In this document: positions 1-64,000 of the stretch, in pieces
Position numbering within the stretch: position 1 is the first letter of the stretch
Layout of the letters: each line of letters begins with the position of its first letter
IMG/VR virus record: IMGVR_UViG_3300020050_009224
Coordinates: 1 to 64,000 of that record
Source of the DNA: a virus
Lineage: Duplodnaviria > Caudoviricetes
Reading direction: 5' to 3' (one strand)
DNA: 64,000 nucleotides
Made by a program: the position numbers and the translations under genes
The notes under the pieces: model-generated
Databases searched by the model: none
What the model was told of the DNA's origin: nothing
What the model saw: only the letters and a program-made list of their open reading frames with translations

Positions 1-3000
1 GAAAAGAAAACTAGAACTAAAGCTAAAAAAGAAACTAAGGTTGCTCCTACTAAAAAACCTAAAGAAAATTTTAAAGAAGCTATAGAAAGAATAAACAAGG
101 AAAGGGAGTTTAACAGTAGTTTTTTTATTGCTTTTTTCATTTTTCTTAGTTTCTTTTTTTATTTTTTCAATTTTTGGATTATTAAGATAAAGCATATTAA
201 GCATGAGTCTTAAATTTTCAAATGCTTCATTTATAATTTGATTATCTTTATAATCATTTCTAAGTAAGTTATCTACTTTGTCAAGGCTATTAAATAACCA
301 AAGCTCTAGTTTATACTTTTGAAATTCATCTAATGGTAATTCACTGTATAAAAAATCAATTAAGCTTGAAATTTCATCAGTTAAATTTTCATTGTAAATA
401 GTATTAAGAAGATTAAGTTCGTCAACTGCTAATACAGTAGCATCATCTATCTCTTCAACCAATGTTTCTGTTTGTTTATATTCTAGTTTATTTCTAGCAA
501 TTTCTACTGCCAGTATTAATTTTTCATTAGTAATTTGTTGATCAGGATTTTCATAAGATTGCAAAGCTACAATATTACCTAACTGATCAGTTATAATTTC
601 ATAAGGTACTTCATTTACAGTTACAGATTCTTCACTGATAGAATCTATTTTATATTTCATGTTAAGTAACTCAGATGGAGTAGCAGAATAAAGTTCATAT
701 TCTACGCCATATTCTACATCAGATACAATAGGATCTTCTGTTTCTTCTATTTCTAACTCAATTTGTAAATCTTCAATATTTCCTATTTCATAAATAGTCA
801 AAGGAGTTTCAATAGTTACAATTCCTCCTTGAGAAATACCTAAAATACCAGTTCTATTTTTAAGAGTAATTTCTTTTCCTACAAAATCATAAATAGTCAA
901 AGGAGGCTTAGGTTGTTTAACTTCAGGTAAAATTCCTAAAGCATCCATAACATCTGGAGCCATGCCTTCTATAACTTCAGGTACAACTATTGAGGGAATA
1001 ATTGAGGGTACAACTGAGGGAATAACTTCTTCTTTTATAACAGGTACAAAAGTTAATTCCTTATTATCTATAAATTGTAAAGTAGGATTTAATCTAGGAG
1101 CTTCATTTAAATATCTATCAAAATCTAATTCTCCAGACTGATCCATAGGAATAGGATAACTTCTAATTGCAAACTTAGACTCATTAGGATCTGCAATCCA
1201 CATTTTATAATGAGTATAAGTATCAAAAACTAAACTACCATTTTTAACATCTAGTTTAGTATATGTAGAATTCTCAGCATTTAAAGTTTTCTTATCTATA
1301 TTGTATTCTTTAGTTGCAAGAAAATCTTTTAGACCTTGTACATCTCCAGACAATAATTGTTCAGAGGTAATAAATTTGTTAGTACCATAGTTAACAGTAA
1401 ATCCAGATTTAGTTTGAAACAGATAAAATCTATAGTTACTTGGCTTACCTTCTCTTGAAAAAGTATTAATATAAGTCTTAATATGATCTTCAATCATTTT
1501 AAACTTATCAGGATTCTTAGCTGCAAATTTTAATAATTCTACAGTCCTAGTAATATCTTTTTCAGTTAAAGTAGTTTTTCTTAAAGCAGTTGGAACTCCA
1601 TTAACAATTACATAAGGTAACCCAGCATAAACTTTAAATGTAGTACCATTAATAACTGTGTCTACAACTTTAGCATTACCTTCACCTATGTAAGTTTCAA
1701 TGAAAATATTAAGCAGGTCAGAATTTTTTTCTAACTCTTTATATTCTACTTCAGTTAAAACACCGCCTACAATTCCTACAGGCTGCATTTTTAAATTACC
1801 ATTTCTGGCACCTGGATTTAATCCATTTATATTTAACTGAGTTTTATTTTTTTTAACTCCTTCTAACCATTTACCATATTCCTCTGCACCTCTTTTTAGA
1901 GTGTTTTCTATAACCTCTTCTGCTTCTTCGGGAGTAAGTCCTTCTTCTATAAGAGCTTCTTCTAAATGGCTAGTTGCAAATCTTATTTCACCTAATCTAG
2001 GAGAATCTGGGTTAGTATATTTATATTCAGGTAAACTTAAAGAAGTACTAATAGGATTATTACTAGGATCTACTACCAGTTCTCCATTCTTTTTAAATAC
2101 TATTACTCTAACATTAGATTCAGCTTCTTGTAATAATGCAGCATTATCTCCAATTTCAGCTACAGTCATGAATCCACCTTTACCTTCATTCAAACTCTGA
2201 ATCCAGAATCCTAGCTTATCTCTAAGTTCAGGTAACACAGTACCTACAGACTGAGTAATAAATGTAAATTCAGATAAGTTTTTATTAGGTAAAAACCATT
2301 TGTACCAATGATATTCTGGACTATTAGGAGTTACAGAAGTTTGGTTACCTGTAGTTCTAATAAAAGTAGTCCAATCTTTATACTTAGTTTGATCAAAATT
2401 ATCATCGAACTTTATCTGACCTGCTATAATTTCTTCTGATATTTCTTCTAAAGGGCCTTGTGGATTTTCAAAATTAATCTCAGCTTGCTTTTCATTGTCT
2501 AAAATAATATCTTCAGCAGCAGCCTCTAATGCATCAATAGCCAGTCTTTCTTTTTTATAGTTTTGAATAAAAGGGAAATTATTAGTTTCAAAATCTTTAC
2601 TCAAACTATAATCTTCCTGATCTAAAGTTCTTTGATTAAATTTAGAAGGATCATTAAATGCAGAGCTAATAGCTTTTGCTAAAAATCTTCTATCTGAATT
2701 AAGTTTAGCTAAATCTGTAATATCTGTTAAAAGTTCTTTAGTAGTTAAACCGTCTTTAAGTTCTAATACATCATTAATAGTTTTAGATTTAAGAATATCA
2801 GTTAAAGTTTCAACAGCTTTAGCTCTAACTTTAGGATCATTAGAACTAAGATCATTTACAGCATCCATCAGACTTACTTCTGGATCTAATCTTTCTTTGA
2901 TGCTTTCTACTTTATCTTTTAATGCAGCTTCTAATGTAGTTTTATTAGATTTAACTGGAGTGTCATCTACTCTAATACCAAAGTTTTTATTACTTATAGA

Positions 3001-5046
3001 CTCTGTAATATTTTTAGTGAGCTTTGTATTAAGATCAGTAATTCTTTTTTCAGCCTTATGCTGACTAAACATTAAACTTACTAAATCTAATTGAGCATTG
3101 TTATTAAGTTTGCCACCAGTTATTTTATTAACCTTGTCATAATACTCTGCTGCTTTATCTATATCTTTTAAAAGAGAATCAATTTTCTCTTTATGCTCAT
3201 TAACTAATTGCTCAGGAGACTTAGCTTCACTAGTATCTATTTTATCAGATTTACCTGTACTAAGATCTGTAATATGAAGAGCATGGGCTTCTTTAATTTG
3301 CTCAGCAGACATTGAAGAACTACTTTCCATAAATTCTTTAAAGTCTTCTAATCTGCCAGTTTTAATAAATCCAAAAGCCAAATTAGCTAAGTCCTGACTT
3401 TCTTTGTTTTTAAACTCATAAAAATTACCAGTAGCAATGTCCTTAGCCATATCTGTTTGCAAGGACATACTTCTAACAATAGTTTCTCTTAGAATTTTAA
3501 TTTGTTCAGAGTCTTGATCTTCTACAGGCTTACCCATAGCAGCTCTAAGGCTCTCCATATCTTTACCTATCCTCTCATTTAAAGCTTTTCTGCTTTTAAT
3601 AGCTGTGTCTTTAAGATCATTTAATTCACTAGCCATACCCTGATTTCTGGCAGCTTCTATCTTCTGTTCAGATATATTCTTAGCTATGTTGGAACCTGGA
3701 ATAAGAGTTTTAAGACCTTTAACTTCTTGACCCTTAGAGTTTTTATATGAACTACCTGCTGGCATCATACCTCCAATTAAAGCTCCACTAACCATATTCT
3801 CCCAACCCTCTTTAGTATTAAGTTGGCCTAGTCCATAAAGGACAGAGTTCATATACTCATTAAAAGAACCTTCTGCTTCTGGATCTTGTGCTCTTTTAGA
3901 CTGATAATGTTTTTCAGTTTCACTTATAGCAAACTGTGAGCCTTCTTCTAAAGCTTCAGTTCCACTTAATTTAGCAATAGCGGTAGGTAATCCTAAAAAT
4001 TTATTATAAGGATCTGCTGCATATTTCTCACCTTCTTTAAATATTTTATAACCTAAGTTAGATTCAGCAAAAGGCTTACTAAATGCTTTACCAAATTGTA
4101 TAGCATTAGACATAGTAAGAATAGCCATATTAGCTCCAAATACTGTATTTTTAGTATTCTGTGTAATATTATCCTGTTCTTCTTTAGTTAAGCCATCCCA
4201 AACTCCTTGAGCTTTGAGATTATCTATAACTTGTTTTTCAGCATCAAAGGCTTCCATTCTAGCTTCACCTATTGACGATAAAGCTGATGTAACACCTTGG
4301 TTAATAGTATTACCCCACTGTCTGACTTTAGCTCCTTTTAAAGCTTTGTCTACGACTTGTTCTACAGTCTGTCCAGCTTTAAGAGCTTCAGATATTTCTA
4401 AACCACTTCTTTTAAGAGTATTTCTTAAGTAAGATTTAGCAACGGCTTTACCTCCAGCCTTTAAGGCAGATCCAAATCCTAGACCTGTAGCTATAGCTCC
4501 TACTGCATATCCAGCATTAGAGAAAATTGTATCTCCCCAAAAATTACCTATACCTTCTGCACTAAAAGCATTACTAAGTACAGAGCCTTCTTCATAAGCT
4601 TTAGTTCTATAAACTTCTAAACCTTGCCTAGTTTCATCAGCCCATTCTTGAACAGCTCTGGAAAATGGATTATCTATAAACTCTTCTAGATTTCCTTCAA
4701 ATCCAGTTTTTTCTCCACCCATATTTGCAAGACCAGTAAATAGTCCTATAGTTCCATCTAAAGCTGTAGAAGTGGCATTAACTGCAAATTTACCAAAGGA
4801 TCTTCCTAACTTTTCACCAGTGCCTTGGTTAAGGGCTCTAATTTCATTAAAATCAGAATTTAAAGGAGTTGAAGTAGGTGAGTCTATATAATCTTTATAG
4901 TCATCTACAAAACCTGGAAATCTTTTATACACAGGTTCAAAGTAACCTTGGCCAGATTCATTAAAATTCTGTCTTAATGGTTCTAAGGGAGATAATCCAT
5001 CTAACTGTGAAGTTGAAGCTACAAACTTACCGTTTACTCTAGGCAT
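1..5046 (-). CDS. Giant virion cargo/ejection protein (crAss-like), partial; runs off the left edge; last ~35 codons suspect (see junction finding)
   Basis: ATG at 5046 (MPRVNGKFVASTSQLDGLSPLEP...). Absence from the ORF track is consistent with no in-frame stop before base 1. N-terminal Gly/Ala-rich hydrophobic segments (NFWGDTIFSNAGYAVGAIATGLGFG...TEALEEGSQ) resemble crAss-like cargo proteins. Follows two other cargo genes; TATATTTG box ~26 nt upstream. Confidence 0.8.
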   Translation of the reverse strand, partial: MPRVNGKFVASTSQLDGLSPLEPLRQNFNESGQGYFEPVYKRFPGFVDDYKDYIDSPTSTPLNSDFNEIRALNQGTGEKLGRSFGKFAVNATSTALDGTIGLFTGLANMGGEKTGFEGNLEEFIDNPFSRAVQEWADETRQGLEVYRTKAYEEGSVLSNAFSAEGIGNFWGDTIFSNAGYAVGAIATGLGFGSALKAGGKAVAKSYLRNTLKRSGLEISEALKAGQTVEQVVDKALKGAKVRQWGNTINQGVTSALSSIGEARMEAFDAEKQVIDNLKAQGVWDGLTKEEQDNITQNTKNTVFGANMAILTMSNAIQFGKAFSKPFAESNLGYKIFKEGEKYAADPYNKFLGLPTAIAKLSGTEALEEGSQFAISETEKHYQSKRAQDPEAEGSFNEYMNSVLYGLGQLNTKEGWENMVSGALIGGMMPAGSSYKNSKGQEVKGLKTLIPGSNIAKNISEQKIEAARNQGMASELNDLKDTAIKSRKALNERIGKDMESLRAAMGKPVEDQDSEQIKILRETIVRSMSLQTDMAKDIATGNFYEFKNKESQDLANLAFGFIKTGRLEDFKEFMESSSSMSAEQIKEAHALHITDLSTGKSDKIDTSEAKSPEQLVNEHKEKIDSLLKDIDKAAEYYDKVNKITGGKLNNNAQLDLVSLMFSQHKAEKRITDLNTKLTKNITESISNKNFGIRVDDTPVKSNKTTLEAALKDKVESIKERLDPEVSLMDAVNDLSSNDPKVRAKAVETLTDILKSKTINDVLELKDGLTTKELLTDITDLAKLNSDRRFLAKAISSAFNDPSKFNQRTLDQEDYSLSKDFETNNFPFIQNYKKERLAIDALEAAAEDIILDNEKQAEINFENPQGPLEEISEEIIAGQIKFDDNFDQTKYKDWTTFIRTTGNQTSVTPNSPEYHWYKWFLPNKNLSEFTFITQSVGTVLPELRDKLGFWIQSLNEGKGGFMTVAEIGDNAALLQEAESNVRVIVFKKNGELVVDPSNNPISTSLSLPEYKYTNPDSPRLGEIRFATSHLEEALIEEGLTPEEAEEVIENTLKRGAEEYGKWLEGVKKNKTQLNINGLNPGARNGNLKMQPVGIVGGVLTEVEYKELEKNSDLLNIFIETYIGEGNAKVVDTVINGTTFKVYAGLPYVIVNGVPTALRKTTLTEKDITRTVELLKFAAKNPDKFKMIEDHIKTYINTFSREGKPSNYRFYLFQTKSGFTVNYGTNKFITSEQLLSGDVQGLKDFLATKEYNIDKKTLNAENSTYTKLDVKNGSLVFDTYTHYKMWIADPNESKFAIRSYPIPMDQSGELDFDRYLNEAPRLNPTLQFIDNKELTFVPVIKEEVIPSVVPSIIPSIVVPEVIEGMAPDVMDALGILPEVKQPKPPLTIYDFVGKEITLKNRTGILGISQGGIVTIETPLTIYEIGNIEDLQIELEIEETEDPIVSDVEYGVEYELYSATPSELLNMKYKIDSISEESVTVNEVPYEIITDQLGNIVALQSYENPDQQITNEKLILAVEIARNKLEYKQTETLVEEIDDATVLAVDELNLLNTIYNENLTDEISSLIDFLYSELPLDEFQKYKLELWLFNSLDKVDNLLRNDYKDNQIINEAFENLRLMLNMLYLNNPKIEKIKKETKKNEKSNKKTTVKLPFLVYSFYSFFKIFFRFFSRSNLSFFFSFSSSFLF

Positions 5047-5071
5047 CTGTTATTATTTAATATTGAATCTA

Positions 5072-5079
5072 CAAATATA
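5072..5079 (-). promoter_or_regulatory. Bacteroidota sigma70 -7 element TATATTTG
   Basis: Matches TAnnTTTG. TTG (-33-like) at 5100-5102, ~20 nt upstream. Lies just upstream of ATG 5046. Confidence 0.7.
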
Positions 5080-5084
5080 GTGAA

Positions 5085-5579
5085 TTAAAGGTTATTATTC
5101 AACCTGTTTAAATAATCTATTACTTTCATATTTTTAGGAGGTTTGCCATTAGTTCTTCTGTAAATATCAGCATCTACAGCAGCTTGGGCTTTATCATTAT
5201 CTCCAGTAGCCTTTAAAGCATCTAAATAAATTTTAGCTCCACCTGATCCTAAAAAGTGAATAAGGCCCATAAACATCTCTGTGGAACCTTGACCACCATA
5301 AGCTTTTTTATATTCTTCAGCTTTAGGAATAACAACAGTTTCCAAGTTATGTTTATGGTATTTTTCTTGAGCTTCTGGATTATCTATAAAAGATTGAGGA
5401 GAATCTACTCCAGTAATTTGTTTAATCTTATTACCGTGATGAGACCACATATACTGGTATTTACCTAAAGCATTAGACTCCTTATTCCAAGATTTATAAT
5501 TACCTTCAGTTAAAGCTAAAGCTGTATTGTAGCCTTTTATCTTATCCCCAGAGGATTGGCTTGTCCTTGAGGAGTCTGC
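5085..5579 (-). CDS. Lysozyme-like/lytic transglycosylase domain, probably made only as a -1 frameshift extension of the 5537..8185 protein
   Basis: Frame stays open upstream of the listed ATG (5450): ...YNTALALTEGNYKSWNKESNALGKYQYMWSHH...LIHFLGSGGA. Resembles the E-S/G-x-GNY...N..S.A.GKYQ lysozyme-fold motif. No ATG precedes the putative catalytic Glu. Confidence 0.7.
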   Translation of the reverse strand, partial: ADSSRTSQSSGDKIKGYNTALALTEGNYKSWNKESNALGKYQYMWSHHGNKIKQITGVDSPQSFIDNPEAQEKYHKHNLETVVIPKAEEYKKAYGGQGSTEMFMGLIHFLGSGGAKIYLDALKATGDNDKAQAAVDADIYRRTNGKPPKNMKVIDYLNRLNNNL

Positions 5580-8185
5580 TTTTTTCCTGTACCACTTCCT
5601 CTATACCTATAATCATTAAAGTCTAAATTACTACCAAAGGTATAAGGAGCTTCAGATAAAGTTTCAGGAAGTACATATTTAGATATTTCCATAGTAAGAT
5701 CGGCTAAAGTAACTCCTTCCATATTAGTTTTAAGATATTCATCCATAATATTATCTATAGTATTGGCGTCTAAAGTTTCCCCATATTTTGTTTTAGTGCC
5801 ATTACTTTTAACATTAGCCATTATTATAGAATTAACAAAATTATCTAATAACTTATTATCATGTGGATTACCTTGTTCACCAAGTTTAAGTTCAGCTGTG
5901 CCTATGCTCGAATTACTATAATCTGAAATAGTAATTGGTTTACCATCAGTTTCTATTCTTATACCATTTCTCACAATACCATTTCCTACGTCAGCTTTAA
6001 CCTGCCTACCTTTAATTTCTTTAGCATTAGCAATATTAGAATCTGCTTCACTTCCATAAAGCCTGTCTAAAACTGGAGTATCTTTTTCAATTTCATCTTT
6101 GTAGTTTTTCTTAGGATTGTTAAAACTAGGTGTAAAGATTTGTTGGAGAATTGATTTAGGCATACCTTGTAATTCAGTACCATGTTGGAATCCGCCACTT
6201 CCACTTTCTGTAATCTTGGTATAACCATTTAAAGTTTCAAGTAAAGCTAATCCTCCATTACCTGTAGTTGGAGTTAAGATATTTTGTCTAAGATTTTCTT
6301 TATCTACTTTAAGTCTTAGAAGTTGTTTCTCTCCTACCTCTCCTTCTTTATTAGGAACTAATCCAAAATCATCTTCGTATCCTACATTCTCATCTCCAAT
6401 ACTCCCATCTTTCTTTCTATCCAAAGTATAAACTAAATATAATCCATCACCTTGAGTTTGGAAAGTAGCAGTAGCTTTTTCTTTGTCTGTAAGATCTCCT
6501 AAAGCACTTTTAAGATGTTCTCTTTTAGTTTCAGGACTATCCCATTTATAACCTTTATTTACATGGCCATTAGCAATTTGTTGAAGATCGGAATTACCTA
6601 AATCAAAAGTAGTTAAAGCATTGTCAGTTGCAATTTTAGCAATTTGCTTGTAACCTTCATCTGGCATATTAGTATAAGAATACTGACTAACTTCTTGAGC
6701 TATATCAGAACTTGCAAAGTTTTTAATAGCTTTATCTTTAGCAGTTTCTACAGCAGCTTTTTTATCTAAGGAAGCTGCATAGTTTTTATATACTTCTTCT
6801 TTAGGTGGATTTTTAAAAGTTTGTCCATTTTGAGTATAGTCCCAATTAGAAGTATCTCCAATTGCATAGTCTACAATTTTTCTGAGTTTTCCTATATAAG
6901 AAGAAGAATTAGGATCAGCTTTGGCTAATTCTCCATTTCTAAGTAAGTTAGTTAATGTAGCAGCATCGGGAATATCAATGCCTTCAAATGTAGCTCCTTC
7001 TTGTAATCCAGTTATAGATTTATCTACAAAATCTAATAAATTTTGATCTGCTTTATTTTCAACATAGATTCTCTCTATTTCTTTCTTACCTTCAGATGAA
7101 TTATGAAAATCTTCAACAGTCTGATCATAAGAAGCCATAGCTACATATCTAGCATTTAAGTCTTTTTCAATTATAGCTTTTTTATTTGGATCAGGCTCAT
7201 TAGCTAACTTATTTTCTAAAGTTGCAATCTCTTGTTTAGCAGCTTGAGGATTACTATAATCAAATAAAGATTCAGAAAAATAACCTACTCCAGATTTAGT
7301 AGCTTGAATCAAAGCAGGTGGTTGTTCTACTTTACCACCACTACCTGACCCACTTCCATTATTTAAAGCAGAAGCTCTGTAAGTTTTACTTTCATCTGTA
7401 TTATTAATATTAAATAGTCTACCTCTTTCAAAAAAGTCAGTTACATAAGAATTTAATCCTTTTCCAGACTTGTTATAAAAATTAGAAGCTGTAGTAGCTT
7501 TAGTATTATATAAATCATTGGATACTGCTGTTAGTGTAGGATAATTTCCATTTGCAGATAAGTCTCTAATAGATTGTTTTTTAGTACCATCCCAAAAGAA
7601 TATTTCTCCTGTTTCAGTAGGAGGTAACATTTGTAATCCAGATAGTCTAGTTCTTTCTTCTGGAGTCATATGTAACCACATAGCATCTTCCTCTTTCCAA
7701 TCAGGGGCTTTAGCTGTATTAGCATAGTACTGATCTATTTGCGAAGGAGTTAAAGTTTTAAAATCTACAGCTATGGGACTACCATCTGGATTTTTATAAC
7801 CCATATAAGAACCTTGATTTTCTAATTCCCAAAGAGGCATTGTCTTAGATCTTTCAGCATCTCTAGCTCCAGATAAAACTCTGTTGTCTTGTTGATATTG
7901 AGCAGCAATTTTACTTAAATTTCTTTGAGCTTCATTAACATCTTTATTAAGCATTAACTGTTTTTGTACATCTAGAATTCTTTGAGTATAATCAGAGTTA
8001 ACTTCTTTAATTAATCCTGGAGTTAAAAATCCTTCTTGTGTAGGAAGATCAGCCATGAGTTTTCCCATAGCAGCTTGAGAAGCTTGATATTCAGCTTCTT
8101 TCTTAGCAGCTAAATCTCCAAACTTTTCTAACATATTAAAATTCCTAGGTGTATATTCACTAGGTGTACTATAAGGATTAGCCAT
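5537..8185 (-). CDS. Virion cargo/ejection protein
   Basis: 882 aa; sits between cargo protein 1 and the giant cargo gene; N-terminus (MANPYSTPSEYTPRNF, then helical) resembles crAss-like cargo proteins. Confidence 0.65.
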   Translation of the reverse strand: MANPYSTPSEYTPRNFNMLEKFGDLAAKKEAEYQASQAAMGKLMADLPTQEGFLTPGLIKEVNSDYTQRILDVQKQLMLNKDVNEAQRNLSKIAAQYQQDNRVLSGARDAERSKTMPLWELENQGSYMGYKNPDGSPIAVDFKTLTPSQIDQYYANTAKAPDWKEEDAMWLHMTPEERTRLSGLQMLPPTETGEIFFWDGTKKQSIRDLSANGNYPTLTAVSNDLYNTKATTASNFYNKSGKGLNSYVTDFFERGRLFNINNTDESKTYRASALNNGSGSGSGGKVEQPPALIQATKSGVGYFSESLFDYSNPQAAKQEIATLENKLANEPDPNKKAIIEKDLNARYVAMASYDQTVEDFHNSSEGKKEIERIYVENKADQNLLDFVDKSITGLQEGATFEGIDIPDAATLTNLLRNGELAKADPNSSSYIGKLRKIVDYAIGDTSNWDYTQNGQTFKNPPKEEVYKNYAASLDKKAAVETAKDKAIKNFASSDIAQEVSQYSYTNMPDEGYKQIAKIATDNALTTFDLGNSDLQQIANGHVNKGYKWDSPETKREHLKSALGDLTDKEKATATFQTQGDGLYLVYTLDRKKDGSIGDENVGYEDDFGLVPNKEGEVGEKQLLRLKVDKENLRQNILTPTTGNGGLALLETLNGYTKITESGSGGFQHGTELQGMPKSILQQIFTPSFNNPKKNYKDEIEKDTPVLDRLYGSEADSNIANAKEIKGRQVKADVGNGIVRNGIRIETDGKPITISDYSNSSIGTAELKLGEQGNPHDNKLLDNFVNSIIMANVKSNGTKTKYGETLDANTIDNIMDEYLKTNMEGVTLADLTMEISKYVLPETLSEAPYTFGSNLDFNDYRYRGSGTGKKQTPQGQANPLGIR
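5545..5585 (-). promoter_or_regulatory. -1 programmed ribosomal frameshift signal
   Basis: In-frame A_AAA_AAG (5585-5579), 5-nt spacer, then hairpin UCCUCA-AGGA[CAAGCCAA]UCCU-C-UGGGGA (5573-5545). Confidence 0.75.
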
Positions 8186-8188
8186 TTC

Positions 8189-11107
8189 TTATTTTTTCTT
8201 TTTTAATTTACCGCCGAATTTCTTTTTCTTAAACTTATGAGTAAAGTTATAATCATAATTATCTGATTGAGCATCTATCCAAGCTTCTGTCATAGCTTGT
8301 TGATAATTATCTTCCCCATATTGTGCTAGACCATCAGCAGCTTTCCTTTGAAGATTTTTAGCCATCTCTGAAGATTTTGCATTCCAATCATCAGTTCTAA
8401 ATTGTGATTCAGCATCAAACTGATCTAGACCTAAGTTAACTTGGTCAGCTCTCATTTTATTTTGAGAATCAACATTGAATTTATTAGTATAAGCTGCACT
8501 ATCAGCTTTATATTTTCCAGCATTAATTGCACCTATGTTACTTAAATAAGCTCCAGCATTGCCACCAGTATTTGCTTTAATAGTGTCTAAACTATTTGCA
8601 TAGTTAGATCTGTTATCTGCAAGTAATGGATTAATATTCATAACTGGCGCTGACATTCTATTTCCAACTTTGTATTTACTAGGATCAAGTTTCTGATGTT
8701 TAAAACTAGATAAGACATTAGCCACAATTGGAGCAGCTCTCATAATGTCATAAGCTGGATTAATATTTACATCTTTAGATAAAGGTTGATTACTACCATA
8801 ATCAGGATTATAATCAGGTGTATAACTTCTATCTTGTAAAGTATTTAAGTTATTATTCATTCCTTTATAAGCACTGTTGGGATTAATGGGAACTACAGAT
8901 TCAAATGGAGAAACCCCTGCTGGATTCTCAATACCATTAGGAGCACTTTCTATTGTATTAAAAAGATTTGCAGTAGGGTTAAGATATGGATTAGGCAAAC
9001 TATAATCTTTTAAATATGCTTCATACATACTAGAAGTCATAGGATCATATGGATCTAATCCCTCACTGCTTATAAACTGTTCCAGCTTTAAAGGGCCGCC
9101 TTCTGCATATTTTTTATACAGATGTCCACCCATTTTCATTTTAAACTTATTTTCAAAGTTATTAGCAAAGTTAGTTAGTTTAAAAGACTCTTGCGCTTCA
9201 GTTAATCTCTCCAACATCTTCTCTTTAGACTTCTGATCAAATCTATCATCTGCTCTACCAAACTTTTTATCTAATCTTTTAGAGTAGGAAGCAAAAGTAT
9301 TTCCTTTACCACCAGTTAATCCAAATTCATCTACTATATCTTTATCCATAGTAATAGAATCTGAATAAACATACTGCTGTTTATTATTCAAAGTTTCATT
9401 TCCTTCTACTTCAGCACCAGATCCAGGAATTTTAATTCCACCCATTTCGTGTTTAGGGCCTGTGTATTTAGTAATTTGTCCACCGTATTTCATAACTCCA
9501 CTCATCATTTTACTTGGGTCTATCATTTCAGCAGGATTTCCACCTCCAACAAATTGGCTAGCTACTCCTCCTAATTGAGAAATACCTTGGCCTACTTGAA
9601 AAGAATTAGAATCTTTATTTTCTTCAGAAGTATTATCTAACTCACCATTAGGATCAGCAGCTTCAACTCCCATTTGCAATCCTTGTTTAGCCATTCCATA
9701 AGCTGGGCCACCAAAATAAGTTCCAGCTACATCTGTTGCAGCTCCTATAACTCCACTAGCTACATTATTAACTTCTTGAAAGGCTTGACCATTATATTCA
9801 GGATCATAAAAATTTCTACCACTTACATGTTCTAATGGAGTAGCATAAGCATTTAAAACTGATTTACCAATATCTTCTGCAAGAGGAGTTGCTTTTTTTA
9901 ATCTACCTCCACTAATATCATCTGCTTTACCATAAATATCTTTATAGGCCTCATTTAAAAAATCTCCAAACTTACAATGTTTAAGTTTTCCACCATACTT
10001 TCTATATTTCAATTCTCCTCCCATTTTCTTCTTTTCTAATTCTACAGGCTGTGTAGGTTGTTTATAAATGTCTTGACTATAACCAATAGCTTCAGTCCCA
10101 TCTGGAATATTAGGTACTCCATAAATAGGCCTCTTCCATTCTTTTACCTTTTGAGGCATACCTGCTGTAGGTTTATACCCAGTAGCTTTAGAAAGAGAAT
10201 CAACTTCATCATGAATTCTTTTTAATTCTAAATAATCTTCAACAGAGTTTATACCTTTTTTATAAATATCTAAACCTTGTTCAGATAAGTTATACAAAGA
10301 TAGTGAATCATCGTAAGCTTTAACTTCAGTTGGTGTACCTTTTTTTGGAGGATTTTTCATTGGCCCTCCATATTTCTTTTTATTAATCATATTACGTTGT
10401 TCATAATTTCTTAAATCTTCACCTGTGTTAAAACTCTTAGTACCATTAGGATCATTTTTAATCATATTTAATACATCTCTAGTATTATTATAATTTGGAT
10501 ACTCATAGCGTTTAACAGTAGCTAAATTTCCTTCATTTTTAAAACTACCGTCTTTAGATTGTATCTTACCAGTTTTAGTATCTAGTCCATTAACATATCT
10601 ATTAGGATGATCATCATGTTTAAATTCACTGCTCCAATGATATAAGCCATCAGATTCATCTAATACAGGTCTTATACCAGCTTTATATGCAGCGTCATAA
10701 TCATACTTTGCAATATTAGAATCTCTGGAAGGTTCTTCATTAAACTTCTCTTTAAACTTCTTTCTAAATTCTAAAACATCTTTATCAGTATTCCAATAAT
10801 CAGGTTTTACATACTCTACTGGTTGAGTAGGTTTTTTAACAACTTCTTTCCAAACAACATCATAACCTGGAAAATTAGGATTATCTCTTTTCTTATAAAC
10901 TTTGTTTGGTTCATAAGTAGAATTTACCTGTTGAGCATTTTCTGGTGTTACAGGTTGCCAATCTTTCCAATTAGCTTCATTTTCATTATACAAACTTAAA
11001 CTATCATTATAAGCTCTTAATCTAGGATCATTTTTATCATATACTAGAATAGGATCTTGTTTCTTTTTAGGATCACCGTTATATTTTTTCTTACTATACT
11101 TTGCCAT
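8189..11107 (-). CDS. Virion cargo protein 1-like
   Basis: 972 aa; GPKHEMGGI...AEVEGNE motif, Gly-rich hydrophobic stretch and repeated K-[YMF]-GG motifs; directly downstream of the muzzle gene. Confidence 0.7.
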   Translation of the reverse strand: MAKYSKKKYNGDPKKKQDPILVYDKNDPRLRAYNDSLSLYNENEANWKDWQPVTPENAQQVNSTYEPNKVYKKRDNPNFPGYDVVWKEVVKKPTQPVEYVKPDYWNTDKDVLEFRKKFKEKFNEEPSRDSNIAKYDYDAAYKAGIRPVLDESDGLYHWSSEFKHDDHPNRYVNGLDTKTGKIQSKDGSFKNEGNLATVKRYEYPNYNNTRDVLNMIKNDPNGTKSFNTGEDLRNYEQRNMINKKKYGGPMKNPPKKGTPTEVKAYDDSLSLYNLSEQGLDIYKKGINSVEDYLELKRIHDEVDSLSKATGYKPTAGMPQKVKEWKRPIYGVPNIPDGTEAIGYSQDIYKQPTQPVELEKKKMGGELKYRKYGGKLKHCKFGDFLNEAYKDIYGKADDISGGRLKKATPLAEDIGKSVLNAYATPLEHVSGRNFYDPEYNGQAFQEVNNVASGVIGAATDVAGTYFGGPAYGMAKQGLQMGVEAADPNGELDNTSEENKDSNSFQVGQGISQLGGVASQFVGGGNPAEMIDPSKMMSGVMKYGGQITKYTGPKHEMGGIKIPGSGAEVEGNETLNNKQQYVYSDSITMDKDIVDEFGLTGGKGNTFASYSKRLDKKFGRADDRFDQKSKEKMLERLTEAQESFKLTNFANNFENKFKMKMGGHLYKKYAEGGPLKLEQFISSEGLDPYDPMTSSMYEAYLKDYSLPNPYLNPTANLFNTIESAPNGIENPAGVSPFESVVPINPNSAYKGMNNNLNTLQDRSYTPDYNPDYGSNQPLSKDVNINPAYDIMRAAPIVANVLSSFKHQKLDPSKYKVGNRMSAPVMNINPLLADNRSNYANSLDTIKANTGGNAGAYLSNIGAINAGKYKADSAAYTNKFNVDSQNKMRADQVNLGLDQFDAESQFRTDDWNAKSSEMAKNLQRKAADGLAQYGEDNYQQAMTEAWIDAQSDNYDYNFTHKFKKKKFGGKLKKKK

Positions 11108-14100
11108 TATTGTGGAACATAAATTGTTAGTACTCTTTCAAGATTAATAGTATTACCAGAAGAATTATCATAATACAAAGTTACTAAATGCCAATCATTT
11201 CTAACTCTAGAAATTTTATTAGCTTGTAAAATGTTTCTAGGTATTTTTTTAATCTTCCAAACATTAAATCTATTTCTTTGTCTGCTGGCTAAGCTTACTT
11301 TACCTGTGTCTTGATAATCATTCTGTATTCTAATATAAGTTAATCCTTCAGTACTTATGTAATTATTAGAAGCATCTTTGACTGATATATCATACTGTAT
11401 ACCCTTAATTACCTTAGTAACGAATGATAAGTCATTCACATAAAAACTTACACTAGATTCAGATACGGGTTTATCAAAAAATATACAATTAACTCCTTTG
11501 TTATACAAATAAATAGAATTCAAATTAGTTTGTACATCACTAGGACTAATTAAAAACTTTTTATTATCTATGTAAATATTAGGAGTAAAGTCTGGAAAGT
11601 CTCTGAAAGAATCCCACCTTGGATTATATACCAAAGTCGTTCTATTTTCATTTTCAAATTTTGCATCATTGCTTAAAGTAGTTATATATAATTCTTCATA
11701 TTTTGGATTATACCCAAGTATTACTCCAGCATTTTCTATAGGATTATCTCCACCTTCTTTTTTAGTCAGTAAGATATTACCTATTAAATTCTTAAAATAA
11801 GAATCCATTCCTTTTACAGTAGATAAATTTTCTGGCGTAGTACCATTTAATCTGTTAAAACATTGTCTGTTAGCATCATAGTAGTATAAAGTATTTGTAA
11901 ATACCCCAGAAGACCATTGGTGTATGCTACCAGAATTCTTACTAAGATACACATAATTTTGTAAACCTGTTGCAGTTCCTAATTCTGTAGGTACTCCATC
12001 TGAAGTAGTTGTGATAGCTCTGGGATTAATGCTTATGTAACCAACTCCATTTTCTTGTAAAAAGAATACTTCATCCATGTAAGAATGAGTTTCAGTAATA
12101 GGGCCTTGGTTAGCTTCCAGATCTAAAAAATTATTAGGTCTAAATTTAGCCCAGCTATCTACGGTTTCACCAATAATCTTAGGATCAGATAAATAATTTC
12201 TAACATCAAAAGTATTATTCTCTATAAAATCAAATGGTTTAGTCTGATAATACCTACTCATAAACTCTGAACTGAATACTGTATTGTAAGTAAACATCCC
12301 AGATTCTTGAGCTCTAAAGTGCTCACCTTCAAATTCTGCTCCTCTGGTAAAAGTTTTACCATGATTCAAATCTATATTTACAGTAGTTTCAATAGGTAGG
12401 ACTACAGCTTCATAAAAACTAGCATCGTCTAAACTATTGTCCCAAAAGTTTTTCATGAATTCAAACATACTTACATAAGTATCTCCACCAAATACTTCTT
12501 CAACTATAGTACCTGAAGCGTTAATAGAATTGGTAATAGATATAAAATTATTGTAAGATATGTTTTCAACACCTAATCCTCCATACTGATCTTGTTTTAA
12601 TTTAACAAAATCCATCATCATTACAGATCCATAGTAATTAGACCAAGGCCTACCTAGTACTCCTGATTGATAAGTAGATGGAGAACTGTCAAATAAGTCT
12701 ACATCCCCTGCATCCATTTTACAAATTAAACAAGTTCCATTGTAAGCACCTTTAGGTGTATCAGTATTGTTACCTGTATCAAAACTATAATTTCTATAAT
12801 CTAGTCCTTCTATTGCAAAAGGAACATCATTTCCAAAACTTGGATCTTGTCTTTGAAAGGCTTTTATTTTTTCCCAGTGAAATTCGTGATTATAATTTGT
12901 AGTAGGGTCAGTTACTCTACCTTTAGTTATAAACTCTCTATCTGTTCTAGGTAATCCACCTAATCCTGGAGAAGTAGATCCCCATCTTTGAGGGCCGTAA
13001 GGAGTTAATCCATTAGGATTCCACTTACCAGTATTAATTAAAATACCATTAGTTTTCAAATAAGTATTACCTGTAGACGCAGGAGATTCATGATTGTAAG
13101 TAACTTCAGGGCTAAAAAATCCTAGTAAATCTTTTCTATCAAATTCAGATTGTTTATTTTGCCATTGATAGGGAATATCAGATTGTGCACCAGAAGCATA
13201 ATATTGTTCTATATCATTAATATCTGACATAGCAAAATGTATACCTGTACCTGAAGCTCCTCCAGATTGTTCAAAAAATTTACTTATAACACCAGAACAA
13301 ATTCTAGTTTTATCCACAGAAGTTCTTGGGACTCTTACTATTTCAAAAGAATCTATGTCTATATTATCAGGAACTGTGATTGTAAATTCTAATCCAAGGC
13401 TCCATAACTTAACATTGTTATCTCCATCTACTGTTGAAATAGGAAAATAATCTATACCAGTTCCAGCTATAGTTTCATAACCTGCTGGTGTACTTAATTC
13501 TGGAGCTTTAATATCACCTATGTAACCTACAAAAGAATAGCTAGAACCTCGTCTTCCTACAATTCCATATCTATATACCTCTCCTCTTTTTAAACCTTTC
13601 AGATTTCTTGTAAATGGAGAATGGAAACTATTAAAACTAGGGTTAATTATAGTCTGACCATTAGTATTTTCTGTAGTAGTATCTCCGTTAGCTGTAAAAT
13701 AAGTTTGTTCAGAATCTGAATTATCTGAACCTATTTCTCTTAATACAAATTTATATTTAATACTTTGGTCTAAAGATTGTCCTCCTAATGTAACTCCATC
13801 AGGTTGAAACATGTACTGATCAGTACTCAACCAATCTGCATAAACTCCAGTAGGCCTATCTCCATAAGCTGTTCCTGTTTCATCATTAAAATAATTCTTA
13901 TAGGGCTCATGTCTGATAGCTAAAATTCCATCATACTTATATCTAAAACATTGAGTTTCCCATCCCATGTCAAAACTTTTGTTCTTAACATTGGATACAA
14001 CTAAACTATTATCTTTAATAGCAAAGCATTTGTTGGTATAAAAAGGATATTGGTTTATAAAGTAATCATCAAAATCTAATGTGCTAGAACTTAATTCGTT

Positions 14101-14982
14101 AGAACTATGCGTAAATTCAATTAATGGGTTTAAACTATTAACAAGTTTTTCTTCTATTTTAATTACAGTTGGTATATCATTAAGCTCTGCTTTAAAAATA
14201 GTGTGTAAAGTAACCTTTTGAAATAAGCCAGTAGGTACAGTGCTAAGATCTATTACTACTCTAACTGCTTTATCAGCACCATCAGTACTAGGACTGCCTT
14301 TATAATCTATCGTATTTCCTAGACTTTCTAGGCTAGTTACTATGTGAATTTGAGTACTGTTAGGACTAAATAAAGATTCTTTACCGTCAAAGGTAGTAGC
14401 AGTATAAAAATATTCATAAATACCTACAGGTAAACTACCTCCAGGAATTATATCTTTTACATAAGGGGCAGAGTTCTGTATATCCAGAAATAAAGATAAA
14501 GCTTCTATATTATCATCTAATTGAATCTTAGCTAAATTTACAGATCTGGTTTTATTAAAATAATCTGAAAAGTAAACTCTCTGGTATTGATCATTTTCAT
14601 AATTACCAAAAGCTTTAATAGGATGTTTAGTAGTAAATCTTAAGTCGAAATTACTATAGACTAAAGTTAAGTTTTGAATTTCTTCAGTTATCTTATTAAT
14701 ACTAAAGCTCCATATCCATCCTTGACCTCCAAGTTCATTGTTAGTCTGAGTACTAAAGATTACAAATATATCTCTAAGATGGCATCCACCTATTATTATA
14801 TGGCCTTCAGGTAATTCTGTTACCTTGTAATTTTTAAGATCATTAGTTAAACCTACAAACTGAGTTCCATCAACAGAATTAATCCTAAGATTATGGCAAT
14901 CAAAATACTGACCCTGAACATTTTCTGTATTCAAGTCTTTATTTAAACCCTTCTCCCAAGATTGCTGATGTACTTTATCCAT
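11107..14982 (-). CDS. Tail stabilisation/muzzle protein
   Basis: 1291 aa; KGLNKDL N-terminus, LKRGEVYRYGIV and FGGDTYV motifs typical of the crAss-like muzzle protein; synteny. Confidence 0.85.
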   Translation of the reverse strand: MDKVHQQSWEKGLNKDLNTENVQGQYFDCHNLRINSVDGTQFVGLTNDLKNYKVTELPEGHIIIGGCHLRDIFVIFSTQTNNELGGQGWIWSFSINKITEEIQNLTLVYSNFDLRFTTKHPIKAFGNYENDQYQRVYFSDYFNKTRSVNLAKIQLDDNIEALSLFLDIQNSAPYVKDIIPGGSLPVGIYEYFYTATTFDGKESLFSPNSTQIHIVTSLESLGNTIDYKGSPSTDGADKAVRVVIDLSTVPTGLFQKVTLHTIFKAELNDIPTVIKIEEKLVNSLNPLIEFTHSSNELSSSTLDFDDYFINQYPFYTNKCFAIKDNSLVVSNVKNKSFDMGWETQCFRYKYDGILAIRHEPYKNYFNDETGTAYGDRPTGVYADWLSTDQYMFQPDGVTLGGQSLDQSIKYKFVLREIGSDNSDSEQTYFTANGDTTTENTNGQTIINPSFNSFHSPFTRNLKGLKRGEVYRYGIVGRRGSSYSFVGYIGDIKAPELSTPAGYETIAGTGIDYFPISTVDGDNNVKLWSLGLEFTITVPDNIDIDSFEIVRVPRTSVDKTRICSGVISKFFEQSGGASGTGIHFAMSDINDIEQYYASGAQSDIPYQWQNKQSEFDRKDLLGFFSPEVTYNHESPASTGNTYLKTNGILINTGKWNPNGLTPYGPQRWGSTSPGLGGLPRTDREFITKGRVTDPTTNYNHEFHWEKIKAFQRQDPSFGNDVPFAIEGLDYRNYSFDTGNNTDTPKGAYNGTCLICKMDAGDVDLFDSSPSTYQSGVLGRPWSNYYGSVMMMDFVKLKQDQYGGLGVENISYNNFISITNSINASGTIVEEVFGGDTYVSMFEFMKNFWDNSLDDASFYEAVVLPIETTVNIDLNHGKTFTRGAEFEGEHFRAQESGMFTYNTVFSSEFMSRYYQTKPFDFIENNTFDVRNYLSDPKIIGETVDSWAKFRPNNFLDLEANQGPITETHSYMDEVFFLQENGVGYISINPRAITTTSDGVPTELGTATGLQNYVYLSKNSGSIHQWSSGVFTNTLYYYDANRQCFNRLNGTTPENLSTVKGMDSYFKNLIGNILLTKKEGGDNPIENAGVILGYNPKYEELYITTLSNDAKFENENRTTLVYNPRWDSFRDFPDFTPNIYIDNKKFLISPSDVQTNLNSIYLYNKGVNCIFFDKPVSESSVSFYVNDLSFVTKVIKGIQYDISVKDASNNYISTEGLTYIRIQNDYQDTGKVSLASRQRNRFNVWKIKKIPRNILQANKISRVRNDWHLVTLYYDNSSGNTINLERVLTIYVPQ

Positions 14983-14983
14983 A

Positions 14984-15730
14984 TTAATCTAATCTTTTAG
15001 TCCTGTTAAAACTAGCAAAGAAGTCTGATTCTGCATATACATCCATAGGCCATGATAAATTATTCTCCTTAAAACTTATTCTTTCATCTTTAGACATCAT
15101 TTTAGATTGAACTCCAGCCTGAGAAGTATACCACAAAGCATCTGCTTCTATTCTGTTATAATTATTATCAGCCATTTTACCAGTCATAAGCATTCTATTA
15201 GCAACTCTTAGTAAAGTTTTATATGTAACAGCTTTAATCCATGACTCATTATCTGGAATCATAGGTAATCCATTAGCGTCAGTTATAATAGCTAAGTAAC
15301 TTACTACTATAATCCCATGTCCAAAATTAGGTAAAATCTTACCATTGGTTAAGATATATGCAGCACTAGACTTACAATGAAAGTCAGATAATGAGCAATA
15401 CATTTTTCTAAGCATCTCATCACCATTGTACCTCATTCTAGTCATAGCAAATTTACCACTACAAATAGCTTCTTCTGCTTCTTCTACAGTCTGATAATTA
15501 GTAGCTCCAATAGAATTCATGAATTCTAAATCTTCTGGAATATCTACCATAGAATTTTTAACCTCAAGTATTTTAACTTTAGGTTCATAGACTGTAGGGC
15601 CACCTACTAATCTAATAGATTCTTTTACAGATCTTAAAAGATCTTCTTCGGAGTAGTTACCTATAATCCAAGGAAAATCATTTAAAAGAGTTGCAAATGC
15701 AGATTTGTATGATATAAATTTACCGTTCAT
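14984..15730 (-). CDS. Tail tubular/ring protein
   Basis: YLAIITDANGLPMIPDNESWIKAV motif; lies between the IHF-like and muzzle genes. Confidence 0.8.
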   Translation of the reverse strand: MNGKFISYKSAFATLLNDFPWIIGNYSEEDLLRSVKESIRLVGGPTVYEPKVKILEVKNSMVDIPEDLEFMNSIGATNYQTVEEAEEAICSGKFAMTRMRYNGDEMLRKMYCSLSDFHCKSSAAYILTNGKILPNFGHGIIVVSYLAIITDANGLPMIPDNESWIKAVTYKTLLRVANRMLMTGKMADNNYNRIEADALWYTSQAGVQSKMMSKDERISFKENNLSWPMDVYAESDFFASFNRTKRLD

Positions 15731-16312
15731 TTATTGTCTATATTTTCTACTGTCTTCTAACATATGTCCTACTTGAATATCAAAGGCTTTCTTTTCCATA
15801 AATATTCCACCCTCTTCTGTTACATTAGCTAACTTGCCTAATTCTTTTTTAAGAGTAGTTGTAGGATCAAACATAAAATGCATTTGTCTTTTCCTCATTT
15901 TCCACCAGTTAATAAACAGTTTATTGTTTAAACCTACTTTATTTCTAAAGTAGACTAATGGTTTATTTTCCATTGCCAATAATTCATCTACAGAAGCATT
16001 AGGCCATTGATCTCTCCATAAGTCTTGAGACCTCTGCCAATCTACTCCATTATTTTTTTTAGCTGGTTTTTTAACTATTGTAATACCAAAAAATCCCATG
16101 TTAGGGATATACACATAATCTCCAGCTTTCATTATTTCTTGGTAACCAAGTAATAAATCTTTTATCAAATCTTTAGCCTTGCTATGAGGTATAGATTTTT
16201 TAGTTTTATTTATGTACCACTTAAAAAATTCTTTTTGTCCTACATCTCTGGGAAACAGACCTTTACTGCCTTTAGTACGATTAATAAGATTACTTCTAAT
16301 GTTATTCTGCAT
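15731..16312 (-). CDS. IHF/HU-like protein of the crAss-like tail module
   Basis: YIPNMGFFGI HU-like motif, VDWQRS..LW, FMFDPT..LKKEL; synteny. Confidence 0.7.
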   Translation of the reverse strand: MQNNIRSNLINRTKGSKGLFPRDVGQKEFFKWYINKTKKSIPHSKAKDLIKDLLLGYQEIMKAGDYVYIPNMGFFGITIVKKPAKKNNGVDWQRSQDLWRDQWPNASVDELLAMENKPLVYFRNKVGLNNKLFINWWKMRKRQMHFMFDPTTTLKKELGKLANVTEEGGIFMEKKAFDIQVGHMLEDSRKYRQ

Positions 16313-16577
16313 TATATCCTAAATTTTTTAAAACATCTTTCATACTAGTTTCCTCTAAACTTTGATTACTATTAATCATACTTTTAGTAGAAATATACTC
16401 TTTAGTAATCCATTGGCTATCTTTTCCTTTAGACCCAGGTTTATAAATTTCTATGGAGATTATAAAACCATTCTCTACTTCTCTTTCTCTAATAGTTTTA
16501 GTAGAGCCATCTTTATTTTTAATCTCTTGTGTAGTAGTTGTGTAAACTCCAGTAGGTTTACTTATTTCTTTTTCCAT
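16302..16577 (-). CDS. Hypothetical protein
   Basis: 91-aa ORF tightly coupled to both neighbours. Confidence 0.6.
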   Translation of the reverse strand: MEKEISKPTGVYTTTTQEIKNKDGSTKTIREREVENGFIISIEIYKPGSKGKDSQWITKEYISTKSMINSNQSLEETSMKDVLKNLGYNAE

Positions 16578-17284
16578 TATTTTTTATTTTTAGTCTGCAT
16601 AACCAGTTCTTCAGTACTGTCTTTGCTATCACTATCATTATCACGAGGTAAAGTATGTCTTGCTAACAATTCATTTATAACTTGCGGTTTAACTAAAGTT
16701 TGCCACATCCATCCTTCTAAAGGGTATTGACTATCCAGATTAAAACATGAATCTGCATTACATCCTACACTACCTGCTAAGAATGGATCTTCAAACATGC
16801 CTCTAATAGTAACTGATTCTATTAACATATACTTATCATTAGTAGAGTACAAATATAAGTATTGGTTCCATATAAACGCATATAGTAATTTAGAACTAAT
16901 TGTGTCTGAACTAACATATGGAATTTTGTCTACAGACACATAATTAATATTTGGGGCCGTAATCTTATTAGGTTTTATATCTTGAATACCGTCTTTTAAA
17001 TGTAATTCAATAGCATTAGGCAGAGGTTCTACTGATTTTAATATTTTACAACCTGTAATTACATCTCCACAGCAAGTAGTTGAATCCACTAGCTCTAATT
17101 CAAAGCAAGGTATAACTTGTAGGTTTGTAGAATCTACAGACCGCATTCTATTATACTCATTTCTAAGAGCATTAGATCTATTTTGAGCTATAAGATCTAG
17201 GATAAGTCTTTCATCAATAGTACTATCATCACTGTTTATTGACAATGATTCCATTACTTGTCCTATTAATTGTCTTCCTGTCAT
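16577..17284 (-). CDS. Tail ring protein
   Basis: RGMFEDP, YPLEGWM and C-terminal PRDNDSDSKD resemble crAss-like ring proteins. Confidence 0.7.
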   Translation of the reverse strand: MTGRQLIGQVMESLSINSDDSTIDERLILDLIAQNRSNALRNEYNRMRSVDSTNLQVIPCFELELVDSTTCCGDVITGCKILKSVEPLPNAIELHLKDGIQDIKPNKITAPNINYVSVDKIPYVSSDTISSKLLYAFIWNQYLYLYSTNDKYMLIESVTIRGMFEDPFLAGSVGCNADSCFNLDSQYPLEGWMWQTLVKPQVINELLARHTLPRDNDSDSKDSTEELVMQTKNKK

Positions 17285-17544
17285 TAACTTAAGTGTTTAT
17301 CTAAGTAATTTACTAATTCAAAAAACTCTTCTTCAGATTTATAACAAGTATATACTCCAAATTCTTCTAAGTCTCTAAGATCAAATAGAGAATAGTAATC
17401 TAAAAGTACTCCTAACTCTACTAATAAATCTTCATTGGCTTGGCACCATACCCCTAGTTTAAGAGAAGTATTAACCTTCTTACCTAATTTACCAAAGTTA
17501 TAATAATACTTAAGTAACTTATCATAGTATTGTGCCTCAGTCAT
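17284..17544 (-). CDS. Small tail-associated (hub-like) protein
   Basis: 86 aa, coupled ORF in the tail module. Confidence 0.5.
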   Translation of the reverse strand: MTEAQYYDKLLKYYYNFGKLGKKVNTSLKLGVWCQANEDLLVELGVLLDYYSLFDLRDLEEFGVYTCYKSEEEFFELVNYLDKHLS

Positions 17545-18692
17545 TAACTATTATTTTTTGAATATGTAGTATTTTCAAAAGATATAAAGGTATTAGAATC
17601 TATTAAATTAAGTCTTTGGTCTACAATTATAAACATAGAAGTAGAACTAAAAACAGCAATACAACTACTAGTATGATTAGATACTAAATTATATAATTGA
17701 CAAGTAGATATTGCAGTAAGACCTACTCCCATAGCATATACTGTAGGAAGACTACAAATATTAATAGTTGTAATACCAGCAGATCCTATTGGATTAAAAC
17801 CGATAGTTGCAGCACCTGTTAATTTACAAGCACCTTTCATAACTACTTTATTAGTAGCATTATCTAGTTTAAAAGCTACTGTATTAAATCCTGATGCATT
17901 AGCAATAGATGTAAATCCAGAACCAGGTGTTTGATACACAGGTACTAGACTGCTAGCAGCTGAACCTATGGCACTAGTTTCTCTCCATTCATCATATACT
18001 ATTGTTAAATCTAATTCATCGGCAGTTTCTGTAATATCTATAGAGCTGTTAGAGCTAGTTAAAGATCTAAATTCAAATGGAGTTTCAGTACCATCAATAT
18101 ATACTTCAGCTCCAGCTCCTTGATTTGAACATTCATCAGTAGGGGCAGCAATACCATTTGGAGTAAATGTACCTACTACTACATCAGCATCTGTAAAAGA
18201 TCCATTGTGAAGTACATATTCTACTGTAAGAGTGTGATAAGCACCTGAATCTACAACAGCTGTAATTTTATAATCTGCAAAAATAGTAGAATCGTCAATT
18301 TTAAATACTTTAAACAAGCCAAAGTTTCCACTATTACTAAATGAATCTAAGAATAGGTCTACTCCAATTGAATCTGAATTAGTATCTGAAAGTTTAATGG
18401 TACTAACTAATGAAGGATCATTACTATTAAGACCTAATTCAGTAGAAGCACTACCAGAACCTACACTATCATTGAATACCCAAGTAGAACTCCAACCTCC
18501 ATAAAGACCTTGAGCTCCATCTGCTCCATTGGCAGGCTTAGCTACAGTTACAATTTCAGTAGACCCATCAGTATAGGTAAAGGTAAATTGATAGTTAGCA
18601 CCTACTGTAGCCAAAGCTACGGTACTAATACCTGTACCTGTATCACCTTTAAAATTATTTAGCCCTTTAGGGGTATTACAGCAATTGCTCAT
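17544..18692 (-). CDS. Short tail fibre/spike protein
   Basis: Collagen-like fragments (KGDTGTGI, GADGAQG), FRSLTS...ITETADE fibre repeat, beta-rich C-terminal domain. Confidence 0.65.
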   Translation of the reverse strand: MSNCCNTPKGLNNFKGDTGTGISTVALATVGANYQFTFTYTDGSTEIVTVAKPANGADGAQGLYGGWSSTWVFNDSVGSGSASTELGLNSNDPSLVSTIKLSDTNSDSIGVDLFLDSFSNSGNFGLFKVFKIDDSTIFADYKITAVVDSGAYHTLTVEYVLHNGSFTDADVVVGTFTPNGIAAPTDECSNQGAGAEVYIDGTETPFEFRSLTSSNSSIDITETADELDLTIVYDEWRETSAIGSAASSLVPVYQTPGSGFTSIANASGFNTVAFKLDNATNKVVMKGACKLTGAATIGFNPIGSAGITTINICSLPTVYAMGVGLTAISTCQLYNLVSNHTSSCIAVFSSTSMFIIVDQRLNLIDSNTFISFENTTYSKNNS

Positions 18693-18734
18693 TTTATTAA
18701 TTTACTTTTAGTTTTAAAATTGAATTCATTTCTT

Positions 18735-19316
18735 TTACCCCCCACAACTATTACAGTCATTTTCTTGTAAGGCTATCTCACAAATTTTAGCAAGAGTTTC
18801 TAACATTTTTGCAGCATCAGTTGTGTTATTACAGTCAAAGTTAGCTTGAATAGACTTTAGCTCTCCAGTTAAAAACATTGCTTTATCTCTTAACTCAGTG
18901 TTACCTGTTTGAAAATACTTAGTAAATAAAGATTTAATGCAACACTCTGCTTCACAAGTTATCAATATTGTAGTAGTATAATCATTCCAAGTATCAGCAC
19001 CTAAATCTCCAGTATAAACTACAGTCCAGATTCCATCTCCTCCTGACCATTCAAAATCTTCTAGTTTAAACTCAGGTGTAGCTTCATCTGGATATAGATC
19101 AGTTACATTAAAAGTATAATTAGGAGTTGTGCTCCCTAATTTTGTAAATGAAACACTTGCAGATACTACTGCTGAAGTTTCGATATTACCAGTTACTTCT
19201 GTATTTGACCATCCATTTAAATTAGTCTCTGAGTTATACAAACCAGAATTGTCTGTAAGAGTTACTTTCTTACAGCTTTGAAATAAGCATATTTTTAACT
19301 TAGCATCTAATTCCAT
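18735..19316 (-). CDS. Tail hub-like structural protein
   Basis: TLTDNSGLY...GW, DGIWTVVY and Cys-rich C-terminus (NDCNSCGG). Confidence 0.55.
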   Translation of the reverse strand: MELDAKLKICLFQSCKKVTLTDNSGLYNSETNLNGWSNTEVTGNIETSAVVSASVSFTKLGSTTPNYTFNVTDLYPDEATPEFKLEDFEWSGGDGIWTVVYTGDLGADTWNDYTTTILITCEAECCIKSLFTKYFQTGNTELRDKAMFLTGELKSIQANFDCNNTTDAAKMLETLAKICEIALQENDCNSCGG

Positions 19317-19540
19317 TATTTTGTTTTTTCAGGTTCTTTTTTCTCTTCTGCTTTAACAGGTGCTAAAGCAGCTTGTTTTTTAGCAGTAAGAAAATCAGTT
19401 ACATTTAGTAAGTTTTTGCCCACAGCTGTAGGTAATTGCATTACAAAGTTAACAATTGCATCTACTTCTTTAATAGTCAATTCAACTTTTGGCTCTTCTT
19501 TAGTCATTTCTACTACTTTAGTTTCATTTTTTGGTTTCAT
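19316..19540 (-). CDS. Hypothetical protein
   Basis: 74 aa; TATATTTG box at 19567-19574. Confidence 0.6.
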   Translation of the reverse strand: MKPKNETKVVEMTKEEPKVELTIKEVDAIVNFVMQLPTAVGKNLLNVTDFLTAKKQAALAPVKAEEKKEPEKTK

Positions 19541-19574
19541 AATTTTAAAATTTATTGGTTTGATTACAAATATA

Positions 19575-20048
19575 CTACAAAAATATTAATACTAATACAG
19601 CTGTTTCTACTATTACTGCTCCTAAAAGTATTTTATTAATTGTTTTTTTTCTATTTATTTTTCTATCCGCTTTTTCTAATTTAGAGTTAAGGGTAGAATT
19701 TTCTATTTTTAAGTCTTTATTTTCTTTTGATTCTTGTTTTAACAAAGCTGCATTATTCAGTGCTACTTCTTTAGTAATTGTTTTTACAGAATCATTTATT
19801 ATTAATGCTTTTCTTAATTCTTGGTTTTCTTCATGTAACTTAGGTCTTATACTATCATAGTAAGCTTGGTAATAATCATTACAATTCTCAAGTTTAATTA
19901 TAGCAATCTTTTGTTCACTACTTAAGCAGGGGTATATCATACTTTCCTTGATAGCTGTTTTCTGTAATTCTGTTAATCGAGGCTGAGAAAACAATGTCAA
20001 GGGTATCAAGCTTATAATAATAAGTATTAATAATACTATCTTTTTCAT
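19575..20048 (-). CDS. Putative spanin subunit (signal peptide, coiled coil, C-terminal TM)
   Basis: Overlaps the upstream ORF; downstream of the endolysin; hydrophobic at both ends. Confidence 0.55.
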   Translation of the reverse strand: MKKIVLLILIIISLIPLTLFSQPRLTELQKTAIKESMIYPCLSSEQKIAIIKLENCNDYYQAYYDSIRPKLHEENQELRKALIINDSVKTITKEVALNNAALLKQESKENKDLKIENSTLNSKLEKADRKINRKKTINKILLGAVIVETAVLVLIFL

Positions 20049-20322
20049 GGTAATGTTTATTTATTACTGTAGTTGAGTTAGCAGTTAAATTAGAAATGCT
20101 ATCTATTTTGTCTAATGTACGAAGATAATTACCTTCTAGAACTAAAATCATAGAATCTTTAGTTTTATTTTGATTTAGTATATACTCCTTTAATACAGAA
20201 TTATCTTCTTTAATAGGTTTAGATTTGCAACCTTGTGCCCATACAATTATTAAAAGTATTAATACTACACATATAAGTATATTACCTAAATTATCTTTTA
20301 TCCAATTTTTATTAGTTTTCAT
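19918..20322 (-). CDS. Putative spanin subunit (lipoprotein-like)
   Basis: Likely start MKTNKNW at 20322; hydrophobic stretch ending WAQG-C; adjacent to the endolysin. Confidence 0.55.
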   Translation of the reverse strand: MKTNKNWIKDNLGNILICVVLILLIIVWAQGCKSKPIKEDNSVLKEYILNQNKTKDSMILVLEGNYLRTLDKIDSISNLTANSTTVINKHYHEKDSIINTYYYKLDTLDIVFSASINRITENSYQGKYDIPLLK

Positions 20323-20323
20323 A

Positions 20324-20704
20324 CTATAGTTCAAAGTGCGGGTAATCAATAAAGCCTTTTTTCCAGTCTCCGCCCCATTTAATACCTTTAGGTTTAATAA
20401 TAGCTGCAAACTTTTTAAACAAATCTACAGACCAGTCTACTACTCCATCTTTTTTAAAAGCAATATCAAATGCTTTAGAAGGATTAGAGTTATGTTTAGA
20501 CTGTCCAGCTTTAGCTTGTGTAACTATTTTACCAGGAGTTGTTCTACCCTGGTTATATAGTTTAGTTTGCTCTTCATTACTTCTATAAGTACAAGTTAAA
20601 ATAGGTTTAGGAAGAGTGGGGTAGAGTCTATCCCACTCTCCTATTGCATATTTCCAAGCAGATTGTAGTTGCGGTACACAATCTGCTATATTTCTAGATG
20701 GCAT
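20324..20704 (-). CDS. Endolysin, M15 family L-Ala-D-Glu peptidase
   Basis: YRSNEEQ..LY.QGRT.PG.IVT, S.HN...AFD and WGGDW...DYPHFE motifs. Confidence 0.92.
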   Translation of the reverse strand: MPSRNIADCVPQLQSAWKYAIGEWDRLYPTLPKPILTCTYRSNEEQTKLYNQGRTTPGKIVTQAKAGQSKHNSNPSKAFDIAFKKDGVVDWSVDLFKKFAAIIKPKGIKWGGDWKKGFIDYPHFEL

Positions 20705-20951
20705 CTCCTCCTAATTTTTCTTCACCAATAAACATTTCCATAGCTTCAGCAATAGCAGCAACAAAACTAATAATAATAACTATAAGAGTCTTGTGCTGAA
20801 TAGCTTCATCACTTGTGACAGCTATGATTGTTGATGCACAAAAAGTCTTAATACCAAAGGATAAATACTTTACCCATCTTGGAGTATTATTCTTACCAGC
20901 ATTGTTTAATGCTAGTGTTGTTTTTTTAGTTCTACTACTGTTAATTGCCAT
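20694..20951 (-). CDS. Putative holin
   Basis: 85 aa, two hydrophobic segments, overlaps the endolysin start. Confidence 0.6.
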   Translation of the reverse strand: MAINSSRTKKTTLALNNAGKNNTPRWVKYLSFGIKTFCASTIIAVTSDEAIQHKTLIVIIISFVAAIAEAMEMFIGEEKLGGDAI

Positions 20952-21217
20952 TAGTGATACTCCTTTAACTTCTTTTTCAGTATTTTTAATTCAGTTTCTT
21001 TTAACTCTTTATCAATTTTAGAATCTCTATATTTAGTTATTAAACTATAAGTTCCTCTTATTACTATTAATAGTCCTGCTAAAACCACAAGTCCTTTATG
21101 AGTGTAGTCTAGAACATCAGCACTAATCCCAAAAATAATAAATGCGGCAGCAGCTGTGTAGCTATCAAGTATCTGTAAAAAGAAATTTTTTGTTTCTAAA
21201 ATAAGAGGATGATGCAT
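20951..21217 (-). CDS. Putative holin/antiholin-like membrane protein
   Basis: 88 aa, TM segments and basic C-terminus, inside the lysis cassette. Confidence 0.5.
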   Translation of the reverse strand: MHHPLILETKNFFLQILDSYTAAAAFIIFGISADVLDYTHKGLVVLAGLLIVIRGTYSLITKYRDSKIDKELKETELKILKKKLKEYH

Positions 21218-21220
21218 ATA

Positions 21221-22300
21221 TTAAAATATTTCTTCGTTAAAAGTATCTAAGTTCATTTTTGTACCTGTAGATTCATTTTTACCTTGAGCTGGTAAACATT
21301 CAATATCAAATACAATCTCTGTACCGTCAATATAAGTTAATACTCTAGTGGTAGCATTAAAGCTAAGAGCATCTCCTTTAATAATAGTAATACTATTATC
21401 TACTTTTGAACCTTGTTGAATAACAGGTAGAGCAGTTCCATAAACTCCCATTAGCATAGAAGGATGATAAACTTTCCAACGTGTTACAAAATCAGGGAAT
21501 TTTTTACCATAAGAAGCCATTAAAGTAGTATAAGGAATATCACTAGATTTAATACCATTGATATAAGCTACACCTGTAAGTTTATTATCTGCAACTTCAA
21601 TATCGGTAGCCATAGATACTACATGGGTAGCAGGGTCTACTAGGTAACAATGAAATACAGTTTTTTTAGCTTCAGCCAATTCTTCTTCAGTCATTCCTGA
21701 TTTTTCAAGCATTTGTTCTTTAGTATAATTAGGGAATGAAGACACTCCTTTTGAAATACTAACATTAGTTACTTTAACTTCTTTAGTTTTTCTAATAATA
21801 GAAACAGAACCTGTTTTTACTTGATCAATTCTTTTTAAAGAAATCCAAGGTTCTTTTGGCATTCCTGAATTACGGTCAGAATTACCCCAAGGATAATCTA
21901 ATTGAATAATATCAAGGCCTACTTCTGTAGGAACAATTTGTACATCACTCCATCCAAAGTGGTAAGTTTGACCTGCAAATGGGCCTTGAGATATTGTTAT
22001 ATCTACACCATCTTTGTGTAAATAGTATACATTATCAATAAATCCAACGACTTCTTGACTTTGTACATTACCAACTAGTTTATTATGGGTATATGCTCCA
22101 AAAGGCACTGTAGTTGATACTGTTGAAAAAGTAGAAGTTAGTTTAATTTCTTTTTTCAAAGTATCCATATTTACATATGTAAAGTCATTTAGTCTATTTT
22201 CTACAATAGAATGACGAGTACATTTTTGAATTTGACCGCTAAAAGAGGCCATGTCTTGAGGAAGCTTTAACAGCTCCAATGTTTTATTTAAATCTAACAT
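21221..22300 (-). CDS. Hypothetical protein
   Basis: 359-aa ORF with its own TATATTTG box (22325-22332); no motif recognised. Confidence 0.7.
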   Translation of the reverse strand: MLDLNKTLELLKLPQDMASFSGQIQKCTRHSIVENRLNDFTYVNMDTLKKEIKLTSTFSTVSTTVPFGAYTHNKLVGNVQSQEVVGFIDNVYYLHKDGVDITISQGPFAGQTYHFGWSDVQIVPTEVGLDIIQLDYPWGNSDRNSGMPKEPWISLKRIDQVKTGSVSIIRKTKEVKVTNVSISKGVSSFPNYTKEQMLEKSGMTEEELAEAKKTVFHCYLVDPATHVVSMATDIEVADNKLTGVAYINGIKSSDIPYTTLMASYGKKFPDFVTRWKVYHPSMLMGVYGTALPVIQQGSKVDNSITIIKGDALSFNATTRVLTYIDGTEIVFDIECLPAQGKNESTGTKMNLDTFNEEIF

Positions 22301-22357
22301 TTTTATTTATTTTAAATTAATACACAAATATAAGTTAAAATAGTTGATTACTTACAA

Positions 22358-22582
22358 TTATTCGAAATTAGATGCGTCCATTATTTCTACAAACCCACTT
22401 CCATTATACACTACATAGTTTCCTACAGATGCATAAAAAGAACCAGTAACTCCTACTATTAGCAATCTATCTCCTACCACTTCTGTGGATATAAATCCTG
22501 GTAAAGCATTAATTTCAGCATTATTGCTACCATCATATATGATAGCCTCTAATACTCTTCCTGTGTTTGTTGTATGCTGCAT
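22358..22582 (-). CDS. Small protein after the tail fibre (possible chaperone)
   Basis: 74 aa, starts 1 nt after the fibre stop. Confidence 0.5.
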   Translation of the reverse strand: MQHTTNTGRVLEAIIYDGSNNAEINALPGFISTEVVGDRLLIVGVTGSFYASVGNYVVYNGSGFVEIMDASNFE

Positions 22583-22583
22583 T

Positions 22584-25500
22584 TTATGAAATTTGTGTTA
22601 AAAATATTACACCGTTTTTAAAAGTAATTGATCCAGCAGCTCCTTCTTTAGCAAACTGAACCTGTAAGCTGCCTGATGCAGAAGGCGTTATTGTACCTTC
22701 AATAAAAGCAGTATTACCAGTAGTTGCTGCACTTGTTCCATTAGCTGCTACTGGTAATTGATATGTACTTAATCCATTATTAAATGTTTCTGAAGTAGCT
22801 GAAAGTGAGTAACGTGATTCATAAGCAAGATAAGTAGGAGTAGCAGGGCCATTTATACTCCATCTTGAACCTACTGCTGTTGAACTACTATCGTAAGTAC
22901 AAAATACTCTAAAGTGGTAAGTAACTCCTGATGTAACTGCTATAAGTAATCCTGTAACATCTGCCAAAGTATCAGTTGCTGTATTTGCTTGGGAAGCACC
23001 TACAACAGCCACTTTTAAAGGGCCTCCTGAAACATCACCATATTTAACAAATCCAGTAGAATCTACATAAAGAGCTTTACTAGTTGCTCCATCATCTCTT
23101 GTAGATGGATAAGAGGTTATTTGAATATCTCCTGTACCACCAGCTATTAATAATCTATCTACTGCGGTATTTAAGGTAGTGCCTGTACTACCTGTTGAAG
23201 TAGTTTGAAAAACAATATTACCACCTGTTGTATGGTCAGTAGATAAACCAGTACCTAAAGAACTTCTTATTAATAAGTCGTGGGCTTCTAGGTCTGTAGC
23301 AGAAGAAGCATTATATCTTTCAGGTATTCTCCATAAAAAGTCTTTTTGAGCACCATCATTTCCAGTACTTATAGGATTACCTGTTTGTCTTCTTGAAGGC
23401 CCTCCAAAGATAAAATCAGTAATTTGTTGATCTCCTCTGGAACCTCCTATAGTACATTGATTATCAGCAGTTATAAAAGCTGAATCTGCTATTCCTACTG
23501 AAAAATTAAAAGCTCCAGAAGATCCTACATTTTGTCCTAATAATACATTGGCTCCTGCTATATTAACGGCGTCACCAGAAGCTTGCCCAGATCCAGATCC
23601 TACGATAACATTTCTTACGGAAGTAGTACTTAACTCAGTATAATCTCCAATTACTACGTTACTAGAACCTGTTGTCAAACCTTTTGCAGATTGTGATCCT
23701 CTATAAATACCTGTTATAGCAGTAGTAACATTCATACCCGCAAGTAATCCTATTCCTACTAATTCTGATCCTGTAGTAGCTGAGTTTAAAGCTGTATTTC
23801 CTAATGCTACAATAGAACCTCCTGTAGTAATATTATTACCTCCGCCAAAACCTAATAATAAGTTTGCAGAGCCTGTGGTTAAACCTGCTCCATTATTATG
23901 ACCTATTACTACATTTTTTTGACCTGTTGTTAAAGCAGTACCTGCATTAGTTCCTATATAAACTCCTAATGTAGCACCTCCTGCTATATTTTTAGAAGCC
24001 TGTGTTACAAAATCAGGTGTCCAGATATTAGAACCTGAATCCCTTTGAAAAAAATTTCTCTGCCATCCTTTTGTACCAGTAGAATAAGCTGTTCCATACT
24101 GATATTGTTCAAGAGGAGTAGTAGCATCATTTACTAATTTTAATCCAGAGGCATCATCAGTAATACTCATTTGACTTATTACACTACCTGTAATTGAAGG
24201 AGTTCCATCATTATAAGTAAAGTCTATTGTAGTGGAATCTAATAATATACTACCAACAGCATCTTGAGCTAATTCATCTGTATATTGAGTAATAGAACTA
24301 TTAAAAGTAATAGAATCTGCTCCAGCATTAGTAGTAATAGTAATTCCTGTACCTGCTACTAAAGTTAATGTATCTGTAGCTGAATCCGCTACTACATTAC
24401 TTTGACCACTTACTGCTATAGTTTCAAAACTATTACCACCTCCACCTCCACCTGTAGCATCAATAGTTAAACTATTAGCTACATCGTTATAGGTAAGTGT
24501 GATGTTAGTACCTGCTACTAATAAAGCAGCAACTCTATCATCTACTCTTTCATTAGTAAAATAAAGGTTAGTGGAACCTTCTGGTATTACGTCAGTATTA
24601 ATTTGATTAGTGCCTAAGCCTATATCTAAATGTGTAGTATTTATACTATTTAAAATTACTGCTGCGCTAATACTAGGACTAGCGTCAGAATAAGTAAAAT
24701 CTATAGTAGCAGTATCTGTTAAAATAGTACCTACTGCATCCTGTGCTTCTTCATCAGTATAACTAGTTCCAGTTGATGGTGTAGCCCAAGTGCCATCACC
24801 TCTCCAAAAAGTTCCTGAAGTAGCTCCAGTTCCTGAGTTTAAGTTGGTTACTGGAAGATTACCTGTTACGTCAGTGGTTAAATCTACAGCTCCCCATGAA
24901 GGGTTTCCAGAAGCATTGCCATGTAAAACTGTTGTTGTAGTACCTTGGTTTCTAAATAAAGCACTAGCTAATACTGGACTAAAATATGTTGGTACAGCAG
25001 AGCTATTGGTATTATTACCAAATATTGTATAAGCAGCTGCATTAGATAAAGTAAAAGTTAATGCAGGAGTAGTAGTAGGATTAGCTACGTTAGTTGTAAA
25101 TAATGGGCTTAAATTACCAGATGATAAAGAAGTAACTGTACCAGTACCTCCTGTTTCTTCTACCCATTCAGCTTCACCTGTTACAGAATCTATAAGTTTT
25201 AATACCCAGTTATCTGCAACAGAACTTGCTGCAACTCCTGGCGTTGCTAGTAAAAATTTTGAAGTAGCATTTATTTCAGTAACTTCACTTAAAATATTAA
25301 AGGCTGAAATATTATCAAACTGCAATCTATTATTAGCACCATCTACAGTTCTATTACCAGTTAAAGAACCATTAGCAGTATAGATGTTATCATATACTAA
25401 AGTAGTAAATTCTAAAACACCTCCATTTAAACTAACTACATCTCCATCACTTGCGCCAGCAGTAATAGCTCCTAATGTTAGAGTATTACCAGAAACAGTC

Positions 25501-26465
25501 CAAGTTAAAATAGGGGCTAAAATACTATCTAAATCAAATAATATTGTTTCAGTTAATCCTATAAAATCTGTAGTAGTACCATCAGATATATTAAATCCAA
25601 TAGAGTCGAAAGACAATTGTTCTACATCTCCAGTAGCTGGATCTCTTACTAATAAACTAGTTGCATTTGTATTAACATCTGGAACTTGAACTAATCTCAC
25701 TAACGGTGAATTTATTCTTAAGATATTATTAGCAGTAAAAGCCATACCATCTAAAGCGTTTAATGAAATATCACTTAAAGCTATAAGTTTAATATCAGTA
25801 AAGTTTTCTAATGTGAGATTAAATGTAGCACCATCATGTACCCTATCACCGTCTAAGGTTAAATCATTTAATGCAAAATTAGTATCAGTAGCAGCTATTA
25901 AACTACTTACTTCTATTTCTTCTAGCTCTCCCGTAGTTTCATTTCTACTTAGAACATAAAGATTGTTATTACTAGTTGTAGGTTGGTTAGTTAAAAATAT
26001 GGAATTTGCCTCAATACTAAAATCTTCTAAATTGTTAAAAGATAAGTTTAAACCATCTCCATCTAAAATTCTATTATCTGTTAAAGTACCATCTGAAGTA
26101 TAAATATTTGCATTTCCAGCTGATGCTACCCATGTTTGTGTAATCGCATCCCAAGTATATAAAACCCCATTTTCATCTACTGCTACTTGAGGATTAGTAC
26201 CTGTTGGAGTAGTAGTAGGAGCACCTGAATCATTAGTTATAAATACCTCTGATTCTGCAAAAAAAGGAATATGGTTTTTATTGTAATCAACCCAATAAAA
26301 TTTTCCTTCTTCTACATTAACAGAAGCTTCTGATTGCCTTGCTTTATAAACTACTATACCTAATGGGATATTTTCAGCGAAGTCTTGAGCTTCGTCAAAA
26401 AACATGTTAGGAATAGTAGGGAACATAATGTTCCTTCTATAACCTGAATTAAATTCTTGACTCAT
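22584..26465 (-). CDS. Long tail fibre/receptor-binding protein
   Basis: Probable ATG start 26465. Repeats NIYT.DG.LT.NR and YTDE.AQDAVG.IL.D..TIDFTY.D (x2), one [17 protein letters not shown] segment, and YadA-like N.xIG..AG beta-roll repeats. Confidence 0.8.
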
Positions 26466-26490
26466 ATAATAGGATTTAAAATTATAAGAC

Positions 26491-26522
26491 AAAGGGGACT
26501 AACCAACAAACAGAAAGTCCCC
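26491..26522 (-). terminator. Intrinsic terminator after the auxiliary capsid gene
   Basis: GGGGACU...AGUCCCC stem followed by UUU. Confidence 0.65.
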
Positions 26523-26552
26523 AATGCCCTTATAAAAAATTAAGACTTAAGA

Positions 26553-28139
26553 TTATGCATCCAAGTCACCAGTAGTAAATCCAGTAGTGAGAACAGTCTC
26601 AGCTAATTGATCACCTTGAGAACCAGAAATTAAGTTATTAGCAGAATCCAATTCTAAGGCCAAAGTTACATTCCAGAAAGTTTTACCTCCAAATCCAATC
26701 ATAGAATCAATTGAATTAGTATAACCAATATTAATCAATGAATATCTACCACAAGCATTACTGAACATGGTAGGTGCTTCATTAGGAATATAAGTAGGCA
26801 AAGTACCTATGCTGTTGTCTACCATACTTGCGTATTCAAGACCAGCTACTTTCTCATAAGTTCCTACACCAGTAGAAGCTTTTGTAGGAGTTGCAATAGT
26901 CCAACCTGCATCTACACTTCCTTTTCTAGCAACTACGACAAAGGTATTCTTATTGAAATCTTTCCAAGTAATATGAGAAAAATCTTCTTTAATACCAGTT
27001 AATTTAAGACCCCAAATAGTTGGAGCACTATTAACACCAATCATAGTTGCAACAGTAGTACCTCCTACAAAGTAGCCTGTTTCTCCAAGATAAGGGCTAT
27101 CAAATTCAAAGCTAGCAGCGGCAGAAGCAGCAGTAGCAGCATGAAGTTTAGTAGATACAGCATCTCCAGAAGCTACAGTTACAGCAATAAATGCAGTAGC
27201 AGTGCTATCATAAACAGCAGGCACTGGGATAGGTTGGCAAGGCAAAGTATGAATTGTAACTGCATCAGAAGCAGCTTCAGCACCTGCAAGACCACTAGCA
27301 TTAATAGCAGCTACTTGAGCAGCAGCATTTTGAGCTGCGGTTCCAGCATCAGCAACTGTAATAAGAGTACTTCCAATAAAGAGTACTACAGCATTAGCAG
27401 AAGCAGTATAAGTAAAACTTCTACCACTAGAAGTAGGGATATTAAAGATATTACCAACAGCAGCAGTACCTGTTGAAGCAGCACCAGCTGCATCTACAAA
27501 TTCAGCTACTTTAGAACCTTTAGTAAGCTTAATCATAGTAGCAGTACCAGTGAAATCTGCAACTGTTCCATCAGCAGTAAGTTCAGGTTTAAGATAACCA
27601 GGAACTACTCCACCAATTTCAGTTTCAAATTTCATAGCATTAGCCAAAAGACTATTTCTAAGACCAATTGCAAGCAAAGGTACTGTTGCACCAGTTACAG
27701 GGGACTTATAGCTACCTGTAATATCATAGATATGATTATTACCTCTGTGCTTAGTGTCATTTTGGGTTTGCTGAATAAGCATGTGGTAATAAGTGTCATT
27801 AGCTACACTTAAATTTTCAGTACCACTACCTGCATAACCAACGTAAGTAACTTGTTCAACTTGAGTTACGTTCTTAGCTTTAGTAAAAGTCATTTTAGTC
27901 ACATCCATTGGGGCTGTGATAATAGGAGCTTTTCCTGCACCAAGACCATAAGCAAATTTTACTTCACCAGTAGCTGGCATAGTAGCAAGTACTTTGTTTT
28001 GTCTATCTACAAGAGCTACAGTTCCAGCAGGAAGAGTAGTTCTATCAACTTGAACACCAGCAGCAGGTCTCAAACTTACAGCTTGACTATCTGCTACAAA
28101 GCACCAAGTTTTCATGTTTCCATCATTCTTAAAACTCAT
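26553..28139 (-). CDS. Auxiliary capsid/structural protein
   Basis: 528 aa, Ala/Thr-rich, highly-expressed-type codons, GVGTYEKVAGLEY motif; third gene after MCP. Confidence 0.7.
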   Translation of the reverse strand: MSFKNDGNMKTWCFVADSQAVSLRPAAGVQVDRTTLPAGTVALVDRQNKVLATMPATGEVKFAYGLGAGKAPIITAPMDVTKMTFTKAKNVTQVEQVTYVGYAGSGTENLSVANDTYYHMLIQQTQNDTKHRGNNHIYDITGSYKSPVTGATVPLLAIGLRNSLLANAMKFETEIGGVVPGYLKPELTADGTVADFTGTATMIKLTKGSKVAEFVDAAGAASTGTAAVGNIFNIPTSSGRSFTYTASANAVVLFIGSTLITVADAGTAAQNAAAQVAAINASGLAGAEAASDAVTIHTLPCQPIPVPAVYDSTATAFIAVTVASGDAVSTKLHAATAASAAASFEFDSPYLGETGYFVGGTTVATMIGVNSAPTIWGLKLTGIKEDFSHITWKDFNKNTFVVVARKGSVDAGWTIATPTKASTGVGTYEKVAGLEYASMVDNSIGTLPTYIPNEAPTMFSNACGRYSLINIGYTNSIDSMIGFGGKTFWNVTLALELDSANNLISGSQGDQLAETVLTTGFTTGDLDA

Positions 28140-28156
28140 TGTTTTTTTAATTTAAA

Positions 28157-28867
28157 TTAATTAATTTGTTCTAGTCCTATTTTATTAGGTACTCTTTGCT
28201 CATTGTTAGAAGTCTTGATCAGAGATATAGCTATTTCAACTAAGGTTTCATGAGAGTCAGGATGTAACTCACAATTTACCATATTACTAGTATTGTCCCT
28301 ATCTACAACTATTGAAGGTACTTGTTTTAAATATTTAATGGCATAACCAGTAATATTAAAAGTTCCATCAGTTATAGTTTGAATTCTACTAGAGTTGTCA
28401 AACATTCTCCAAATTACTGCATCTCCAGTCTGAGTATTAAGAAATGGTTTTTGGTAATAATTCCTGATTAGTTTTTGATACTCATCATGAGAGATTACTT
28501 TGACTCTTGGTTTAATACCTATAGAATTACAATCTATTTTATCTGAAGTAGGAATTTCAGTTAATAGGATTGAATAGTCTGTAGGAAGATCCCAATATTT
28601 CCCATTTGAAAATACGTTAGTCTGTGTAGAACTTGCTGTTAAAGTGGCTGGAGAAATAAGTGGAGCAAAAGCCCAACCTCTATCTTCAGTTTCTTCTAAA
28701 GCTTGTTTCTTTGCATTTGTAAGCTTACTAACAAATTGCTTCCTTAAGTGTTCTTGAGCAGTATTTAAAATAGTAGATAGCTCTGAATCTTCATAACTGA
28801 ATTCAGCATCCTTGAGATTCAAAAGAGTCTCAATTTTATCCGCCATTTGATTTGCTGTCAAAAACAT
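28157..28867 (-). CDS. Ring/head-tail protein (crAss gene-74-like)
   Basis: YEDSELSTILNTAQ and CELHPDSHETLVEIAI motifs; second gene after MCP. Confidence 0.75.
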   Translation of the reverse strand: MFLTANQMADKIETLLNLKDAEFSYEDSELSTILNTAQEHLRKQFVSKLTNAKKQALEETEDRGWAFAPLISPATLTASSTQTNVFSNGKYWDLPTDYSILLTEIPTSDKIDCNSIGIKPRVKVISHDEYQKLIRNYYQKPFLNTQTGDAVIWRMFDNSSRIQTITDGTFNITGYAIKYLKQVPSIVVDRDNTSNMVNCELHPDSHETLVEIAISLIKTSNNEQRVPNKIGLEQIN

Positions 28868-28870
28868 TTA

Positions 28871-29815
28871 TTATTTTTCTATTTGAATTTCTAAATTTCT
28901 AAGCTCTTCTGAATTTTCAGAATTTCTGTAATGGTATACTAAATCTTGTAGTTTACCATTAAATGAAGGAGTAGTATACTTATTAGTTTTAGTATTACCT
29001 TCAATAAGTCCTAACATTCTAGCTTTTAAAATAACATATTTAACGTCTGCGTCAGGATCTTGTGCAAATTTCAAAAATTCAACTGGATCTCTATCATAAT
29101 CTAAAGCAAATTTAGTTTCAATATCCTTAGTTGCAATATTATCAGCTAACATAACTCCTTTGCTTGCAAAATAAATTAACATTGCTTTTCTATTACCTGA
29201 CAATTTAAGATACAAAGCAGAAGCTTCAGCCTTAGATTTAATCAAGTTAACTTGCTCTTCATTAGATTGAATATCATCTACAATCATGAAAAGTTGGCTA
29301 TCTCTTTTTTCAAAGTTGTATATTTCTTTAGATTTAGCTATCTTCTCAGGTTTTTGTAATGCTATTTTATACCTAAGCATATCTGAAGGATTACTGAGAT
29401 CTAAACTAAGTTCTCCATTAGTAATTTGTAGATAAGTAGGTTTTACTCCACCACCACCTTCTAAACTAGTTTTAAACCAGTCAGAATCTTTACCAAAAGG
29501 ATTAAGATTAAGACCAAGGATTTTTTCAAAGTATTCTTGTTCTGTCAACTTCATAGGTTTACCAGAAGTATCTACCAAATCTGGACATTCTTTCTTTTGA
29601 GTACTATCTAAGAAAGGATTAATTCTACCTCCAGCATCTGGAATACAATATCCTTTAATAGCATCTGGAAATACAAATGGAGCCATTTTCATAGAAGCTT
29701 CAGCACCAGGTTGTACTTTACTATATTTATTAGCACCTTCACCACCTGTCCATCTATTACCAGCAGGAGTAGCTATAATTTTAATCTTTTTATTTTCTAA
29801 ATAAGGATGTTTCAT
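28871..29815 (-). CDS. Conserved head-module protein (crAss gene-75-like)
   Basis: LDLSNPSDMLRY motif; directly after MCP. Confidence 0.7.
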   Translation of the reverse strand: MKHPYLENKKIKIIATPAGNRWTGGEGANKYSKVQPGAEASMKMAPFVFPDAIKGYCIPDAGGRINPFLDSTQKKECPDLVDTSGKPMKLTEQEYFEKILGLNLNPFGKDSDWFKTSLEGGGGVKPTYLQITNGELSLDLSNPSDMLRYKIALQKPEKIAKSKEIYNFEKRDSQLFMIVDDIQSNEEQVNLIKSKAEASALYLKLSGNRKAMLIYFASKGVMLADNIATKDIETKFALDYDRDPVEFLKFAQDPDADVKYVILKARMLGLIEGNTKTNKYTTPSFNGKLQDLVYHYRNSENSEELRNLEIQIEK

Positions 29816-29856
29816 CTTTATAATTTTTGTTGTTTGTTGTTAATTAAAGTTTGTAA

Positions 29857-29889
29857 ATAGGAGGAAGTTTTTTAAGCTCCCTCCCCTTT
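29857..29889 (-). terminator. Terminator-like hairpin after MCP
   Basis: GGAGGGAG...CUUCCUCC stem followed by UAUUU. Confidence 0.55.
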
Positions 29890-29901
29890 ACAGATATATT
29901 A

Positions 29902-31428
29902 TTACGCAAGTCTGAATTCCAGAATTGCATCAGGATCAGTTGCTACACAGCCAAAGTAATCTTTACCATGTACTTCAAATCCAGAAACTTTAGAAGCAAT
30001 CATGTTCATTCCATTAGCTCCACCCATTTTATAAGGACAACCAAGACCTGGGATAAAGCCCATTTCAAGTTTAGTACCTTGTGGTCTAAGTCTATAAACA
30101 CCATTAGAGCTAATATCAGAACCATCTGCCATTACATAGAATGTATAAGATTCTTTGTTACCATAACCAGAAGCTGCCATTTTAGGGAAGAAACTTACGT
30201 CATCTAACCAGTCTGCAATGTAAACTTCAAACTCCAATCCATTAGCACCTGTTACATAACCTGTATTTTGGTAGCCATATTTAATTGGGTTAGGAGTACC
30301 AGTGTTACTAGCATTTCCAGGATTCTGATAAAGATTAGAAAGAATAGCAGGAGAAGCTCCATTAGTCTTTCTTTGTACTGCATCATGGAAAGCTCTAGCA
30401 CCCCATTCTCCAGTTACCAATTTAACTTTTCTATTAGATCTAGATCTTTTCTGAATTTGTTTAGCGAAAATAAAGTCAGTCAAGAAATCTAAGTCAAAAG
30501 AAGCATACTCTTGAGAGTTACCTGGAGCAATAGATTGGAATAGACCATCTACTGTTGGAATACTAAATCCATTAGTATCTTTCAATCCATAAACTCTACC
30601 AGAGCTATCCCAGTTCCTTTTAGAATACAAAGAACCTTTAGCTTTCATTACTTCAAAGAAACTCATAGCTGCAAGACCTACTGCATCCACATAAGGATTA
30701 ATTTCTGCGATTTGACCAGTTTTCATATTAGGTACATAGAATGGAATTCTCAAATCCATATTTTTACCAATATCCTTCATTTCAGAAGATACCTGATATT
30801 CAAATCTACCTTTACCCATCTTAGTTGCCATTTGATAAGTAGAAGTCATCCATCCATTAACACCTCTGTAATCAAAGTGCTCAGGGCCTGTTACACTTAC
30901 AGGAGAGAATCTGCTGTTAATTGCAATTTCATCCAATGGAACTTTAGCACTTTCATTAGTGTAAACACTTTGTACAGTATAAACTGTACCTGAAGCAGTC
31001 TCAGCTACATTGTTGATGATAAACTGGTAATTACCTGATTCATTCTTAATTTGCAAAGTGTGTGAAAACAAAGCTTTGTCAAATTTAAAATAAAGAGGTT
31101 CTTGAACAGAAGGTGCTACAGTCAAAGTACCAGCACTAAGGCTATTACCATTAACGTCTTCAACGTCTTTCAATACACAGTTTTGTGCTCCTTTACCTTG
31201 GACATCCCAGTGGAACATTTCATTTACTGTACCTGGAGCTTGAATTTCAGGCAAAGATTGGTAGAAGCTATATAAAGCCATATCAGGATCATTTCCCCAC
31301 AGTTGTACCATGTTTTTCTGTAGAAATCTGGGTTCCCTCATAAGTAGCTCATACAGCGAATTTTCAAAAAGCATTTGGCCTTTAAAATCTCTGGCCTCGT
31401 ACTTTTGTAAGTGATGTAATTTACTCAT
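29902..31428 (-). CDS. Major capsid protein
   Basis: 508 aa; DGLFQSI, LVTGEWGARAFHDAV and GFIPGL..P motifs as in crAss-like MCPs; synteny after portal and scaffold. Confidence 0.88.
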   Translation of the reverse strand: MSKLHHLQKYEARDFKGQMLFENSLYELLMREPRFLQKNMVQLWGNDPDMALYSFYQSLPEIQAPGTVNEMFHWDVQGKGAQNCVLKDVEDVNGNSLSAGTLTVAPSVQEPLYFKFDKALFSHTLQIKNESGNYQFIINNVAETASGTVYTVQSVYTNESAKVPLDEIAINSRFSPVSVTGPEHFDYRGVNGWMTSTYQMATKMGKGRFEYQVSSEMKDIGKNMDLRIPFYVPNMKTGQIAEINPYVDAVGLAAMSFFEVMKAKGSLYSKRNWDSSGRVYGLKDTNGFSIPTVDGLFQSIAPGNSQEYASFDLDFLTDFIFAKQIQKRSRSNRKVKLVTGEWGARAFHDAVQRKTNGASPAILSNLYQNPGNASNTGTPNPIKYGYQNTGYVTGANGLEFEVYIADWLDDVSFFPKMAASGYGNKESYTFYVMADGSDISSNGVYRLRPQGTKLEMGFIPGLGCPYKMGGANGMNMIASKVSGFEVHGKDYFGCVATDPDAILEFRLA

Positions 31429-31448
31429 AATTTATTATTTGTTTTTAA

Positions 31449-32552
31449 TTAATAACCCAGACTCTTCATTACATCAGCCATATTTCCTTGACCATCTGCA
31501 ATTCCTACCTTGCCTATAGTTTGACCTTCTGTAATTAAACTGTCGAGTTTACGTTCAATCTTTTTTCTTTCCAACGTAGAAAATTTACTAAAGTCTGGTT
31601 CAATTTTACCAGTTTTAGTATTTTCTTTAAATACATCCATAGTGTTTAAAAACTCCATGATTGCATTAAATTGAGTTGGATATTTATGTTGTTTATAGGC
31701 AAGATCTGTATAAGACTTACCACCTTCTTTTCTAACTGTAGTTACAATGTTTTTCTTAACTAATTCTTTTTGTTCTTTAGTTAACTTAAAACCACCTATC
31801 TCTTCAAGTTTATCTACTTCTTTTAAGTAAGCATTAAACTCATCTTCAGCTTTTTTCTTATTCTTTTCCTGTTTAGATTGGCTATTTGTTTTAGCTGCTT
31901 CTATATGCTGATTATAAAAAGACTTAAGTTTATCTTTAGATTTAGCTCCAAGTTCTTCGAGTTTAGCAAGAGCTTTAGCTTGTTCTACATATTCATTTGC
32001 TTCAGCTTCAGACATTTTTCTAACAGTCATAAGTTCGTCTTTATATAAAGCTGCTTGTACATCTTCATCTTCCAAATCTTTTTCACTAAGACTTTCAAGT
32101 TCTTTAATAGAATCTATAATTGCCAAAGCTTGTACTTCATCATCATAGTAATCTTTTACTTCTAAGAACCGTTTAACGTGGGGATTAGCATTTTCAAACT
32201 TAGCATCAATTCCTTTTTTAATACCAGATTGAATAATTAATTCATCTATCGCATTAAGTACATCATCTGCATCTTCAAATTTGAGATCTTTAGGAATTTC
32301 TATTCCTTTTCTAGATGCAAATTCTTCAAAAAATACTTGGTATTTATTTTCACTTCCTGTAGAATTACCTTGATTATTTTCTGAACCAGTATTAGTTTTA
32401 AATTCTTTTTCGAATTCTAGATCATCATCTTCAGTAATAATACCATTTCCTGGAACTTTAGTTTTATCCTCAACTTTATTTCCTGGAACTACGAATCCTT
32501 CTAAATCATCTTTAGTGAATTCAATGTTATTAAAAAAATCATTTCTTGCCAT
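31449..32552 (-). CDS. Putative scaffold protein (crAss gene-77-like)
   Basis: Acidic coiled-coil protein between portal and MCP. Confidence 0.7.
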   Translation of the reverse strand: MARNDFFNNIEFTKDDLEGFVVPGNKVEDKTKVPGNGIITEDDDLEFEKEFKTNTGSENNQGNSTGSENKYQVFFEEFASRKGIEIPKDLKFEDADDVLNAIDELIIQSGIKKGIDAKFENANPHVKRFLEVKDYYDDEVQALAIIDSIKELESLSEKDLEDEDVQAALYKDELMTVRKMSEAEANEYVEQAKALAKLEELGAKSKDKLKSFYNQHIEAAKTNSQSKQEKNKKKAEDEFNAYLKEVDKLEEIGGFKLTKEQKELVKKNIVTTVRKEGGKSYTDLAYKQHKYPTQFNAIMEFLNTMDVFKENTKTGKIEPDFSKFSTLERKKIERKLDSLITEGQTIGKVGIADGQGNMADVMKSLGY

Positions 32553-32630
32553 TGTAATATATAATTTGTTGGTGTTGTAAAATTACACAATTTTTGTGTA
32601 GGTTATAAACTTTTTTTGTGTTACTGCTTA

Positions 32631-35039
32631 TCACTTAGTAGAAGAAGGCTTTCTTTTTTGAATTCTTGCTATAGAATTCTTCTCTGCTTCTAATTTTTCT
32701 TTAGTTTTATTATGCCTAATTGTCTCATTTAATTGTCCTTGTCTAATATTTAGGTCTACTAAATCAGTTTCATTATCATCAATTAGTTCAGGTTCTTCTG
32801 TATTATTTTCTTGAGTGGTTAAAGCTACATAAGTTCTTTGATCAATATCATATTTTTTAATTTCAAGCTCAGCTTCTTTCATAGCTATCTCATGCTCTCT
32901 TTGTTTATCCTTTTCTTGGATTTGCAACATCATAAGTTCTTTTTGAGAAGCTTCAGCTTGTTGTTGTAATTTCTGATCTCTTTCAGCTTTTTCTTTTTCT
33001 CTTTCTCTAAACTCAGTTTTAATTTTTTGAATACTGTTGCTAGTAGTAGCTAAAAGCATAGACATATCTACATTACCTTGTGCAATACCATTATCTAAAG
33101 CCTGTTCAAACCTAGCCATTAATTTAGTATCCTCATTAGAATTAGATACATTTATATCAAATTCACATTCAGCTAAATCATCACAAGATTGTAAAAATTC
33201 TTGGGCCATATCATTTAAAAAATAAGAGCCCGCTATAGGATTATCCCTGTGGAATAATTTAATTACTTCTACAAATTTCTTAAGGCAAATTCTTCTTACA
33301 TTTTCTTCTAGTTTAAACTGCATTTCAGTAGCTTTCTGAAACTGAGCCATTTCAAACTGAGTATTCCTAACAGCTTGTCTTTCACCTATTTCTCCCATTC
33401 TAGATTCAGGGATACCACAAATACTACCCATAGTGTATTCCAAGGCTTGTAAATGCTGAGTCATAGTATTAATACCTTCATTGTTGTCTCCAAGACTAAT
33501 ATCTTGTGTAACCCAATTACTAATATTACCAGCTATTTTACCTTGAGCAGTACCTTTAAGAACCTCACTAGTAGGATCTAATAGTAAGATACCATCTATA
33601 CTTGCCATGTGAAGCCAAGTTTTAATATCCATATCAGCCCCTGCTGGAATCATAGCTGCGTTTACTCCTGCTACTTTTCCTTTATACGTAGCTAATAGAC
33701 AATCTCTTTTCCAATAAACTACATCATAGGATTTATCTAAATGCTTAATAGTATCATAAATAGATACATCTACTTCTAAGCCAATGATAGGTGGGAGCCC
33801 AGAACTTAAGTTAGTCATAGATTTACAACTAGCTTTAATTGGGCCACATTCTACAAATACATCAATACCTATTTTAGTACCTCTGCACCATTCATTAATC
33901 CAAAGCCATTTAATAGTTTCACCTTTAAACTTATCTGGAACATATCCTTCAGATACCCAGTCCATTATTTCAATCCCTGTATTAGGATCTGGATAAGTTA
34001 ACTTACCTAATTTTCTACGAGTTTTCCAAAAGACAGTAGTTACTAAAAGTTCATTGGCTTGAGTTCTTAAAGTTTTATCAAATACAGTACCTAGACCTAA
34101 GTCATTATATTTTATAGACTCACTGTAATGCTCTTGGTCATAAATGTCAGCTGGAATTACTTCAAATATATTTTGAGAATCATAAATTTTAGAAGTATTA
34201 AGTACACTTATGTTATTACCTACATAAGCCATTGAGTTCATATCCTCAATTTTTTGTCTATCTCCTTCTTTTAATTCATCCCAATAGTCATCGTATACCT
34301 GACCTATAGACTTATATTCTTCTACAATGATAATATCTTTTTCATGTATAAACTGAGTATTACCACCAATAGTAGTAACAGATAAAGGATTAAGTCTTCT
34401 AATTTCAGGTTTACCTCCAAAATCATCTATCCAATAAACAACCTTACCTTGAACTATAAAGTTTTTAAAACCTTCAGTAAATTTCAATAAAAAATCATCA
34501 TTAGCATAATAATAATTTAGTAGTTGGTTAATTACTAATTCTCGAATATCTTGGTAATCATATTGCATCCAAGTTTTAATTTCTTCAAGCTTGGCCTTGT
34601 AATATTCTTCAGTTATTTCTTTGGCTTCTAAAGCAGTAGTAACTACTTCAGTTAATTTATTGAATAATTGTGCTTTAAGATCTTGTTCTTTAGATGAAAT
34701 ACCATCTTGATCTTTATTTGAAATACTTGCTCTAAATTGCCATTTTCTACCAAGGTAATCTCCCAATAGAATATTGAGTTTAGAATTACCTATGCCTATA
34801 TGCCTTACTTGGACTGGATAAGCATTGGCTCCAAAATTAGAAGGGTCTACCCATTTGTCTAATGATCTTACATCTAGTATACCTAGGGACAAATTGTAAT
34901 TCTCAATTTGATTTCTCCAAGTATTTAGGTACGAAGAATCAGACCTAGTTAGATAACAGGCTGCTTCAATATTCTGTTTATACCACTCTTTAGTCTTCTT
35001 AATTTGTGGTAGTTTTTGCTCTGGTAGAGTCTTCGTCAT
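32631..35039 (-). CDS. Portal protein
   Basis: 802 aa; LPEQKLP..KKTKEW start, WLWINEW..GTKIG and GIPESRMGEI motifs; directly after the terminase. Confidence 0.9.
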   Translation of the reverse strand: MTKTLPEQKLPQIKKTKEWYKQNIEAACYLTRSDSSYLNTWRNQIENYNLSLGILDVRSLDKWVDPSNFGANAYPVQVRHIGIGNSKLNILLGDYLGRKWQFRASISNKDQDGISSKEQDLKAQLFNKLTEVVTTALEAKEITEEYYKAKLEEIKTWMQYDYQDIRELVINQLLNYYYANDDFLLKFTEGFKNFIVQGKVVYWIDDFGGKPEIRRLNPLSVTTIGGNTQFIHEKDIIIVEEYKSIGQVYDDYWDELKEGDRQKIEDMNSMAYVGNNISVLNTSKIYDSQNIFEVIPADIYDQEHYSESIKYNDLGLGTVFDKTLRTQANELLVTTVFWKTRRKLGKLTYPDPNTGIEIMDWVSEGYVPDKFKGETIKWLWINEWCRGTKIGIDVFVECGPIKASCKSMTNLSSGLPPIIGLEVDVSIYDTIKHLDKSYDVVYWKRDCLLATYKGKVAGVNAAMIPAGADMDIKTWLHMASIDGILLLDPTSEVLKGTAQGKIAGNISNWVTQDISLGDNNEGINTMTQHLQALEYTMGSICGIPESRMGEIGERQAVRNTQFEMAQFQKATEMQFKLEENVRRICLKKFVEVIKLFHRDNPIAGSYFLNDMAQEFLQSCDDLAECEFDINVSNSNEDTKLMARFEQALDNGIAQGNVDMSMLLATTSNSIQKIKTEFREREKEKAERDQKLQQQAEASQKELMMLQIQEKDKQREHEIAMKEAELEIKKYDIDQRTYVALTTQENNTEEPELIDDNETDLVDLNIRQGQLNETIRHNKTKEKLEAEKNSIARIQKRKPSSTK

Positions 35040-37272
35040 CTTTTATATTATACAAATTTACAAAACCTAATTCCTTTTTACGCATCTGAAAGTAGAGACT
35101 TGCATTATCTTTTAGTTTTTGGACATCATTATTTTTATTAGCCTTCATTGTAGTATCTTCATACAAAGCTAGCATTATCCAAGCTGAAAGACTGTCATAG
35201 TTACCATCTTCATTCCATTTAATCATTTCTTCTAAAACTTCTGGATCTTTAATAGTCTGATACATTAAAGCCTCTGTATTAGGGCCTTGTGGTCTTAAAA
35301 GCCATGAAGCTATGGAATTTAATCCATCTTCATTAATACCACCTTTTGAGGAACCAGTATTTCTAATTCCATAATTTCCTTGAGGAGCTCCATTTATATC
35401 TTCTTTAGATTTTAGAAGGACTGGAGTTTCAGCTAAATATTGTAAAGACCTTTCAGATTCCATATGTAAGAAAAATCCAACTAAGTTATTTTCATACATT
35501 CCTTTAGCATTATAAAATACTAAAAGTCTTCTAGCTTGTTCCCAGAAATATTTAGTGTCTCCTGTTCTTCCCATAAACTTAGCTACCATTCTTTGAGTCC
35601 AGGTATCTTTAATCCAGATACAAGGAAAAGATCTGCCTTTAACTTGGTCTACAGGGTCAATTCCTCCTATATATCTTCCTCTAGGTATTTCCCCCTCTAC
35701 ATCTACTGGAGCTTCCCACATTTGTACACAACCTATTTTTTCAGTGTCAGATCCATCAAAAGGAAATTCTGTAATAGGTTTATGTGCTACCGTATCTTCA
35801 AATATAAGTTTATCTCCATACCATTTTATATAACCATGTCTAGTTTTCAAATACTCATCATGTATTTTATATCCTTCATCTGGGCCTCCATGTAATAGAG
35901 CAGCATGATGTTGTTTTAATAAAGCAGCGGGGAACTTATTATTATCTTCAAGTAAGAAGCATTCACTAGGGACTAAAGGATTAGCAATCATATAAGCTTG
36001 TAATTGCTTATTATCTCCTTTTCTTTTTTCCCTTTCTTTCATTTCATTATCCAAAGCATACTCTCTTTTAGTATTAAGATTTTCATCTTTATATCTCATA
36101 GAAGTATCTGTGATAGGGAGAAAATATCCTATTTTACCTTTACCTTCATATTTATCTTCAAACACTAAACAATTATAAGCTTCTGGTTTTCCAAATAAAG
36201 CTTCTCCATATTTTGCATTTTTTCCTTTACCTAACTGTCCTCCAGTTCCTGCGTAGAGTGTAACATTATTCTTTCTAATTTTAGAAGCAGAAGATCCTTC
36301 TAATGTACCATGAATTTCAGATAGATATTTTACTAATCCAAACTCATCTATAAAAGAAAAGTTAGGTCTTAAAGAGTTGGCTGAAAGAGGAGTATCTCCA
36401 AATACCCTACTGAATAAAGAAGTACCCCAATCCGTATAAACTCCTTGAGCTGAACCTAATTTCCAATCACTACCTACTGCTATGGATTTTGAAATAGGAG
36501 AAGGATGGTATTTAGCACTATCTCCTGTACCTTCTACATAACTTCCTTTATAATGTTTAAAAGCTTTTTTTATGTATGTTAAAACAATATTTACATACTT
36601 AGTTTCTTCTGAACCTAGCAAAGTTGTAGATTTAGGAAATTCTCCTAATTTACATTTCTCAAGGTAGTAATCATAATCTGTTACCCCATCTGTAATAAAG
36701 TTATGTGCTCCTAATACAGAGCCAATTACACTTTTACCAAATCCCCTACCGCCTAATATTACATAGTTTTTAGCATCATTAAGATAAATAGCTTTTCCTG
36801 GATCTGATAAATTTTGCCTAATTACTTCATAAGCTGGTTTATAAAGTTTCCTTGTTCCTTCTTTTGTGAATAGATTATCATATATTTTTTGAACATATTT
36901 ACCTCCTACTGTACATCTACTGACTAAATCTTCATCTGTTAATTTTTCCAGTAGTAATTTGTTACAGGAATACTCTAAATTTGAAAAGCCAGAAAATCCC
37001 CTAGCTTCTTCAAAGTTATAATAAATATCCCAATCTATATCTCTAATAGAAGGTAACCCTAAAGACTGATTACCTTCTACATCTTCTAGATCTATATTAT
37101 GAAAATTAGTTCCATACCACAGAGGGCCTGGGCACCATTTTCCTGCTTGTCTATCTCCTTCAATAATCTTTCTTCTAACTTTACTCCAAAAGTCTATCCT
37201 TTCTACTTTTTGGAAAGTAGGGCTATAATTTGGAACTTCACCTAGTTTAAAAAGACTATTGTTTATTAACAT
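34999..37272 (-). CDS. terL: Terminase large subunit
   Basis: Walker A GGRGFGKS, Walker B FIDEFG, coupling motif GTGG, RNase H-like nuclease GGIDPVD...GNYD. Confidence 0.95.
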   Translation of the reverse strand: MLINNSLFKLGEVPNYSPTFQKVERIDFWSKVRRKIIEGDRQAGKWCPGPLWYGTNFHNIDLEDVEGNQSLGLPSIRDIDWDIYYNFEEARGFSGFSNLEYSCNKLLLEKLTDEDLVSRCTVGGKYVQKIYDNLFTKEGTRKLYKPAYEVIRQNLSDPGKAIYLNDAKNYVILGGRGFGKSVIGSVLGAHNFITDGVTDYDYYLEKCKLGEFPKSTTLLGSEETKYVNIVLTYIKKAFKHYKGSYVEGTGDSAKYHPSPISKSIAVGSDWKLGSAQGVYTDWGTSLFSRVFGDTPLSANSLRPNFSFIDEFGLVKYLSEIHGTLEGSSASKIRKNNVTLYAGTGGQLGKGKNAKYGEALFGKPEAYNCLVFEDKYEGKGKIGYFLPITDTSMRYKDENLNTKREYALDNEMKEREKRKGDNKQLQAYMIANPLVPSECFLLEDNNKFPAALLKQHHAALLHGGPDEGYKIHDEYLKTRHGYIKWYGDKLIFEDTVAHKPITEFPFDGSDTEKIGCVQMWEAPVDVEGEIPRGRYIGGIDPVDQVKGRSFPCIWIKDTWTQRMVAKFMGRTGDTKYFWEQARRLLVFYNAKGMYENNLVGFFLHMESERSLQYLAETPVLLKSKEDINGAPQGNYGIRNTGSSKGGINEDGLNSIASWLLRPQGPNTEALMYQTIKDPEVLEEMIKWNEDGNYDSLSAWIMLALYEDTTMKANKNNDVQKLKDNASLYFQMRKKELGFVNLYNIKDDEDSTRAKTTTN

Positions 37273-37751
37273 TATACTGTAGTTAAAATAATTGGGTGTC
37301 TAATCCATTCTTTAAATTTCTGCAAAGCTTCATAAGGATCTTTAGCAAAAATACTTTTATCTCCATTTTCTGGATGGGAGTAAATGTACTCCATATTTTC
37401 AGATTCACCTACTTCTTTAGAACTAGTCAGTTTATACCCTTTTGTAATTAGATCTACTTTTACAATTGATTTAGATTCAACGTCATGGAAGTAAATTCCA
37501 AACATTGGTTTAAATCTTTTATCAAAATCTTCAGCTGAATAACTTATTTCCTTGTGCTCTTTCAAATCTAAAGTTTCAAGAATCTTACTTAATGTGAATG
37601 TAAAGAGATCTTCTTGGCCTTGTAATTCTTTCATCATCATGTTCATACTAGATCCTATCTGATGAAAAATAGAATCATTTTCTTTTTTATTTTTTTCAAA
37701 AGCTGCACCTAGTCCATTTAGGCTCCAGCTTGCTTGGTTATTGTTACTCAT
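37272..37751 (-). CDS. Hypothetical protein
   Basis: 159-aa ORF coupled to terL. Confidence 0.65.
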   Translation of the reverse strand: MSNNNQASWSLNGLGAAFEKNKKENDSIFHQIGSSMNMMMKELQGQEDLFTFTLSKILETLDLKEHKEISYSAEDFDKRFKPMFGIYFHDVESKSIVKVDLITKGYKLTSSKEVGESENMEYIYSHPENGDKSIFAKDPYEALQKFKEWIRHPIILTTV

Positions 37752-37765
37752 TTTTATTTGTTGGT

Positions 37766-38281
37766 TTATATTTGGCCTCCATCAGCCAATGATTTATTTT
37801 TATCTTCTGTTTTTCCTTTGTCTTCAGCTTCTAACTGTTCTTTAATTCTAGCTAACTCTACATATAATTTAGGAGTTTTAGCAGCCATATCTTCAGCTAA
37901 ATCTATTCTTTTTATATCTTCTTCTTTTAGATAATCTATACTCCTTACAAAATCTTCTCTTTTATACATATGTTCACACCAAAATAAATAGGATTTTTCT
38001 GGGACTGTTAAAACTGTTTCTTTGAACTGATTAATAGTGTCTTTGTATTTGTCCCAGTTAAGCTTTTCATCTTTCATAATACTTTTCTTAACTTCTTCCC
38101 ATTTATTCCTAACAGAGAAAATAGGAGATTTAGGATGTGTACAAAAGCTAATAGCCCACATAAGATTACTAGAATCTACTTTAGATTTAGATTTATCTTT
38201 TTCATAAAGGTTTCTAAAATATTCAAGTATAAGCATGTGCTTATTTAAACCCCAATAATTTTCAGTATGGTCAAAATTCAT
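37766..38281 (-). CDS. Conserved protein upstream of terL (terminase small subunit candidate)
   Basis: 171 aa, helical, YEKDKSKSK motif; TerS role inferred from position only. Confidence 0.45.
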   Translation of the reverse strand: MNFDHTENYWGLNKHMLILEYFRNLYEKDKSKSKVDSSNLMWAISFCTHPKSPIFSVRNKWEEVKKSIMKDEKLNWDKYKDTINQFKETVLTVPEKSYLFWCEHMYKREDFVRSIDYLKEEDIKRIDLAEDMAAKTPKLYVELARIKEQLEAEDKGKTEDKNKSLADGGQI

Positions 38282-38283
38282 AA

Positions 38284-38586
38284 TTAGTTAGCGTCTTTTG
38301 TAATATCTGGAGTTATAGCAATAGTTTGAAATCCCACAGGTTTATCTTCTTCCATATCTACTCCTATTAATTCTTCTTCTGTGAACCAATCTGTTTTATC
38401 TATAAAGCTTACTAAGTAAGTTATCATATCTTTTTTAAAACTATAACTCATATCAAGTACAATACCATTATTACCTTCAATGTTGTTTAATGTGTTTACA
38501 GTAGAAGCTACTATATCTAGTGGTTCAAACTCAGTATTAAAGGTCTTCCATTTCTTCTCCCCGTCCTTCTTCATTTTTACTATCAT
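38284..38586 (-). CDS. Hypothetical protein
   Basis: 100-aa ORF in operon. Confidence 0.55.
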   Translation of the reverse strand: MIVKMKKDGEKKWKTFNTEFEPLDIVASTVNTLNNIEGNNGIVLDMSYSFKKDMITYLVSFIDKTDWFTEEELIGVDMEEDKPVGFQTIAITPDITKDAN

Positions 38587-38836
38587 AATCAGGATTGTAT
38601 TTTTCTTTTAATCTTTTTTGCATTAAAGGCATAAATTTTCCAAAATGTGGAAAGTATATTACTTGCCATTTTTCTTCTATTGCACTAGATATAAATTTTC
38701 CAAAGCTAGATTGAAAGTTAAGCACGTCTACTATTTTCAAACCATATTTTTCAGCTAATTTTCTAGTAAGCTCAACTTGAGATTTTGAAAATTTATTTCC
38801 CTGGTTGTATGATTTGAAATCTGAACTGTAATCCAT
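38537..38836 (-). CDS. HU/IHF-like DNA-binding protein
   Basis: LAEKYGL...IYFPHFGKF pattern. Confidence 0.6.
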   Translation of the reverse strand: MDYSSDFKSYNQGNKFSKSQVELTRKLAEKYGLKIVDVLNFQSSFGKFISSAIEEKWQVIYFPHFGKFMPLMQKRLKEKYNPDYDSKNEEGRGEEMEDL

Positions 38837-39209
38837 TTCTGTTTATTTTATCTAATATAGGATTTAATATTCCATTATTGTACAAAGGCAGTCTATTAAA
38901 CCATAAAACTTTCTGAGCCACTCTAGTTAGTACATTATTAAAGTTTGCATAATCAAGTTCTAACGTCTCTCTAATAGTCTTTTTAGAGTCTGATGAATGG
39001 ATTAGCTTAGCTCTATAAGCCAATTCTACACTGCTGTACTTTTCATTCAACTTCATAATCTCTGCTAAAACATCTAGTTCTCTAGGAGTTAGGTGATTAG
39101 ACATATACTTATTTTTATCGTCCAATAATCCTATGTAAGAGTTTAAGCTGAGTAAGTAGGCGTAATGTAAAGTTTCTTCTGTTGTTGGTATTTGAAATAT
39201 TGCATCCAT
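38793..39209 (-). CDS. Putative HTH DNA-binding protein
   Basis: LTPRELDVLAEI...IRETLELDYANFNNVLTR. Confidence 0.5.
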   Translation of the reverse strand: MDAIFQIPTTEETLHYAYLLSLNSYIGLLDDKNKYMSNHLTPRELDVLAEIMKLNEKYSSVELAYRAKLIHSSDSKKTIRETLELDYANFNNVLTRVAQKVLWFNRLPLYNNGILNPILDKINRNGLQFRFQIIQPGK

Positions 39210-39383
39210 TTATTTTATGGCAAATGAGAATCCTTTTTCACCCTCATATTCCATATCTGTTATATTTACTTCTGTATGTTTTAAAGTACTTACTTCTTTA
39301 TGAAGTCTCCAGTATTTTGTCAATGATTCCATATCTGGAAACCAAAGTTTAAGTAAGTACTCTCCTTTTGGTACTATTTTCAT
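39210..39383 (-). CDS. Hypothetical 57-aa protein (not in ORF track)
   Basis: MKIVPKGEYLLKLWFPD...FAIK*; stop abuts the next ATG. Confidence 0.55.
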   Translation of the reverse strand: MKIVPKGEYLLKLWFPDMESLTKYWRLHKEVSTLKHTEVNITDMEYEGEKGFSFAIK

Positions 39384-39396
39384 ATTTTAATTTTAG

Positions 39397-39470
<74 letters not shown>

Positions 39471-39588
39471 ATTAAGGGAGTTTTTAATTCCCTATAATTT
39501 ATTTATTTAAGCTTCTCATTCAACATCTAATATCTTACTTGGGGTTGTAGGAAGCTGGAACAAATATAAGTCAAAAATTCTAATTATT

Positions 39589-39828
39589 CTAATCTTTCCA
39601 AGTTAGTGCTTTAACCATCCACATTTGAGCTCCTTGAAGTTCTGTAATAGCAATTGAGGCTAGCCTTTTTGCTTCTTGTGTAGTTTCAAGATTATTTCTA
39701 AAATCATTCATTTGATTAATAGCTTCTGCTAGTTTGGTTTTAGCTTGAGCTACTGTATCTAGATTACTTGGGTTAAAAGTAATTCCTACTGCTTTTTCTC
39801 CGTATGTTGTTTCCATTTTATGCTTCAT
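39589..39828 (-). CDS. Acb2/Tad1-like helical-hairpin protein (candidate cyclic-nucleotide sponge)
   Basis: C-terminal RLASIAITELQGAQMWMVKALT matches the R..S.A.T.L....MW..KA signature. Confidence 0.65.
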   Translation of the reverse strand: MKHKMETTYGEKAVGITFNPSNLDTVAQAKTKLAEAINQMNDFRNNLETTQEAKRLASIAITELQGAQMWMVKALTWKD

Positions 39829-40090
39829 TTGTATTTGAATTTTCTTCTGTTGCTCTAATTAGATTTGGATGTTTAATATTAGTGGCTTCTTCTAATTCTA
39901 TGAAAGTCATTCTCATTTTAAGTATCTTATAATAAGTCATCATAGTGGGTAATTGGATATTAAGCAAGTCTAATTGTATTGGATCTAGCTTAGAGCTGGC
40001 TTCTTTGTTTTTTAGAAAAGTATCTAACCCATTAATTTTATCTGCTAGTTGATCTTGTTCTAATACTAATCTTTCTTTAAATGTACTCAT
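39818..40090 (-). CDS. crAss001_48-like small helical protein
   Basis: ERLVLEQDQL..KI..L..FL...LL..QL..M..Y..IL..R pattern. Confidence 0.65.
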   Translation of the reverse strand: MSTFKERLVLEQDQLADKINGLDTFLKNKEASSKLDPIQLDLLNIQLPTMMTYYKILKMRMTFIELEEATNIKHPNLIRATEENSNTNEA

Positions 40091-40147
40091 TCTTCTGTTT
40101 TGTTTTTATGTTTAATTTTCTTTCTTTTATCTTCAAATCTTTGGTTT

Positions 40148-40441
40148 TTATAGCGGTGAGTCCAAAGAGTTCTGATTTTCTTTATTTTCTTTAGTTTCTT
40201 CTTTTTCATTTTCTATTAATGGATATACTTGTTTAGTAGTACCCATTTTCTCTTCTAGTACTTTTTTAAACCATTCTACAAAATTAGTAGAGTTTGTTCT
40301 AATATGTACATGATTAGGAACTTCTTCTGGAGGTATTGTTTTACTATATATTATATCTCCTATAGCTCCCTCTACTGCAAATTGTAGCATAAGAGGATTA
40401 TTTATTTTTTCTTGTTTTAAACTTTCGTTGGTTATATTCAT
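40148..40441 (-). CDS. Hypothetical protein
   Basis: 97-aa ORF in operon. Confidence 0.55.
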   Translation of the reverse strand: MNITNESLKQEKINNPLMLQFAVEGAIGDIIYSKTIPPEEVPNHVHIRTNSTNFVEWFKKVLEEKMGTTKQVYPLIENEKEETKENKENQNSLDSPL

Positions 40442-40710
40442 TGTTCTTTAAATTTTAGTTTTATATTAAAAGTATAAGTTCCACCATTAGTCATTTCATA
40501 AACTATCGTGTCTCCTTCTTCTGTTAAACTTTTAGTAGTATCCATAATAGAAGGAATTATTTTTCTAAAAATGCTACTTAAATCCATTCTATTTTGTAAG
40601 GCTTCTTCTTTTAATTCTCTAATAATGGTTTCTTCTATAATCATTCTAAGATCAGAATTTTTATCTAATACTTTAATAAATTCTAAAGCTTTATCTAATG
40701 GTATTATCAT
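40438..40710 (-). CDS. Hypothetical protein
   Basis: 90-aa ORF, ATGA-coupled to the next gene. Confidence 0.55.
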   Translation of the reverse strand: MIIPLDKALEFIKVLDKNSDLRMIIEETIIRELKEEALQNRMDLSSIFRKIIPSIMDTTKSLTEEGDTIVYEMTNGGTYTFNIKLKFKEQ

Positions 40711-40874
40711 TATTTCAAACTTTTAAGATAAGCTTTTTTCATTTCTTTATAAACTACTGATGCTCTGAATTTATCAACTGTTGAAGGTTGTAATTTAGTT
40801 TTAACTACTACGTCAAAAGCATCTCTCTTAAAGTAACTTGGTGTACTTGTGTAAAAATTAATAAGTGTTTTCAT
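40710..40874 (-). CDS. Hypothetical 54-aa protein (not in ORF track)
   Basis: MKTLINFYTSTPSYF...KSLK*; start and stop overlap both neighbours. Confidence 0.55.
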   Translation of the reverse strand: MKTLINFYTSTPSYFKRDAFDVVVKTKLQPSTVDKFRASVVYKEMKKAYLKSLK

Positions 40875-41134
40875 TTGTTTTCTTCTATATAAGTTTTTAA
40901 TTGGTTTATCATGTCAGTTAGTGCATAATATATATCTATATCATTTTCTACTGTTTTATCTTTGATTAAAATATCTCCATTAGGTTTTACTTCTAAAATT
41001 ACCTTACCCTCTTTTTTTATCAGTACAGGTGTTTCTTCTAGTATGTTAAAATACATAGAGTAAAACTGCTTAGAGTCTTCTTCTAGATTATCCTTCTTTT
41101 TCTTCATCTTCTTGCAATTTACACCAAGCTTCAT
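40871..41134 (-). CDS. Hypothetical protein
   Basis: 87-aa ORF. Confidence 0.5.
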   Translation of the reverse strand: MKLGVNCKKMKKKKDNLEEDSKQFYSMYFNILEETPVLIKKEGKVILEVKPNGDILIKDKTVENDIDIYYALTDMINQLKTYIEENK

Positions 41135-41211
41135 ATCCTATTTGTGAAATAAGCTTGAGTTGTTTATCAAATTCTCTCATACATTCTTCTCCACATTTTA
41201 ATATTATTTTT

Positions 41212-42405
41212 CTATTTTCCATATGATTTCCCAGCATAGCTGAATTTATTATTTATACAAGTAATCTGTTCAACTTGAAAGTTTCCAATCTCATCTATAT
41301 TAACTAGAGCAAATCCATTTTGCCAGTTCATTTTTTCATATCTAGAAGCATAAGCAAATCCAGGAGAGTTAATATCACAAAGACATCCAATGTTAAAACT
41401 AGCTTGATCTCCTTCAAAATAAGAGCTAATTCTATGGCTATGTCCAAACATTGAAGAACATTTCATTCTAGTTAAGTGTTGCCTGCAAGGATTTACTCCT
41501 AAATAGAAGCCATGAATAATTTGAAGTTTGCCAAGTTGAACATAGTCTTCTTTCCAGTCTTCAAACACATTATAGCCTCTTTCTTCAAGTCTAAGCCCTT
41601 TGGTCGGGTTAGGTGTCACATCTGCAAAAACAGAGTTGTTAATGTCTTTGAAATGAGAAAAATATCGAGCTTCGTGGTTGCCGTATAAAAAATTCTTTTT
41701 ACAGTTCCCTTGTAGGGTGTCATCAAATAAATCTAACCATTGGTTACCTTGCTCATATTCAACGCCTAAGCTATATCCTTCCATTGGAACTTGATTCATT
41801 TCATGTTTAGATAAAGCTAACATATCTAGAAAATCTCCAAGAATTGTAAAACTTTTAATTTTACTGGAGTAATCTTCCATGAAGATTAGAATGTTAGTAA
41901 GAAGTTCAATATTTTCAAATGGTACGTGAACATCAGGTAAAACTAGGTGTAATCCTTGATCAAAAGATTTATAAGCGTCTTTTTGTTCTGATCCAATTTT
42001 ATATCCTTTGACAAAACTTTCTACACTATTTTCAGGAATTTCTTTAACATCAATAGCCAATACTGGTTTATTGAATTGATTTGGATAAAGTATTTGGTAT
42101 GTAAAAGACTGACAGTCAGTATTTGTAGTTAAAGTAGTTTTAGGCTGTGGTTCAAGAGGTAATACTTGATGAAAGTTAGTAGAATTGTATCCAAAAAAAG
42201 GCAAAGGCTTTAATTCTGCTTGATGTTTTGCTGCTTCTTTTAAAAAAGCTATTCCATCTTCTTTTAAATAGGCTGGATAATATTCTTCAACAGTCCTGCC
42301 AGATTTTCCTAAAAGTTTGCCAATTCTTTCGTAATATTGCTTTCTAGGTTCTTTTACCCGTATAGGGTTTGAGCTAAAAAAATTAAAGTAATCTTGTTTA
42401 TTCAT
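41212..42405 (-). CDS. Calcineurin-like metallophosphoesterase with N-terminal extension
   Basis: DxH (PDVH), GD (LGDFLD), GNHE, HG and GHSH motifs. Confidence 0.88.
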   Translation of the reverse strand: MNKQDYFNFFSSNPIRVKEPRKQYYERIGKLLGKSGRTVEEYYPAYLKEDGIAFLKEAAKHQAELKPLPFFGYNSTNFHQVLPLEPQPKTTLTTNTDCQSFTYQILYPNQFNKPVLAIDVKEIPENSVESFVKGYKIGSEQKDAYKSFDQGLHLVLPDVHVPFENIELLTNILIFMEDYSSKIKSFTILGDFLDMLALSKHEMNQVPMEGYSLGVEYEQGNQWLDLFDDTLQGNCKKNFLYGNHEARYFSHFKDINNSVFADVTPNPTKGLRLEERGYNVFEDWKEDYVQLGKLQIIHGFYLGVNPCRQHLTRMKCSSMFGHSHRISSYFEGDQASFNIGCLCDINSPGFAYASRYEKMNWQNGFALVNIDEIGNFQVEQITCINNKFSYAGKSYGK

Positions 42406-42435
42406 GGGTCAAATATATGGCAAAAAACTAAGAGT

Positions 42436-42816
42436 ATGGGAGAATTAACAATTTATCAAGAAAAATTAACAGATTTTGTATATATCCTGTTTGGGTTTAA
42501 CACTCCTGTAGAACAGTACGTTGGTATGGTTGAATTTCCTAATACAGATAGAGGCTGGAAATATCATTCACTTTTTGTAGATTTTTGCTTTGATTACAAC
42601 ATAGGTATTAAAAAAGGAGATTACGAGAACTGGTTAGAAATCAATTCTATACGAACTAAAAATTATGAACTCTTTCGAAATTATTCTGGTTATGTAGTAA
42701 AAGATTTACAGGGGTATGAAGTTTTAATAGGCTCTTTAGAAGAAGTAGCAAGACAAATTGTAAACATAGAAAATCCTAATAGACGTGGAAAGAAAACTAG
42801 TAAAAAAAATCCTTGA
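42436..42816 (+). CDS. Hypothetical protein
   Basis: Probable ATG start MGELTIYQ; part of a two-gene plus-strand island. Confidence 0.5.
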   Translation: MGELTIYQEKLTDFVYILFGFNTPVEQYVGMVEFPNTDRGWKYHSLFVDFCFDYNIGIKKGDYENWLEINSIRTKNYELFRNYSGYVVKDLQGYEVLIGSLEEVARQIVNIENPNRRGKKTSKKNP

Positions 42817-43165
42817 TTGGTGTATAGAATTTTATGGATCTTCGGATTTTGAAAAGAGGCCTATAAAACTCAGAACCTACAAAAAAAAGGATGTAAATTT
42901 AAGAGGTCAGTATAATTCTGGTACTGCTACCATGCTTATTTTCATAGGCTCTCATGATACTATCATAGATCTTATAAGTACTGTGATACATGAGTATACA
43001 CATTATTTACAACCTATTATTACAGCCTATGACGATTTGACTAAATACTTTGGTTTAAAAGAACACCCTTTAGAGAGAGATGCAAATACTATTGCTATTA
43101 GAGATAGATGGATTTGCTATAAGCATTTAAAACTAGAAGATCCTAGCCTAAAGAGTCAAGGATAA
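42785..43165 (+). CDS. HExxH zinc metallopeptidase-like protein
   Basis: LRGQY...TVIHEYTHYLQ...HPLERDA. Confidence 0.75.
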   Translation: MERKLVKKILDWCIEFYGSSDFEKRPIKLRTYKKKDVNLRGQYNSGTATMLIFIGSHDTIIDLISTVIHEYTHYLQPIITAYDDLTKYFGLKEHPLERDANTIAIRDRWICYKHLKLEDPSLKSQG

Positions 43166-43571
43166 GCTTAAGTCTGTTTAAACTAAGGTTAAATACTTCT
43201 TCATTTTTAAACCGAATTATATTTTTAAAGCCTAAGTCAGTTAGTACCTCAGTTCTAATCTGATCTTTAGCTAAACCTTCTTCAGTATAATGTTGAGAGC
43301 CATCTAATTCTATAACTAGATGATAATCAGGTAGATAAAAATCTACTATCCAAAACCTACCCTTGTCATAAATCACATACTGTGTCTCGTATTTAATCTC
43401 TAATCTATTTAGGTAGTAGCAAAATATATCTTCGGCCGTTGTACTAACCCAGTTTAAACTAGTTTGATACTTTTTACTAAGTGATATTAATTTAGGATAC
43501 CTGTGGTTTATATACCTTTGATACCTTAAGCACTCTTCTGTATTTGATATTTTCTCTTTGAGTTTTGGCAT
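43143..43571 (-). CDS. DUF559/Vsr-like endonuclease
   Basis: IVDFYLPDYHLVIELDGSQH...D..R...L...G...IRF.NEEV; likely ATG 43571 with TATATTTG at 43585-43592. Confidence 0.85.
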   Translation of the reverse strand: MPKLKEKISNTEECLRYQRYINHRYPKLISLSKKYQTSLNWVSTTAEDIFCYYLNRLEIKYETQYVIYDKGRFWIVDFYLPDYHLVIELDGSQHYTEEGLAKDQIRTEVLTDLGFKNIIRFKNEEVFNLSLNRLKLILDSLG

Positions 43572-43644
43572 TATAATTAAAATACAAATATATACTATAT
43601 TCCAGAACAAGTCTGGAAGAGTTTTATTTAGGAGGCGGTGCTAT

Positions 43645-43680
43645 AAAAAAACCCCATCTGAATTACCAGACAGGGTTTAT
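43645..43680 (-). terminator. Intrinsic terminator
   Basis: Hairpin (CCCUGUCUG...CAGAUGGGG) followed by a U-run, after ORF 43701..44036. Confidence 0.65.
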
Positions 43681-43700
43681 AAAGGTTTAGCTTTTTAAGG

Positions 43701-44036
43701 TTAGACAGTGCCTTCCAAATCTGCTTTAGCTGCATCCAATTTATCAGCAAGTGCTTGACGTTGTTCAGCAGTACCACCATCAGCTACAATAACTTGTAGG
43801 TCAGCGATAATCTGGTTAAGGTCAGCAATAGCTTGATCTTTTTCTGCAATCAATACATTCTTTGCTTCAATAAGTTCTGCAATCTGAGCTTGTTCCGCGT
43901 CTACAGATGCTTGCAACTCATTTACTTTTACTTCCAATTCTTCAATGCTCATAATAATTTTTTTTAAAAAGTTAATAATTTTGGTCTGGTCTTCAGAGCC
44001 AGGGGTGTGATAATGATTTATTGTAATATTAATCAT
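43701..44036 (-). CDS. Coiled-coil protein
   Basis: Heptad pattern; own TATATTTG box (44041-44048) and terminator. Confidence 0.7.
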   Translation of the reverse strand: MINITINHYHTPGSEDQTKIINFLKKIIMSIEELEVKVNELQASVDAEQAQIAELIEAKNVLIAEKDQAIADLNQIIADLQVIVADGGTAEQRQALADKLDAAKADLEGTV

Positions 44037-44130
44037 GGCACAAATATAAGTAATAGTTAGGTACTTTTTACACTATCTGTAAAATTTATTTTTGGGTAAT
44101 ATACCCCCTTCTTTTATTTAAGTACCTAAG

Positions 44131-44204
44131 TTTTGTAAGAGATGAACCTAACCCCTACTTTTATTAGAATTTTTATATTTTGTAAATTCTGAACCTAATC
44201 CCTA
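44131..44204 (+). repeat. Imperfect 27-nt direct repeat at the strand switch
   Basis: TTTTGTAAGAGATGAACCTAACCCCTA (44131-44157) and TTTTGTAAATTCTGAACCTAATCCCTA (44178-44204). Confidence 0.7.
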
Positions 44205-44274
44205 TATTCAGCCACCATCTGTCAAAAATGGGGGAAACACCCCTATCACTATTTACAATACAAAATTTAAAGTT

Positions 44275-44649
44275 ATGATTACTATCAAAGCAAAAGTTAA
44301 CCAATATCCAAAGAATGGCTCTATCATCTTTGTTTATTCAATCATGTCTAATCTGACTGACAAGAAGAAGGCAGAAGCAGAGCTCAAAGACTACGAAGAG
44401 ACACAAGGTGCTTACTTACGTAAGGATGAGGCAGGAGATATGCTTTATTACTCACAAAGAATCTGCACTACAGGTTCTGAGCTTACTAAGACTACTAAAG
44501 GCAGATACACTGTCCTTCAGGATCTTGAACAGAAAGCGGCGGAACTTGAGTCAGCTACTACTACAGGTCTTGGTAAACTCAATGCTATTCAGCAATTTTG
44601 TGGAATGTCAAGAGCCCAAATGACTGAAAGGCTAATGGCTTCATTCTAA
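44275..44649 (+). CDS. First early-region protein, hypothetical
   Basis: 124 aa, A-rich leader, followed by a hairpin (~44655-44690). Confidence 0.75.
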   Translation: MITIKAKVNQYPKNGSIIFVYSIMSNLTDKKKAEAELKDYEETQGAYLRKDEAGDMLYYSQRICTTGSELTKTTKGRYTVLQDLEQKAAELESATTTGLGKLNAIQQFCGMSRAQMTERLMASF

Positions 44650-44769
44650 GGATTTAAGAGGGAAGAGGGCCTTAACAGCTCACTTCTCTTTATACTAGTA
44701 TAAATATATCTAGTATCTAATCCCTCTACCCTCTACTAACATTCTAAAATCCTCAATAAAATTAATTTC

Positions 44770-45093
44770 ATGAATATCAAATTAACAGGTGAATCTAGTG
44801 ATTTAACTTGTAATCCAACTAGGTCTAATATGGTAGTTAAAACTTCTTTTGGTGGTTTTAAACTTGCTGAGGAGGCCACTTGGGATAATTGGAAAATGGG
44901 AATTGTATTTCCTAATGAAGAGAAAGCTCAATATTTTTTAAAGGCTTTTAATTCAAAAATGCTGGACTATAGAGATGGGATGTTAAAAGAAGATTATGTA
45001 GTACATGTAATTCATTTTAAATATCCTAAACCTGAAAGTTTATACGCAGATCAAATAACAATGACATCTGATTATATAACTGAAGAGTATTGA
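44770..45093 (+). CDS. Hypothetical protein
   Basis: 107-aa ORF with AT-rich leader. Confidence 0.65.
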   Translation: MNIKLTGESSDLTCNPTRSNMVVKTSFGGFKLAEEATWDNWKMGIVFPNEEKAQYFLKAFNSKMLDYRDGMLKEDYVVHVIHFKYPKPESLYADQITMTSDYITEEY

Positions 45094-45122
45094 TCTATGT
45101 TAAGATTTACTTAGTACTAACT

Positions 45123-45225
45123 GACTGTAACTAAAGAGAGGGTTGCCGCCACCATCTCACTTTAAGCTAGAAAGAGAGATATAGGATAGTAATCAAATAC
45201 TGTCCTATTCTCTTTAGTTATAGTC
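45123..45225 (+). ncRNA. Four-way-junction structured RNA
   Basis: 17-bp closing stem with one G.U pair, enclosing three hairpins. Confidence 0.6.
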
Positions 45226-45357
45226 TTTTAAGTTTATAATTGTTTAAACTGTTTAATTATTCAATTGATAAATTGATAAATTGTTATATTGTTAAATGAT
45301 TATAACTCTTATCAACTCTAATCAACATTTCAACAACTAAACTAATCACCAAAAATC

Positions 45358-45552
45358 ATGAAAACAGCTTACATATGCTTAATATGGTTACTCATAGTAA
45401 TACTATCACTTTCAATCCAGCCTATGATAAATGCTGGATTGCATCCTAATCTTACATTCTTATATGTATTAATTGGGCTTTGTTCTTTACTTGCTTGTCT
45501 TATTACTTGGATATTTATATCTACTGATAGTAAGGTAAATTCAAAAACTTAA
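45358..45552 (+). CDS. Small two-TM membrane protein
   Basis: 64 aa, hydrophobic. Confidence 0.55.
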   Translation: MKTAYICLIWLLIVILSLSIQPMINAGLHPNLTFLYVLIGLCSLLACLITWIFISTDSKVNSKT

Positions 45553-45706
45553 CTCTTTCCAAGATGTTGAGGACACCAGTTTCTTTGATTAAGGACACAG
45601 TATCTCATTATGTTAAAAAACAGATGATACGGCTGCATAAGACTTATTTGCTCTAACGAGAATACATTTAAGTAATAATTAATCAAAGTTTTAGGTGTAA
45701 AACACA
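45548..45706 (+). ncRNA. Repeated structured RNA motif A, copy 1
   Basis: CTTAACTCTTTCCAAGATGTTGAGGACACCAGTTTCTTTG-[variable]-CAAAGTTTTAGGTGTAAAACACA. Confidence 0.75.
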
Positions 45707-46014
45707 GTTGCAAAATTAAACTAATGCAACAAATAGTAGGTACTTGTCCTACAAATCATTTAGCTGTAGGCATATAGCTATCTAAAATAACATCAGTAAT
45801 TACTTCTACTGTTGTTAGATTATTATTCAAGACTATAAGCATCAATTAAGGTGTGTGATAGTGATTGTCTTATTATTATGTAACAAAAATTAATTGCTGA
45901 AGGATTAACTCAAAATGTAGTAAATATGAGTTAGTAGATAGGCGTTTGTTATCCTTGCATTGGGAAACATCCTATAAAAATTGCCGTTATTCTTATACCG
46001 TTATTATAAGAACT

Positions 46015-46146
46015 TAAACAACAACACAGAATGTACAGATTAGAACTCTCAATTCTAATTAACTGAAAACACCTTGAGAAAGTGTGAATAGGTTCTACAA
46101 TTAATTAAGGCTTATAACCATTAATTGTAGTATGTGTTGTTGTTTA
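46015..46146 (+). ncRNA. Multi-stem RNA with kissing loops
   Basis: 14-bp perfect closing stem; loops CUCUCAA and CUUGAGAAA share 6-bp complementarity. Confidence 0.6.
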
Positions 46147-46219
46147 TTTTACTAATGCAGCTATTGTAGTAATACAATAAGAGTCCAAAGCCTCTATAAA
46201 TGCAGATGGGTAAAATAGA
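46143..46219 (+). ncRNA. Twister ribozyme (P1 type)
   Basis: P1 UAUUUUAC/GUAAAAUA; UAA; P2 UGCA/UGCA; GC; P3 AUUGUA-GUAA-UACAAU; P4 AGAG-UCCAAAGC-CUCU; AUAAA; GAUGG. Pseudoknots T1 (CCA/UGG) and T2 (GC/GC) are intact. Confidence 0.9.
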
Positions 46220-46289
46220 GTAAACTATTCAAATCAGGTGTTCAACACTACCTATAATAAAGTGTGTTGTAAAACAAAAATTTAAAACA

Positions 46290-46472
46290 ATGTCAGAAAA
46301 AGAGTTTGACTTTCATGTAGATAATAAAATTAGTCAATTAATGAAAGCAGTAGCAGATTATCAAAATAATCCTGATAAAGCTAAAGATTATATTTTTACC
46401 ACAGTAAAAAACATAGTTAAATCTTCAAAGGAATTTGGTAAAATGACTGTTGCAGAAGAATTATTTGGTTAG
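46290..46472 (+). CDS. Hypothetical protein
   Basis: 60 aa, A-rich leader. Confidence 0.55.
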   Translation: MSEKEFDFHVDNKISQLMKAVADYQNNPDKAKDYIFTTVKNIVKSSKEFGKMTVAEELFG

Positions 46473-46558
46473 TTTATTAGTTGTAGGTAATCTATAAACC
46501 TTCATTTTTTTCATTCACTTAACAACCACTGGCAAGTTGTAATAATATGTAAAATAAA

Positions 46559-46798
46559 ATGGAACAAGAAATTACATTTGAATCACACCCTATTTCTTTT
46601 ATTCAACAACTTGAACAAGAAATAGAAGATAACCACCCTTCAAGATTAACATCAGAAGATATTGAAGATGTATCTGATAATTATCAAGCACATTTAGAAT
46701 ATAAATGGTGGAAAGATGAACAATCTGAATTAATTAAAGATTTAAAATCTCAGCTTACAAAAGAGCAATTAGAACTTTATAATCAACTTAATTCATAA
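46559..46798 (+). CDS. Hypothetical acidic protein
   Basis: 79 aa, A-rich leader. Confidence 0.6.
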   Translation: MEQEITFESHPISFIQQLEQEIEDNHPSRLTSEDIEDVSDNYQAHLEYKWWKDEQSELIKDLKSQLTKEQLELYNQLNS

Positions 46799-46847
46799 AA
46801 CATTTGAGTTTAGGGGAGATTGTATCAAACCTGAACTTATTAAAAAA

Positions 46848-46987
46848 CTTAAATAACTTTCCAAGTTGTTGAGGACACTAAGTTTCTTTGATAATAAGTG
46901 TGAAGAATCACTTTCAGGATTAAGCAGACCCAACTTTATAGTTAGCGGAGCTAAATGTATTTATCAAAGTTTTTAGTGTAAAACACA
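46848..46987 (+). ncRNA. Structured RNA motif A, copy 2
   Basis: Same ends as copy 1 with compensatory changes (AACUU-UCC-AAGUU; ACACUA/UAGUGU). Confidence 0.75.
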
Positions 46988-47524
46988 GATTCTGTATATA
47001 TCTGTTTTTTATCAAAGAAAAGAAAACTCTTTTAGAAACAAATTAGTCTCAACACAATGAGAGCCTTAAACAAACACTTGACTCTTCAGGTGATTATGAA
47101 GGTAAGTAGGGTTATTTGTTTATCCTACTAAATTTAAAGACTGGTAAACCAGCAGAATGTGGATGTTTCTGTATTATAACTCCACCTAATTGAGTTTTCT
47201 TTTTCTTCTTTCTAAACACAAACCAATAAACAAACTAAAGCTATGTACACAGGACACAAACTTACTCTTATCAACATACAATGTAGATGTAAGAGGATTA
47301 CACAATTTGTACAATTACCTACATATAATGGTAAAGCTGTACTTCATCAATCAACAAAAGAAAAAAGTAAGACAAAAAAGAATTCCTTTGTCCTGGTGGC
47401 TACTACCTTTAGAGTAGTATAAGTAGCTACTAGTATAAATACTGCTAAGTTACTACATTTTTTCCACATATTTGTCATAATACTATCATTTATTTTACAC
47501 CTGTTTAACCAAATAACTAAACTA

Positions 47525-47680
47525 ATGGCTAAATTTTTAATTTTTGTACTTCTTATCTGTTTTATTACCTCAAGTTGTTCCACATCTAAAGGTTATAACT
47601 ATAAAGCCCATCATGCTAAATCTATAAAATATAAACATAACAATGAGCATGGTAAATATATGAAATGTAAAAAACACTAA
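47525..47680 (+). CDS. Small lipoprotein (51 aa, not in ORF track)
   Basis: MAKFLIFVLLICFITSS-C lipobox; His/Lys-rich mature part. Confidence 0.55.
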   Translation: MAKFLIFVLLICFITSSCSTSKGYNYKAHHAKSIKYKHNNEHGKYMKCKKH

Positions 47681-47820
47681 AATCCCAAAACTTATGTACC
47701 AATATCTTACCACATTTGACTATGAATCAGAAGCTGAAAGAATGGACAATTCCATTTTATCTCTTAGTTCTTTAAGAACAATTGTAAATTCATTTATAAT
47801 GCCTTAAATACTCTAAAAAG

Positions 47821-48006
47821 ATGAATGAAATATCTTATTCTAAAGATTCTAAAGCTGAAAAAATGCTTAAAAAAGCAATGAAAGTAGTAGATGATTATCT
47901 AAATGCTGGATTTAAAGAAGAACGAACATTAGCTCATAACAAAGCTAAAAAACTTTATAAGGAATATTATGGAGTTGAATACAAGAATAGAGAAGAAAGG
48001 AGGTAA
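47821..48006 (+). CDS. Hypothetical protein
   Basis: 61-aa ORF. Confidence 0.55.
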   Translation: MNEISYSKDSKAEKMLKKAMKVVDDYLNAGFKEERTLAHNKAKKLYKEYYGVEYKNREERR

Positions 48007-48089
48007 ACATGCCTAAATACGACTATTCAGTTCAAGTATTAGAATCTATATATGATTATGTAGATTCATTCTTTGATTAATAAAAAAAA

Positions 48090-48191
48090 CTTAACTCTTT
48101 CCAAGATGTTGAGGACACCTAGTTCTTTGTAGCAACGCTCATGCTGTAAGTACATTAGTACTAAGTGAACAAAGTTTTGGTGTAAAACACA
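48090..48191 (+). ncRNA. Structured RNA motif A, copy 3
   Basis: Same conserved ends; shortest variable insert. Confidence 0.75.
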
Positions 48192-48421
48192 AAAAAAAGA
48201 ATAATGTACTAGAGATTCTTTCAAATTATCATCTAGGAGAATAAGTCTTTAAGGATTGTAATAATCTCAATAAAAATCAATTCTTTAACAAAAAAAGCCA
48301 GCTATGAGTGAGATCATAGTAATTTGATAGAACAGTAGAGACTTACGAAAAACGCAAGGAGGCTGTTCATTTTGCTATTCATAACCAATTCAATAACTAA
48401 AGCTGCTCACATATCAGTTAT

Positions 48422-48664
48422 ATGTGCAAAAACATGTCTTATACAACACCTTCTCCAAATCCAGAATCAAGAATTACTGTATTTGATTTTTATACAGATA
48501 ATTTTACAACACTAGATGCAGATTGCACTAAAGCTGTAGGTTATCAAGTTAAACCAAATGATATTTGGTCAATAAATATAAGAGAACATGAACTCAGAAG
48601 ATTACATGTAACCTTGACTATTATTTATTGGAGTCTTGAATCAGTTGCAAAAAGAAATTCATAA
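48422..48664 (+). CDS. Hypothetical protein
   Basis: 80-aa ORF (second Met may be the true start). Confidence 0.5.
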   Translation: MCKNMSYTTPSPNPESRITVFDFYTDNFTTLDADCTKAVGYQVKPNDIWSINIREHELRRLHVTLTIIYWSLESVAKRNS

Positions 48665-48700
48665 ACTTTGGTTAGCCTGCGATAACATCAACGGCTAACT

Positions 48701-49100
48701 ATTTTAACTTAAAAGTGCAGTATTTGATAGGCATATCGTAATACGAAATTGACTGAACAATACCTTTCTACAGAATAGGGTATAAAGTATAATTAAGCTG
48801 TGATGGCTATTATTCCTTAAATGAGGATATAGTACTCTGTGAAGAGTTAATTAATTGAACTGAAAAAACACAAATTATACATATTGTGTGATTTTACATG
48901 GACCATAAGGTGTGATAATAACGCCTGATCCTAAATATTATGTTGAGCTTAAAAAGAAGCTCAATTAGAATGTAGTAGTAATACTATGACTAAGCTCCTC
49001 AAGCCAATATTATGTGTAATCTTATCAAAGGTAGGAATACCAATAACAGTTCATAGAGGTAATGTATAATCCTCTATTTCAAGCACTTTTAATTTAAAAT
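48701..49100 (+). ncRNA. Large (~400 nt) ornate RNA candidate
   Basis: 17/18-bp closing stem, many internal hairpins, long-range pairings, no listed ORF. Confidence 0.6.
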
Positions 49101-49131
49101 AAAAACACAATAACTCTAAATAATAAAACCA

Positions 49132-49341
49132 ATGAAAGTATTTCAGTATTTCTTCATGCTATTTACAGCAGCCCTAATTTGCTTATTAACTCATTGTATT
49201 GGATATGGATTTTTAAGCAATAAAGTCTTAAATTACAATGATATCTCATTTATGGGATGGATTGGAACAATAATCTGGTATGGATTTATATTTTCTGCTG
49301 CACATGTAATGTATATGCAATACCTTGAAGAAAATAAATAA
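49132..49341 (+). CDS. Small two-TM membrane protein
   Basis: 69 aa, hydrophobic. Confidence 0.55.
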   Translation: MKVFQYFFMLFTAALICLLTHCIGYGFLSNKVLNYNDISFMGWIGTIIWYGFIFSAAHVMYMQYLEENK

Positions 49342-49520
49342 TTTTTAACGTGCTTTTTCGACACCGAAATGGTGTAAAGTAACCCAATATCTGATTATAA
49401 CTTATAATATGAGTTTAAGAAACTTTGTACCAGTAATAGCTGGAGTAATACAATATGTATTCGTAAGTCTTAGCAGTGAGGGTTATTTTTAATTCACTAA
49501 AACTATAAAACTATGAAACT

Positions 49521-49670
49521 ATGAAAATACCAACTTATGGATATTTATGCACATGTAGTAATTGTGGATGTGCATTAACAGCTAAAGTTACAATTAATCT
49601 ATATCTTGGTTCAGGTTACTATTGTAGTAATTGTAAATCAAATGTAGATAAAGAATTATATGGTAAATAA
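49521..49670 (+). CDS. Small zinc-ribbon protein (49 aa, not in ORF track)
   Basis: CSNC...CSNC. Confidence 0.55.
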   Translation: MKIPTYGYLCTCSNCGCALTAKVTINLYLGSGYYCSNCKSNVDKELYGK

Positions 49671-50118
49671 CAGATCCTTCGTACATAAAGTATTCACTAT
49701 TTTTCCCAATAGATGCGCAAATGGGTTTTTAGTGTTTAGTGAGTATATATTAATAGTAGAATGTCATCACCCTCTGTAGTGGAGGAAGAATTCAAGCTTA
49801 TTATTAGTAAGAGTCTCACACTGTTGGATCTTAAAAATGATTAATTATCAATTACCGAAAGTGGGGATTAAAATACACGGGTAATTAGTCATTTTCATTA
49901 TTCTTATTATAAGGAGAGTATTCGTAAATGATGCTTTCGTGTCTGTATTGGGGAAGCTGTGTGAAGATGCACAGCTCTCCTTATAATATGAATTATTATT
50001 CTACAAATAAAGAGATTTAATCTCATACTAAATAGTTAGAGATTTAGCTAGTATTGTTAGTTACTCGAATAATTAAATGTAATTCGAGCATTTACTAGCT
50101 AATCTCTTTATTTATAGA

Positions 50119-50204
50119 TATTTCCTCCTATGGATAGCCCAGCATAGGCTCTCCTATATTCATACTTTATAGTATTAGTATAGGGGAGAGAAGGAATACT
50201 GGGC
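50119..50204 (+). ncRNA. Three-way junction with loop-to-3'-tail pseudoknot
   Basis: Stems UUCCU/AGGAA, CCUAUG/CAUAGG and CUCUCCUAUA/UAUAGGGGAG; loop GCCCAG pairs with tail CUGGGC. Confidence 0.6.
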
Positions 50205-50310
50205 CTAATGTACCACAACTCATTTCCCAAGGATGAACAATTGTAATAATGCTAGGAATAGATTAGTATACATAAATACTAAGAGGATTACAATTGAGTA
50301 CAGAGGGTTT
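50201..50310 (+). ncRNA. Variant twister-like ribozyme with P5 insertion
   Basis: UAA-UGUA-CC...UCAU-UUCCCAAGG-AUGA-A-[CAAUUGUAAU...AUUACAAUUG]-AG-UACA-GAGGG; P1 is weak. Confidence 0.55.
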
Positions 50311-50744
50311 AAAACAAAACTGGAGCTTTCTAGCTAATCTTTTGAATGTCTTTGATAGTTTAACTACCTCAAAGTTTTAGCTCTAAACTATTATTAAATC
50401 CTTCTCAACTGAGTAATTGTTTTTATTAAACAAATTGCGTTGACATTCTAAACAGTTTTAAAATTTAATCTAGGAACTGTAAAGGGCAGCTCACCAAAAG
50501 TTTAAAACAAGAAGAGATTTGATTCATCTCCTAGATTATTTAATAACAACTAATACTTAAAAAACATGATGCCAGAACTAACACCTAGCTTTTTAAATCA
50601 CTTAAGGTATTTACCTATAGTGTGGAATGCAACTCCTAAATCTTGTAAAATGGATAAAAGAATAGGATGTAGAATACAACCATTAGACATTGATACATTG
50701 ATTTATGGAGTAGATTCAGTAATCTTTTTAAACTAGTTAAAACT

Positions 50745-51089
50745 ATGATTAAATTTAAAAAAATAATAGCAAAAGAAAACAACTTCATTTATAGATTTAA
50801 TCTTTACCTTAAAAAAGGCTCTATCAAATTACATTTAATATGTAGCGATGATACAAGAGAACCTCATAATCATCCTTGGGATTTTAAGAGCTTAATATTG
50901 TTTGGAGGTTACAAAGAGTTTAATGAAAAAGGAGTACAAACTAATTTTAGATTTTTATCTGTAAATAAAAAAGATACTTCTGTTTTTCATAGATTGGAGT
51001 TGTACAAACTATTGGGTATTAAAATACCTTGTTTAACCATTGGTAGATATTCAGAAAAAAAACAAACTTTTACATTCTTTAAAACTTAA
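50745..51089 (+). CDS. Cupin-like protein
   Basis: LH...SDD.REPHNHPWDF.SLIL.GGY.E...FHRL. Confidence 0.7.
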   Translation: MIKFKKIIAKENNFIYRFNLYLKKGSIKLHLICSDDTREPHNHPWDFKSLILFGGYKEFNEKGVQTNFRFLSVNKKDTSVFHRLELYKLLGIKIPCLTIGRYSEKKQTFTFFKT

Positions 51090-51092
51090 ACT

Positions 51093-51413
51093 ATGGCTGA
51101 AAGAAGAATAAAAAAAGATATTACATATATAGATCCAAGTAAAAAAGGAGCTTTATTATTATCTAAAAACAGAAAAATACAACTAACAAGACTTAAGCCT
51201 AAAAATGCTGATGATGGATTTAATATTCTTATTAGATCAACTTTGGGTGATGTAACAAAACCAGCTGTTGAGCACAAAGTTTTAAAAGGTAAGGTTAGAC
51301 AGTCACAAATTACTATTTCTTCAGAAGCAATGGCAGAAATTGTTAATATGTATCACATACTTACAGAAAAATCTGATTCAATTACATTAACTTGGAAAGA
51401 AAAACAATCTTAA
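51093..51413 (+). CDS. Hypothetical protein
   Basis: 106-aa ORF. Confidence 0.65.
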   Translation: MAERRIKKDITYIDPSKKGALLLSKNRKIQLTRLKPKNADDGFNILIRSTLGDVTKPAVEHKVLKGKVRQSQITISSEAMAEIVNMYHILTEKSDSITLTWKEKQS

Positions 51414-51426
51414 AACAAATAAACAA

Positions 51427-51591
51427 ATGGAAGAATTAATTGAAACTCCTTCAAAGAATAAACTTTTCAAAATTAGAAAAGGATATTCTAAGACAATGCA
51501 CAATCTTATGAAAAAATACAATGTAAAAACTGTAGAAGAGTATCGTAAAATCAGAAAAGCAAACAGAAAAAAATTAAGAAGCGACCTGTAG
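51427..51591 (+). CDS. Small basic protein (54 aa, not in ORF track)
   Basis: MEELIETPSKNKLFKIRKG...; A-rich leader; hairpin at 51625-51648 downstream. Confidence 0.55.
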   Translation: MEELIETPSKNKLFKIRKGYSKTMHNLMKKYNVKTVEEYRKIRKANRKKLRSDL

Positions 51592-51788
51592 TTAGGACAG
51601 GTTTTTGGTTTAGGTTTAGTGACTTAGGGTAGGAAACGTTCTACCCTTTGTTTTAGATTTAAGATATGAATAATTTCATAAATAAAAGAGAGCCAATCTA
51701 ACCACATTTGTAGTGGAGAAAAGGATGAATTTGTAAATGACCAAGTATCTTGAATCTAAAACAATTGTTTAATTAAATCTTTAAAAAC

Positions 51789-51965
51789 ATGAAACTAACA
51801 ATTTTAATCTTATCTGTTATTTGTATTGCAATTTGTATACATGCTAATTATATCCAAACTCAATACAGAAAACAAAATTTACAATTAATCCATGTTGTAA
51901 ATAGACAAAAGAACAAAATTTGGATGTATGAGCATTGTTACACAATAACATGTAAACAAAAATAA
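51789..51965 (+). CDS. Small membrane-anchored protein, paralogue 1 (not in ORF track)
   Basis: MKLTILILSVICIAICIHANY...WMYEHCYTITCKQK, clearly similar to 53208..53396. Confidence 0.75.
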   Translation: MKLTILILSVICIAICIHANYIQTQYRKQNLQLIHVVNRQKNKIWMYEHCYTITCKQK

Positions 51966-52007
51966 CAAGTGACCCAAGAGGATTAATTCCACAATGTAAA
52001 CTTGTTT

Positions 52008-52853
52008 AAAGAATAACTCAATATATGATTATAACTTACTTAATACCAAGAATAATTACTAGATGTTTGGTGTTGTAACACATTAATCTTACACCTATTA
52101 GGTAATTTGCATTGAGAGTTATTCTTTCTTTTATTTAGTATAGAGAAATACTCAAGAACCCTATACTGTCTGTTATTGCAACATCTATAGAATGACTAAG
52201 AAATCTTGTGTCTCTGTACTAAATAAAAGTAATTTAAAAACTTAAAATCACTTGCTTGAAGATAAACAATAACGTATGAATTGGTAGATAGGTAAGGTTC
52301 GATTCCTGTAAATTGTCCCTATTATTGTTATAAACTGTACTAGCAGTTGTGTTTATTGTAAAGATATTATTGAAAAATGAGTTTGCGAGTGTTAATTCAT
52401 GGCGCGATTATTAAAATGATATAGTATTCCACTAGAATTTGGACAAGTGATTTTATTAATGCACCATCTCATGTAGATATAATCGACTTCTTAGTGTCTC
52501 TTAGAGATAAAGAACTTGCTAAGCTGATTGGAGTAATCCATGTAATATTGGAGCTAGTCTAACCTAAAGGGTAGAGAATTGTAAAGCATACTTGAAAATA
52601 CATTGCATTGCATAAAATATGGTTCGAGTCCAGGAGGTCATGTTGTAAACAGCATGGCATCCAATAGGGTAGGTGGGTGCCCAATGTATATAATCTAAGT
52701 AAAGTATGTGGTGGCAGCTAAGTGTTAAACTGTAGGATTAATTACCTATGTATGCGGGAACTTAGCCTCAACAATAGTAATATTGTTGTAGTAGTTGTTA
52801 AGTTGATAAAGGAATAAGTCATGTATGAACTCCTCAAATAACAACATTGTGCA
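52008..52853 (+). ncRNA. Block of four abutting structured RNA domains (52008-52127, 52128-52229, 52243-52455, 52460-52853)
   Basis: Each has its own closing stem (12, 19, 12 and 5 bp); two tRNA-type T-loop hairpins at 52295-52307 and 52620-52632; no listed ORFs. Confidence 0.6.
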
Positions 52854-53207
52854 GACTGGAGTGATTACCAGTAACAAAAAATTAAAAATTATGAATTGGA
52901 ATAGTGATTGGACTAAAAATTTTCCTGTAACTTTAGGGATAGGAATTAGTTTAGGAATATTAATTGGAGTATTATTATGTATTAATTTATTTCAATTATA
53001 TTAAAGAACTTTTAGTATATAAGACAGACTTTATACAGATAAAATACAAGTACCTAAAGGTTTAAAGAGGGAACTTATGTTGTTAGACAGTTTAAAAACA
53101 GAATGTGACAGTATTGAAAAAACTGGAAGGATGTCACAATAACAAAGTGATTAAGGTTGAACACGCTTGTATTTTTATTAAATATTAACTTTAAAAACAA
53201 AAAAAAC

Positions 53208-53396
53208 ATGAAACTAACAATTTTAATCTTATCAATTATTTGTATTGCAGTTTGTGTACATGCTAATTATGTGCAAGAAAGATACAAAAAACAAAATCTT
53301 GCTCTTATCTATGCTTTTAATCGTCAAAGAAATAAAGTATGGATGTATGAACACTGTTACAAGATTACTTGTAAAGATAATGTAAAAACTAACTAA
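53208..53396 (+). CDS. Small membrane-anchored protein, paralogue 2
   Basis: ATG 53208 inferred from alignment with paralogue 1. Confidence 0.75.
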   Translation: MKLTILILSIICIAVCVHANYVQERYKKQNLALIYAFNRQRNKVWMYEHCYKITCKDNVKTN

Positions 53397-53398
53397 GT

Positions 53399-53659
53399 AT
53401 GTATTTCTACTTATTTCTAACCTTAGTTATGATAATATGGAATATTTATCAAGTTAATCCTTGTTTATTTTCATTACATGCTAAATATCTATATTTCTTT
53501 AATGGTAAACACAATATCTATAAATGCCATCTGTGTACTAATTATAAAAGTACTAGGACACCAAAAACAATGTATGGTAATTTAAAGGTAAATCAAAAAT
53601 ATCATAAAACTTTGGTAACACAGAGTTTTAAATTCATAAAATCTACTTATCTTTTTTAA
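53399..53659 (+). CDS. Hypothetical protein
   Basis: 86 aa; C...H...CxxC pattern. Confidence 0.45.
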   Translation: MYFYLFLTLVMIIWNIYQVNPCLFSLHAKYLYFFNGKHNIYKCHLCTNYKSTRTPKTMYGNLKVNQKYHKTLVTQSFKFIKSTYLF

Positions 53660-53839
53660 ACCATTCCTTTGTATAGTTGTAATAACAGTGACGGTGCTGG
53701 AATAAATATTAGCTGACCTTAATTTAAAGACCAGTAATGGTGTGCCATAAGAGAAATCTCACTAATCAAAGGAATCACCGATGTATATATGGTATTGGGA
53801 CTAACTATAAACTATGTAAATACCTGTGATTTATAATAG

Positions 53840-54136
53840 ATGTTAGAATATTTATTTATTACAACTTACATTGGAATTAAAAACTTAAATAATATGAAGA
53901 TAGGAGATAAACTCATTGATCTTGATAATTCTTTTATAGAATATGTCAAATTATACAATAAAGACATTGAAAAAGAAGAGAATAAAATGCTTATTGTAAA
54001 AAGAGAAGATTGTATTATTAAGGATATAATCAATGATTCTATTCAAGTTTATATAAGTAAATGCACAAATCATGGTATAAATTGTTTACAATGGTTCAGA
54101 ATAGAAAATTTTAATAAAAGATTCAAACTTAAATGA
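53840..54136 (+). CDS. Hypothetical protein (likely start MKIGDKL)
   Basis: ORF; SH3/KOW-like KIGD start. Confidence 0.55.
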   Translation: MLEYLFITTYIGIKNLNNMKIGDKLIDLDNSFIEYVKLYNKDIEKEENKMLIVKREDCIIKDIINDSIQVYISKCTNHGINCLQWFRIENFNKRFKLK

Positions 54137-54314
54137 TAAAGGTAAATCAAAGTTAAAAAACAAAAAGAAAGTTTTATGTGTAGAAGATAATCAAATATTT
54201 GATTCTTTAACACAAGCTTCTGAACATTACAATATTTCAATAACCACTATATCTAACATATTACATGGAAAAAGTAAAAAAGCAAGGAATGGAAAGTCTT
54301 TTCGTTTCTTATGA
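54105..54314 (+). pseudogene. Start-less NUMOD1-like DNA-binding domain remnant
   Basis: KKVLCVEDNQIFDSLTQASEHYNISITTISNILHGKSKKARNGKSFRFL*; no ATG after the upstream TAG. Confidence 0.6.
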
Positions 54315-54741
54315 GTTGGCTTTATTAGCTAAAGAAAAAGGATTTGATGAGCCTTGTTTTGCTGCTTGGTTTAAATATACAATACTAAATGATAAAAAGA
54401 TTGAATTAACTAAGCCAAAAGATAGTATTTATGGTGAAAATTTTCTTTTTAAAAATTCATTAGAAATATTTATAGATAATAGTATAAGTGGTAAAGGAGA
54501 TGGAGCTAAATGTTCAGCACCTCTTTATCAACAATTAGTTGATTGGTTTAGAGAAAAACATAAACTATATATCGAAGTTTCTTGGATTACAACAAATGAT
54601 GAAATAAATCATAAAGTTAATTTTTGGTATATGATAACTAAAGAAGATGTTTTAGAATTTGATTTAGAATCTCCAAAAGAATTTGACTCATATTATGAAG
54701 CTCTAAACAAAGCATTAACTGAAGCATTTAAACTAATTTAA
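54289..54741 (+). CDS. Conserved-type Bacteroidota phage protein
   Basis: VSYELALLAKEKGFDEPC...SAPLYQQLVDWFREKH...YYEAL..AL..AFKLI; probable start MESLF. Confidence 0.65.
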   Translation: MESLFVSYELALLAKEKGFDEPCFAAWFKYTILNDKKIELTKPKDSIYGENFLFKNSLEIFIDNSISGKGDGAKCSAPLYQQLVDWFREKHKLYIEVSWITTNDEINHKVNFWYMITKEDVLEFDLESPKEFDSYYEALNKALTEAFKLI

Positions 54742-54742
54742 C

Positions 54743-54991
54743 ATGGAACCAAAAAATTTAGAAAAATTAGCAGTATTAATGGGATTATCTTTTAAAGAAA
54801 AAAGTAATTTTCCTGATATGTTAGCTAAAGGAACAAGAGTATTTGATGGAATAAATGGGCAAAGATTTTTAATTGAGTCCTCTTGGTCCGATGATAAAAT
54901 ATATCAAGAATTAGGCAAAGCTCTTATTTCTATCGGTAAAAGACAAAAATGTATGGAAATTAATAAAATTTTATCAATAACCTCTGATTAA
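54743..54991 (+). CDS. Hypothetical protein
   Basis: 82-aa coupled ORF. Confidence 0.6.
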   Translation: MEPKNLEKLAVLMGLSFKEKSNFPDMLAKGTRVFDGINGQRFLIESSWSDDKIYQELGKALISIGKRQKCMEINKILSITSD

Positions 54992-55527
54992 CATGGAAAA
55001 GAATATATTAAGAAGTAATAGTTTACTATCAAGATTAGAAAAAATAGGAAATTCAACTGATGAAAAAGTACATCAAATACTTGAAAATCAAGTAGTTATG
55101 ATGGAAGCTTTACAAAAGCAAAAGGATAAATTTAATGATTATTAAAATGAAAAAATGAAAAACTTAAAATAATATGCAACTATTTCTAACTTTCTATTAT
55201 TTATTTTTAAAAGAATACTAGATAAAAACAAACAAAAATGATAGATTTTAATAAAAAAATTCAAGAAAAATTTAATCAGATGTGTGAATCTGGTAATTAA
55301 ATACAACAACCCCCGTTATTTATGCAACAAAAAACTTATTTATCGTTTAAAGCTTTAAAAGAACTTCAAAATCTCTATTCTTATCATCAATATTGGAAAG
55401 AATCTCAAAATGAACCAATGCTGCAAAGGATAGAAAATGAAATTCGAATATTTAAAATGAACCATAATATGGCTGATTAATTTAGCTTTTATTATTTAAT
55501 TAGTACAAACTAACTAAAATTCAGTAA

Positions 55528-55779
55528 ATGGAAATCAAAGAAAGAACTATACTGGAATTTTTTAATGAATTTCCAGAACCTTATAAAACTCAGGCTATTC
55601 ATAACTACAATGAAAAACCATTGTCAAAAGATAAACATCTTCATCATTGGGCTGCTTTAATAAGTGGTTTTGAATGGGCACTTACTAAAGAAGAAGGTAA
55701 ATATTGGGATAATTTTTATAAAGACTTAGTAACTGAAAAAGTTATATTAACAGCTGGTAATCATTGTGAAATCTATTAA
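55528..55779 (+). CDS. Small protein ending HCEIY
   Basis: 83 aa; F.W..T.E...YW motif; variant of the YEIY tail. Confidence 0.65.
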   Translation: MEIKERTILEFFNEFPEPYKTQAIHNYNEKPLSKDKHLHHWAALISGFEWALTKEEGKYWDNFYKDLVTEKVILTAGNHCEIY

Positions 55780-55799
55780 TAAACAAATTTAACACAAAT

Positions 55800-56711
55800 A
55801 TGAGCGCAAAAAGATTTTCAAAAGATGAACTTTATAGTAAAATATATAGTTTAAATAAGAAAGATAAGATGAAATATCCAGCTAATGGTTATAATACTCT
55901 ACAAACTGCTAAAAGACTCTTACAAGAATATGCAAACAGAGATTATACAGATAGAGCTATTTCTAAAACTCATAGAGAAATAACTAGGATAAAATGACAA
56001 GAAGGCACCATAAAAAGCTTCAGGCACTATGTAAAGATAATTTAAAAATATCTGGAAGTAGTGCTTGGCTTTCTGATTTAGATTCCTTAGCTAATAATCA
56101 ACATTCTTATTTTAGAATAATAGCTTTGATAGGAAGTAACAATTTAAGTGGTAAAATAAAACATTTTAAACATTTATTAAACTAATGAAAATAATTTTAT
56201 TTATACTTCCTTCTATTTTTGGATTTATTGCTATATTTTTTGCTTTAAAGGTATTTTTTGCTTTAAAGGTTATTATAAGCGCATTTAATCCAGATATTGA
56301 TGAAAATTACACTATAAATTATACACCAGTTTATACAAATATGGCTAAAGCAATTTTATTTTTAATAATTCAATATTCACTAATTTTTATATTATCATGA
56401 AAAATTTATTATTACAAAAACCTTGGGTTATCACTGGATTTATAGCTGTAATATGCTTTATTATAGGCTATTGTGGAAAATTTCAAGAGGCTGCTAAAAA
56501 ATCTACTAATCAATCTTACAAAGATAGTTTAGATTTAGTAAATCAAGAATTCTGCATAGCTAGAGAAAAGCTAATTATAACTAATTCTTTAATTACTAAA
56601 CTTGAAGAAAAAGCAATTTATTTAAATAAGTACATTATTTTTAGACAAGAAGAACTAATGGATTTATGTCCTAAAACACATTATCATGTCTCAAATAAAC
56701 GTAGATACTAA
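55800..56711 (+). other. Four small coupled hypothetical ORFs (55800, 55994, 56185, 56397); the last two are membrane-type
   Basis: Overlapping start/stop codons in the ORF track. Confidence 0.55.
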
Positions 56712-56961
56712 AAAGAAAAAAGTCATTGAAATTTATTCTGATTGTAGTTATGAGTTTGACAAACTATATAAATTTACACTTGAGAAAATAAGTAATGGTG
56801 AAACTACTTGGAAAGCTCATATAGAAGGTTTAGATCCACAAGATCCTTTTTATTTTAAACTAACTGAAGCAATTATTAATCATTTTAAAAAGAATCCTAT
56901 ATGAATTAGAAAAGGCAAAAATTCTGTTTAAACCTATTGAAATAATTTATGAAGTTTATTA
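56686..56961 (+). CDS. Hypothetical protein, apparently frameshifted near 56900 (continuation ends IIYEVY)
   Basis: Listed ORF stops at 56904; the +1 frame continues YELEKAKILFKPIEIIYEVY*. Confidence 0.5.
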
Positions 56962-57133
56962 ACTTAAAAGCAAGGAGTATCTAAGAGATATTTAGAAGGT
57001 CATAACTTCCTCCCTGCGCTATTATTTGTTATCCAAATCTTACAGCCCAAAAACTATTGTTAGGGACTGATTGTATTTCGATAGTAAATAGTCAAACATT
57101 AAATATATTAAAAACAACAAAAATTCAAGAAAC

Positions 57134-57628
57134 ATGAAAGAGTATGGTTTAGCAGTTGTATCAGTAAGTGATTACAACAACAACAATCCACTTCAGTCAG
57201 TAATTGACAGAAATGGTAAACAATCTGTAATTTTGACTTCAGTAGCAGGTAGAATTCCTAATAAGAATGTTCTTACAGGAACAGTTGCTGAAAGTGCAAA
57301 AATTGTAGCAGGTGAAATGTGCCTAGTACAAATTATGGAGTATGAAGAAGGAGATCCACAAGTTCTTGATGGCCGCATAGACCTTAAAGAATATGGAAGA
57401 ACTTTCAATTACCGTAAATTGGAAAAAGTATCAGGTCTCCAGCTTGATGAGTACAGAGCTAAACTCGGTAAAGCAGAAGTAGAAATTGTAGCAACTGATA
57501 AAAAAGAAGTGCCACAAGGACTTATTGATGAAAGAAAAGCTCGTCAAGAAGAATCTGTAAGCCGTAGAAATGAAAGAGAAAAGAAAGCTGCAACTATGGT
57601 AGCTAGTGATTTCAGAGGTGTCTTCTAA
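57134..57628 (+). CDS. Hypothetical protein, probably highly expressed
   Basis: 164 aa, biased codons, terminator downstream. Confidence 0.75.
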   Translation: MKEYGLAVVSVSDYNNNNPLQSVIDRNGKQSVILTSVAGRIPNKNVLTGTVAESAKIVAGEMCLVQIMEYEEGDPQVLDGRIDLKEYGRTFNYRKLEKVSGLQLDEYRAKLGKAEVEIVATDKKEVPQGLIDERKARQEESVSRRNEREKKAATMVASDFRGVF

Positions 57629-57651
57629 CCTTTGATTATTGTAAATGTGAG

Positions 57652-57687
57652 GAAATGGGTAGAGTAAAATTTACCCATTTCTTTTTT
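57652..57687 (+). terminator. Intrinsic terminator
   Basis: GAAAUGGGUAGA...UUUACCCAUUUC followed by a U-run. Confidence 0.75.
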
Positions 57688-57709
57688 ACTATTAAATCTT
57701 AAAAAAATT

Positions 57710-58024
57710 ATGGGATATACAACACCAGTCTTTAAAAAAGGAAATTATTACACAGCTACAAGTAGAAATAAAAGTAATGATGAAATAGATTGCATTTTTC
57801 AATGTACAGAAGATAATAATTTGTATGTTAGTACCAAAATGTTACTTGTTTATACTGAGGCTTATGAAAGTCATGACTATGGATTTGATACTTCAGACCT
57901 TGAAGATTTTTATTTTAAAGAAGCTACATTTGAACAAATTGCATGGCTTAAAGCTTGTATAGAAGCTGATGACTTTGTTCCTTTTGAAGAAGTAAAATTA
58001 AATGTTAATTACGAAATATATTAA
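57710..58024 (+). CDS. YEIY-tail family protein
   Basis: FKKGNYY...EATFEQI...NYEIY*. Confidence 0.75.
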   Translation: MGYTTPVFKKGNYYTATSRNKSNDEIDCIFQCTEDNNLYVSTKMLLVYTEAYESHDYGFDTSDLEDFYFKEATFEQIAWLKACIEADDFVPFEEVKLNVNYEIY

Positions 58025-58031
58025 AAGTAAT

Positions 58032-58343
58032 ATGGAAAAACAAACACTTCTTAAATCTGATTTTAAAGCTGGTAATTTTTATACTCATGTACAACCTAAA
58101 AGCGCAGGTGTTTGGGTAATTGAAGTAATTGAAACTAACAAAAGCTGTAATTATGTTTATACAGGAGCTGGACTTATCTTTAGTAAAGATTATATTTGGA
58201 ATAATGATCCTACTAGTTACACTAAGGATGCTATTTATAGATTATCAACTCCAGAAGAAATTCAACATTTTCACAAAGCAGCAAAAGAGAATGGATATAT
58301 CTCTCCAATTATATCTTATGAAGTAGCATATGAAATCTACTAA
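58032..58343 (+). CDS. YEIY-tail family protein
   Basis: Probable ATG start MEKQTLL; DFKAGNFY...STPEEI...AYEIY*. Confidence 0.75.
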   Translation: MEKQTLLKSDFKAGNFYTHVQPKSAGVWVIEVIETNKSCNYVYTGAGLIFSKDYIWNNDPTSYTKDAIYRLSTPEEIQHFHKAAKENGYISPIISYEVAYEIY

Positions 58344-58394
58344 AACAAGTAAATTATTTAATTTTTATATATAAACAACAAATCAATTTTTATT

Positions 58395-58877
58395 ATGGGA
58401 AAAAACACAGTAAAAGCAAACTCAACAGCAGTTTCAGTTAGTAGTAAATTTACACAAGCCGATGTACCAACATTGCTTGAACAAGTAAATGCAAAAATCA
58501 AAGAACTAAAAGGAGAAGAAAGTGAGTCCGTAAGGATTACTACAGGACTTGGCCCTTTTGGCTTAATCTCATCTATCAAAGATCCAGGAGTATTGATTGC
58601 AGCCTGCTCTTATATCCGTAAAAAAGCAGCAGCTTACAAAGAACTTGTACCAGAATTCCAAGATATGGTTAAATCTTGTAAAATTCCTGCTTTTAAAGAA
58701 GGTGGCCACTCAGAGGAAGCATGGGAAAAAGAAATCAAACTTCAATTCCGTAGTGCTACTTTTGAAGCTGAAATTCAAAAACTTACTCAAATTAAAACTG
58801 AGTTGGAATCTTGCCTTTCAGAAGATATGAAACTTGCTGCAAAGTTGGCAAATATTTCAGATTTGCTTACTCAATAA
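58395..58877 (+). CDS. Hypothetical helical protein
   Basis: 160 aa; hairpin at 58891-58926 downstream. Confidence 0.75.
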   Translation: MGKNTVKANSTAVSVSSKFTQADVPTLLEQVNAKIKELKGEESESVRITTGLGPFGLISSIKDPGVLIAACSYIRKKAAAYKELVPEFQDMVKSCKIPAFKEGGHSEEAWEKEIKLQFRSATFEAEIQKLTQIKTELESCLSEDMKLAAKLANISDLLTQ

Positions 58878-58941
58878 TTCAGTAATCAAGTAATAAAGAG
58901 GGTGGATTTTTCTGCCCTCTTATTATTTTAAACTTTAACTT

Positions 58942-59169
58942 ATGTCAAAATTTAAAATAGGAGATACAGTAAAATGCATTGAAGTAGAAAATATAGATTA
59001 TTTGGATGATTTTCCAGGAGCAGGTTGGGTTAAAGATAGGGAGTTTAAAATAGATTCTATCTGGTCAGAAGATGATGAACAAGGAGCTTGCTATGGATCT
59101 AATAATTTTTCCAATGGAATTAGAGAAGGGGCTTTAGAATTAGTTATAACTCACTATGAAATTTATTAA
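58942..59169 (+). CDS. YEIY-tail protein, SH3/KOW-like start
   Basis: KFKIGDTVK...THYEIY*. Confidence 0.7.
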   Translation: MSKFKIGDTVKCIEVENIDYLDDFPGAGWVKDREFKIDSIWSEDDEQGACYGSNNFSNGIREGALELVITHYEIY

Positions 59170-59191
59170 CAATTAAAAACAAAAAAACATT

Positions 59192-59509
59192 ATGGTAAAT
59201 TACAAGGTATATCCTGATAACTTACCTAACACCAATAAAGAAATAGAACAACTTTTAGAAAAACTACTGAAAGAAAAAGTTTTAAATAATCCTAAATACA
59301 ATTATAAAGAATTAGGAATAGAAGATCATTCTGGTACACAATTTACGATTAATCATAAATGTACAATGAATTTTAAAGGTGTTTTGGTAATACATATTTT
59401 AGGAGCGTATTATGAGCACTCTAAATTTTATTCTACAGCTTTTTTTAATGCTGAAATTCAAAAAAAGCTAAATGCTTTTGAAGAGTACTTAAGAACAAAA
59501 CCTCAATAA
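59192..59509 (+). CDS. Hypothetical protein
   Basis: 105-aa ORF. Confidence 0.6.
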   Translation: MVNYKVYPDNLPNTNKEIEQLLEKLLKEKVLNNPKYNYKELGIEDHSGTQFTINHKCTMNFKGVLVIHILGAYYEHSKFYSTAFFNAEIQKKLNAFEEYLRTKPQ

Positions 59510-59525
59510 TTCTAGTAACACAACT

Positions 59526-59681
59526 ATGAAATACATTTTTATATTAATTGGATACCTAATTTTGCTTTTTGTAGCAGTTTGGGTATTCAATCATATTAAT
59601 CCTTGGCTAGGGATTTTTGCATTTATAGCTATTATTATTCATATCATATATTATATAAATAACAAAACAAAAAAAACATGA
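59526..59681 (+). CDS. Small two-TM protein coupled to the SPFH gene (not in ORF track)
   Basis: 51 aa, MKYIFILIGY...FNHINPWLG...; ATGA overlap with 59678. Confidence 0.65.
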   Translation: MKYIFILIGYLILLFVAVWVFNHINPWLGIFAFIAIIIHIIYYINNKTKKT

Positions 59682-60460
59682 AACCAATTAAATTTTTAGC
59701 AGTCATTCTATTTACTACTTTAATCACTTCTTGTGAAAGAGTAGCACCAAATTATCAAGGAGTTCTTATGGAAAACTATGGCAAATCTGGCAAATCTGAC
59801 TACAGTCTGGTAATGGGTAGAGTTAATACTACAGCTCCAGGAACTGAATTATTTCAAGTACCTTTATTTGAAAAAAGAGGAGAAACTCAAGATCAACTAC
59901 ATCTAAAAGCAGCAGATAATACTGAATTTACAGCAAAACCTGTTTATTCTATTAAAGCTATTTCTAATATGTGTGTAGATATTGTATTTGAAAATAGTAA
60001 TCTTAAAGCAAATGAAGATTTTTTGCTAGCTATTGAAGACAATATTCTTGAGCCTAAAATTTATGATCTTATGAAAGAAGCTAGTAGAAGTTATACTACA
60101 GATACTTTGATGGCTAGTGGAGGTTCTTTAAAATTTGAACAACATGTGCAAGAAGATGTAAAATTGGAATTTGCTAAAAAAGGATTTGAACTTTTATCTT
60201 TTTCTTGCCAATTAGACTTTACTGATAAAGTAAAACAAGGTATAGATACAAGAAACGAAGTTAAAACTAGTATTACTACTTTAACTAGTCAAATTGAAGA
60301 ACAAAGATTGAAAAATGATTTGGCTAAATTACAAGCAGATTATTACAGGATCATTTACACACCTGAATATCTTCAGGAAAGAATGATAGATGCTCTTAAA
60401 TGGTCTAATAATAGGGTTATTATCACTGATGGTAAGACTCCAGTAATGCTTAGTAATTAA
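59678..60460 (+). CDS. SPFH/band-7 domain lipoprotein
   Basis: LITS-C lipobox, ERVAPNYQGVLMENYG, coiled coil, short C-terminal beta tail. Confidence 0.8.
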   Translation: MKPIKFLAVILFTTLITSCERVAPNYQGVLMENYGKSGKSDYSLVMGRVNTTAPGTELFQVPLFEKRGETQDQLHLKAADNTEFTAKPVYSIKAISNMCVDIVFENSNLKANEDFLLAIEDNILEPKIYDLMKEASRSYTTDTLMASGGSLKFEQHVQEDVKLEFAKKGFELLSFSCQLDFTDKVKQGIDTRNEVKTSITTLTSQIEEQRLKNDLAKLQADYYRIIYTPEYLQERMIDALKWSNNRVIITDGKTPVMLSN

Positions 60461-60481
60461 ATTTTAAGAACAAATTACAAT

Positions 60482-60572
60482 AATAAACTTCTCTGGGTGG
60501 CCATGAGATATACCTTACTCTTAATCGGCAAACATGGGACTGCAAAGAAGTATCACATAGGAGAAGTTTATT
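60482..60572 (+). ncRNA. Intergenic structured RNA candidate
   Basis: 12-bp perfect closing stem AATAAACTTCTC/GAGAAGTTTATT around a ~67-nt core. Confidence 0.45.
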
Positions 60573-60604
60573 TTATTTAACATTAACTTAATAATTAAAA
60601 AACA

Positions 60605-61078
60605 ATGGATTCACTAATTAGATTTTTCTTTCATCATGCTGATTATTACAGTACAATATCTGATACAATTAACGGAGGAATTTATGCAATAGTAGCTCTT
60701 ATAGTTATTGCAATAATTATTAGAATTGTTACAATTTTAATAGCTAGATCTTGCTACGTAATAGAAACAGAAAATAATACTGGAATATTTGTAGTTTCTA
60801 CTATTATCGCATGTATATATTCTACATTTGAATATCTAACAATTGTGTATATCACTTCTTTTTTTAGTATGGGGTGGTTTATAGCACTTAATATTTTTTA
60901 TCTATTACTTTGGTCTTTAGGTACAGGTGTAAAAGCCAAATATTCTGCTGATACACTTTCAAAATTATCTTATTTAACTCATGCAGTTTTTACATATTCT
61001 TTTAATAAGATTAATTATTTGATATTTATTCAAAAAGAAACAGAATTAACTAAAGCACAATTAAAACCAATAAAATAA
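60605..61078 (+). CDS. Multi-TM membrane protein
   Basis: 157 aa, three or more hydrophobic segments. Confidence 0.65.
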   Translation: MDSLIRFFFHHADYYSTISDTINGGIYAIVALIVIAIIIRIVTILIARSCYVIETENNTGIFVVSTIIACIYSTFEYLTIVYITSFFSMGWFIALNIFYLLLWSLGTGVKAKYSADTLSKLSYLTHAVFTYSFNKINYLIFIQKETELTKAQLKPIK

Positions 61079-61932
61079 TGAATACAACAACTAAAAAAAG
61101 AATTTCTGAAGTAATTTCAGAAGAAATTGATTTAAAAAAACAAGAACACAAAGCAGAAAAATCTGTATTATTAATTGGAGCAGGAGATCCTGTCATAGAA
61201 GAAAATAGAAATATTTACAGGACTTTAAAAGATATTGGTATTGTTAATGCTAGTTTTAATAAAGAACTGGAGCAAGAAGACAATCTTATTTTACAAAGTA
61301 GACAAGAAAACAATTTTACTTCTGCTTTAAATTCTCTAATTCAGTTTTATCCTAAAAACAGAATTATTTCTTACCCAGAATTACATTCTGTATTAGTTAA
61401 ATATGATTTATTTTTAGGGCCATTAGCTGCATATACTAAAGAAATTCCTAAAGACAAAGCTCAGCAACTAATTGAATTATTTGAATATGAAAAAAGAAAA
61501 TTTACTACCATATGTAATAACTATGTACTTGATTCTTATTCAAATTTTAAAGACAGTGTAAAAATAGGAACTTTAGCAGGTATGATAAATAAAAATCCAG
61601 ATTTAGGTAACATTGAAGCTCATTATAGTTATGGTAATCAGTCTTTTGGTTATTATATAGCAGCTCCTAAAACTGATTTTGTTAAAAAAGATAGCTATTT
61701 AATAAGTAGAGAAATTTGTTATAGTAGTATTTCAAAGGGAAATTTTAAACTAAGTAAAATAAATTTTACTAATCCTTTTACTACGACAACTAATGCTTTA
61801 GATAGTATGGTTCCTAAAGATCCAATTATTGTAAGACCTTGGCAAGTTAAAGGTAAATTGTATTTTGTAATAGGCCCAGCTTGGGATAGAGAACAATTTG
61901 ACCCTAAAATCTTCAATCACATTGTAAATTAA
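61078..61932 (+). CDS. Hypothetical phage protein
   Basis: 284 aa; YIAAP...KDPII...YFVI..AWD C-terminal pattern. Confidence 0.7.
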   Translation: MNTTTKKRISEVISEEIDLKKQEHKAEKSVLLIGAGDPVIEENRNIYRTLKDIGIVNASFNKELEQEDNLILQSRQENNFTSALNSLIQFYPKNRIISYPELHSVLVKYDLFLGPLAAYTKEIPKDKAQQLIELFEYEKRKFTTICNNYVLDSYSNFKDSVKIGTLAGMINKNPDLGNIEAHYSYGNQSFGYYIAAPKTDFVKKDSYLISREICYSSISKGNFKLSKINFTNPFTTTTNALDSMVPKDPIIVRPWQVKGKLYFVIGPAWDREQFDPKIFNHIVN

Positions 61933-61937
61933 AAGTA

Positions 61938-62082
61938 TAAATAATAAGATTTTTAGTAATTCGATAACCAAAAGAGGGTAAGAATGAGTTTTTTCACGAC
62001 AACAGACTAGGATATAAGTTTGTATCAAAGAACAAATGGGACTTTAAAAAAGGTTTTAACGCATAAAAAATCTTATTATTTA
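61938..62082 (+). ncRNA. Intergenic structured RNA candidate
   Basis: 17-bp perfect closing stem TAAATAATAAGATTTTT/AAAAATCTTATTATTTA. Confidence 0.45.
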
Positions 62083-62107
62083 TTTTAAACTTAAATTTTA
62101 TTAAATT

Positions 62108-63227
62108 ATGAAATTAAAATATCAAATTGTATTAGTTACATTGTTATGTGTAATTATATATCTATTATTTAGCTTTAATCAAGTAACACTTGATATATCT
62201 AAATGGACTGAAGGATCTAGAGATGGATGTGCTTCATTAACTGGATTATTAATTACACTAGCTACAATTGTATCTCTTGTAGATTTTTCTGATAAAAAGA
62301 AATAATAATTATGAATAGATTTGCATTATATGTTGATCTTTTTTATAGGACTTTTACAATTTTTAACAAAAATAACTTATGACAAATAAAAAACTTATAC
62401 AAATAGCATCATTTATAGTACTGATGCTTGTTTTTAATCTAATACCTTGGATAGGACTAGCTAACTGGGCAGCTTTTCTTATGGTAATAGGATTAATAGA
62501 TAGCATACCTACTATACGTTTAAAAGATAATGAATTCTTGTATAAAGCGCAGGATTTTCTAGATCATAAAAATGAATTTAAAAAGTATCTAAAATACAGT
62601 TTTGATCATGATAAACTAATCTATATATCTGCTTTTTTATTATGTTTAACAATAGGTTATTATGTCATTTCTGATTTATTTATCTATAAACAAGTATCTA
62701 CAGATATGAGATTAGCTATTTCTTGTTTTGGTGCAATCTATGGTTTTTATTTTTTTAGATCTTACATACAAGCTTATAAGGAGATGAAACAATGATAATA
62801 CAATTTTACTAACATGCTATCTATTATAATATTAATAATTTTTTTAACTTTAGCTGCCTTTTTCAAAGCAAGATTAGATTTTCATTCAGAAAATACTAAA
62901 CATTTAACATGGCAAAACAAATACAAATATACAAAAAACAATTTAAACGAAAATTATATTTTTGAAAAAACTACAAAACAAGATAAACTTAGATATTTAT
63001 ATTTATATACACCTATATATAGTGAAAAATTTGCCTATTCTACTACTTTTTTAGTGGCCAAAACAGACTTATGGCATCTATATCAATTCTTCTTTCTAAG
63101 GTCTATATGGACTTGTATTACAGTATTTATGCCTTTATCAGGCTGGTGGAAATTAGGATTTATATTTATTATTTTTCCTATATTTTTTGGAATAATATTT
63201 GAAATTTTTTACAAAACAAAGAAATGA
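62108..63227 (+). other. Three small membrane proteins (62108, 62379, 62814)
   Basis: Hydrophobic ORFs with AT-rich leaders. Confidence 0.6.
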
Positions 63228-63374
63228 ATATATTTAGAAGAATCTTAAATTTTATTGCTGATAGTATAGAAACTGAAAATAAAGAAGAAATTTTCCATCA
63301 TCCTGTAACTGGGTATAGTGGAAATAGATCTAATATGGATACTTACATTATAAACAGAGAAAAGAAATTAAAAA

Positions 63375-63635
63375 ATGACAAATACTAATATAAAAATTGG
63401 GGATATTATTCAAATTAATACCGAAAATCTTTTAACTACTGGTGCATTAAATAATAAAGGTTTAATTTGTAAAATAAGTAAAATTAGAAATACTGACGGT
63501 AATCATGGTGTTATAAATAGAAATGCTTTTATACATATTGCAAATTTAGAAGGAAATGATATAACAACTAACGGTATTTGGTTACATGAATTTACTATTT
63601 CAAGTAATTCATCTATTATTTATGAAATATACTAA
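63375..63635 (+). CDS. YEIY-tail protein, SH3/KOW-like start
   Basis: IKIGDIIQI...IIYEIY*. Confidence 0.7.
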   Translation: MTNTNIKIGDIIQINTENLLTTGALNNKGLICKISKIRNTDGNHGVINRNAFIHIANLEGNDITTNGIWLHEFTISSNSSIIYEIY

Positions 63636-63654
63636 TTAAAAAACAAAAAAAATT

Positions 63655-63918
63655 ATGAAAAAAGAAGACTTTAGAAAAGGAAATATTTATACAGTAAAAG
63701 AAGTTGTTAGTGGGGTAGAGTATGTGTTTCAATGGTTAGATGATAGAATTGGAGCTTACACTTATATAAAAAAAGGCACTCATCATTCTAATGGAGGAGC
63801 TTGGGCTAACTATTTTATAGGCAGTGAAGCTACTAAAGAACAGATAGAATTACTACTTAGAAATCGTCATTTTAAACCAGAATTGTATAATCCTCAAATT
63901 TCATACGAAGTTTACTAA
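63655..63918 (+). CDS. YEIY-tail family protein
   Basis: DFRKGNIY...EATKEQI...SYEVY*. Confidence 0.75.
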   Translation: MKKEDFRKGNIYTVKEVVSGVEYVFQWLDDRIGAYTYIKKGTHHSNGGAWANYFIGSEATKEQIELLLRNRHFKPELYNPQISYEVY

Positions 63919-64000
63919 ATATTTTTAAATTATGAGAAGATTACAAGATTGTACTAATGATTATGGTGGTATTCTTATAACAGAACAAGAAATACCTACT

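Follow-up and report, generated by a model that had tools for sequence, protein, structure and literature searches.

A conserved -1 frameshift cassette predicted to append a lytic-transglycosylase domain to a cargo-position protein of crAss-like phages

Introduction

In retroviral Gag-Pol and in the OrfAB proteins of the IS3 family, a slippery heptamer followed by a 3' structure directs a -1 shift that attaches an enzyme to its carrier at a fixed sub-stoichiometric ratio. In E. coli dnaX (tau/gamma), the stem-loop lies about 5-6 nt downstream of the heptamer, and shifting centres on tRNA-Lys slipping on A_AAG. In phage lambda G/GT, and in the tail-assembly chaperones of long-tailed phages generally, a -1 shift late in the gene yields a minor, C-terminally extended product, as would the cassette described here; in the tail-chaperone frameshift, as again in this cassette, it is the position and not the sequence that very divergent phages have in common. 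In phage T7, gp16 carries a lytic transglycosylase domain that is N-terminal and in frame.

Few known phages are as abundant as the crassviruses, and the role of their cargo proteins and the way in which they cross the cell wall are the questions on which the present locus bears. A structural atlas draws an analogy between T7 and two cargo proteins of crassviruses, gp45 and gp46; it makes no mention of muralytic activity or recoding (PMC10172136).

Here we analyze a 64,000-nucleotide stretch of viral DNA (the window; positions 1 to 64,000 of IMGVR_UViG_3300020050_009224, from a genome of 30% GC). We consider it highly likely that a programmed -1 ribosomal frameshift operates at the 3' end of a cargo-position gene in this crAss-like phage. 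As judged from the sequence, the cassette is real and canonical, and full-text literature searches, which were incomplete in coverage, found no prior report of it in this gene context.

Results

The slip site and the two reading frames

On the minus strand, the 3' end of the 882-aa carrier gene reads ...GGT ACA GGA AAA AAG CAG ACT ... ATA AGA TAA, with 13 codons separating AAG from TAA (Table 1). The -1 frame is open from position 5600 to its stop at 5087-5085, spanning 171 codons from stop to stop and 164 after the slip. Two products are predicted, one of 882 aa and one of 1033 aa (869 + 164), with the junction between ...GTGKK and ADSSR. The original prediction had placed the heptamer at 5585-5579, 13 codons before the stop, with a TAG upstream and 164 open codons beyond, and had described a 5-nt spacer followed by a 10-bp hairpin. 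Re-reading the sequence confirmed the heptamer, the frame and the coordinates, and the predicted fold gave the same spacer (CAGAC) and a bulged stem of 10 bp (5573-5545). We also scanned all window ORFs of 150 aa or more with a set of 22 slippery patterns. Only one of the 63 in-frame heptamers, the present site, leads into a long -1 frame (164 codons, vs. 27 at the next-best heptamer).

Table 1. Features of the frameshift locus, in window coordinates
Feature	Position	Strand	Basis
Carrier gene, 0-frame product of 882 aa	5537..8185	(-)	ORF list
TAG closing the -1 frame just 5' of the slip site	5601..5603	(-)	sequence
Slippery heptamer A_AAA_AAG, in frame as GGA AAA AAG	5579..5585	(-)	direct sequence reading
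-1-frame extension, 164 codons plus stop	5085..5579	(-)	open frame
Spacer CAGAC, 5 nt, from heptamer to stem	5574..5578	(-)	sequence/fold
Predicted stimulatory stem-loop UCCUCAAGGA / UCCU-C-UGGGGA, 8-nt loop	5545..5573	(-)	predicted fold
TAA stop of the 0-frame (882-aa) product	5537..5539	(-)	sequence and ORF list
Predicted lytic-transglycosylase (lysozyme-like) domain, residues 17-171 of the -1 ORF	5088..5552	(-)	AF2, profile, VIA-align
GAA codon, predicted catalytic Glu (residue 32 of the -1 ORF, in LTEG)	5505..5507	(-)	aligned with gp144 Glu115
ATG-started ORF of 121 aa, truncated domain without helix 1, Glu and beta-hairpin	5085..5450	(-)	ORF list

The stem in the window contains a one-base bulge and one G-U pair among its 10 bp. 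The 45 nt that lie 3' of the heptamer have a minimum free energy of -11.2 kcal/mol, which is within the most stable 2% of 3000 random 45-nt segments of the same strand (mean -4.7, sd 2.8). Because the 96-nt fold as a whole is unremarkable (z = -0.6), the single-sequence signal is moderate; the decisive signal is the comparative one. The 3' arm includes codons that are rare in this genome, with CTG making up 2.6% of Leu codons and GGG 4.1% of those for Gly.

Conservation of the cassette across related lineages

We compared eleven lineages from independent metagenomes (the window, L001, L002/3, L007, L008/9, L011, L013, L014, L015, L016/17 and L024). All of them share one layout, in which a carrier ORF (approximately 720-880 aa when full-length, two contigs being truncated 5') is followed by a lytic-transglycosylase ORF in the -1 frame. 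An in-frame heptamer occupies the aligned position in every lineage, 13-15 codons 5' of the 0-frame stop: G_GGA_AAG in seven, A_AAA_AAG in three and G_GGA_AAA in one. Each heptamer is followed by a spacer of 4-7 nt and a stem-loop of 8-11 bp with a stability of -11 to -24 kcal/mol, the stem of the window being the weakest of the family (-11.2 kcal/mol, with an A-C mismatch or bulge). Several marks of a canonical -1 site are found here: a heptamer of the form X_XXY_YYZ, in frame and inside the frame overlap; a stable RNA structure about 5-9 nt 3' of it (4-7 nt in these lineages); and conservation of the signal in relatives, with covariation.

On an alignment that was fitted to the stem model, and so favours structure, 93.7% of the cells of the family stem are paired and three pairs show compensatory double changes; independent folds of the single sequences agree. 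None of 500 shuffles reached this degree of pairing, and slid partners pair to at most 68%. For example, pairing is kept between CCCCAGACC/GGUCUGGGG in L011 and CCUCAAACC/GGUUUGGGG in L016, the changes involved being only synonymous ones (Gln CAG to CAA, Leu CUG to UUG). The closing pair of the stem varies among lineages as U-A, G-C or A-U. The stem arms are confounded with conserved 0-frame dipeptides, PQ and LG, and constraint at the protein level, or from dual coding, could account for part of the nucleotide conservation.

Between lineages, the carrier proteins share just 32-49% identity or fall below BLAST detection, and the lineage groups are only weakly linked by homology (hhalign probability 50%). 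Nucleotide identity to relatives is about 50% on the 5' side of the heptamer and rises to 78-83% from the heptamer on. In L002 and L016, a TGA shuts the -1 frame directly before the heptamer. No frameshift family in Rfam matches the cassette. The heptamer and hairpin, whose conservation the original prediction had proposed to check, are thus kept in ten further lineages, with switches of heptamer type and compensation in the stem. The frameshift is very probably used by this phage and by at least ten related lineages.

The extension as a predicted lytic transglycosylase

The AF2 model of the extension has a pLDDT of 91.1, and its first helix comprises residues 17-32 with Glu32 at the end. A profile search against the PDB finds phiKZ gp144 (E 1.8e-7) and aligns the Glu of LTEG with Glu115, which we take to be the catalytic Glu of gp144. 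In this alignment, ...EG...GKYQY... of the extension stands against ...ES...G.FQF... of gp144 (GKYQY opposite GWFQF). The predicted catalytic Glu is followed by a G-x-x-Q motif, and the T/N-E-S/G and GKYQ motifs are kept in the relatives. VIA-align gives Z-scores of 8-10.8 over 125-140 residues overall and of 9.9-10.8 to Cj0843, gp144 and Slt (3BKH: Z 9.9, rmsd 3.6 A, 140 residues; Cj0843: Z 10.8), a range above the caution line of the tool (8) and below the value of about 13 advised for helical folds, so that the sequence-profile match carries weight. Lytic transglycosylases and enzymes of the lysozyme type make up almost all of the top Foldseek matches, which have weak E-values (0.025 or worse) and a TM-score of about 0.45. 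The overall fold is that of the lytic transglycosylases, as modelled. Searches with Pfam (E <=0.1) and PHROG models gave no match to the domain, SLT included, and PF01464 (SLT) finds nothing across the genome. The domain represents a separate, divergent family, for which 346 representative clusters reach E <=0.001. By profile and model, the extension is a phiKZ-gp144-like lytic-transglycosylase domain with a predicted peptidoglycan-cleaving activity, in line with the lysozyme-like fold and the catalytic Glu in LTEG that had been expected of it.

The domain is predicted to be complete only when it is entered from upstream. Its fold starts at residue 17 and its catalytic residue is Glu32, and the first ATG, GTG or TTG of the frame is the ATG at 5450 (residue 51), 19 codons 3' of the Glu codon. 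Standard annotation had been expected to call a truncated 121-aa ORF lacking this Glu, and the public protein collection does hold the same truncated protein (P0001). In L001, L002, P0003 and L011, gene callers give stand-alone ORFs of 144-162 aa starting from TTG. The miscall recurs in every related lineage examined, the enzyme either losing its catalytic residue by truncation or being annotated as a small orphan ORF.

Gene neighbourhood of the carrier

The gene order in the window is muzzle (PF25731, crAss_MUZ), cargo protein 1 (PF25725, crAss_CARG1), the 882-aa gene, the extension and a giant ORF. The carrier lies downstream of the muzzle gene, with cargo protein 1 on one side and the giant ORF on the other. 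This is the position that cargo protein 2 has in PhicrAss001, where the giant gene is RNAP-associated (gp44-gp47 gene order; PMC10172136). The carrier itself has no Pfam or PHROG match, and a tblastn search of 50,697 phage records (GenBank phage collection) with the 882-aa protein as query returned zero matches. Synteny suggests that the carrier is a cargo or ejection protein, packaged and ejected like cargo protein 2 of PhicrAss001. Five related lineages are confirmed as crAss-like by a muzzle gene on the same contig (L001, where the gene is called, and L013-L016). Elsewhere in the genome, a separate small protein with a Peptidase_M15_4 match (20324-20704) is an endolysin candidate and probably carries out lysis.

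Alternative explanations

The lytic-transglycosylase ORF might instead be a separate gene, read from a weak or non-canonical start (TTG, ATA, or reinitiation at the carrier stop) into a free enzyme of about 150 aa, with the heptamer and hairpin incidental. The TTG-started ORFs called in some lineages fit such a gene, as do the TTG or ATG found 2-9 codons 5' of the catalytic Glu in five of the eleven lineages, the xUA codon that overlaps the stop in every lineage on direct reading, and a predicted fold that starts only about four residues before the 0-frame stop. However, the TTG positions are non-homologous between lineages, and no ATG, GTG or TTG precedes the Glu in the other six (the window, L007, L008, L013, L016 and L024; in L024 the first is at residue 110), so that the independent start in relatives that would have counted against the original prediction is not a conserved one. 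In addition, the 29 start-less codons that run from the 0-frame stop to the first ATG evolve as coding sequence: compared with relatives, 8-14 differing codons are synonymous and 3-4 non-synonymous, and the differences fall at codon position 3 in 15/19, 10/15 and 16/19 cases. The -1 frame is thus open from the slip site and shows coding-type evolution where no start is available. A separate gene also leaves unexplained the in-frame heptamer at a fixed distance, the switching of its type, the fixed spacer and the co-varying stem. We regard it as unlikely, although some independent initiation may occur in the five lineages with a TTG or ATG before the Glu.

Slippage could also be transcriptional, with RNA polymerase adding one A in the A-run so that some mRNAs encode the fusion and ribosomes read them unshifted. 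One extra A does yield the same fusion frame, and the run has six A's in the window and L001 and seven in L002. Efficient bacterial transcriptional slippage, however, generally needs runs of about nine or more; eight of the eleven lineages have G_GGA_AAG or G_GGA_AAA, with only three or four A's, and the conserved stem 5-6 nt downstream has the geometry of a ribosomal stimulator. This route seems to us very improbable. A third alternative is a one-base assembly error that hides a plain in-frame fusion, or a recent frameshift mutation that has made a pseudogene. In its favor, homopolymer runs are error-prone, and in other phages large proteins contain in-frame members of this lytic-transglycosylase family. 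Yet a 201-nt stretch that contains the A6 run is 100% identical in three other JGI assemblies, which come from different samples, the two-frame layout is kept in ten further lineages, most of which have GGGAAAG and no long homopolymer, the extension is under purifying selection, and a search for longer relatives gave no in-frame fused form. An assembly error in the A-run, raised at the outset as a possible source of the signal, is very unlikely, and we give artefact or decay together almost no credence.

Discussion

We propose that ribosomes translating the 882-aa gene would reach GGA AAA AAG and be impeded by the stem-loop 5 nt downstream. The majority would terminate 13 codons on and release the 882-aa protein, while a fraction would slip back by one base (a tandem slip of AAA/AAG onto AAA/AAA) and read the -1 frame for 164 codons. 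The shifted fraction would give a 1033-aa protein whose C-terminal 155 residues may fold as a phiKZ-gp144-like lytic transglycosylase, and this enzyme would open the peptidoglycan locally during genome delivery. We infer that the slip is ribosomal and partial; its efficiency would presumably fix the stoichiometry of the two forms, the longer of which is the putative muralytic one.

A broader reading is one that we favor with some reserve. In an environmental clade of Crassvirales, a conserved, Gag-Pol-like -1 cassette would meter a peptidoglycan-cleaving enzyme onto a fixed minority of the packaged cargo copies, which would breach the wall at genome delivery. In other lineages, the same module would have moved between cargo proteins: a cargo-1-like protein has it in frame, and giant multi-domain, polyvalent-looking proteins have it N-terminally. 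The finding predicts two forms, of 882 and 1033 aa, and one enzyme activity; the element concerned is conserved and 50 nt long. The cassette also provides a search model (heptamer, 5-nt spacer and CCYCAR...YUGGGG stem) with which crAss-like genomes could be corrected.

The closest solved relatives of the extension are phiKZ gp144 (PDB 3BKH/3BKV) and the GH23-type lytic transglycosylases (Slt70, MltE, Cj0843), from which it differs in being only about 14-20% identical and in lacking a Pfam SLT match. The gp144 protein is a free endolysin that binds the cell wall through an N-terminal domain, whereas the domain here is appended to an 869-aa carrier. T7 gp16 is alike in functional logic, with a lytic-transglycosylase domain on a large protein that leaves the capsid before the DNA, but here the domain is C-terminal, reached only by recoding and presumably present on a fraction of the copies.

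With respect to recoding, the window's heptamer is identical to that of dnaX. The dnaX shift, however, leads to near-immediate termination and a shorter product, whereas the shift here would add a 164-aa enzyme domain; dnaX also uses an upstream Shine-Dalgarno-like stimulator, and SD-like motifs lie upstream in only some of the present lineages. Lambda G/GT shares the heptamer G_GGA_AAG with seven of the eleven lineages. To our knowledge, the G/GT site needs no 3' structure, whereas the cassette here has a conserved, co-varying stem-loop. The G/GT proteins act as chaperones for long tails and do not become part of the virion; the present locus belongs to a crAss-like podovirus, with a carrier in the cargo position and an enzyme as its extension. 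The nearest analogy in logic is provided by Gag-Pol and OrfAB, and it is an analogy only, the proteins and hosts being unrelated.

Virion Gene Block and Probable Frameshift Site

The window covers the initial 64 kb of an IMG/VR record of 98,184 bp, rated 100% complete, and carries a crAss-type block of virion genes. Its muzzle gene, cargo 1 gene, 882-aa gene (here called the carrier) and giant ORF follow one another as do gp44 (muzzle), gp45 (cargo 1), gp46 (cargo 2) and the giant gp47 of PhicrAss001 (PMC10172136). That paper mentions neither peptidoglycan-degrading activity nor frameshifting. The muzzle protein of the window has at most 29% identity to the muzzles of described crAss-like phages. 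The giant ORF occupies the place of the PhicrAss001 gp47 RNAP-associated protein, and its counterpart on L001, a contig from a relative, is called at 4067 aa.

Features of the window, and of two relatives (L007, L015), that bear on the frameshift site
Feature	Position	Strand	Basis
Slippery heptamer A_AAA_AAG	5585-5579	-	direct sequence reading
TAG closing the -1 frame upstream of the slip	5603-5601	-	direct sequence reading
Shine-Dalgarno-like motif, window	5586-5610	-	read by eye
Shine-Dalgarno-like motif, L007	1400-1429		read by eye
Shine-Dalgarno-like motif, L015	2990-3015		read by eye
Giant ORF, at least 1682 aa, runs off record start	1-5046	-	no Pfam match
Carrier, 882 aa	5537-8185	-	no Pfam or PHROG match
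Cargo 1 gene, 972 aa	8189-11107	-	match to crassvirus cargo-protein-1 domain (Pfam)
Muzzle gene, 1291 aa	11107-14982	-	Pfam crassvirus muzzle family, E 6e-112
Peptidase_M15_4 ORF, 126 aa	20324-20704	-	Pfam, E 7.6e-10
tRNA-Met (CAT), sole tRNA of the window	39396-39470	-	tRNA search

The carrier ends ...GGA AAA AAG CAG ACT CCT CAA GGA CAA GCC AAT CCT CTG GGG ATA AGA TAA, so that 13 codons separate the in-frame heptamer from the TAA at 5539-5537 (-). Five nucleotides 3' of the heptamer, UCCUCAAGGA can pair with UCCU-C-UGGGGA in a hairpin of 10 bp with one bulge. The -1 frame is open down to 5085 (171 codons stop-to-stop, 164 after the slip), and its first ATG, GTG or TTG is the ATG at 5450. All of these elements, including the upstream TAG, agree with the original prediction of a -1 frameshift that adds a peptidoglycan-lytic domain to the carrier; the predicted products have 882 aa and 869+164 = 1033 aa.

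By itself, the window gives a frameshift signal of moderate strength. The 45-nt fold downstream of the heptamer (-11.2 kcal/mol) ranks among the 2% of same-strand windows that fold most stably; the 96-nt fold around the site is unremarkable. Among 63 in-frame slippery heptamers in the long ORFs of the window (a set of 22 slippery patterns), only the one at 5585-5579 precedes a long -1 frame, 164 codons versus 27 in the runner-up. The 3' arm of the hairpin uses codons that are rare in this genome of 30% GC (CTG, 2.6% of Leu codons; GGG, 4.1% of Gly codons). A search of Rfam yields no frameshift family match, the single row being at chance level (E = 3). Shine-Dalgarno-like purine motifs (GAGGAAG, AAGGAGG, AGGAGGAG) lie 7-11 nt 5' of the heptamer in some lineages and are absent elsewhere. 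A pseudoknot between the loop AGCC and a downstream GGCU, read by eye in the window, was dropped, as it does not recur in L001 or L002. We also discounted stop-codon reassignment, since the 0-frame ends on TAA, the late genes are open throughout under table 11, and the window has no suppressor tRNA, tRNA-Met being its only tRNA.

A Conserved Cassette in Related Phages

Searches with the extension (the -1-frame continuation of the carrier, or enzyme ORF) added 10 lineages, drawn from IMG/VR contigs and independent metagenomes: L001, L002/L003, L007, L008/L009, L011, L013, L014, L015, L016/L017 and L024. Muzzle and cargo-1 genes are called on the L001 contig, and a crAss muzzle gene lies a few kb upstream on the contigs of L013-L016. 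All lineages share one arrangement. The carrier ORF, where not truncated (two contigs break off on its 5' side), measures about 720-880 aa, and the enzyme ORF lies in the -1 frame relative to it. A slippery heptamer sits in frame 13-15 codons 5' of the carrier stop and is followed by a spacer of 4-7 nt and a stem-loop of 8-11 bp (-11 to -24 kcal/mol). Three lineages have A_AAA_AAG, seven G_GGA_AAG and one G_GGA_AAA; the heptamer thus varies solely among known slippery types, and its Lys codon stays aligned.

The stem co-varies among lineages. Its arms are CCCCAGACC/GGUCUGGGG in L011 and L014 versus CCUCAAACC/GGUUUGGGG in L016, CGCCUCAACC/GGUUGGGGCG in L024, GCCUCAGGU/ACCUGGGGC in L013 and CCUCAGAG/CUCUGGGG in L001; the swap of CAG/CUG for CAA/UUG leaves the Gln and Leu encoded by the two arms unchanged and preserves the pairing. 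With a covariance model made from four sequences, five more sites were recovered; the L013 site was missed even with E as high as 1, and L024 was not among the sequences scanned. In the resulting alignment, which is fitted to the model and hence leans towards structure, 93.7% of cells are paired and three pairs show double changes, values matched by 0/500 shuffles; pairing falls to at most 68% when the 3' partners are slid. Unconstrained folding, sequence by sequence, gives the same stems. The heptamer and hairpin are thus conserved in relatives, as one would expect from the original prediction, and it is this comparison that decides the case for a frameshift signal.

The cassette (heptamer, spacer and stem-loop) is conserved and the carrier is not. 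Carrier identity to the window is 49% in L002 and 32% in L001; nucleotide identity to these two is about 50% upstream of the heptamer and 78-83% from the heptamer onward, and a 25-nt block (the GCCAATCCTCTGGGGATAAGATAAG... region) is identical in the window and L001. Carriers of different lineage groups have no mutual BLAST match, and comparison of carrier-group profiles gives a weak signal in the N-terminal 200 residues (probability 50%, E 1.6e-4). The carrier of the window has no match among phage records (tblastn) or representatives of at least 500 aa (BLASTP), and neither it nor the extension has a PHROGs or Pfam family.

The 13-15-aa 0-frame tail of all carriers (window 5540-5578) keeps a ...PQ...PLG... 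pattern. Since the two stem arms encode this pattern, peptide and RNA constraints are inseparable here. In L013 (2986-4986), the -1-frame ORF from the heptamer has 666 aa, versus about 170-200 elsewhere; the additional 470 or so residues beyond the enzyme domain have no Pfam match. P0006 (575 aa), a related protein from a public collection, is similar in appearance to this long extension.

Entry into the -1 Frame

Could the enzyme ORF be translated from a start of its own, or by reinitiation? An ATG between the slip site and the catalytic Glu is found in L015 only, and gene callers place TTG starts in L001, L002, L011 and L014, at non-homologous codons. This interval holds no ATG, GTG or TTG in the window, L007, L008, L013, L016 and L024, and L024 reaches its first such codon at residue 110 of 193. 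A start shared by relatives would have told against the original prediction; no conserved independent start exists across the lineages. In L002 and L016, a TGA shuts the -1 frame directly before the heptamer, so that the frame can be entered solely at the heptamer or within the 40-50 nt that follow it. The 29 codons from the 0-frame stop to the first ATG of the window, which hold no start, evolve as -1-frame coding sequence: third-position differences are 15/19, 10/15 and 16/19, and synonymous versus non-synonymous codon changes are 12:3, 8:3 and 14:4. We regard independent or reinitiated translation as improbable.

Transcriptional slippage, with the shift made in the mRNA, has a smaller chance still and is implausible for the lineages with GGGAAAG. 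The least probable reading is an artefact or pseudogene. An assembly error in the A-run, which would make the pair a plain in-frame fusion, is very unlikely. Over 201 nt around the site, the six A's included, the window is matched exactly by three further assemblies from as many JGI samples, and most relatives carry GGGAAAG, without a long homopolymer. A canonical -1 programmed ribosomal frameshift is very probably the correct explanation.

Identity of the Extension

The extension belongs to the lysozyme-like lytic-transglycosylase superfamily, as a divergent family within it. An exhaustive HMMER search retrieves 346 representative clusters at E <=0.001, and homology usually begins at residue 31, so that it takes in the Glu of LTEG. 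A profile of 32 sequences matches phiKZ gp144 (3BKH and a second entry) with E 1.8e-7, aligning the gp144 pattern ...ES...SSAxG.FQF with ...E[SG]...AxGKYQ of the family and residue 32 of the extension with Glu115, which we take to be the catalytic residue of gp144. The AlphaFold2 model (pLDDT 91.1) places Glu at the end of helix 1 (residues 17-32). In VIA-align, Cj0843 scores Z 10.8, gp144 9.9 (140 residues at rmsd 3.6 A), and Slt, MltF, MltE and MltC 8-9.8. Foldseek finds no match in the PDB at E <=0.001; nearly every one of its top rows, with weak E values, is a lytic transglycosylase or lysozyme-type enzyme. The Pfam SLT model gives no match. The expected lysozyme fold with Glu in LTEG is thus recovered. 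Translation from the first ATG (residue 51) would remove helix 1, Glu and the beta-hairpin, and the truncated 121-aa ORF foreseen from standard annotation is present as exactly that call in a public protein collection.

Among phage records, the extension matches only a Leptolyngbya phage (tblastn, 36.8%), and positions 4500-6500 have no megablast match. Scans of IMG/VR gave no match with the single protein or the close alignment A1 and gave matches with the alignments A3 and A7; a metagenome scan found no contigs beyond those already recovered.

Other large phage proteins contain this enzyme family as an in-frame part. It is C-terminal in P0098 (985 aa), whose mid-region (residues 443-551) is similar to the N-terminal part of cargo 1 in the window; in P0145, a protein similar to the cargo-1 domain region, it is internal (residues 260-353). 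In P0011 and P0030 (2096 and 2755 aa) it is N-terminal and accompanied by His_Phos_1 (histidine-phosphatase) and ddrB-ParB domains; these look like polyvalent proteins. P0098, P0104 and P0054 show no pairwise resemblance to the 882-aa carrier. A dedicated search for longer in-frame fused relatives returned none, which we rate as weak evidence.

The Peptidase_M15_4 ORF is a typical endolysin candidate, likely of the stand-alone kind; Amidase_2, Amidase_3, Phage_lysozyme, SLT and GH25 have no match in the genome. With this separate ORF present, we rejected the extension as the only lysin of the phage, and the lytic transglycosylase would be dispensable for lysis.

Discussion

We propose that ribosomes would undergo a tandem slip on A_AAA_AAG, stimulated by the stem-loop 5 nt downstream, with the unshifted 882-aa protein as the major product and the shifted 1033-aa protein as the minor one. 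The carrier may enter the virion and be ejected in the manner of PhicrAss001 cargo protein 2, and it is tempting to hypothesize that the appended, predicted lytic transglycosylase opens peptidoglycan locally during genome delivery, a role with which the presence of a separate Peptidase_M15_4 ORF is in keeping. The frameshift reading has a clear consequence for annotation and gives a testable prediction on how these phages cross the cell wall.

We class the site as a probable -1 frameshift of canonical type whose gene context is new and clade-wide; full-text literature searches turned up no earlier description of frameshifting in a cargo gene of a crassvirus. The heptamer of the window is that of dnaX, where the stem-loop lies at the same distance; dnaX also has a Shine-Dalgarno-like motif upstream of the heptamer, whereas here such a motif appears in some lineages only and is not conserved. 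Lambda G/GT uses the same G_GGA_AAG as many of the relatives and likewise makes a minor, C-terminally extended late protein, and the logic resembles that of Gag-Pol. The presumed functional outcome is like that of T7 gp16, whose N-terminal lytic-transglycosylase domain opens peptidoglycan locally during genome delivery; here, in contrast, the enzyme is appended after the carrier.

Follow-up and report, generated by a model that had tools for sequence, protein, structure and literature searches.

What does a phage encode in a 9-kb region of which about half is non-coding? We asked this of positions 45-54 kb in a window of 64,000 nucleotides, positions 1 to 64,000 of IMG/VR record IMGVR_UViG_3300020050_009224. 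PHROG matches to major head protein, portal and large terminase affiliate the phage with the crAss-like group, to whose capsid proteins its own is ~24% identical. Gaps between plausible + strand ORFs total 4.6 of 9.0 kb (~51%), and reading TAG or TGA as sense opened no long frames in the gaps of 45-54 kb; the low coding density that an initial annotation had claimed for ~8.6 kb is robust to alternative genetic codes. Small ORFs are interleaved here with + strand structured RNA modules. Contigs from wastewater RNA libraries span several non-coding parts of the island; RNA ends are not visible in such contigs, and the libraries may contain DNA. The explanation we favor, with moderate confidence, is that this RNA island stands at the head of the + strand block of genes in an uncultured, environmental crAss-like phage (98,184 bp), and that cleavage by its twister ribozymes turns a single + strand transcript into stable RNAs and defined mRNAs.

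An Rfam scan reported a single twister, and homology and covariation added four more twister-class elements, in agreement with the embedded twisters of the initial annotation. The + strand carries all five putative ribozymes, namely three copies of motif A, one of motif C and a canonical type-P1 twister. Twisters (Rfam clan CL00120) occur as types P1, P3 and P5 (Roth et al. 2014, as cited in PMC6765202 and PMC10085705) and tolerate auxiliary P0, P3 and P5 stems and structural imperfections (PMC11662667). All five elements have UAA at the cleavage site between P1 and P2, CCNAAG in loop L4, GAGGN in the strand that follows P2, and a covarying T1 pseudoknot. The canonical twister (46149-46213; RF03160, E 3e-10) has a predicted cut at U46153|A46154, keeps a compensated T1 pseudoknot as CCA/UGG and has homologues in loci L008, L040 and L112. 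Its 57.5 bits lie below the RF03160 gathering score of 67.2, an observation that counts against the favored explanation.

Motif A accounts for three of the five elements. Copy 1 (45540-45707; covariance model (CM) R1 85.4 bits, E 1e-18) carries a ~86-nt insert in P1 and would be cut at U45698|A45699; copy 2 (46841-46988; 82.5 bits) at U46979|A46980; and copy 3 (48081-48192; 85.5 bits), a row of alignment A1 with a short insert, at U48183|A48184. Window copies thus score 82-85 bits against a background of at most 16 bits, and the CM also located a copy, with P1 CAGC/GCUG, in L194, a contig fetched via protein search. Motif A is not in Rfam 15, none of whose twister models matches it, and it is present in more than 120 phage contigs; 49 IMG/VR contigs contain a conserved 21-mer, and a 3' 16-mer has at least 120 IMG/VR matches, some of them chance matches in coding sequence. 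Among 90 distinct copies collected for covariation, the column pair with the highest mutual information is a T1 pair (U-A 63, C-G 26, U.G 1); a second T1 pair reads C-G 81 and G-C 7, and the variable P2 pair U-A 83 and C-G 6. Alignment A1 is 100% paired in T1, P2 and P1, with compensatory changes at 3/3 T1 pairs and a covariation score reached by 0/500 shuffles, and P1 of copy 2 reads CACU/AGUG, a compensatory difference from the other copies. P1, P2 and the T1 pseudoknot of motif A are all backed by covariation.

As judged from sequence, motif A would be a compact, circularly permuted twister-like ribozyme, and the "branched cores" of its three copies would be cargo in stem P1. Its order of parts is the type-P3 permutation. 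It departs from twister in having no demonstrable P4 helix, with a single nucleotide joining L4 to P2 in place of P4 plus UAAA, and at most one invariant G-C pair in T2; it adds an A-rich leader on the 5' side and, within an extended P1 holding 25-220 nt of cargo, an internal loop, both of them conserved. The missing P4 and UAAA linker and the failure of the Rfam models count against the ribozyme reading, as does an alternative 5' hairpin (CUYAAY/GUUGAG) with which P2 and T1 would have to compete.

Motif C (50198-50315, +) reads as a type-P1 twister with a long P5 stem-loop and a predicted cut at U50206|A50207, and was not reported by the Rfam twister models. Beyond the shared features it has P4, T2 and the auxiliary P5. 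In its alignment 92% of cells are paired (97-100% in T1 and T2), P2 shows a compensatory change from UGCA/UGCA to UGUA/UACA, and 0/500 shuffles reach the covariation score; the twister helices and both pseudoknots are supported by covariation. P1 of the window's copy is weak, almost absent, which counts against the favored explanation. A further + strand segment, 52458-52536, is similar to the 5' half of those motif C twisters that bear an insert, and is possibly a remnant of one; in L102 and L112, which it matches, the shared start runs on into a complete motif C twister. The units at 45548, 46848, 48090 and 50201, previously described as stem-closed units with branched cores, appear to be ribozymes with inserts in variable stems rather than independent branched RNAs.

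Two larger modules lie further downstream. Motif D (52243-52455, +) is a conserved RNA module with a variable insert and homologues in L017, L025, L042, L092, L154 and L194. The insert of the window's copy looks like the upper half of a tRNA, with a D-loop and a T-loop, and no tRNA or tmRNA was called in motif D; a 42-nt match lies in Cellulophaga phage phi14:2 (L153 1362-1403). Motif E (52537-52874, +), a large conserved structured RNA, follows motif D both here and in L154, and has colinear conserved blocks in L001 and L154-L159; its long-range helices, GUAA-capped hairpin and 3' hairpin covary. In L155 it sits between two tRNA genes, adjoining tmRNA. D and E are modules that recur in RNA islands of other phages. 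Additional conserved non-coding blocks, absent from the initial annotation, occupy 53041-53213 (+) upstream of ORF 53209-53396, with 87-93% identity to Leptolyngbya phage Lbo-JY46 (L001 3571-3616 and 3720-3795).

The remaining units were assessed by folding, with z-scores of both strands against dinucleotide shuffles at the 18 unit boundaries of the initial annotation. The three-way unit 45123-45225, closed by an 18-bp stem that includes G.U on the + strand, folds at -43.1 against a shuffle mean of -19.2 (z -7.6 on +, -5.1 on -). A second three-way unit, 46015-46146, lies immediately 5' of the canonical twister and has a 14-bp closing stem (z -5.7 on +, -5.6 on -). The multi-branched 400-nt domain 48701-49100 (~17-bp closing stem; z -6.4, or -4.9 in the wider cut 48665-49131) is partly covered by RNA-library contigs (48878-49114). 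Homologue searches for these three, and for the weak candidate 53663-53775 (z -1.7), came back empty. Three abutting hairpin-type units (49905-49988, 50000-50118 and 50119-50204) score -4.9, -6.0 and -3.1, and the stem-closed units 51648-51764 (20 bp with two U.G pairs on the + strand) and 52128-52229 (19 bp) score -5.9 (- strand -3.9) and -5.2. Family B comprises the paralogues 49376-49489 and 52008-52127 (repeat D10; z -2.95 and -2.4), which share a conserved internal loop between covarying helices (UAACCC/GGGUUA versus UAACUC/GAGUUA and CUG/CAG versus AUG/CAU, compared by eye); no homologue of 49376-49489 was found among the fetched loci. The majority of the other units fall between -2 and -3, and the weakest (48090, 52460 and 53663) between -0.9 and -1.7, all on the + strand.

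The proposal of more than 15 structured RNAs holds for about 14 of the 18 units, where either folding energy (z -5 to -8) or the existence of homologues speaks for it, and is weak for 53663-53775. Units do abut, from 49905 to 50310 and from 52008 to 52853. Stems of at least 16 bp exceed shuffles (8 in the genome, among them that of 45123-45225, versus 1-6; 3/8 lie inside the 9-kb island), but the shorter of the claimed 9-19 bp closing stems do not: at 9-14 bp they are no commoner than in shuffles, and uninterrupted 10-14 bp stems with arms 40-420 nt apart occur equally often in shuffled and real genomes. Enrichment for stable folds is mild in an unregistered 120-nt sliding scan, where z < -3 in 8.6% of island windows versus 3-4% in control regions. 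The + strand has the lower MFE in 16/18 units and the lower z in ~12/18. Plus-strand G.U pairing as a sign of RNA applies to most units and the longest stems, a restriction imposed because 46015-46146 and 50000-50118 (- strand z -8.7) fold on the - strand at least as well. Because most non-ribozyme units are without homologues, the case for their function is one of folding energy; this counts against the favored explanation, as do the chance frequency of short closing stems and the - strand folding of two units.

The assertion that no described system matches this density goes too far. Clustering of self-cleaving ribozymes, both with one another and close to phage genes, has been described, together with the proposal that they process polycistronic transcripts (PMC6765202, PMC10085705); abundant early long non-coding RNAs come from the g004-g006 intergenic regions of crAss-like phi14:2 (bioRxiv 10.1101/2020.03.07.982082). 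Like the arrays of Weinberg et al. 2015, as summarised in PMC6765202 and PMC10085705, the island packs several ribozymes within a few kb on one strand, between small phage genes and alongside uncharacterised conserved RNA motifs; it differs in that its recognisable ribozymes are all of the twister class, with three architectures among them, and in that more than half of the non-coding sequence matches no described motif. With phi14:2 it shares long non-coding stretches among small genes at the start of a rightward (+) block, whereas phi14:2 lacks motif A by CM search and has a tmRNA gene in one non-coding region.

Could the same elements act purely in cis? The ribozymes would then be insulators that give a clean A-rich 5' end, and the stem-closed units 3'-end stabilisers, RNase III sites or terminators, with no RNA effectors. 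Most motif A copies of other phages do lie 11-57 nt 5' of a start codon (an ORF of at least 40 aa in 53/90 copies), and several units directly follow ORF stops, for example hairpin 48671-48699. RNase III sites of T7 early mRNA are long hairpins between cistrons of a polycistronic RNA, and the 18-20 bp closing stems approach the length that RNase III needs; the stems here, however, enclose branched cores that measure 55-400 nt. Against a purely cis role, the 400-nt domain and the cargo carried in P1 exceed the needs of end protection, the window's three motif A copies have their next ORF of at least 40 aa more than 200 nt away or not found, and D and E are conserved as units, E lying between tRNA genes by tmRNA with no mRNA to process. 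The distance of the window's motif A copies from a sizeable ORF counts against the favored explanation as well. We regard a purely cis-acting island as unlikely, though deserving of serious weight. Less probable still is a mosaic at the DNA level, made up of recombination hot spots and of mobile segments of inverted-repeat or MITE-like type and devoid of RNA function; to this reading we give very little credence. Modules are shuffled among unrelated phages, including short cyanophage blocks at 87-100% identity, contigs of the sequencing runs join one motif A copy with another as recombination would, two units fold as stably on the - strand as on the + strand or more so, and short inverted repeats occur at chance frequency. 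Yet all five twister cores share one strand and the longest stems carry + strand G.U pairs; compensatory changes extend to pseudoknot pairs, where they matter only in RNA; and each stem-closed unit is present once in the genome, unlike MITEs.

RNAs between a 5' motif A and a 3' type-P1 twister might instead be joined by host RtcB, as in Tornado (PMC11263348), with motif E as a ~360-nt circle. The order motif A, cargo, twister-P1 recurs in the window, L008 and L040 with differing cargo (455, 492 and 208 nt), and L112 carries twister-P1, C, C and A in tandem. As in Tornado, a 3'-cutting twister stands upstream and a 5'-cutting type-P1 twister downstream of the cargo, with RtcB-compatible ends; Tornado is engineered, and here no pairing links the two ends of any of the three bracketed fragments and ligation is putative. 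RNA-library contigs of two studies link 52874 back to 52537 via 22 nt, one of them at 390 nt matching a 360-nt cycle plus a 30-nt end overlap; this joint is absent from the DNA run compared, and IMG/VR DNA holds no tandem E-E arrangement with the junction sequence. A tandem duplication in a relative could, however, yield the same contig, and circularity is beyond proof by contigs. RtcB was found in a Bacteroides control genome, but the phage encodes neither RtcB nor an RNA ligase, and the ends of motif E have no recognisable ribozyme. Circular cassettes are improbable in our estimate.

We thus return to twisters cutting a + strand transcript. The earlier idea of such a cassette stands in so far as multiple + strand twister-class elements are placed, by prediction, to cut a long transcript; cleavage in vivo, a single long transcript and effects on stability or translation are what the sequence leads us to infer. 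A long + strand RNA would be cut at five predicted sites, from U45698|A45699 to U50206|A50207, during or after transcription, each cut leaving a 2',3'-cyclic phosphate on the upstream piece and a 5'-OH on the downstream piece. With its type-P3-like arrangement, motif A would cut itself close to the 3' end, so that the upstream fragment would retain both ribozyme and P1 cargo and the downstream RNA would begin with a short, A-rich, unstructured leader (AAAACACA...). Type-P1 elements would cut close to their 5' ends, so motif A copy 1 and the canonical twister would release a 455-nt RNA. The discrete, self-contained RNAs of the initial annotation, processing by RNase III and decoy or anti-defence roles are conjectural. 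Position and analogy with phi14:2, the only one of the two phages with measured expression timing, suggest that the region may be early. Carried on the cut fragments, the remaining stem-closed units, like modules D and E, probably serve as stable structured RNAs or protect the fragment ends.

The window derives from an uncultivated, distant crAss-like phage, as judged from its PHROG structural matches, capsid identity, gene layout and wastewater occurrence. The virus record totals 98,184 bp, of which the window is the first 64 kb, at ~30% G+C. From 1 to 42.4 kb the minus strand carries large structural genes, with PHROG profile matches to the major head protein, portal and large terminase, and the capsid protein shares ~24% identity with its counterparts in gut crAss-like and Cellulophaga phages. 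Genes from ~44 kb onward are small and on the plus strand, with the RNA island at the head of this block, and near-identical sequence is present in wastewater metagenomes. A megablast search of phage records for close relatives returned one short mosaic match only; protein-anchored searches of IMG/VR and JGI metagenomes returned distant loci only, with no close relatives for unit-by-unit covariation.

Coding density at 45–54 kb is indeed low, as initially described. Gaps between plausible plus-strand ORFs total 4.6 kb and remain without long frames when TAG or TGA is read as sense. Rfam at gathering thresholds matched only tRNA in the window, and ARAGORN and Rfam together called tRNA-Met (39396–39470) as its sole tRNA or tmRNA. 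Permissive Rfam searches of the region found no hammerhead, hatchet, pistol, twister-sister, HDV, group I, Y RNA, GOLLD or ROOL. Two small paralogous ORFs, 51789–51965 and 53209–53396 (58 and 62 aa, each with a hydrophobic segment at the N-terminus, 79% identical at the DNA level), are both preceded by non-coding modules, indicating that part of the island is duplicated. A box at 46516–46564 (...ACTGGCAAGTTGTAATAATATG...), resembling a promoter or leader element, runs up to the start codon of ORF 46559–46798 and recurs at ~90% identity upstream of genes in five other phage loci (L019, L035, L093, L105 and L112).

Embedded ribozymes had been proposed in this region. The corresponding Rfam scan revealed one full-length type-P1 twister at 46149–46213 (RF03160; 57.5 bits, E 3e-10, below the gathering score of 67.2), and further comparison brought the number of twister-class elements to five, all on the plus strand. 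When 46149–46213 is aligned to the model, P1, P2 and P4 are all paired, UAA lies at the cleavage site and T1 is kept, its off-consensus CCA in L4 and UGG in the 3′ strand compensating each other.

The unit at 50201–50310 corresponds to motif C (50198–50315), of which we found 17 distinct copies. It reads, in order, UAA, UGCA, CC, a P4 hairpin with loop UUCCCAAGG, a 10-bp stem with variable insert, UGCA and GAGGG, a sequence that identifies motif C as a putative type-P1 twister with a long P5. Across 13 aligned sequences, P2 and T2 are 100% paired, P5 98%, T1 97% and P4 95%, for 92% of cells overall, and the covariation score was reached by 0 of 500 shuffles. P2 covaries between UGCA/UGCA and UGUA/UACA (C-G to U-A in three sequences) and T1 between CCC/GGG and CCA/UGG; T2 is CC/GG. 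P1 also covaries, with 65% of cells paired across the family, and the window copy is almost devoid of it, with no convincing P1. Twisters are known to carry auxiliary P5 stems and to tolerate imperfections (PMC11662667). Elsewhere in the window, 52458–52536 is similar to the 5′ half of those motif C twisters that carry an insert.

The remaining three elements are copies of a single motif, motif A, at 45540–45707, 46841–46988 and 48081–48192 (units 45548, 46848 and 48090). Its 5′ part consists of an A-rich leader, UCCAAG, one nucleotide, UGUU, GAGGA, CACC and an internal loop; beyond the loop lie a covarying stem with a 25–220 nt insert, GGUG, UAA and AACA. This order parallels a type-P3 twister, running through L4, the P2 3′ strand, GAGGN, the P1 3′ strand, the P1 5′ strand, UAA and the P2 5′ strand. 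P1 and P2 flank the UAA and GAGGN strands, with T1 formed from L4. Mutual information over 90 distinct copies is highest between the two columns of a T1 pair (U-A 63, C-G 26, U.G 1); the next T1 pair is C-G 81, G-C 7, and one P2 pair is U-A 83, C-G 6. In a 36-sequence MAFFT alignment T1, P2 and P1 are 100% paired, compensatory changes occur in all three T1 pairs, and the covariation score lies above that of every shuffle. With a covariance model built on the nested helices, the window copies reach 82–85 bits and nothing else in the 64 kb exceeds 16; the model also detects motif A in L194, a contig obtained by protein search, where P1 is CAGC/GCUG.

Motif A departs from known twisters at P4. 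Neither a P4 helix closing L4 nor the usual linker to P2 was found, and L4 joins P2 via one nucleotide. The P4 candidate CUYAAY/GUUGAG was rejected: it overlaps P2 and T1, lacks real compensatory change, and is missing from five copies with a different 5′ leader (L066, L086, L109, L115 and L147). For T2, only one G of AAG and the C after P2 could pair, and both are invariant, hence uninformative. Rfam twister models at E up to 10 matched neither the window copies nor short-insert copies in two other loci (L048 and L049). A 2023 search for additional twister permutations reported none (PMC10085705), and we found no description of the compact form in the papers searched. A virion-RNA-polymerase promoter with an N4-like hairpin was also considered for motif A and rejected, because a 25–220 nt variable insert lies inside it between covarying stems and because the pseudoknot pairs covary.

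The 21-nt core of motif A occurs in 49 IMG/VR contigs, and a scan with its 3′ 16-mer gave at least 120 matches, some of them chance matches in coding sequence. Four ~97-kb contigs with motif A have nothing else in common with the window phage. Among genome contigs only MAG contigs matched, from many phyla; we read these as mis-binned phage DNA, and motif A therefore gives no host information. In contigs from wastewater runs (X9–X11 and X1), either the insert of the first copy (45586–45685) is replaced, or the 5′ half of the second copy is joined to the 3′ half of the first (46878 to 45685), which suggests strain variants arising via insert exchange or recombination between copies. Just 3′ of motif C, 50330–50400 resembles the 3′ part of motif A (CUUUGAU...UCAAAGUUUUAGCUCUAAAC) without the 5′ core and may be a degenerate copy. 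A hairpin-forming sequence at 46795–46841, just 5′ of the second copy, is conserved in four other loci (L007, L019, L020 and L049).

The initial annotation had divided the island into 18 units, mostly closed by 9–19 bp stems, and expected them to be more stable than shuffled sequence. Against dinucleotide shuffles, seven units are clearly so (z −4.9 to −7.6), most others reach −2 to −3, and three only −0.9 to −1.7. Since these scores use boundaries that were themselves picked on closing stems, we ran stem-count and sliding-window controls. Uninterrupted stems of 10–14 bp, 40–420 nt apart with G.U allowed, are no more frequent in the real genome than in shuffled sequence, and only stems of at least 16 bp are enriched (8 in the genome versus 1–6 in shuffles), and the island, 9% of the genome, has three of the eight (45123, 51648 and 52128). 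When 120-nt segments were scanned along the sequence without regard to unit boundaries, enrichment was only mild; neither this z-scan nor the short-stem counts strongly single out the region. By these shuffle controls the long-stemmed units are beyond chance, and 9–12 bp closing stems alone prove nothing. Three units, with closing stems of 18–20 bp, are candidate RNase III processing hairpins by stem length. Folding energy is the evidence for the remaining stem-closed units and the 400-nt domain at 48701–49100. MITE-like mobile elements were rejected: the units are single-copy in region and genome, motif A and family B excepted. Further stem-closed units lie outside the island at 61937–62083 and 40547–40638 (closing stems 18 and 15 bp, loops 111 and 62 nt).

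Two further modules recur in other phages. Motif D (52243–52455), with conserved ends and core and variable inserts, occurs in six other loci (L017, L025, L042, L092, L154 and L194) and precedes motif E in L154 as it does in the window; its 42-nt core matches Cellulophaga phage phi14:2 at 1362–1403. Both in the window and in L092 the insert resembles the upper half of a tRNA. T-loop motifs, at 52296 and 52621, sit within variable inserts, and ARAGORN and Rfam detect no cloverleaf or tmRNA architecture for the T-loop domains of 52243–52853. Motif E (52537–52874) has relatives in six IMG/VR contigs, and a Leptolyngbya cyanophage shares colinear blocks with it at 93–100% identity; its supported elements are long-range helices, a hairpin capped by GUAA and a 3′ hairpin that covaries. 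The Rfam group I intron model matched neither the window (E up to 10) nor six homologous loci (E up to 1), and no interrupted gene was found; the group I model is known to miss subgroups, so motif E may still be a distant relative. A giant twister closed by UGCA/UGCA was rejected because motif E relatives lack the 5′ half. On the minus strand of L155 (2737–3774) motif E lies in an RNA gene cluster ordered tmRNA, tRNA, motif E, tRNA, and in L154 (11783–12409) it is followed ~2.3–2.9 kb downstream by tRNAs and by a pistol ribozyme that scores 57.9 bits and so passes the gathering score. Family B (49376–49489 and 52008–52127) is a paralogous two-copy pair with compensatory changes and has no homologue elsewhere in 1.4 Mb of fetched loci.

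The five plus-strand elements are predicted from their sequences to cut at U45698/A45699, U46153/A46154, U46979/A46980, U48183/A48184 and U50206/A50207. An ORF of at least 40 aa starts 11–57 nt 3′ of motif A in 53 of 90 copies, and cleavage in these contexts would leave a short A-rich leader on the downstream message. A layout of motif A, cargo and type-P1 twister recurs in the window (455 nt between predicted cuts), L008 (492 nt) and L040 (208 nt), with cargo that is unrelated among the three. On the minus strand of L112 (~1553–2189), a type-P1 twister, motif C, motif C with an insert, and motif A stand in tandem over ~650 nt, directly 5′ of a gene. Ribozymes are known to cluster together and near phage genes, and may process polycistronic RNAs (PMC6765202, PMC10085705).

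Contigs from three wastewater RNA libraries include 45685–46108, 46562–46878, 48878–49114, 50219–50511 and 52537–52874. This cover consists of contigs from libraries that possibly contain DNA and so gives neither RNA ends nor expression levels: depths of up to 257–365 (48876–49114) and 87–121 (52537–52874) cannot rank expression, and stretches with no RNA-library contigs, such as 42000–43600, 49476–50009 and 53214–54815, are covered by the DNA run and are not evidence. In two RNA libraries of two studies (X9 and X10), contigs join 52874 back to 52537 via a 22-nt stretch matching the 5′ block found in relatives of motif E; the length of one of them, 390 nt, is that of a 360-nt cycle whose ends overlap by 30 nt. 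The joint was not seen in the DNA run, and a search of IMG/VR DNA for it gave just two matches, both due to chance and within coding sequence. The cycle could reflect a circular RNA or, equally, a relative that has the segment in tandem.

Taken together, these observations make it probable that the five ribozymes divide one or a few plus-strand transcripts into defined pieces; the structures themselves are shown, and we infer the cleavage, the layout of the transcripts and their timing. A motif A cut would give a downstream RNA with a 5′-OH and an unstructured A-rich start and would keep the cargo on the upstream piece, type-P1 elements would trim 3′ ends to a cyclic phosphate, and the structured units would be carried on the cut pieces as stable domains. 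A purely cis-acting role of the elements is compatible with such processing, and we hold it to be possible at best. The initial annotation had also argued for RNA over DNA structure from G.U pairs on the plus strand. Energies are lower on the plus strand in 16 of 18 units and z-scores in ~12, and 50000–50118 and 46015–46146 fold at least as well on the minus strand; a DNA-level mosaic, the reading that would place the pattern in the DNA itself, is given next to no weight.

By analogy with the Tornado principle (PMC11263348), RNA pieces might be closed into circles by RtcB, which we regard as unlikely. The phage genome encodes no RtcB and no Rnl2-type ligase; a T4 Rnl1-type ligase also gave no match, and its control was likewise without any match, so that result is uninformative. 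The fullest version would be a long shot: motif A, as a previously undescribed minimal P4-less subclass of the type-P3 twister spread through uncultivated phages, and a type-P1 element would bracket swappable cargo, release it with RtcB-compatible ends and leave it to be circularised in the host. Motif E and perhaps D would be further new RNA classes that also accumulate as circles, in line with a 360-nt cycle that appears in RNA libraries only. Bracketed-cargo circles would then be a natural counterpart of the engineered Tornado system.

The initial statement that no described system has this density goes too far, as the kind is already known from phage-operon ribozyme arrays and from RNA islands that start crAss-like early regions. 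Phage phi14:2 makes abundant early non-coding RNAs, and its g005–g006 intergenic region has been described as an abundant early 'long non-coding RNA' (10.1101/2020.03.07.982082). This long intergenic region (L153, NC_021806, 4031–4500) holds a tmRNA gene (ARAGORN tag peptide GSSVQKLAMVA; RF00023 46 bits, E 7e-16, slightly below the gathering score); the 2020 preprint used ARAGORN and leaves the tmRNA unmentioned (10.1101/2020.03.07.982082). New here are the compact P4-less permuted twister family, its start-codon association, the recurring bracket layout, and modules D and E.

What self-cleaving ribozymes do in bacteria and phages is an open question (PMC6765202). The locus offers a compact test bed, with three twister architectures on one transcript, the motif A family and a recurring ribozyme-cargo-ribozyme layout. 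The number of unclassified RNAs known from the RNA islands of crAss-like phages is growing, and modules D and E enlarge it further. Motif A is a large uncatalogued family, and its placement just 5′ of start codons suggests that it helps to form the 5′ ends of mRNAs. If motif A is active, a twister can function without the P4 helix. The fold, already known to be tolerant (PMC11662667), would then be more so, and it would be clear why searches with models overlook copies of this kind.

Follow-up and report, generated by a model that had tools for sequence, protein, structure and literature searches.

A widespread, unannotated phage RNA with a predicted twister-like core that lacks P4

The closest known system to the RNA element described here is the twister ribozyme (Rfam clan CL00120), represented by the type-P1 model RF03160 and by types P3 and P5, which are circular permutations. 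In canonical twister, P4 is one of three essential stems and T2 is the most critical tertiary contact (PMC5408937). An engineered mini-twister without P1 retains near wild-type activity, so that a phylogenetically conserved stem is dispensable there, as we propose for our element (PMC5408937); that construct is artificial, represents no natural family, and drops P1 rather than P4 and T2. Non-circularly permuted hammerheads (type-SGC and others; PMC10085705) likewise keep a catalytic core while its connectivity is rewired, and are missed by standard models. They belong to another ribozyme class and were proven by cleavage assays, whereas cleavage by our element is only predicted. HDV-like ribozymes, including the phage theta ribozymes (PMC10879173), resemble the element in having crossing helices at both ends and a peripheral hairpin that varies, and they too occur in gut phages. 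However, the loop-bearing segment of the element sits between the 5′ strands of its first and second helices, and its predicted cut lies near the 3′ end, whereas HDV-like ribozymes cut at the 5′ end. When the element was mapped by hand onto the HDV-like fold, its strand order, as derived from covariation, differed from the HDV-like one (P1, P2, P3/L3, P1′, P1.1, P4, P2′), and there was no Rfam HDV-type match. The hatchet, pistol, twister-sister, hammerhead and hairpin ribozymes likewise gave no match to the copies at E ≤ 10.

The window analysed is a stretch of 64,000 nucleotides from a tailed phage (IMG/VR record IMGVR_UViG_3300020050_009224, positions 1 to 64,000). A first-pass annotation had proposed three copies of an RNA motif in which common sequence blocks flank unrelated inserts, and this was borne out on the + strand. 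A shared 19-mer lies at 45558, 46860 and 48100 (0.01 matches expected by chance), and a covariance model built from copies in other phages recovers exactly three copies at 67–69 bits (E about 1e-16), the next match scoring 14 bits. The same model applied to the whole genome (98,184 bp) finds the identical three copies and none beyond. The first-pass annotation could not match the motif to a named family. Rfam gave nothing at the copies, either at gathering thresholds or at E ≤ 10, in searches that covered the window (14 kb around the copies at E ≤ 10), five related loci and a minimal 116-nt stretch.

Each copy extends from a leader to the conserved C after P2. Copy 1 (45543–45706, + strand; covariance-model hit 45541–45710, 68.4 bits) begins with the leader strand of helix a, AAACU (45545–45549), whose partner is at 45578–45582. 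Its 5′ core (45557–45582) comprises an invariant U (45557), the T1 5′ strand UCC (45558–60), AAG (45561–63), A (45564), the P2 3′ strand UGUU (45565–68), GA (45569–70), the T1 3′ strand GGA (45571–73), the P1 3′ strand CACC (45574–77) and the helix a 3′ strand AGUUU (45578–82). Beyond the variable domain, the 3′ core (45689–45706) holds a U-rich strand (45689–93), the P1 5′ strand GGUG (45694–97), UAA (45698–45700), the P2 5′ strand AACA (45701–04) and the conserved C (45705). Copy 2 (46842–46987, +; hit 46842–46991, 68.9 bits) has a six-nucleotide leader strand, AAACUU (46845–46850), paired with AAGUUU (46880–85); the 6-bp helix a accompanies an extra A in the partner strand, as it also does in loci L021, L048 and L064. 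The remainder of its 5′ core (46859–46885) reads U (46859), UCC (46860–62), AAG (46863–65), U (46866), UGUU (46867–70), GA (46871–72), GGA (46873–75) and CACU (46876–79), and its 3′ core (46970–46987) a U-rich strand (46970–74), AGUG (46975–78), UAA (46979–81), AACA (46982–85) and C (46986). In this copy P1 is formed by CACU and AGUG, whose differences from copies 1 and 3 compensate for each other. Copy 3 (48082–48191, +; hit 48082–48195, 67.2 bits) pairs its leader AACU (48088–48091) with AGUU (48121–24), and its 5′ core (48099–48124) otherwise contains U (48099), UCC (48100–02), AAG (48103–05), A (48106), UGUU (48107–10), GA (48111–12), GGA (48113–15), CACC (48116–19) and U (48120); the 3′ core (48175–48191) consists of UUUU (48175–78), GGUG (48179–82), UAA (48183–85), AACA (48186–89) and C (48190).

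Pairing was counted over 84 distinct sequences. Overall it reached 94.0%, against 85.7% in shuffles, percentages that are inflated by the loose complementarity filter used to choose part of the alignment (compensatory changes are unaffected). None of 500 shuffles reached the observed value for any of five measures, and slid controls were 27–47% paired. T1 is 99.2% paired; each of its three pairs has changed on both sides, and nine triplet combinations were observed (UCC/GGA, CCC/GGG, UGC/GCA, UGC/GCG, UCU/AGA, CCA/UGG, UUC/GAA, CAC/GUG and CUC/GAG). P2 consists of four pairs (99.7% paired), which the flanking positions are unable to lengthen. Across the larger set of parsed matches, it occurs as UGUU/AACA (109), CAUU/AAUG (76), UAUU/AAUA (3) and CGUU/AACG (1), plus wobble intermediates, counts that are not independent events because many of the sequences are related. 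In a scan that fixed only the 5′ side, AAUG was present in all 76 true CAUU copies with a tail found. P1 is 99.7% paired, again with compensatory changes: one pair occurs as A-U, G-U or G-C, and another as C-G, U-A, A-U or G-C. The first-pass annotation was thus right to read ACACC/GGUGU versus ACACU/AGUGU as compensatory, the same four pair types being found there in relatives. Helix a shows changes on both sides in all five pairs, AAACU/AGUUU being swapped for AACC/GGUU, AGCC/GGCU, AGGU/ACCU, AACUAA/UUAGUU or AAACUC/GAGUUU. These pairings are strand-specific and crossing, and include G-U pairs. Of the unpaired nucleotides between them, U, AA(G), (G)A, UAA and C are all either invariant or more than 90% conserved, the U and AA beside the T1 strand being invariant. 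UAA is unchanged in 60–61 of the 61 copies that were aligned after being found through their 5′ pattern only, and 192 of the 196 matches that were parsed have GA (four were later discarded as spurious). A mutual-information scan showed no extra tertiary pairs from the tail to the leader or linker. The fold supported by this covariation is a stack of interlocked pseudoknots.

This fold agrees only in part with the one first proposed. The apical hairpin (UCUU/AAGA versus AACUU/AAGUU) is complementary, yet does not covary: it is 86.2% paired against 86.1% in shuffles, 162 of 500 of which reach the observed value. The UCC at its apex, described as unpaired and invariant, covaries with the GGA triplet 11 nt downstream, and the tail, described in the same terms, covaries through AACA with the UGUU inside the supposed hairpin. 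An alternative hairpin register (AAC with GUU, closing a 6-nt loop) fails to track the change from UGUU to CAUU. The long hairpin is the nested minimum-energy fold (−18.2 kcal/mol) and sequesters the P2 and T1 strands; the active fold must therefore outcompete it. We speculate that the hairpin may be an alternative or product-state conformer.

Set against twister, the core of the element corresponds strand by strand, its parts having the same order and the same spacing. The first strand of both runs from the P1 5′ strand through U^A-A and a 4-nt P2 5′ strand to a C; the second comprises U, a CCC-type T1 strand, AAG, the P2 3′ strand, GA, a GGG-type T1 strand and the P1 3′ strand. Both have a P2 of exactly 4 bp and a T1 of 3 bp. 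The L1 arrangement is present as GGUG-UAA-AACA and UGUU-GA-GGA-CACC, with the U-A step opposite GA, and the T1 helix has U before and AAG after its CCC-type strand. The conserved unpaired nucleotides of the element are the conserved active-site nucleotides of twister (PMC5408937). Both have a capped P1 that can be of any length, as in the permuted twister types, and both occur in phage regions shared with other self-cleaving classes.

The element has no P4, the stem that closes loop L4 in twister: in every copy AAG and the P2 3′ strand have a single nucleotide between them, a gap that twister fills with two loop Cs, the P4 3′ strand and UAAA, and the segment 5′ of the T1 strand has no covarying partner. 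T2, in which the GC that follows the twister P2 5′ strand pairs with a GC of L4, is also absent; the tail continues with the conserved C only, the L4-like strand is G followed by A or U, and the stand-in would be at most a single G-C pair, joining the G of AAG to the conserved C that follows P2, for which no covariation was seen. The T1 strand of the element comes from a single-stranded 5′ segment, whereas that of twister comes from a hairpin loop, and the ends of the element fall where P3 and P4 of twister would be. Only the element has a leader helix, which pairs into the P1 internal loop beside the conserved U-rich strand. Twister covariance models gave no match to the copies at E ≤ 10, although the same models found a canonical type-P1 twister between copies 1 and 2. 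Since the covariation-supported core matches the twister active-site architecture throughout, we regard the element as a reduced twister variant rather than an unrelated class. The ribozyme idea of the first-pass annotation and its RNA-level reading, which fit the strand-specific covarying pairs and ribozyme neighbours, stand, and the unrelated new class it suggested does not. By this analogy, the element is probably a twister variant without P4, with self-cleavage at GGUGU^AAAAC, and it could be either twister-derived or convergent on twister.

What the sequences show directly are the copies and their broad conservation, their strand, the pairings and the nucleotides that do not vary; from the position-for-position correspondence with twister (PMC5408937) we infer catalysis, the cut site and a role in transcript processing. 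Each copy would be a self-cleaving RNA that retains the twister catalytic core but has neither P4 nor T2. An unbroken stretch, running from the P2 3′ strand as far as the base of the variable stem, would pair successively with five segments: AACA of the tail (P2, 4 bp), YCC (T1, 3 bp), GGUG (P1), AAACU of the leader (helix a) and the 3′ half of the variable stem. This would gather U^AA, which links P1 to P2, the GA between P2 and T1, and the U and AAG flanking the T1 strand into a twister-like active site. Cleavage is predicted after the U, at 45698/45699, 46979/46980 and 48183/48184 on the + strand in copies 1, 2 and 3, respectively. The upstream RNA would keep the whole folded element and variable domain at its 3′ end, with a 2′,3′-cyclic phosphate, and the downstream RNA would be freed with a 5′-OH and a short, A-rich, unstructured leader, commonly 20–40 nt to the start codon in relatives and followed by further non-coding RNA in the window. 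The putative role is processing of early polycistronic phage transcripts just upstream of genes, in early regions rich in ribozymes.

The insert occupies a constant position behind a covarying closing stem. Across relatives it ranges from 10 to 207 nt (median 84) and falls into about 105 unrelated clusters, some families of which recur with different cores. In the window, the variable domains cover 45583–45688, 46886–46969 and 48125–48174 on the + strand (106, 84 and 50 nt including closing stems of 10, 9 and 6 bp). Their interiors are not consistently stabler than shuffles, with predicted-fold z values of −3.1, −1.25 and −0.13, respectively. The insert of copy 1 is found, 100% identical, in L064 only; that of copy 2 has no relative in any fetched locus, and that of copy 3 is unique among the loci compared. 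Two minimal copies (L005 and L070) carry only a 10–20-nt hairpin in this position, and the core therefore works without cargo. By comparison with twister, the swappable insert appears to be the tolerant distal end of P1, at the position of the P1 end loop.

The element is an unannotated, widespread phage RNA. The exact 19-mer was found in 73 IMG/VR contigs, scans for the 3′ tail, for a core variant and for the pattern in metagenomes each recovered at least about 114–120 stretches, and from these sequence searches we place it in several hundred viral and metagenome contigs. Among human gut phages, Crassvirales are the most abundant, and named gut members (Suoliviridae, crAss-like) carry full-length copies scoring 72–81 bits. 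Cellular genomes are almost free of it, with only 12 matches, all in MAG contigs or a stray 1-kb contig; as a guide to the host, this genome scan gave only mis-binned phage contigs. A literature search by topic and sequence strings, with most subscription papers outside its reach, found no description of the element.

Copies lie on the same strand as neighbouring genes, and in related phages some sit near ribozymes at other coordinates. L102 has a hatchet (81.7 bits) and a twister within 1.5 kb of the element, a hammerhead-like match adjoins the copy in L127, and a canonical twister ends 4–8 nt ahead of the leader in 9 of 188 copies. Proximity to twisters, in the plural, had been claimed for the window; one match was found (RF03160, 46149–46213, +, outside the repeats and 440 nt downstream of copy 1), aligned over its full length (E 5.9e-11) yet below threshold at 57.5 bits against a gathering score of 67.2. 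The small ORF said to precede each copy holds loosely in the window, where copy 1 and a 64-aa ORF overlap at the stop codon of the latter, copy 2 starts 44 nt past a 79-aa ORF and copy 3 comes after a 24-codon ORF. It is not a consistent trait of relatives, in which the recurring feature is instead the start of a downstream ORF: the distance from the predicted cut to the next ATG has its mode at 20–39 nt (61 of 178). The window copies lie 238–591 nt from the next ORF of at least 40 aa, with no evident gene-proximal role there. The downstream genes encode unrelated small proteins (69 clusters for 86), as would suit a generic processing module. Near the element, neither promoter-like nor terminator-like sites are enriched, the latter being no commoner than in shuffles, and one metagenome scan, of contigs that appear to be DNA assemblies, found none ending at the predicted cut.

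It is possible, if rather doubtful, that the element does not cleave and is a non-catalytic RNA with a twister-like fold, be it a ribozyme that has decayed or been co-opted, or a pseudoknot of similar shape. As a folded 5′-UTR or intergenic module it might, for example, block exonucleases, bind a protein, or govern translation or stability ahead of early genes. Compact multi-pseudoknot RNAs can act as mechanical blocks. The fold is well supported where catalysis is not, the 5′-UTR position is frequent, twister models do not match, and the P4 and T2 required by canonical twister are missing (PMC5408937). Yet the nucleotides kept invariant are those of twister chemistry (the U-A step, the next A, GA and AAG), a structural role has no obvious need for such unpaired, fixed nucleotides across gut and environmental phages, and co-occurrence with several self-cleaving classes was the signal behind earlier ribozyme discoveries. 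A ligand-sensing riboswitch or other regulatory 5′-UTR aptamer, with the conserved core as binding pocket, would also account for invariant junction nucleotides in a pseudoknotted core upstream of start codons. We consider it very improbable: the diversity of downstream genes is unlike a riboswitch regulon, no expression platform is evident given terminator-like sites at shuffle frequency, and twister accounts for the core position by position. A role at the level of DNA, whether as promoter hairpin (N4 virion-polymerase type), operator, terminator or miniature mobile element, is disfavoured to the point of being scarcely credible. A stem with a 3-nt loop resembles N4 early promoters, the phage has a virion RNA polymerase, and the element, which lies in the early region, is repeated and carries inverted repeats. 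However, that hairpin does not covary and its loop triplet covaries with sequence downstream, while the supported pairings cross, span long distances and hold for one strand only, the G-U pairs of CGCC/GGUG and UGUU/AAUG becoming C-A mismatches on the other. The lack of enrichment for promoter-like and terminator-like sites also speaks against it, as does phage phi14:2, in which no common motif was found upstream of early transcripts (bioRxiv 10.1101/2020.03.07.982082).

Two further readings turn on the insert. The scaffold reading, in which the insert is presented as cargo (a guide, a decoy or some other RNA) whether or not the element cleaves, gains from the hypervariability of the inserts, their constant site with a covarying closing stem and the recurrence of certain families with different cores. 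We judge it very unlikely: the core of the minimal copies does without cargo, the insert interiors show no consistent stability, the site is the freely variable P1 end of permuted twisters, and the guide or decoy function raised by the first-pass annotation found no support, as no stretch of a window insert longer than 12 nt recurs elsewhere in the window, in sense or antisense. Somewhat less remote, though still improbable, is an active new ribozyme architecture in which the leader pseudoknot replaces P4 and T2 and the P1 domain is cargo, cleavage freeing diversified, stable small RNAs. Acting alone or jointly with nearby canonical twisters and hatchets, it would release them from crAss-like early transcripts with 5′-OH and cyclic-phosphate ends, perhaps ligatable into circles, and they could act on the host during takeover.

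Should the element not cleave, it would still be a widely conserved multi-pseudoknot RNA. If, as we favour, it is a self-cleaving P4-less twister variant, it would redefine the minimal natural twister, showing that an essential stem and pseudoknot can be replaced by a different tether. Ideas about active-site assembly would be affected, as would the design of compact ribozymes and aptazymes, for which the element offers a naturally tolerant insertion site. The databases would gain a family with several hundred members, missed by the models now in use. In the gene-poor, unannotated early regions of Crassvirales and of related phages from fresh water and the sea, the element would point to sites of RNA processing, and it would offer a handle on transcript boundaries and early-gene expression of crAss-like phages in their Bacteroidota hosts.

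Three plus-strand copies of the repeated RNA element lie in the window, at 45543-45706, 46842-46987 and 48082-48191. The first-pass annotation's claim that these are true repeats holds: the common 19-mer occurs three times in the window against 0.01 expected, and an independent covariance model, trained solely on copies from other phages, recovered all three (67-69 bits; the next-best match in the window reached 14 bits). The model located no fourth copy in the whole 98,184-bp genome. The portal and large terminase of this phage are distant relatives of the corresponding proteins of the crAss-like Cellulophaga phage phi14:2 (for the terminase, 30% identity across 96% of its length). Late genes occupy the minus strand from 1 to 42405, and a gene-poor run of small plus-strand ORFs starts at about 43 kb. 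An Rfam search of the 40-54 kb region gave nothing convincing beyond one twister. The plus strand at 45100-53800 carries small ORFs separated by long non-coding gaps, and this gene-poor stretch may parallel the intergenic DNA of the phi14:2 early region, which is highly transcribed. The sole tRNA of the window is a tRNA-Met (anticodon CAT) at 39396-39470 (-).

The element is a real, widespread and unannotated phage RNA. The exact 19-mer is present in 73 IMG/VR contigs, while the 3′ tail pattern, the core variant and the metagenome scan each returned at least 114-120 stretches. By blastn, 16 phage records contain the element, mostly named human-gut crAss-like phages. All five of the records inspected belong to Crassvirales, family Suoliviridae, and each has a full-length copy (72-81 bits) in unannotated intergenic DNA, on the strand of the flanking genes. 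A search of 185,579 bacterial and archaeal genomes gave just 12 matches, on metagenome-assembled genome (MAG) contigs of inconsistent taxonomy or on one stray 1-kb contig, and these are phage DNA. The MAG contigs concerned (loci L266-L277; up to 186 kb), labelled Thauera, Clostridiales, Bacilli, Saccharibacteria, Treponema, Bacteroides, Flavobacterium and others, are almost certainly mis-binned crAss-like phage contigs, for which the element is a possible marker. A literature search by topic and by sequence string, with most subscription papers outside its reach, found no published description.

To describe the fold we number nucleotides on the minimal copy (about 80 nt, as in loci L005 and L070), with the first A of the leader as nt 1. 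Scans that fixed one side of the element and left the other free to vary exposed three long-range pairings that the first-pass annotation had not seen. The loop triplet at nt 18-20 covaries with nt 31-33, directly before CACC, forming helix T1 in nine combinations (UCC/GGA, CCC/GGG, UGC/GCA, UGC/GCG, UCU/AGA, CCA/UGG, UUC/GAA, CAC/GUG and CUC/GAG); this triplet had been taken for an unpaired, invariant UCC. Helix P2 joins nt 25-28, following AAG-N, to nt 70-73 of a tail also thought invariant, as UGUU/AACA (109 copies), CAUU/AAUG (76), UAUU/AAUA (3) and CGUU/AACG (1), plus wobble intermediates. When only the 5′ side was constrained, every true CAUU copy with a tail found carried AAUG. Helix a joins the 5′ leader, AAACU, to AGUUU directly 3′ of CACC, with the replacements AACC/GGUU, AGCC/GGCU, AGGU/ACCU, AACUAA/UUAGUU and AAACUC/GAGUUU.

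Over 84 distinct sequences, which are related and hence not independent events, the five-helix model as a whole was 94.0% paired, against 85.7% for shuffled and 27-47% for slid controls; because the parser admitted only loosely complementary sequences, the percentages are inflated, though the compensatory changes are not. None of 500 shuffles attained any of the five measures. T1 was 99.2% paired, and P2 and P1 99.7% each. The multi-pseudoknot fold is strongly supported. The CACC/GGUG helix and the insert-closing stem proposed at first pass both covary and are retained. The apical hairpin of that proposal fares no better than chance (86.2% paired against 86.1% when shuffled, a value attained by 162 of 500 shuffles), and one of its positions varies freely opposite an invariant partner. 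Among nested folds, though, it has the minimum energy, and so may exist as a competing conformer or as that of the product state. Two subfamilies, one from the gut (loci L251, L252, L157 and others) and one environmental (L082, L089, L104, L135, L138), optionally carry an extra hairpin in the linker from leader to T1 strand, a second tolerant insertion point where the P4/P5 side of a twister would be.

The core of the element agrees with the structural description of the twister ribozyme (review PMC5408937). Strand one comprises the P1 5′ strand, U-A-A, the four-nucleotide P2 5′ strand and C; strand two comprises U, the YCC triplet, AAG, one nucleotide, the P2 3′ strand, GA, the GGR triplet and the P1 3′ strand. 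The Rfam twister consensus has the same order. In twister, T1 and the P1-P2 junction build the active site around a U-A scissile step, P2 has exactly four pairs, T1 has three pairs and an A-A pair, a sheared A-G pair lies between T1 and P2, and a U-A pair in loop L4 flanks the T1 strand (PMC5408937). The unpaired nucleotides of the element that would fill these roles are invariant or more than 90% conserved. Twister's P4 stem has no counterpart in the element, nor do its two loop Cs, its UAAA strand or its GC/GC T2 pseudoknot; in twister, P4 is rated essential and T2 the tertiary contact that matters most (PMC5408937). The element matched no Rfam model, twister included, at E ≤ 10, and trimming the query to 116 nt did not change this. 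Given the missing parts and the lack of a match, we refrain from classing it as a twister. In place of the missing parts, the T1 strand would have two tethers: its covalent AAG-N link to the P2 3′ strand, and the leader helix, stacked on P1 next to a U-rich strand that is conserved. On this comparison, the element is probably a P4-less variant working like twister, and the likeliest reading, held with moderate confidence, is a self-cleaving variant lacking both P4 and T2.

The insert sits at the far end of P1, a part that permuted twisters leave free to vary. Its length ranges from 10 to 207 nt, in about 105 sequence clusters. The three inserts of the window have closing stems of 6-10 bp and interiors that are not consistently stable, and none matches the rest of the window over more than 12 nt. 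Only that of copy 1 recurs, identically, in another contig (L064). A cargo role for the insert is conceivable, but nothing supports it.

Self-cleaving RNAs abound in loci related to the window. In locus L102, the 1.5 kb upstream of the element contain a hatchet ribozyme at 3088-3239(-), which passes the gathering score with 81.7 bits, and a twister-P1 match at 2124-2187(-); hatchets are largely confined to Crassvirales (2026 preprint). Locus L127, which also has a tRNA array, shows a RAGATH-1 hammerhead-like match at 4815-4884(+), about 100 nt past the element (41.6 bits, below the gathering score). The window itself holds a canonical type-P1 twister with a P3 stem at 46149-46213 (+), 440 nt past copy 1 and some 75 nt ahead of the ORF at 46290; its full-length alignment to RF03160 scores 57.5 bits, short of the gathering score of 67.2. 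In nine of 188 copies (loci L016, L102, L080, L048, L050, L062, L045, L010 and L074), the leader is preceded, at a distance of 4-8 nt, by the end of a second conserved RNA, which reads as a canonical type-P1 twister with a long P5 stem, unreported by Rfam at E ≤ 0.01 in the five loci searched (L016, L048, L050, L062, L102).

In 61 of 178 cases, 20-39 nt separate the predicted cut, at the U^A step of GGUGU^AAAAC (45698/45699 in copy 1), from the following start codon (median distance 57 nt), and the downstream proteins are mutually unrelated (69 clusters for 86). After such a cut, the upstream fragment would keep the folded element and the downstream RNA would begin with a 5′-OH and an A-rich, unstructured leader. 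Among the element-bearing metagenome contigs listed, none ends at the predicted cut. In the window, the next ORF lies 238-591 nt away, further than in relatives, and cleavage would free non-coding stretches. Long intergenic regions of the phi14:2 early region are transcribed above most protein-coding genes, and its early transcripts share no common promoter motif (bioRxiv 10.1101/2020.03.07.982082). The element is of interest to ribozyme and phage-RNA specialists alike, and on the most economical reading it would serve as a general-purpose module that processes early polycistronic RNA.

Follow-up and report, generated by a model that had tools for sequence, protein, structure and literature searches.

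The window analysed here covers the initial 64 kb of an IMG/VR virus record of 98,184 bp that is rated complete and has a G+C content of ~30%. The minus strand carries the large virion genes as far as ~42.4 kb, and small open reading frames (ORFs) on the plus strand take over from ~44.3 kb onward. PHROGs names a major head protein, a portal and a large terminase. All matches of the head protein are to crAss-like phages (cr108_1, IAS virus, Bacteroides crAss phages and Cellulophaga phages), with identities of 22-24%, so the phage is, on protein similarity, a distant member of the Crassvirales. Reading TAG as glutamine or TGA as tryptophan (table 4) gives no longer ORFs in the interval 42-56 kb, and the low coding density is thus not a recoding artefact. 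Within this small-gene region, plus-strand positions 45713-46290 hold no ORF of at least 30 aa and constitute a gene-free leader of 577 nt. A phage GenBank collection contains no nucleotide match to 45900-46300 or to 40000-52000. At the Rfam gathering threshold the sole listing is a tRNA-Met (39397-39467), and neither a tRNA nor an Rfam family is detected in 45700-46150. Apart from the twister described below, cmscan finds no known ribozyme at E ≤1 in 42400-56000.

Upstream of the leader lies a conserved crAss-like intergenic unit of two blocks (45538-45706, plus strand), which is recognized from repeats in the window and from IMG/VR matches. Block A (45538-45589, AAAACTTAACTCTTTCCAAGATGTTGAGGACACCAGTTTCTTTGAT) is repeated at 46837-46893 and 48085-48129, with a variable insert and then a 20-mer-like block, and the unit is also present in the stretches designated L015, L142 and L144. 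It ends in the 20-mer AAGTTTTAGGTGTAAAACAC (45685-45704), which includes the small palindrome GTTTTA-GGTG-TAAAAC. The exact 20-mer occurs in 113 IMG/VR stretches (L018-L129) on contigs of 5-183 kb, usually 15-40 nt before an ATG, once (L081) directly before a tRNA-like sequence, and often 40-60 nt after a second conserved block (...TTTCCAAGATGTTGAGGACACCAGTTTCTT...). Two close relatives, L116 and L129, agree with the window through the whole 20-mer and lose all similarity right after it. A literature search on the 20-mer found no paper. The 20-mer could act as a promoter or mark the start of crAss-type early units, including the twister leader; a DNA-hairpin promoter like those of the N4 virion RNA polymerase is speculation. 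Scanning for sigma-70-type promoters and terminators gave fewer promoter-like sites than in shuffled sequences and nothing at the ends of the element. The stem of the 20-mer is resembled by helix P1 of the twister (GUUUUAC/GUAAAAC). At a contig end in IMGVR_UViG_3300035126_000842 (G001, 122261-122313) the 20-mer is followed directly by AATAGAGTAAACTATTCAAAT, the window's post-twister sequence, and in L015 and L144 GTAAAACACAATA occurs twice, ahead of the leader and again behind the twister (8927-8940 and 9196-9209 in L015). Insertion of leader and twister into the 20-mer motif was considered as an origin and is not relied on: the G001 case (122293-122313) is the last 21 nt of its contig, and the other copy of the motif in that contig continues differently.

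The leader that follows (45707-46014, plus strand) is ORF-free and rich in hairpins, and is 97-99% identical in L142 and L145, with 8 substitution or indel sites. From 45707 to the predicted ribozyme cut, the plus strand forms one 447-nt hairpin-rich stretch with no ORF of at least 30 aa, and the interval 45700-46153 folds with z = -3.5. Beyond the twister, a second leader of 76 nt (46214-46289) comprises TAGAGTAAACTATTCAAATCAGG and a hairpin, CAACAC...GUGUUG, and extends to the next start codon. Alignment shows that this post-twister leader is conserved in the window, L142, L145, L146, L144 and L015; in L144 the hairpin reads UAAUAC...GUAUUG, with one change on each side. The first downstream ORF (46290-46472, plus strand) encodes 60 aa and has neither a PHROG nor a family match. 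The ORFs that follow the leader differ between the window, L142, L145, L146 and L144. A further shared leader type is seen at 46519-46558, where TAACAACCACTGGCAAGTTGTAATAATATGTAAAATAAA precedes the ORF at 46559 and is close to post-20-mer sequences in L057, L082, L087 and L091 (...AACAAGCAACTGGCAAGTTGTAATAATATGCAAAACAAA ATG).

A type-P1 twister ribozyme occupies 46143-46219 on the plus strand, as identified from the cmscan alignment, the predicted helices and pseudoknot covariation. Type-P1 twisters are reportedly self-cleaving ribozymes, a description that goes back to Roth et al. in 2014. The original prediction had named a complete twister with expected cleavage between U46153 and A46154, and a search with the twister-P1 model, which it had suggested, agrees on both the ribozyme and the predicted site. 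With a permissive E-value threshold, cmscan aligns 46149-46213 (plus strand) to model positions 1-68 of 68 of RF03160 (twister-P1) at 57.5 bits, with E-values of 3.4e-12 in 801 nt, 5.7e-11 in 13.6 kb and 9.8e-14 in the whole 98-kb record. The Rfam gathering score for RF03160 is 67.2; the window twister falls below it and is hence unlisted at that threshold. The UAA of the model aligns to 46153-46155, which places the expected scissile bond between U46153 and A46154. Site-specific self-cleavage at this U/A step, with 2',3'-cyclic phosphate and 5'-OH termini, is predicted from membership of the class.

By sequence, helix P1 can reach 10 bp, with 46143-46152 paired to 46210-46219. In the predicted fold, P2 pairs 46156-46159 with 46201-46204, the optional P3 pairs 46162-46168 with 46173-46179, and P4 pairs 46180-46182 with 46193-46195 around the loop GUCCAAAGCC (46183-46192). 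The cmscan alignment and covariation place the pseudoknot at C46185-G46209, C46186-G46208 and A46187-U46207. All core nucleotides are present between 46153 and 46209, namely the UAA at the cut, the GC after P2, the GUCCNAAGCC loop, the AAA before the P2 3' strand and the GANGG element. Two positions depart from the Rfam consensus, a C to A change in the P4 loop (GUCCAAAGCC) and a G to U change in GAUGG. These departures were assessed against a comparison set that came from an IMG/VR scan, in which the motif's 3' half was the query and the two departing positions were left free, and that comprises the distinct full twisters so obtained (n = 62). The fixed core pattern of the window twister is that of these 62 distinct viral twisters. 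Their variable pseudoknot pair is Watson-Crick in every one of the 62 (A-T 24, C-G 31, T-A 3, G-C 4), and the window's A46187-U46207 pair therefore represents a compensated change. The sub-threshold score may partly reflect the inability of the covariance model to score this A-U pseudoknot pair. Across the same set, pairing is 90-100% in P4, where every pair shows at least four pair types, and 85-90% in the first three pairs of P1; these P4 and P1 pairs covary. The inner pair of P2 occurs as A-T, G-C or T-A. The core pattern of the window (TAATGCAGC ... GTCCAAAGCC ... AAATGCAGATGG) is matched exactly by 16 viral and 7 metagenomic stretches, in which the P3 stems differ in sequence, are internally complementary and covary. 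Judged by these sequence and structure hallmarks, the twister is a genuine type-P1 ribozyme.

Immediately 5' of the ribozyme, positions 46015-46146 (132 nt, plus strand) fold into a stem that encloses a large branched insert. The minimum free energy (MFE) structure has a 14-bp stem (46015-46028 with 46133-46146), here termed P0, around an insert of 104 nt that forms three hairpins (46038-46060, about 46061-46094 and 46095-46130). The MFE of 46012-46150 is -36.1 kcal/mol compared to -21.4 +/- 3.2 kcal/mol in shuffled sequences (z = -4.64), which agrees with the original prediction of a structured upstream RNA of about 130 nt. The last P0 pair lies 7-9 nt 5' of the cut, where ~7 nt had been expected to remain after the stem, and the overlap proposed between its closing stem and the P1 5' strand is seen as 2-3 nt common to the P0 3' strand and the extended P1 5' strand. 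In 46010-46225, both the MFE and the centroid structures contain P0 side by side with the twister helices, and the prediction therefore shows no competing fold. The stem adjoins P1 on its 5' side, which is the place of the twister auxiliary stem-loop P0/L0, described in PMC11662667 as a stem-loop immediately upstream of the ribozyme 5' terminus. That study attributes P0/L0 to ~10% of candidate twisters (McKinley et al.) and gives mean cleavage fractions in high-throughput in vitro assays of 0.40 with P0/L0 and 0.85 without auxiliary stems (PMC11662667). These lower values suggest that P0 may modulate the ribozyme, beyond capping its product. The upstream fold thus does not look like an independent RNA gene and resembles an unusually large version of a known twister element. 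The hairpin-before-twister layout is already known, and the locus is a clear example of it, not a new kind of element.

Stable structure before the cut is a frequent feature of viral twisters. Across a dereplicated set of 54, the 45-nt segment that precedes the cut has a mean folding energy of -11.4 kcal/mol compared to -6.8 kcal/mol in control windows from the same loci and -5.4 kcal/mol downstream, and the excess over the controls is significant (Wilcoxon p = 7e-7). Upstream windows fall within the lowest 5% of controls in 31% of these cases, compared to 5.6% for downstream windows. When 220 nt are folded, a stem of at least 5 bp ending no more than 8 nt from P1 is found in 63% of 52 viral twisters versus 33% of control positions. 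Most of the sampled P0 stems are simple GC-rich hairpins, and P0 spans in the 52 sampled viral twisters are 14-54 nt. The P0 of the window, with 132 nt and 14 bp, is the sole one of 52 that combines a span above 54 nt with a stem of at least 8 bp; other long spans, with stems of 5-7 bp, may be folding noise. Viral twisters share the orientation of their neighbours: ORFs called crudely (at least 60 aa) end within 100 nt upstream on the same strand in 42% of twisters, compared to 12.5% on the opposite strand. In none of 76 twister-bearing loci does a tRNA abut the ribozyme, and the nearest same-strand tRNA lies ~240 nt upstream. The analogy that had been drawn with phage ribozymes that trim tRNA trailers consequently finds no parallel among these loci.

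The branched insert has a narrow distribution. The 133-nt upstream fold that carries it is single-copy in the genome, the 16 viral loci that share the twister core all lack a similar upstream sequence, and an exact-pattern scan for the insert hairpins in 2.9 million viral contigs gave 0 matches. A metagenome scan found the 104-nt insert only in L142 and L145, near-identical copies with 97-99% identity to 45681-46292. Positions 45987-46229 are invariant among the window, L142 and L145, against 8 and 11 differing sites in the flanks, and this invariance of insert and twister may point to a role for the insert; with the P0/L0 segment taken by itself, ~3 changes are expected and P is ~0.05 under a uniform rate. 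Zero substitutions across the copies also mean that the insert offers no covariation. We consider that the branched insert is probably a lineage-specific elaboration of the P0 loop.

More distant relatives carry smaller versions of P0 on the same ribozyme module. The metagenomic stretch L146 (an ERZ795056 contig of 8690 bp) has an identical twister and the same downstream leader, with 96% identity over 46138-46292. Here a simple hairpin of 15 bp with a loop of 6 nt, ACAACACACCC-UUAAUU-GGGUGUGUUGU, takes the place of P0; it begins no more than 46 nt after a stop codon. The 3' strand of this hairpin runs on into UUUAUUUUAC, as in the window, which places the window's closing stem (AAACAACAACACA...UGUGUUGUUGUUU) in the position of that hairpin. 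Compared to the 64-kb window, L146 matches only 46138-46292 (96%; reverse complement of 6700-6853) and an intergenic block at 46477-46509 (100%; reverse complement of 6973-7005); the rest of its 8.7 kb, including all flanking genes, is unrelated. In the L004, L009 and L010 group, P0 is AAACAGAG-UUAA-UCUCUGUUU and stands directly after a stop codon, and L015 and L144 have the stem of the L004 group with a 45-nt insert. The occurrence of the module at 96% identity in otherwise unrelated phage backgrounds suggests movement as a cassette, and the hairpin-twister-leader unit appears, from these alignments, to behave as an exchangeable intergenic element.

Intergenic modules in general seem to be exchanged between these phages, and the small ORFs between modules differ. 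L015 is syntenic with the window at 35-46 kb. A non-coding stretch of the window at 52221-52809 has 70-76% nucleotide identity in the L015/L144 lineage (reverse complement of 2206-2795 in L144), where it lies only ~350 nt after the twister; this counterpart could serve for comparison when covariation within the stretch is assessed. A 44-nt motif (...CCTAATGTACCACAACTCATTTCCCAAGGATGAACAATTG...) at 50205-50249 is present at 86-89% identity in several unrelated twister-bearing contigs (L004 6343-6377, L006 1036-1079, L007 2660-2703 and L010 753-796) and lies ~120 nt downstream of the twister in L006 and L007.

The locus is probably best described as a type-P1 twister with an oversized P0/L0 in a crAss-like leader, whose self-cleavage would leave a hairpin-capped 3' end on the upstream RNA. 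Transcription, presumably of the plus strand and probably from at or near the 20-mer, would pass through the structured leader, with P0 folding first and the twister second. The twister would then cut between U46153 and A46154. The upstream RNA, either the leader or a longer read-through transcript, would end in the 14-bp stem followed by 7-9 unpaired nt and a 2',3'-cyclic phosphate. Such a hairpin-capped end should be a poor substrate for 3' exonucleases, which would make P0 protective. The downstream RNA would start with a 5'-OH inside the folded ribozyme and continue through the conserved leader into the 60-aa ORF. Cleavage in vivo, transcription and a protective role of P0 are inferred. 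In the synthetic pRAP system in E. coli, cistrons released by a twister were poorly expressed unless a stem-loop stood just upstream of the cleavage site (PMC9872166); protection of an upstream product by a stem before a twister cut is demonstrated by experiment only in that engineered system and would apply here by analogy. Processing of polycistronic mRNA has been proposed as a role of bacterial twisters (PMC6765202). The upstream partner at this locus is a non-coding RNA of 447 nt, so that the phrase "protecting an upstream mRNA" is not literally applicable.

A different function was originally proposed for the upstream domain, in which the 130-nt three-hairpin structure is a dedicated non-coding RNA held by a kissing contact between UCUCAA (46047-46052) and UUGAGA (46074-46079), with the twister serving to set its exact 3' end. 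The two plus-strand hexamers are indeed exact complements. Among dinucleotide shuffles, 3.3% contain a 6-nt complement of loop 1 within the 72 nt that make up the rest of the insert, a figure uncorrected for the choice of loops, and UUGAGA is partly paired within hairpin 2 in the MFE structure; the complementarity is therefore present but weakly above chance, and the loop-loop contact is possible in this model and statistically weak. The stability of the fold (z = -4.64), the 6-nt complementarity, the absence of substitutions across 45987-46229 in three copies with flanks differing at 8 and 11 sites, and the precedent of small-RNA 3' ends made by theta ribozymes in phages (PMC10879173) would all fit a dedicated RNA. 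However, the closing stem sits in the generic P0 position and is replaced by a plain hairpin in L146 with an identical twister, the insert has no homologue beyond copies of 97-99% identity that lack substitutions and no second genomic copy, covariation is absent, one loop is partly buried in hairpin 2, and no 5' end, promoter or processing site is recognized at 46015. Maturation of a dedicated kissing-loop RNA by the twister is thus unsupported at this locus, and we regard this reading as unlikely. It is likewise doubtful that the 104-nt insert is a functional RNA domain (e.g., one that binds protein or RNA and is held together by the loop-loop contact) to which the twister gives a fixed hairpin-proximal 3' end; if it were, the locus would be a natural case of a twister that matures a non-coding RNA instead of separating messages.

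Three further readings concern the ribozyme and its stem more directly. P0/L0 could be a regulatory platform: its branched L0 would bind protein or RNA, or switch fold, and thereby set the rate or occurrence of cutting, making cleavage and expression of the downstream ORF conditional. The lower in vitro cleavage of twisters with P0/L0 (0.40 versus 0.85; PMC11662667), the 2-3 nt shared by the P0 3' strand and the extended P1 5' strand, and the invariance of the insert among copies would fit such a platform, but the predicted ensemble holds P0 and twister together with no competition, the shared nucleotides fall outside the 4-8 bp P1 core, no ligand-type or protein-binding motif is recognized, and most sampled P0 stems are simple GC-rich hairpins with nothing to sense, which makes a regulatory function a rather poor candidate. 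It is improbable that the hairpin-twister-leader unit is mainly a portable cassette spread by recombination, an insulator or terminator substitute with the L0 insert as neutral baggage, even though L146 has only 46138-46292 (96%) and 46477-46509 (100%) in common with the window, the ORFs after the leader differ between the window and L142, L145, L146 and L144, and L116 and L129 diverge exactly at the end of the 20-mer. Portability is compatible with a processing function and so does not exclude it, and purifying selection on the ribozyme core and pseudoknot is clear. Least probable is a decayed or inactive look-alike that cuts nothing. A score under the Rfam gathering threshold and AU-rich helices could be read in this way, but the match is full-length with E of 1e-13, every core position is intact, the altered pseudoknot pair is compensated, and 16 viral plus 7 metagenomic stretches carry the identical core pattern with covarying P3 stems; moreover, ~94% of tested natural twister candidates were active (PMC11662667).

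The preferred reading, a type-P1 twister with an enlarged P0/L0, is best placed by comparison with known systems. The window twister shares with RF03160 the helices P1-P4, the conserved loop nucleotides, the UAA cleavage context and the pseudoknot, whereas its stems are AU-rich, its pseudoknot has A-U where the Rfam consensus has C-G, it scores 57.5 versus 67.2 bits and its host genome is that of a distant crAss-like phage. Twister and hammerhead ribozymes in prophage and phage operons (PMC6765202) are also intergenic, co-oriented with flanking genes and located in small-gene regions; in contrast, the window's twister is preceded by a long non-coding leader beginning at a conserved crAss-type intergenic motif, whereas stop codons precede the twisters in L146 and the L004 group. 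The theta (HDV-like) ribozymes of gut phages trim tRNA 3' trailers (PMC10879173). They resemble the twister as small phage ribozymes just 3' of a structured RNA whose 3' end is defined by the cut, but they belong to a different class and their partner is a tRNA of known function, whereas 0 of 76 twister loci abut a tRNA. Most twisters still lack an assigned biological role (PMC6765202), and to that question the present locus adds an example of an apparently mobile module across otherwise unrelated phage backgrounds. The synthetic pRAP arrangement has the same order of stem-loop, twister and next ORF, but is engineered and was used in E. coli with T7 RNA polymerase, whereas the upstream product here is non-coding and predicted from the sequence (PMC9872166). 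A stem before the cut is common in viral contigs (about two thirds of a small sample) and more stable than background, and this frequency together with the pRAP experiment points to capping of the new 3' end. The window also resembles P0/L0 as described, in that the stem ends directly at the ribozyme 5' terminus (PMC11662667); the version in the window differs in its span of 132 nt, 14-bp stem and three-hairpin insert, compared to 14-54 nt in 52 sampled viral twisters. Loops of 6 nt, 45 nt and 104 nt on the same ribozyme module form a natural series in which the effects of P0 size on a twister could be compared.
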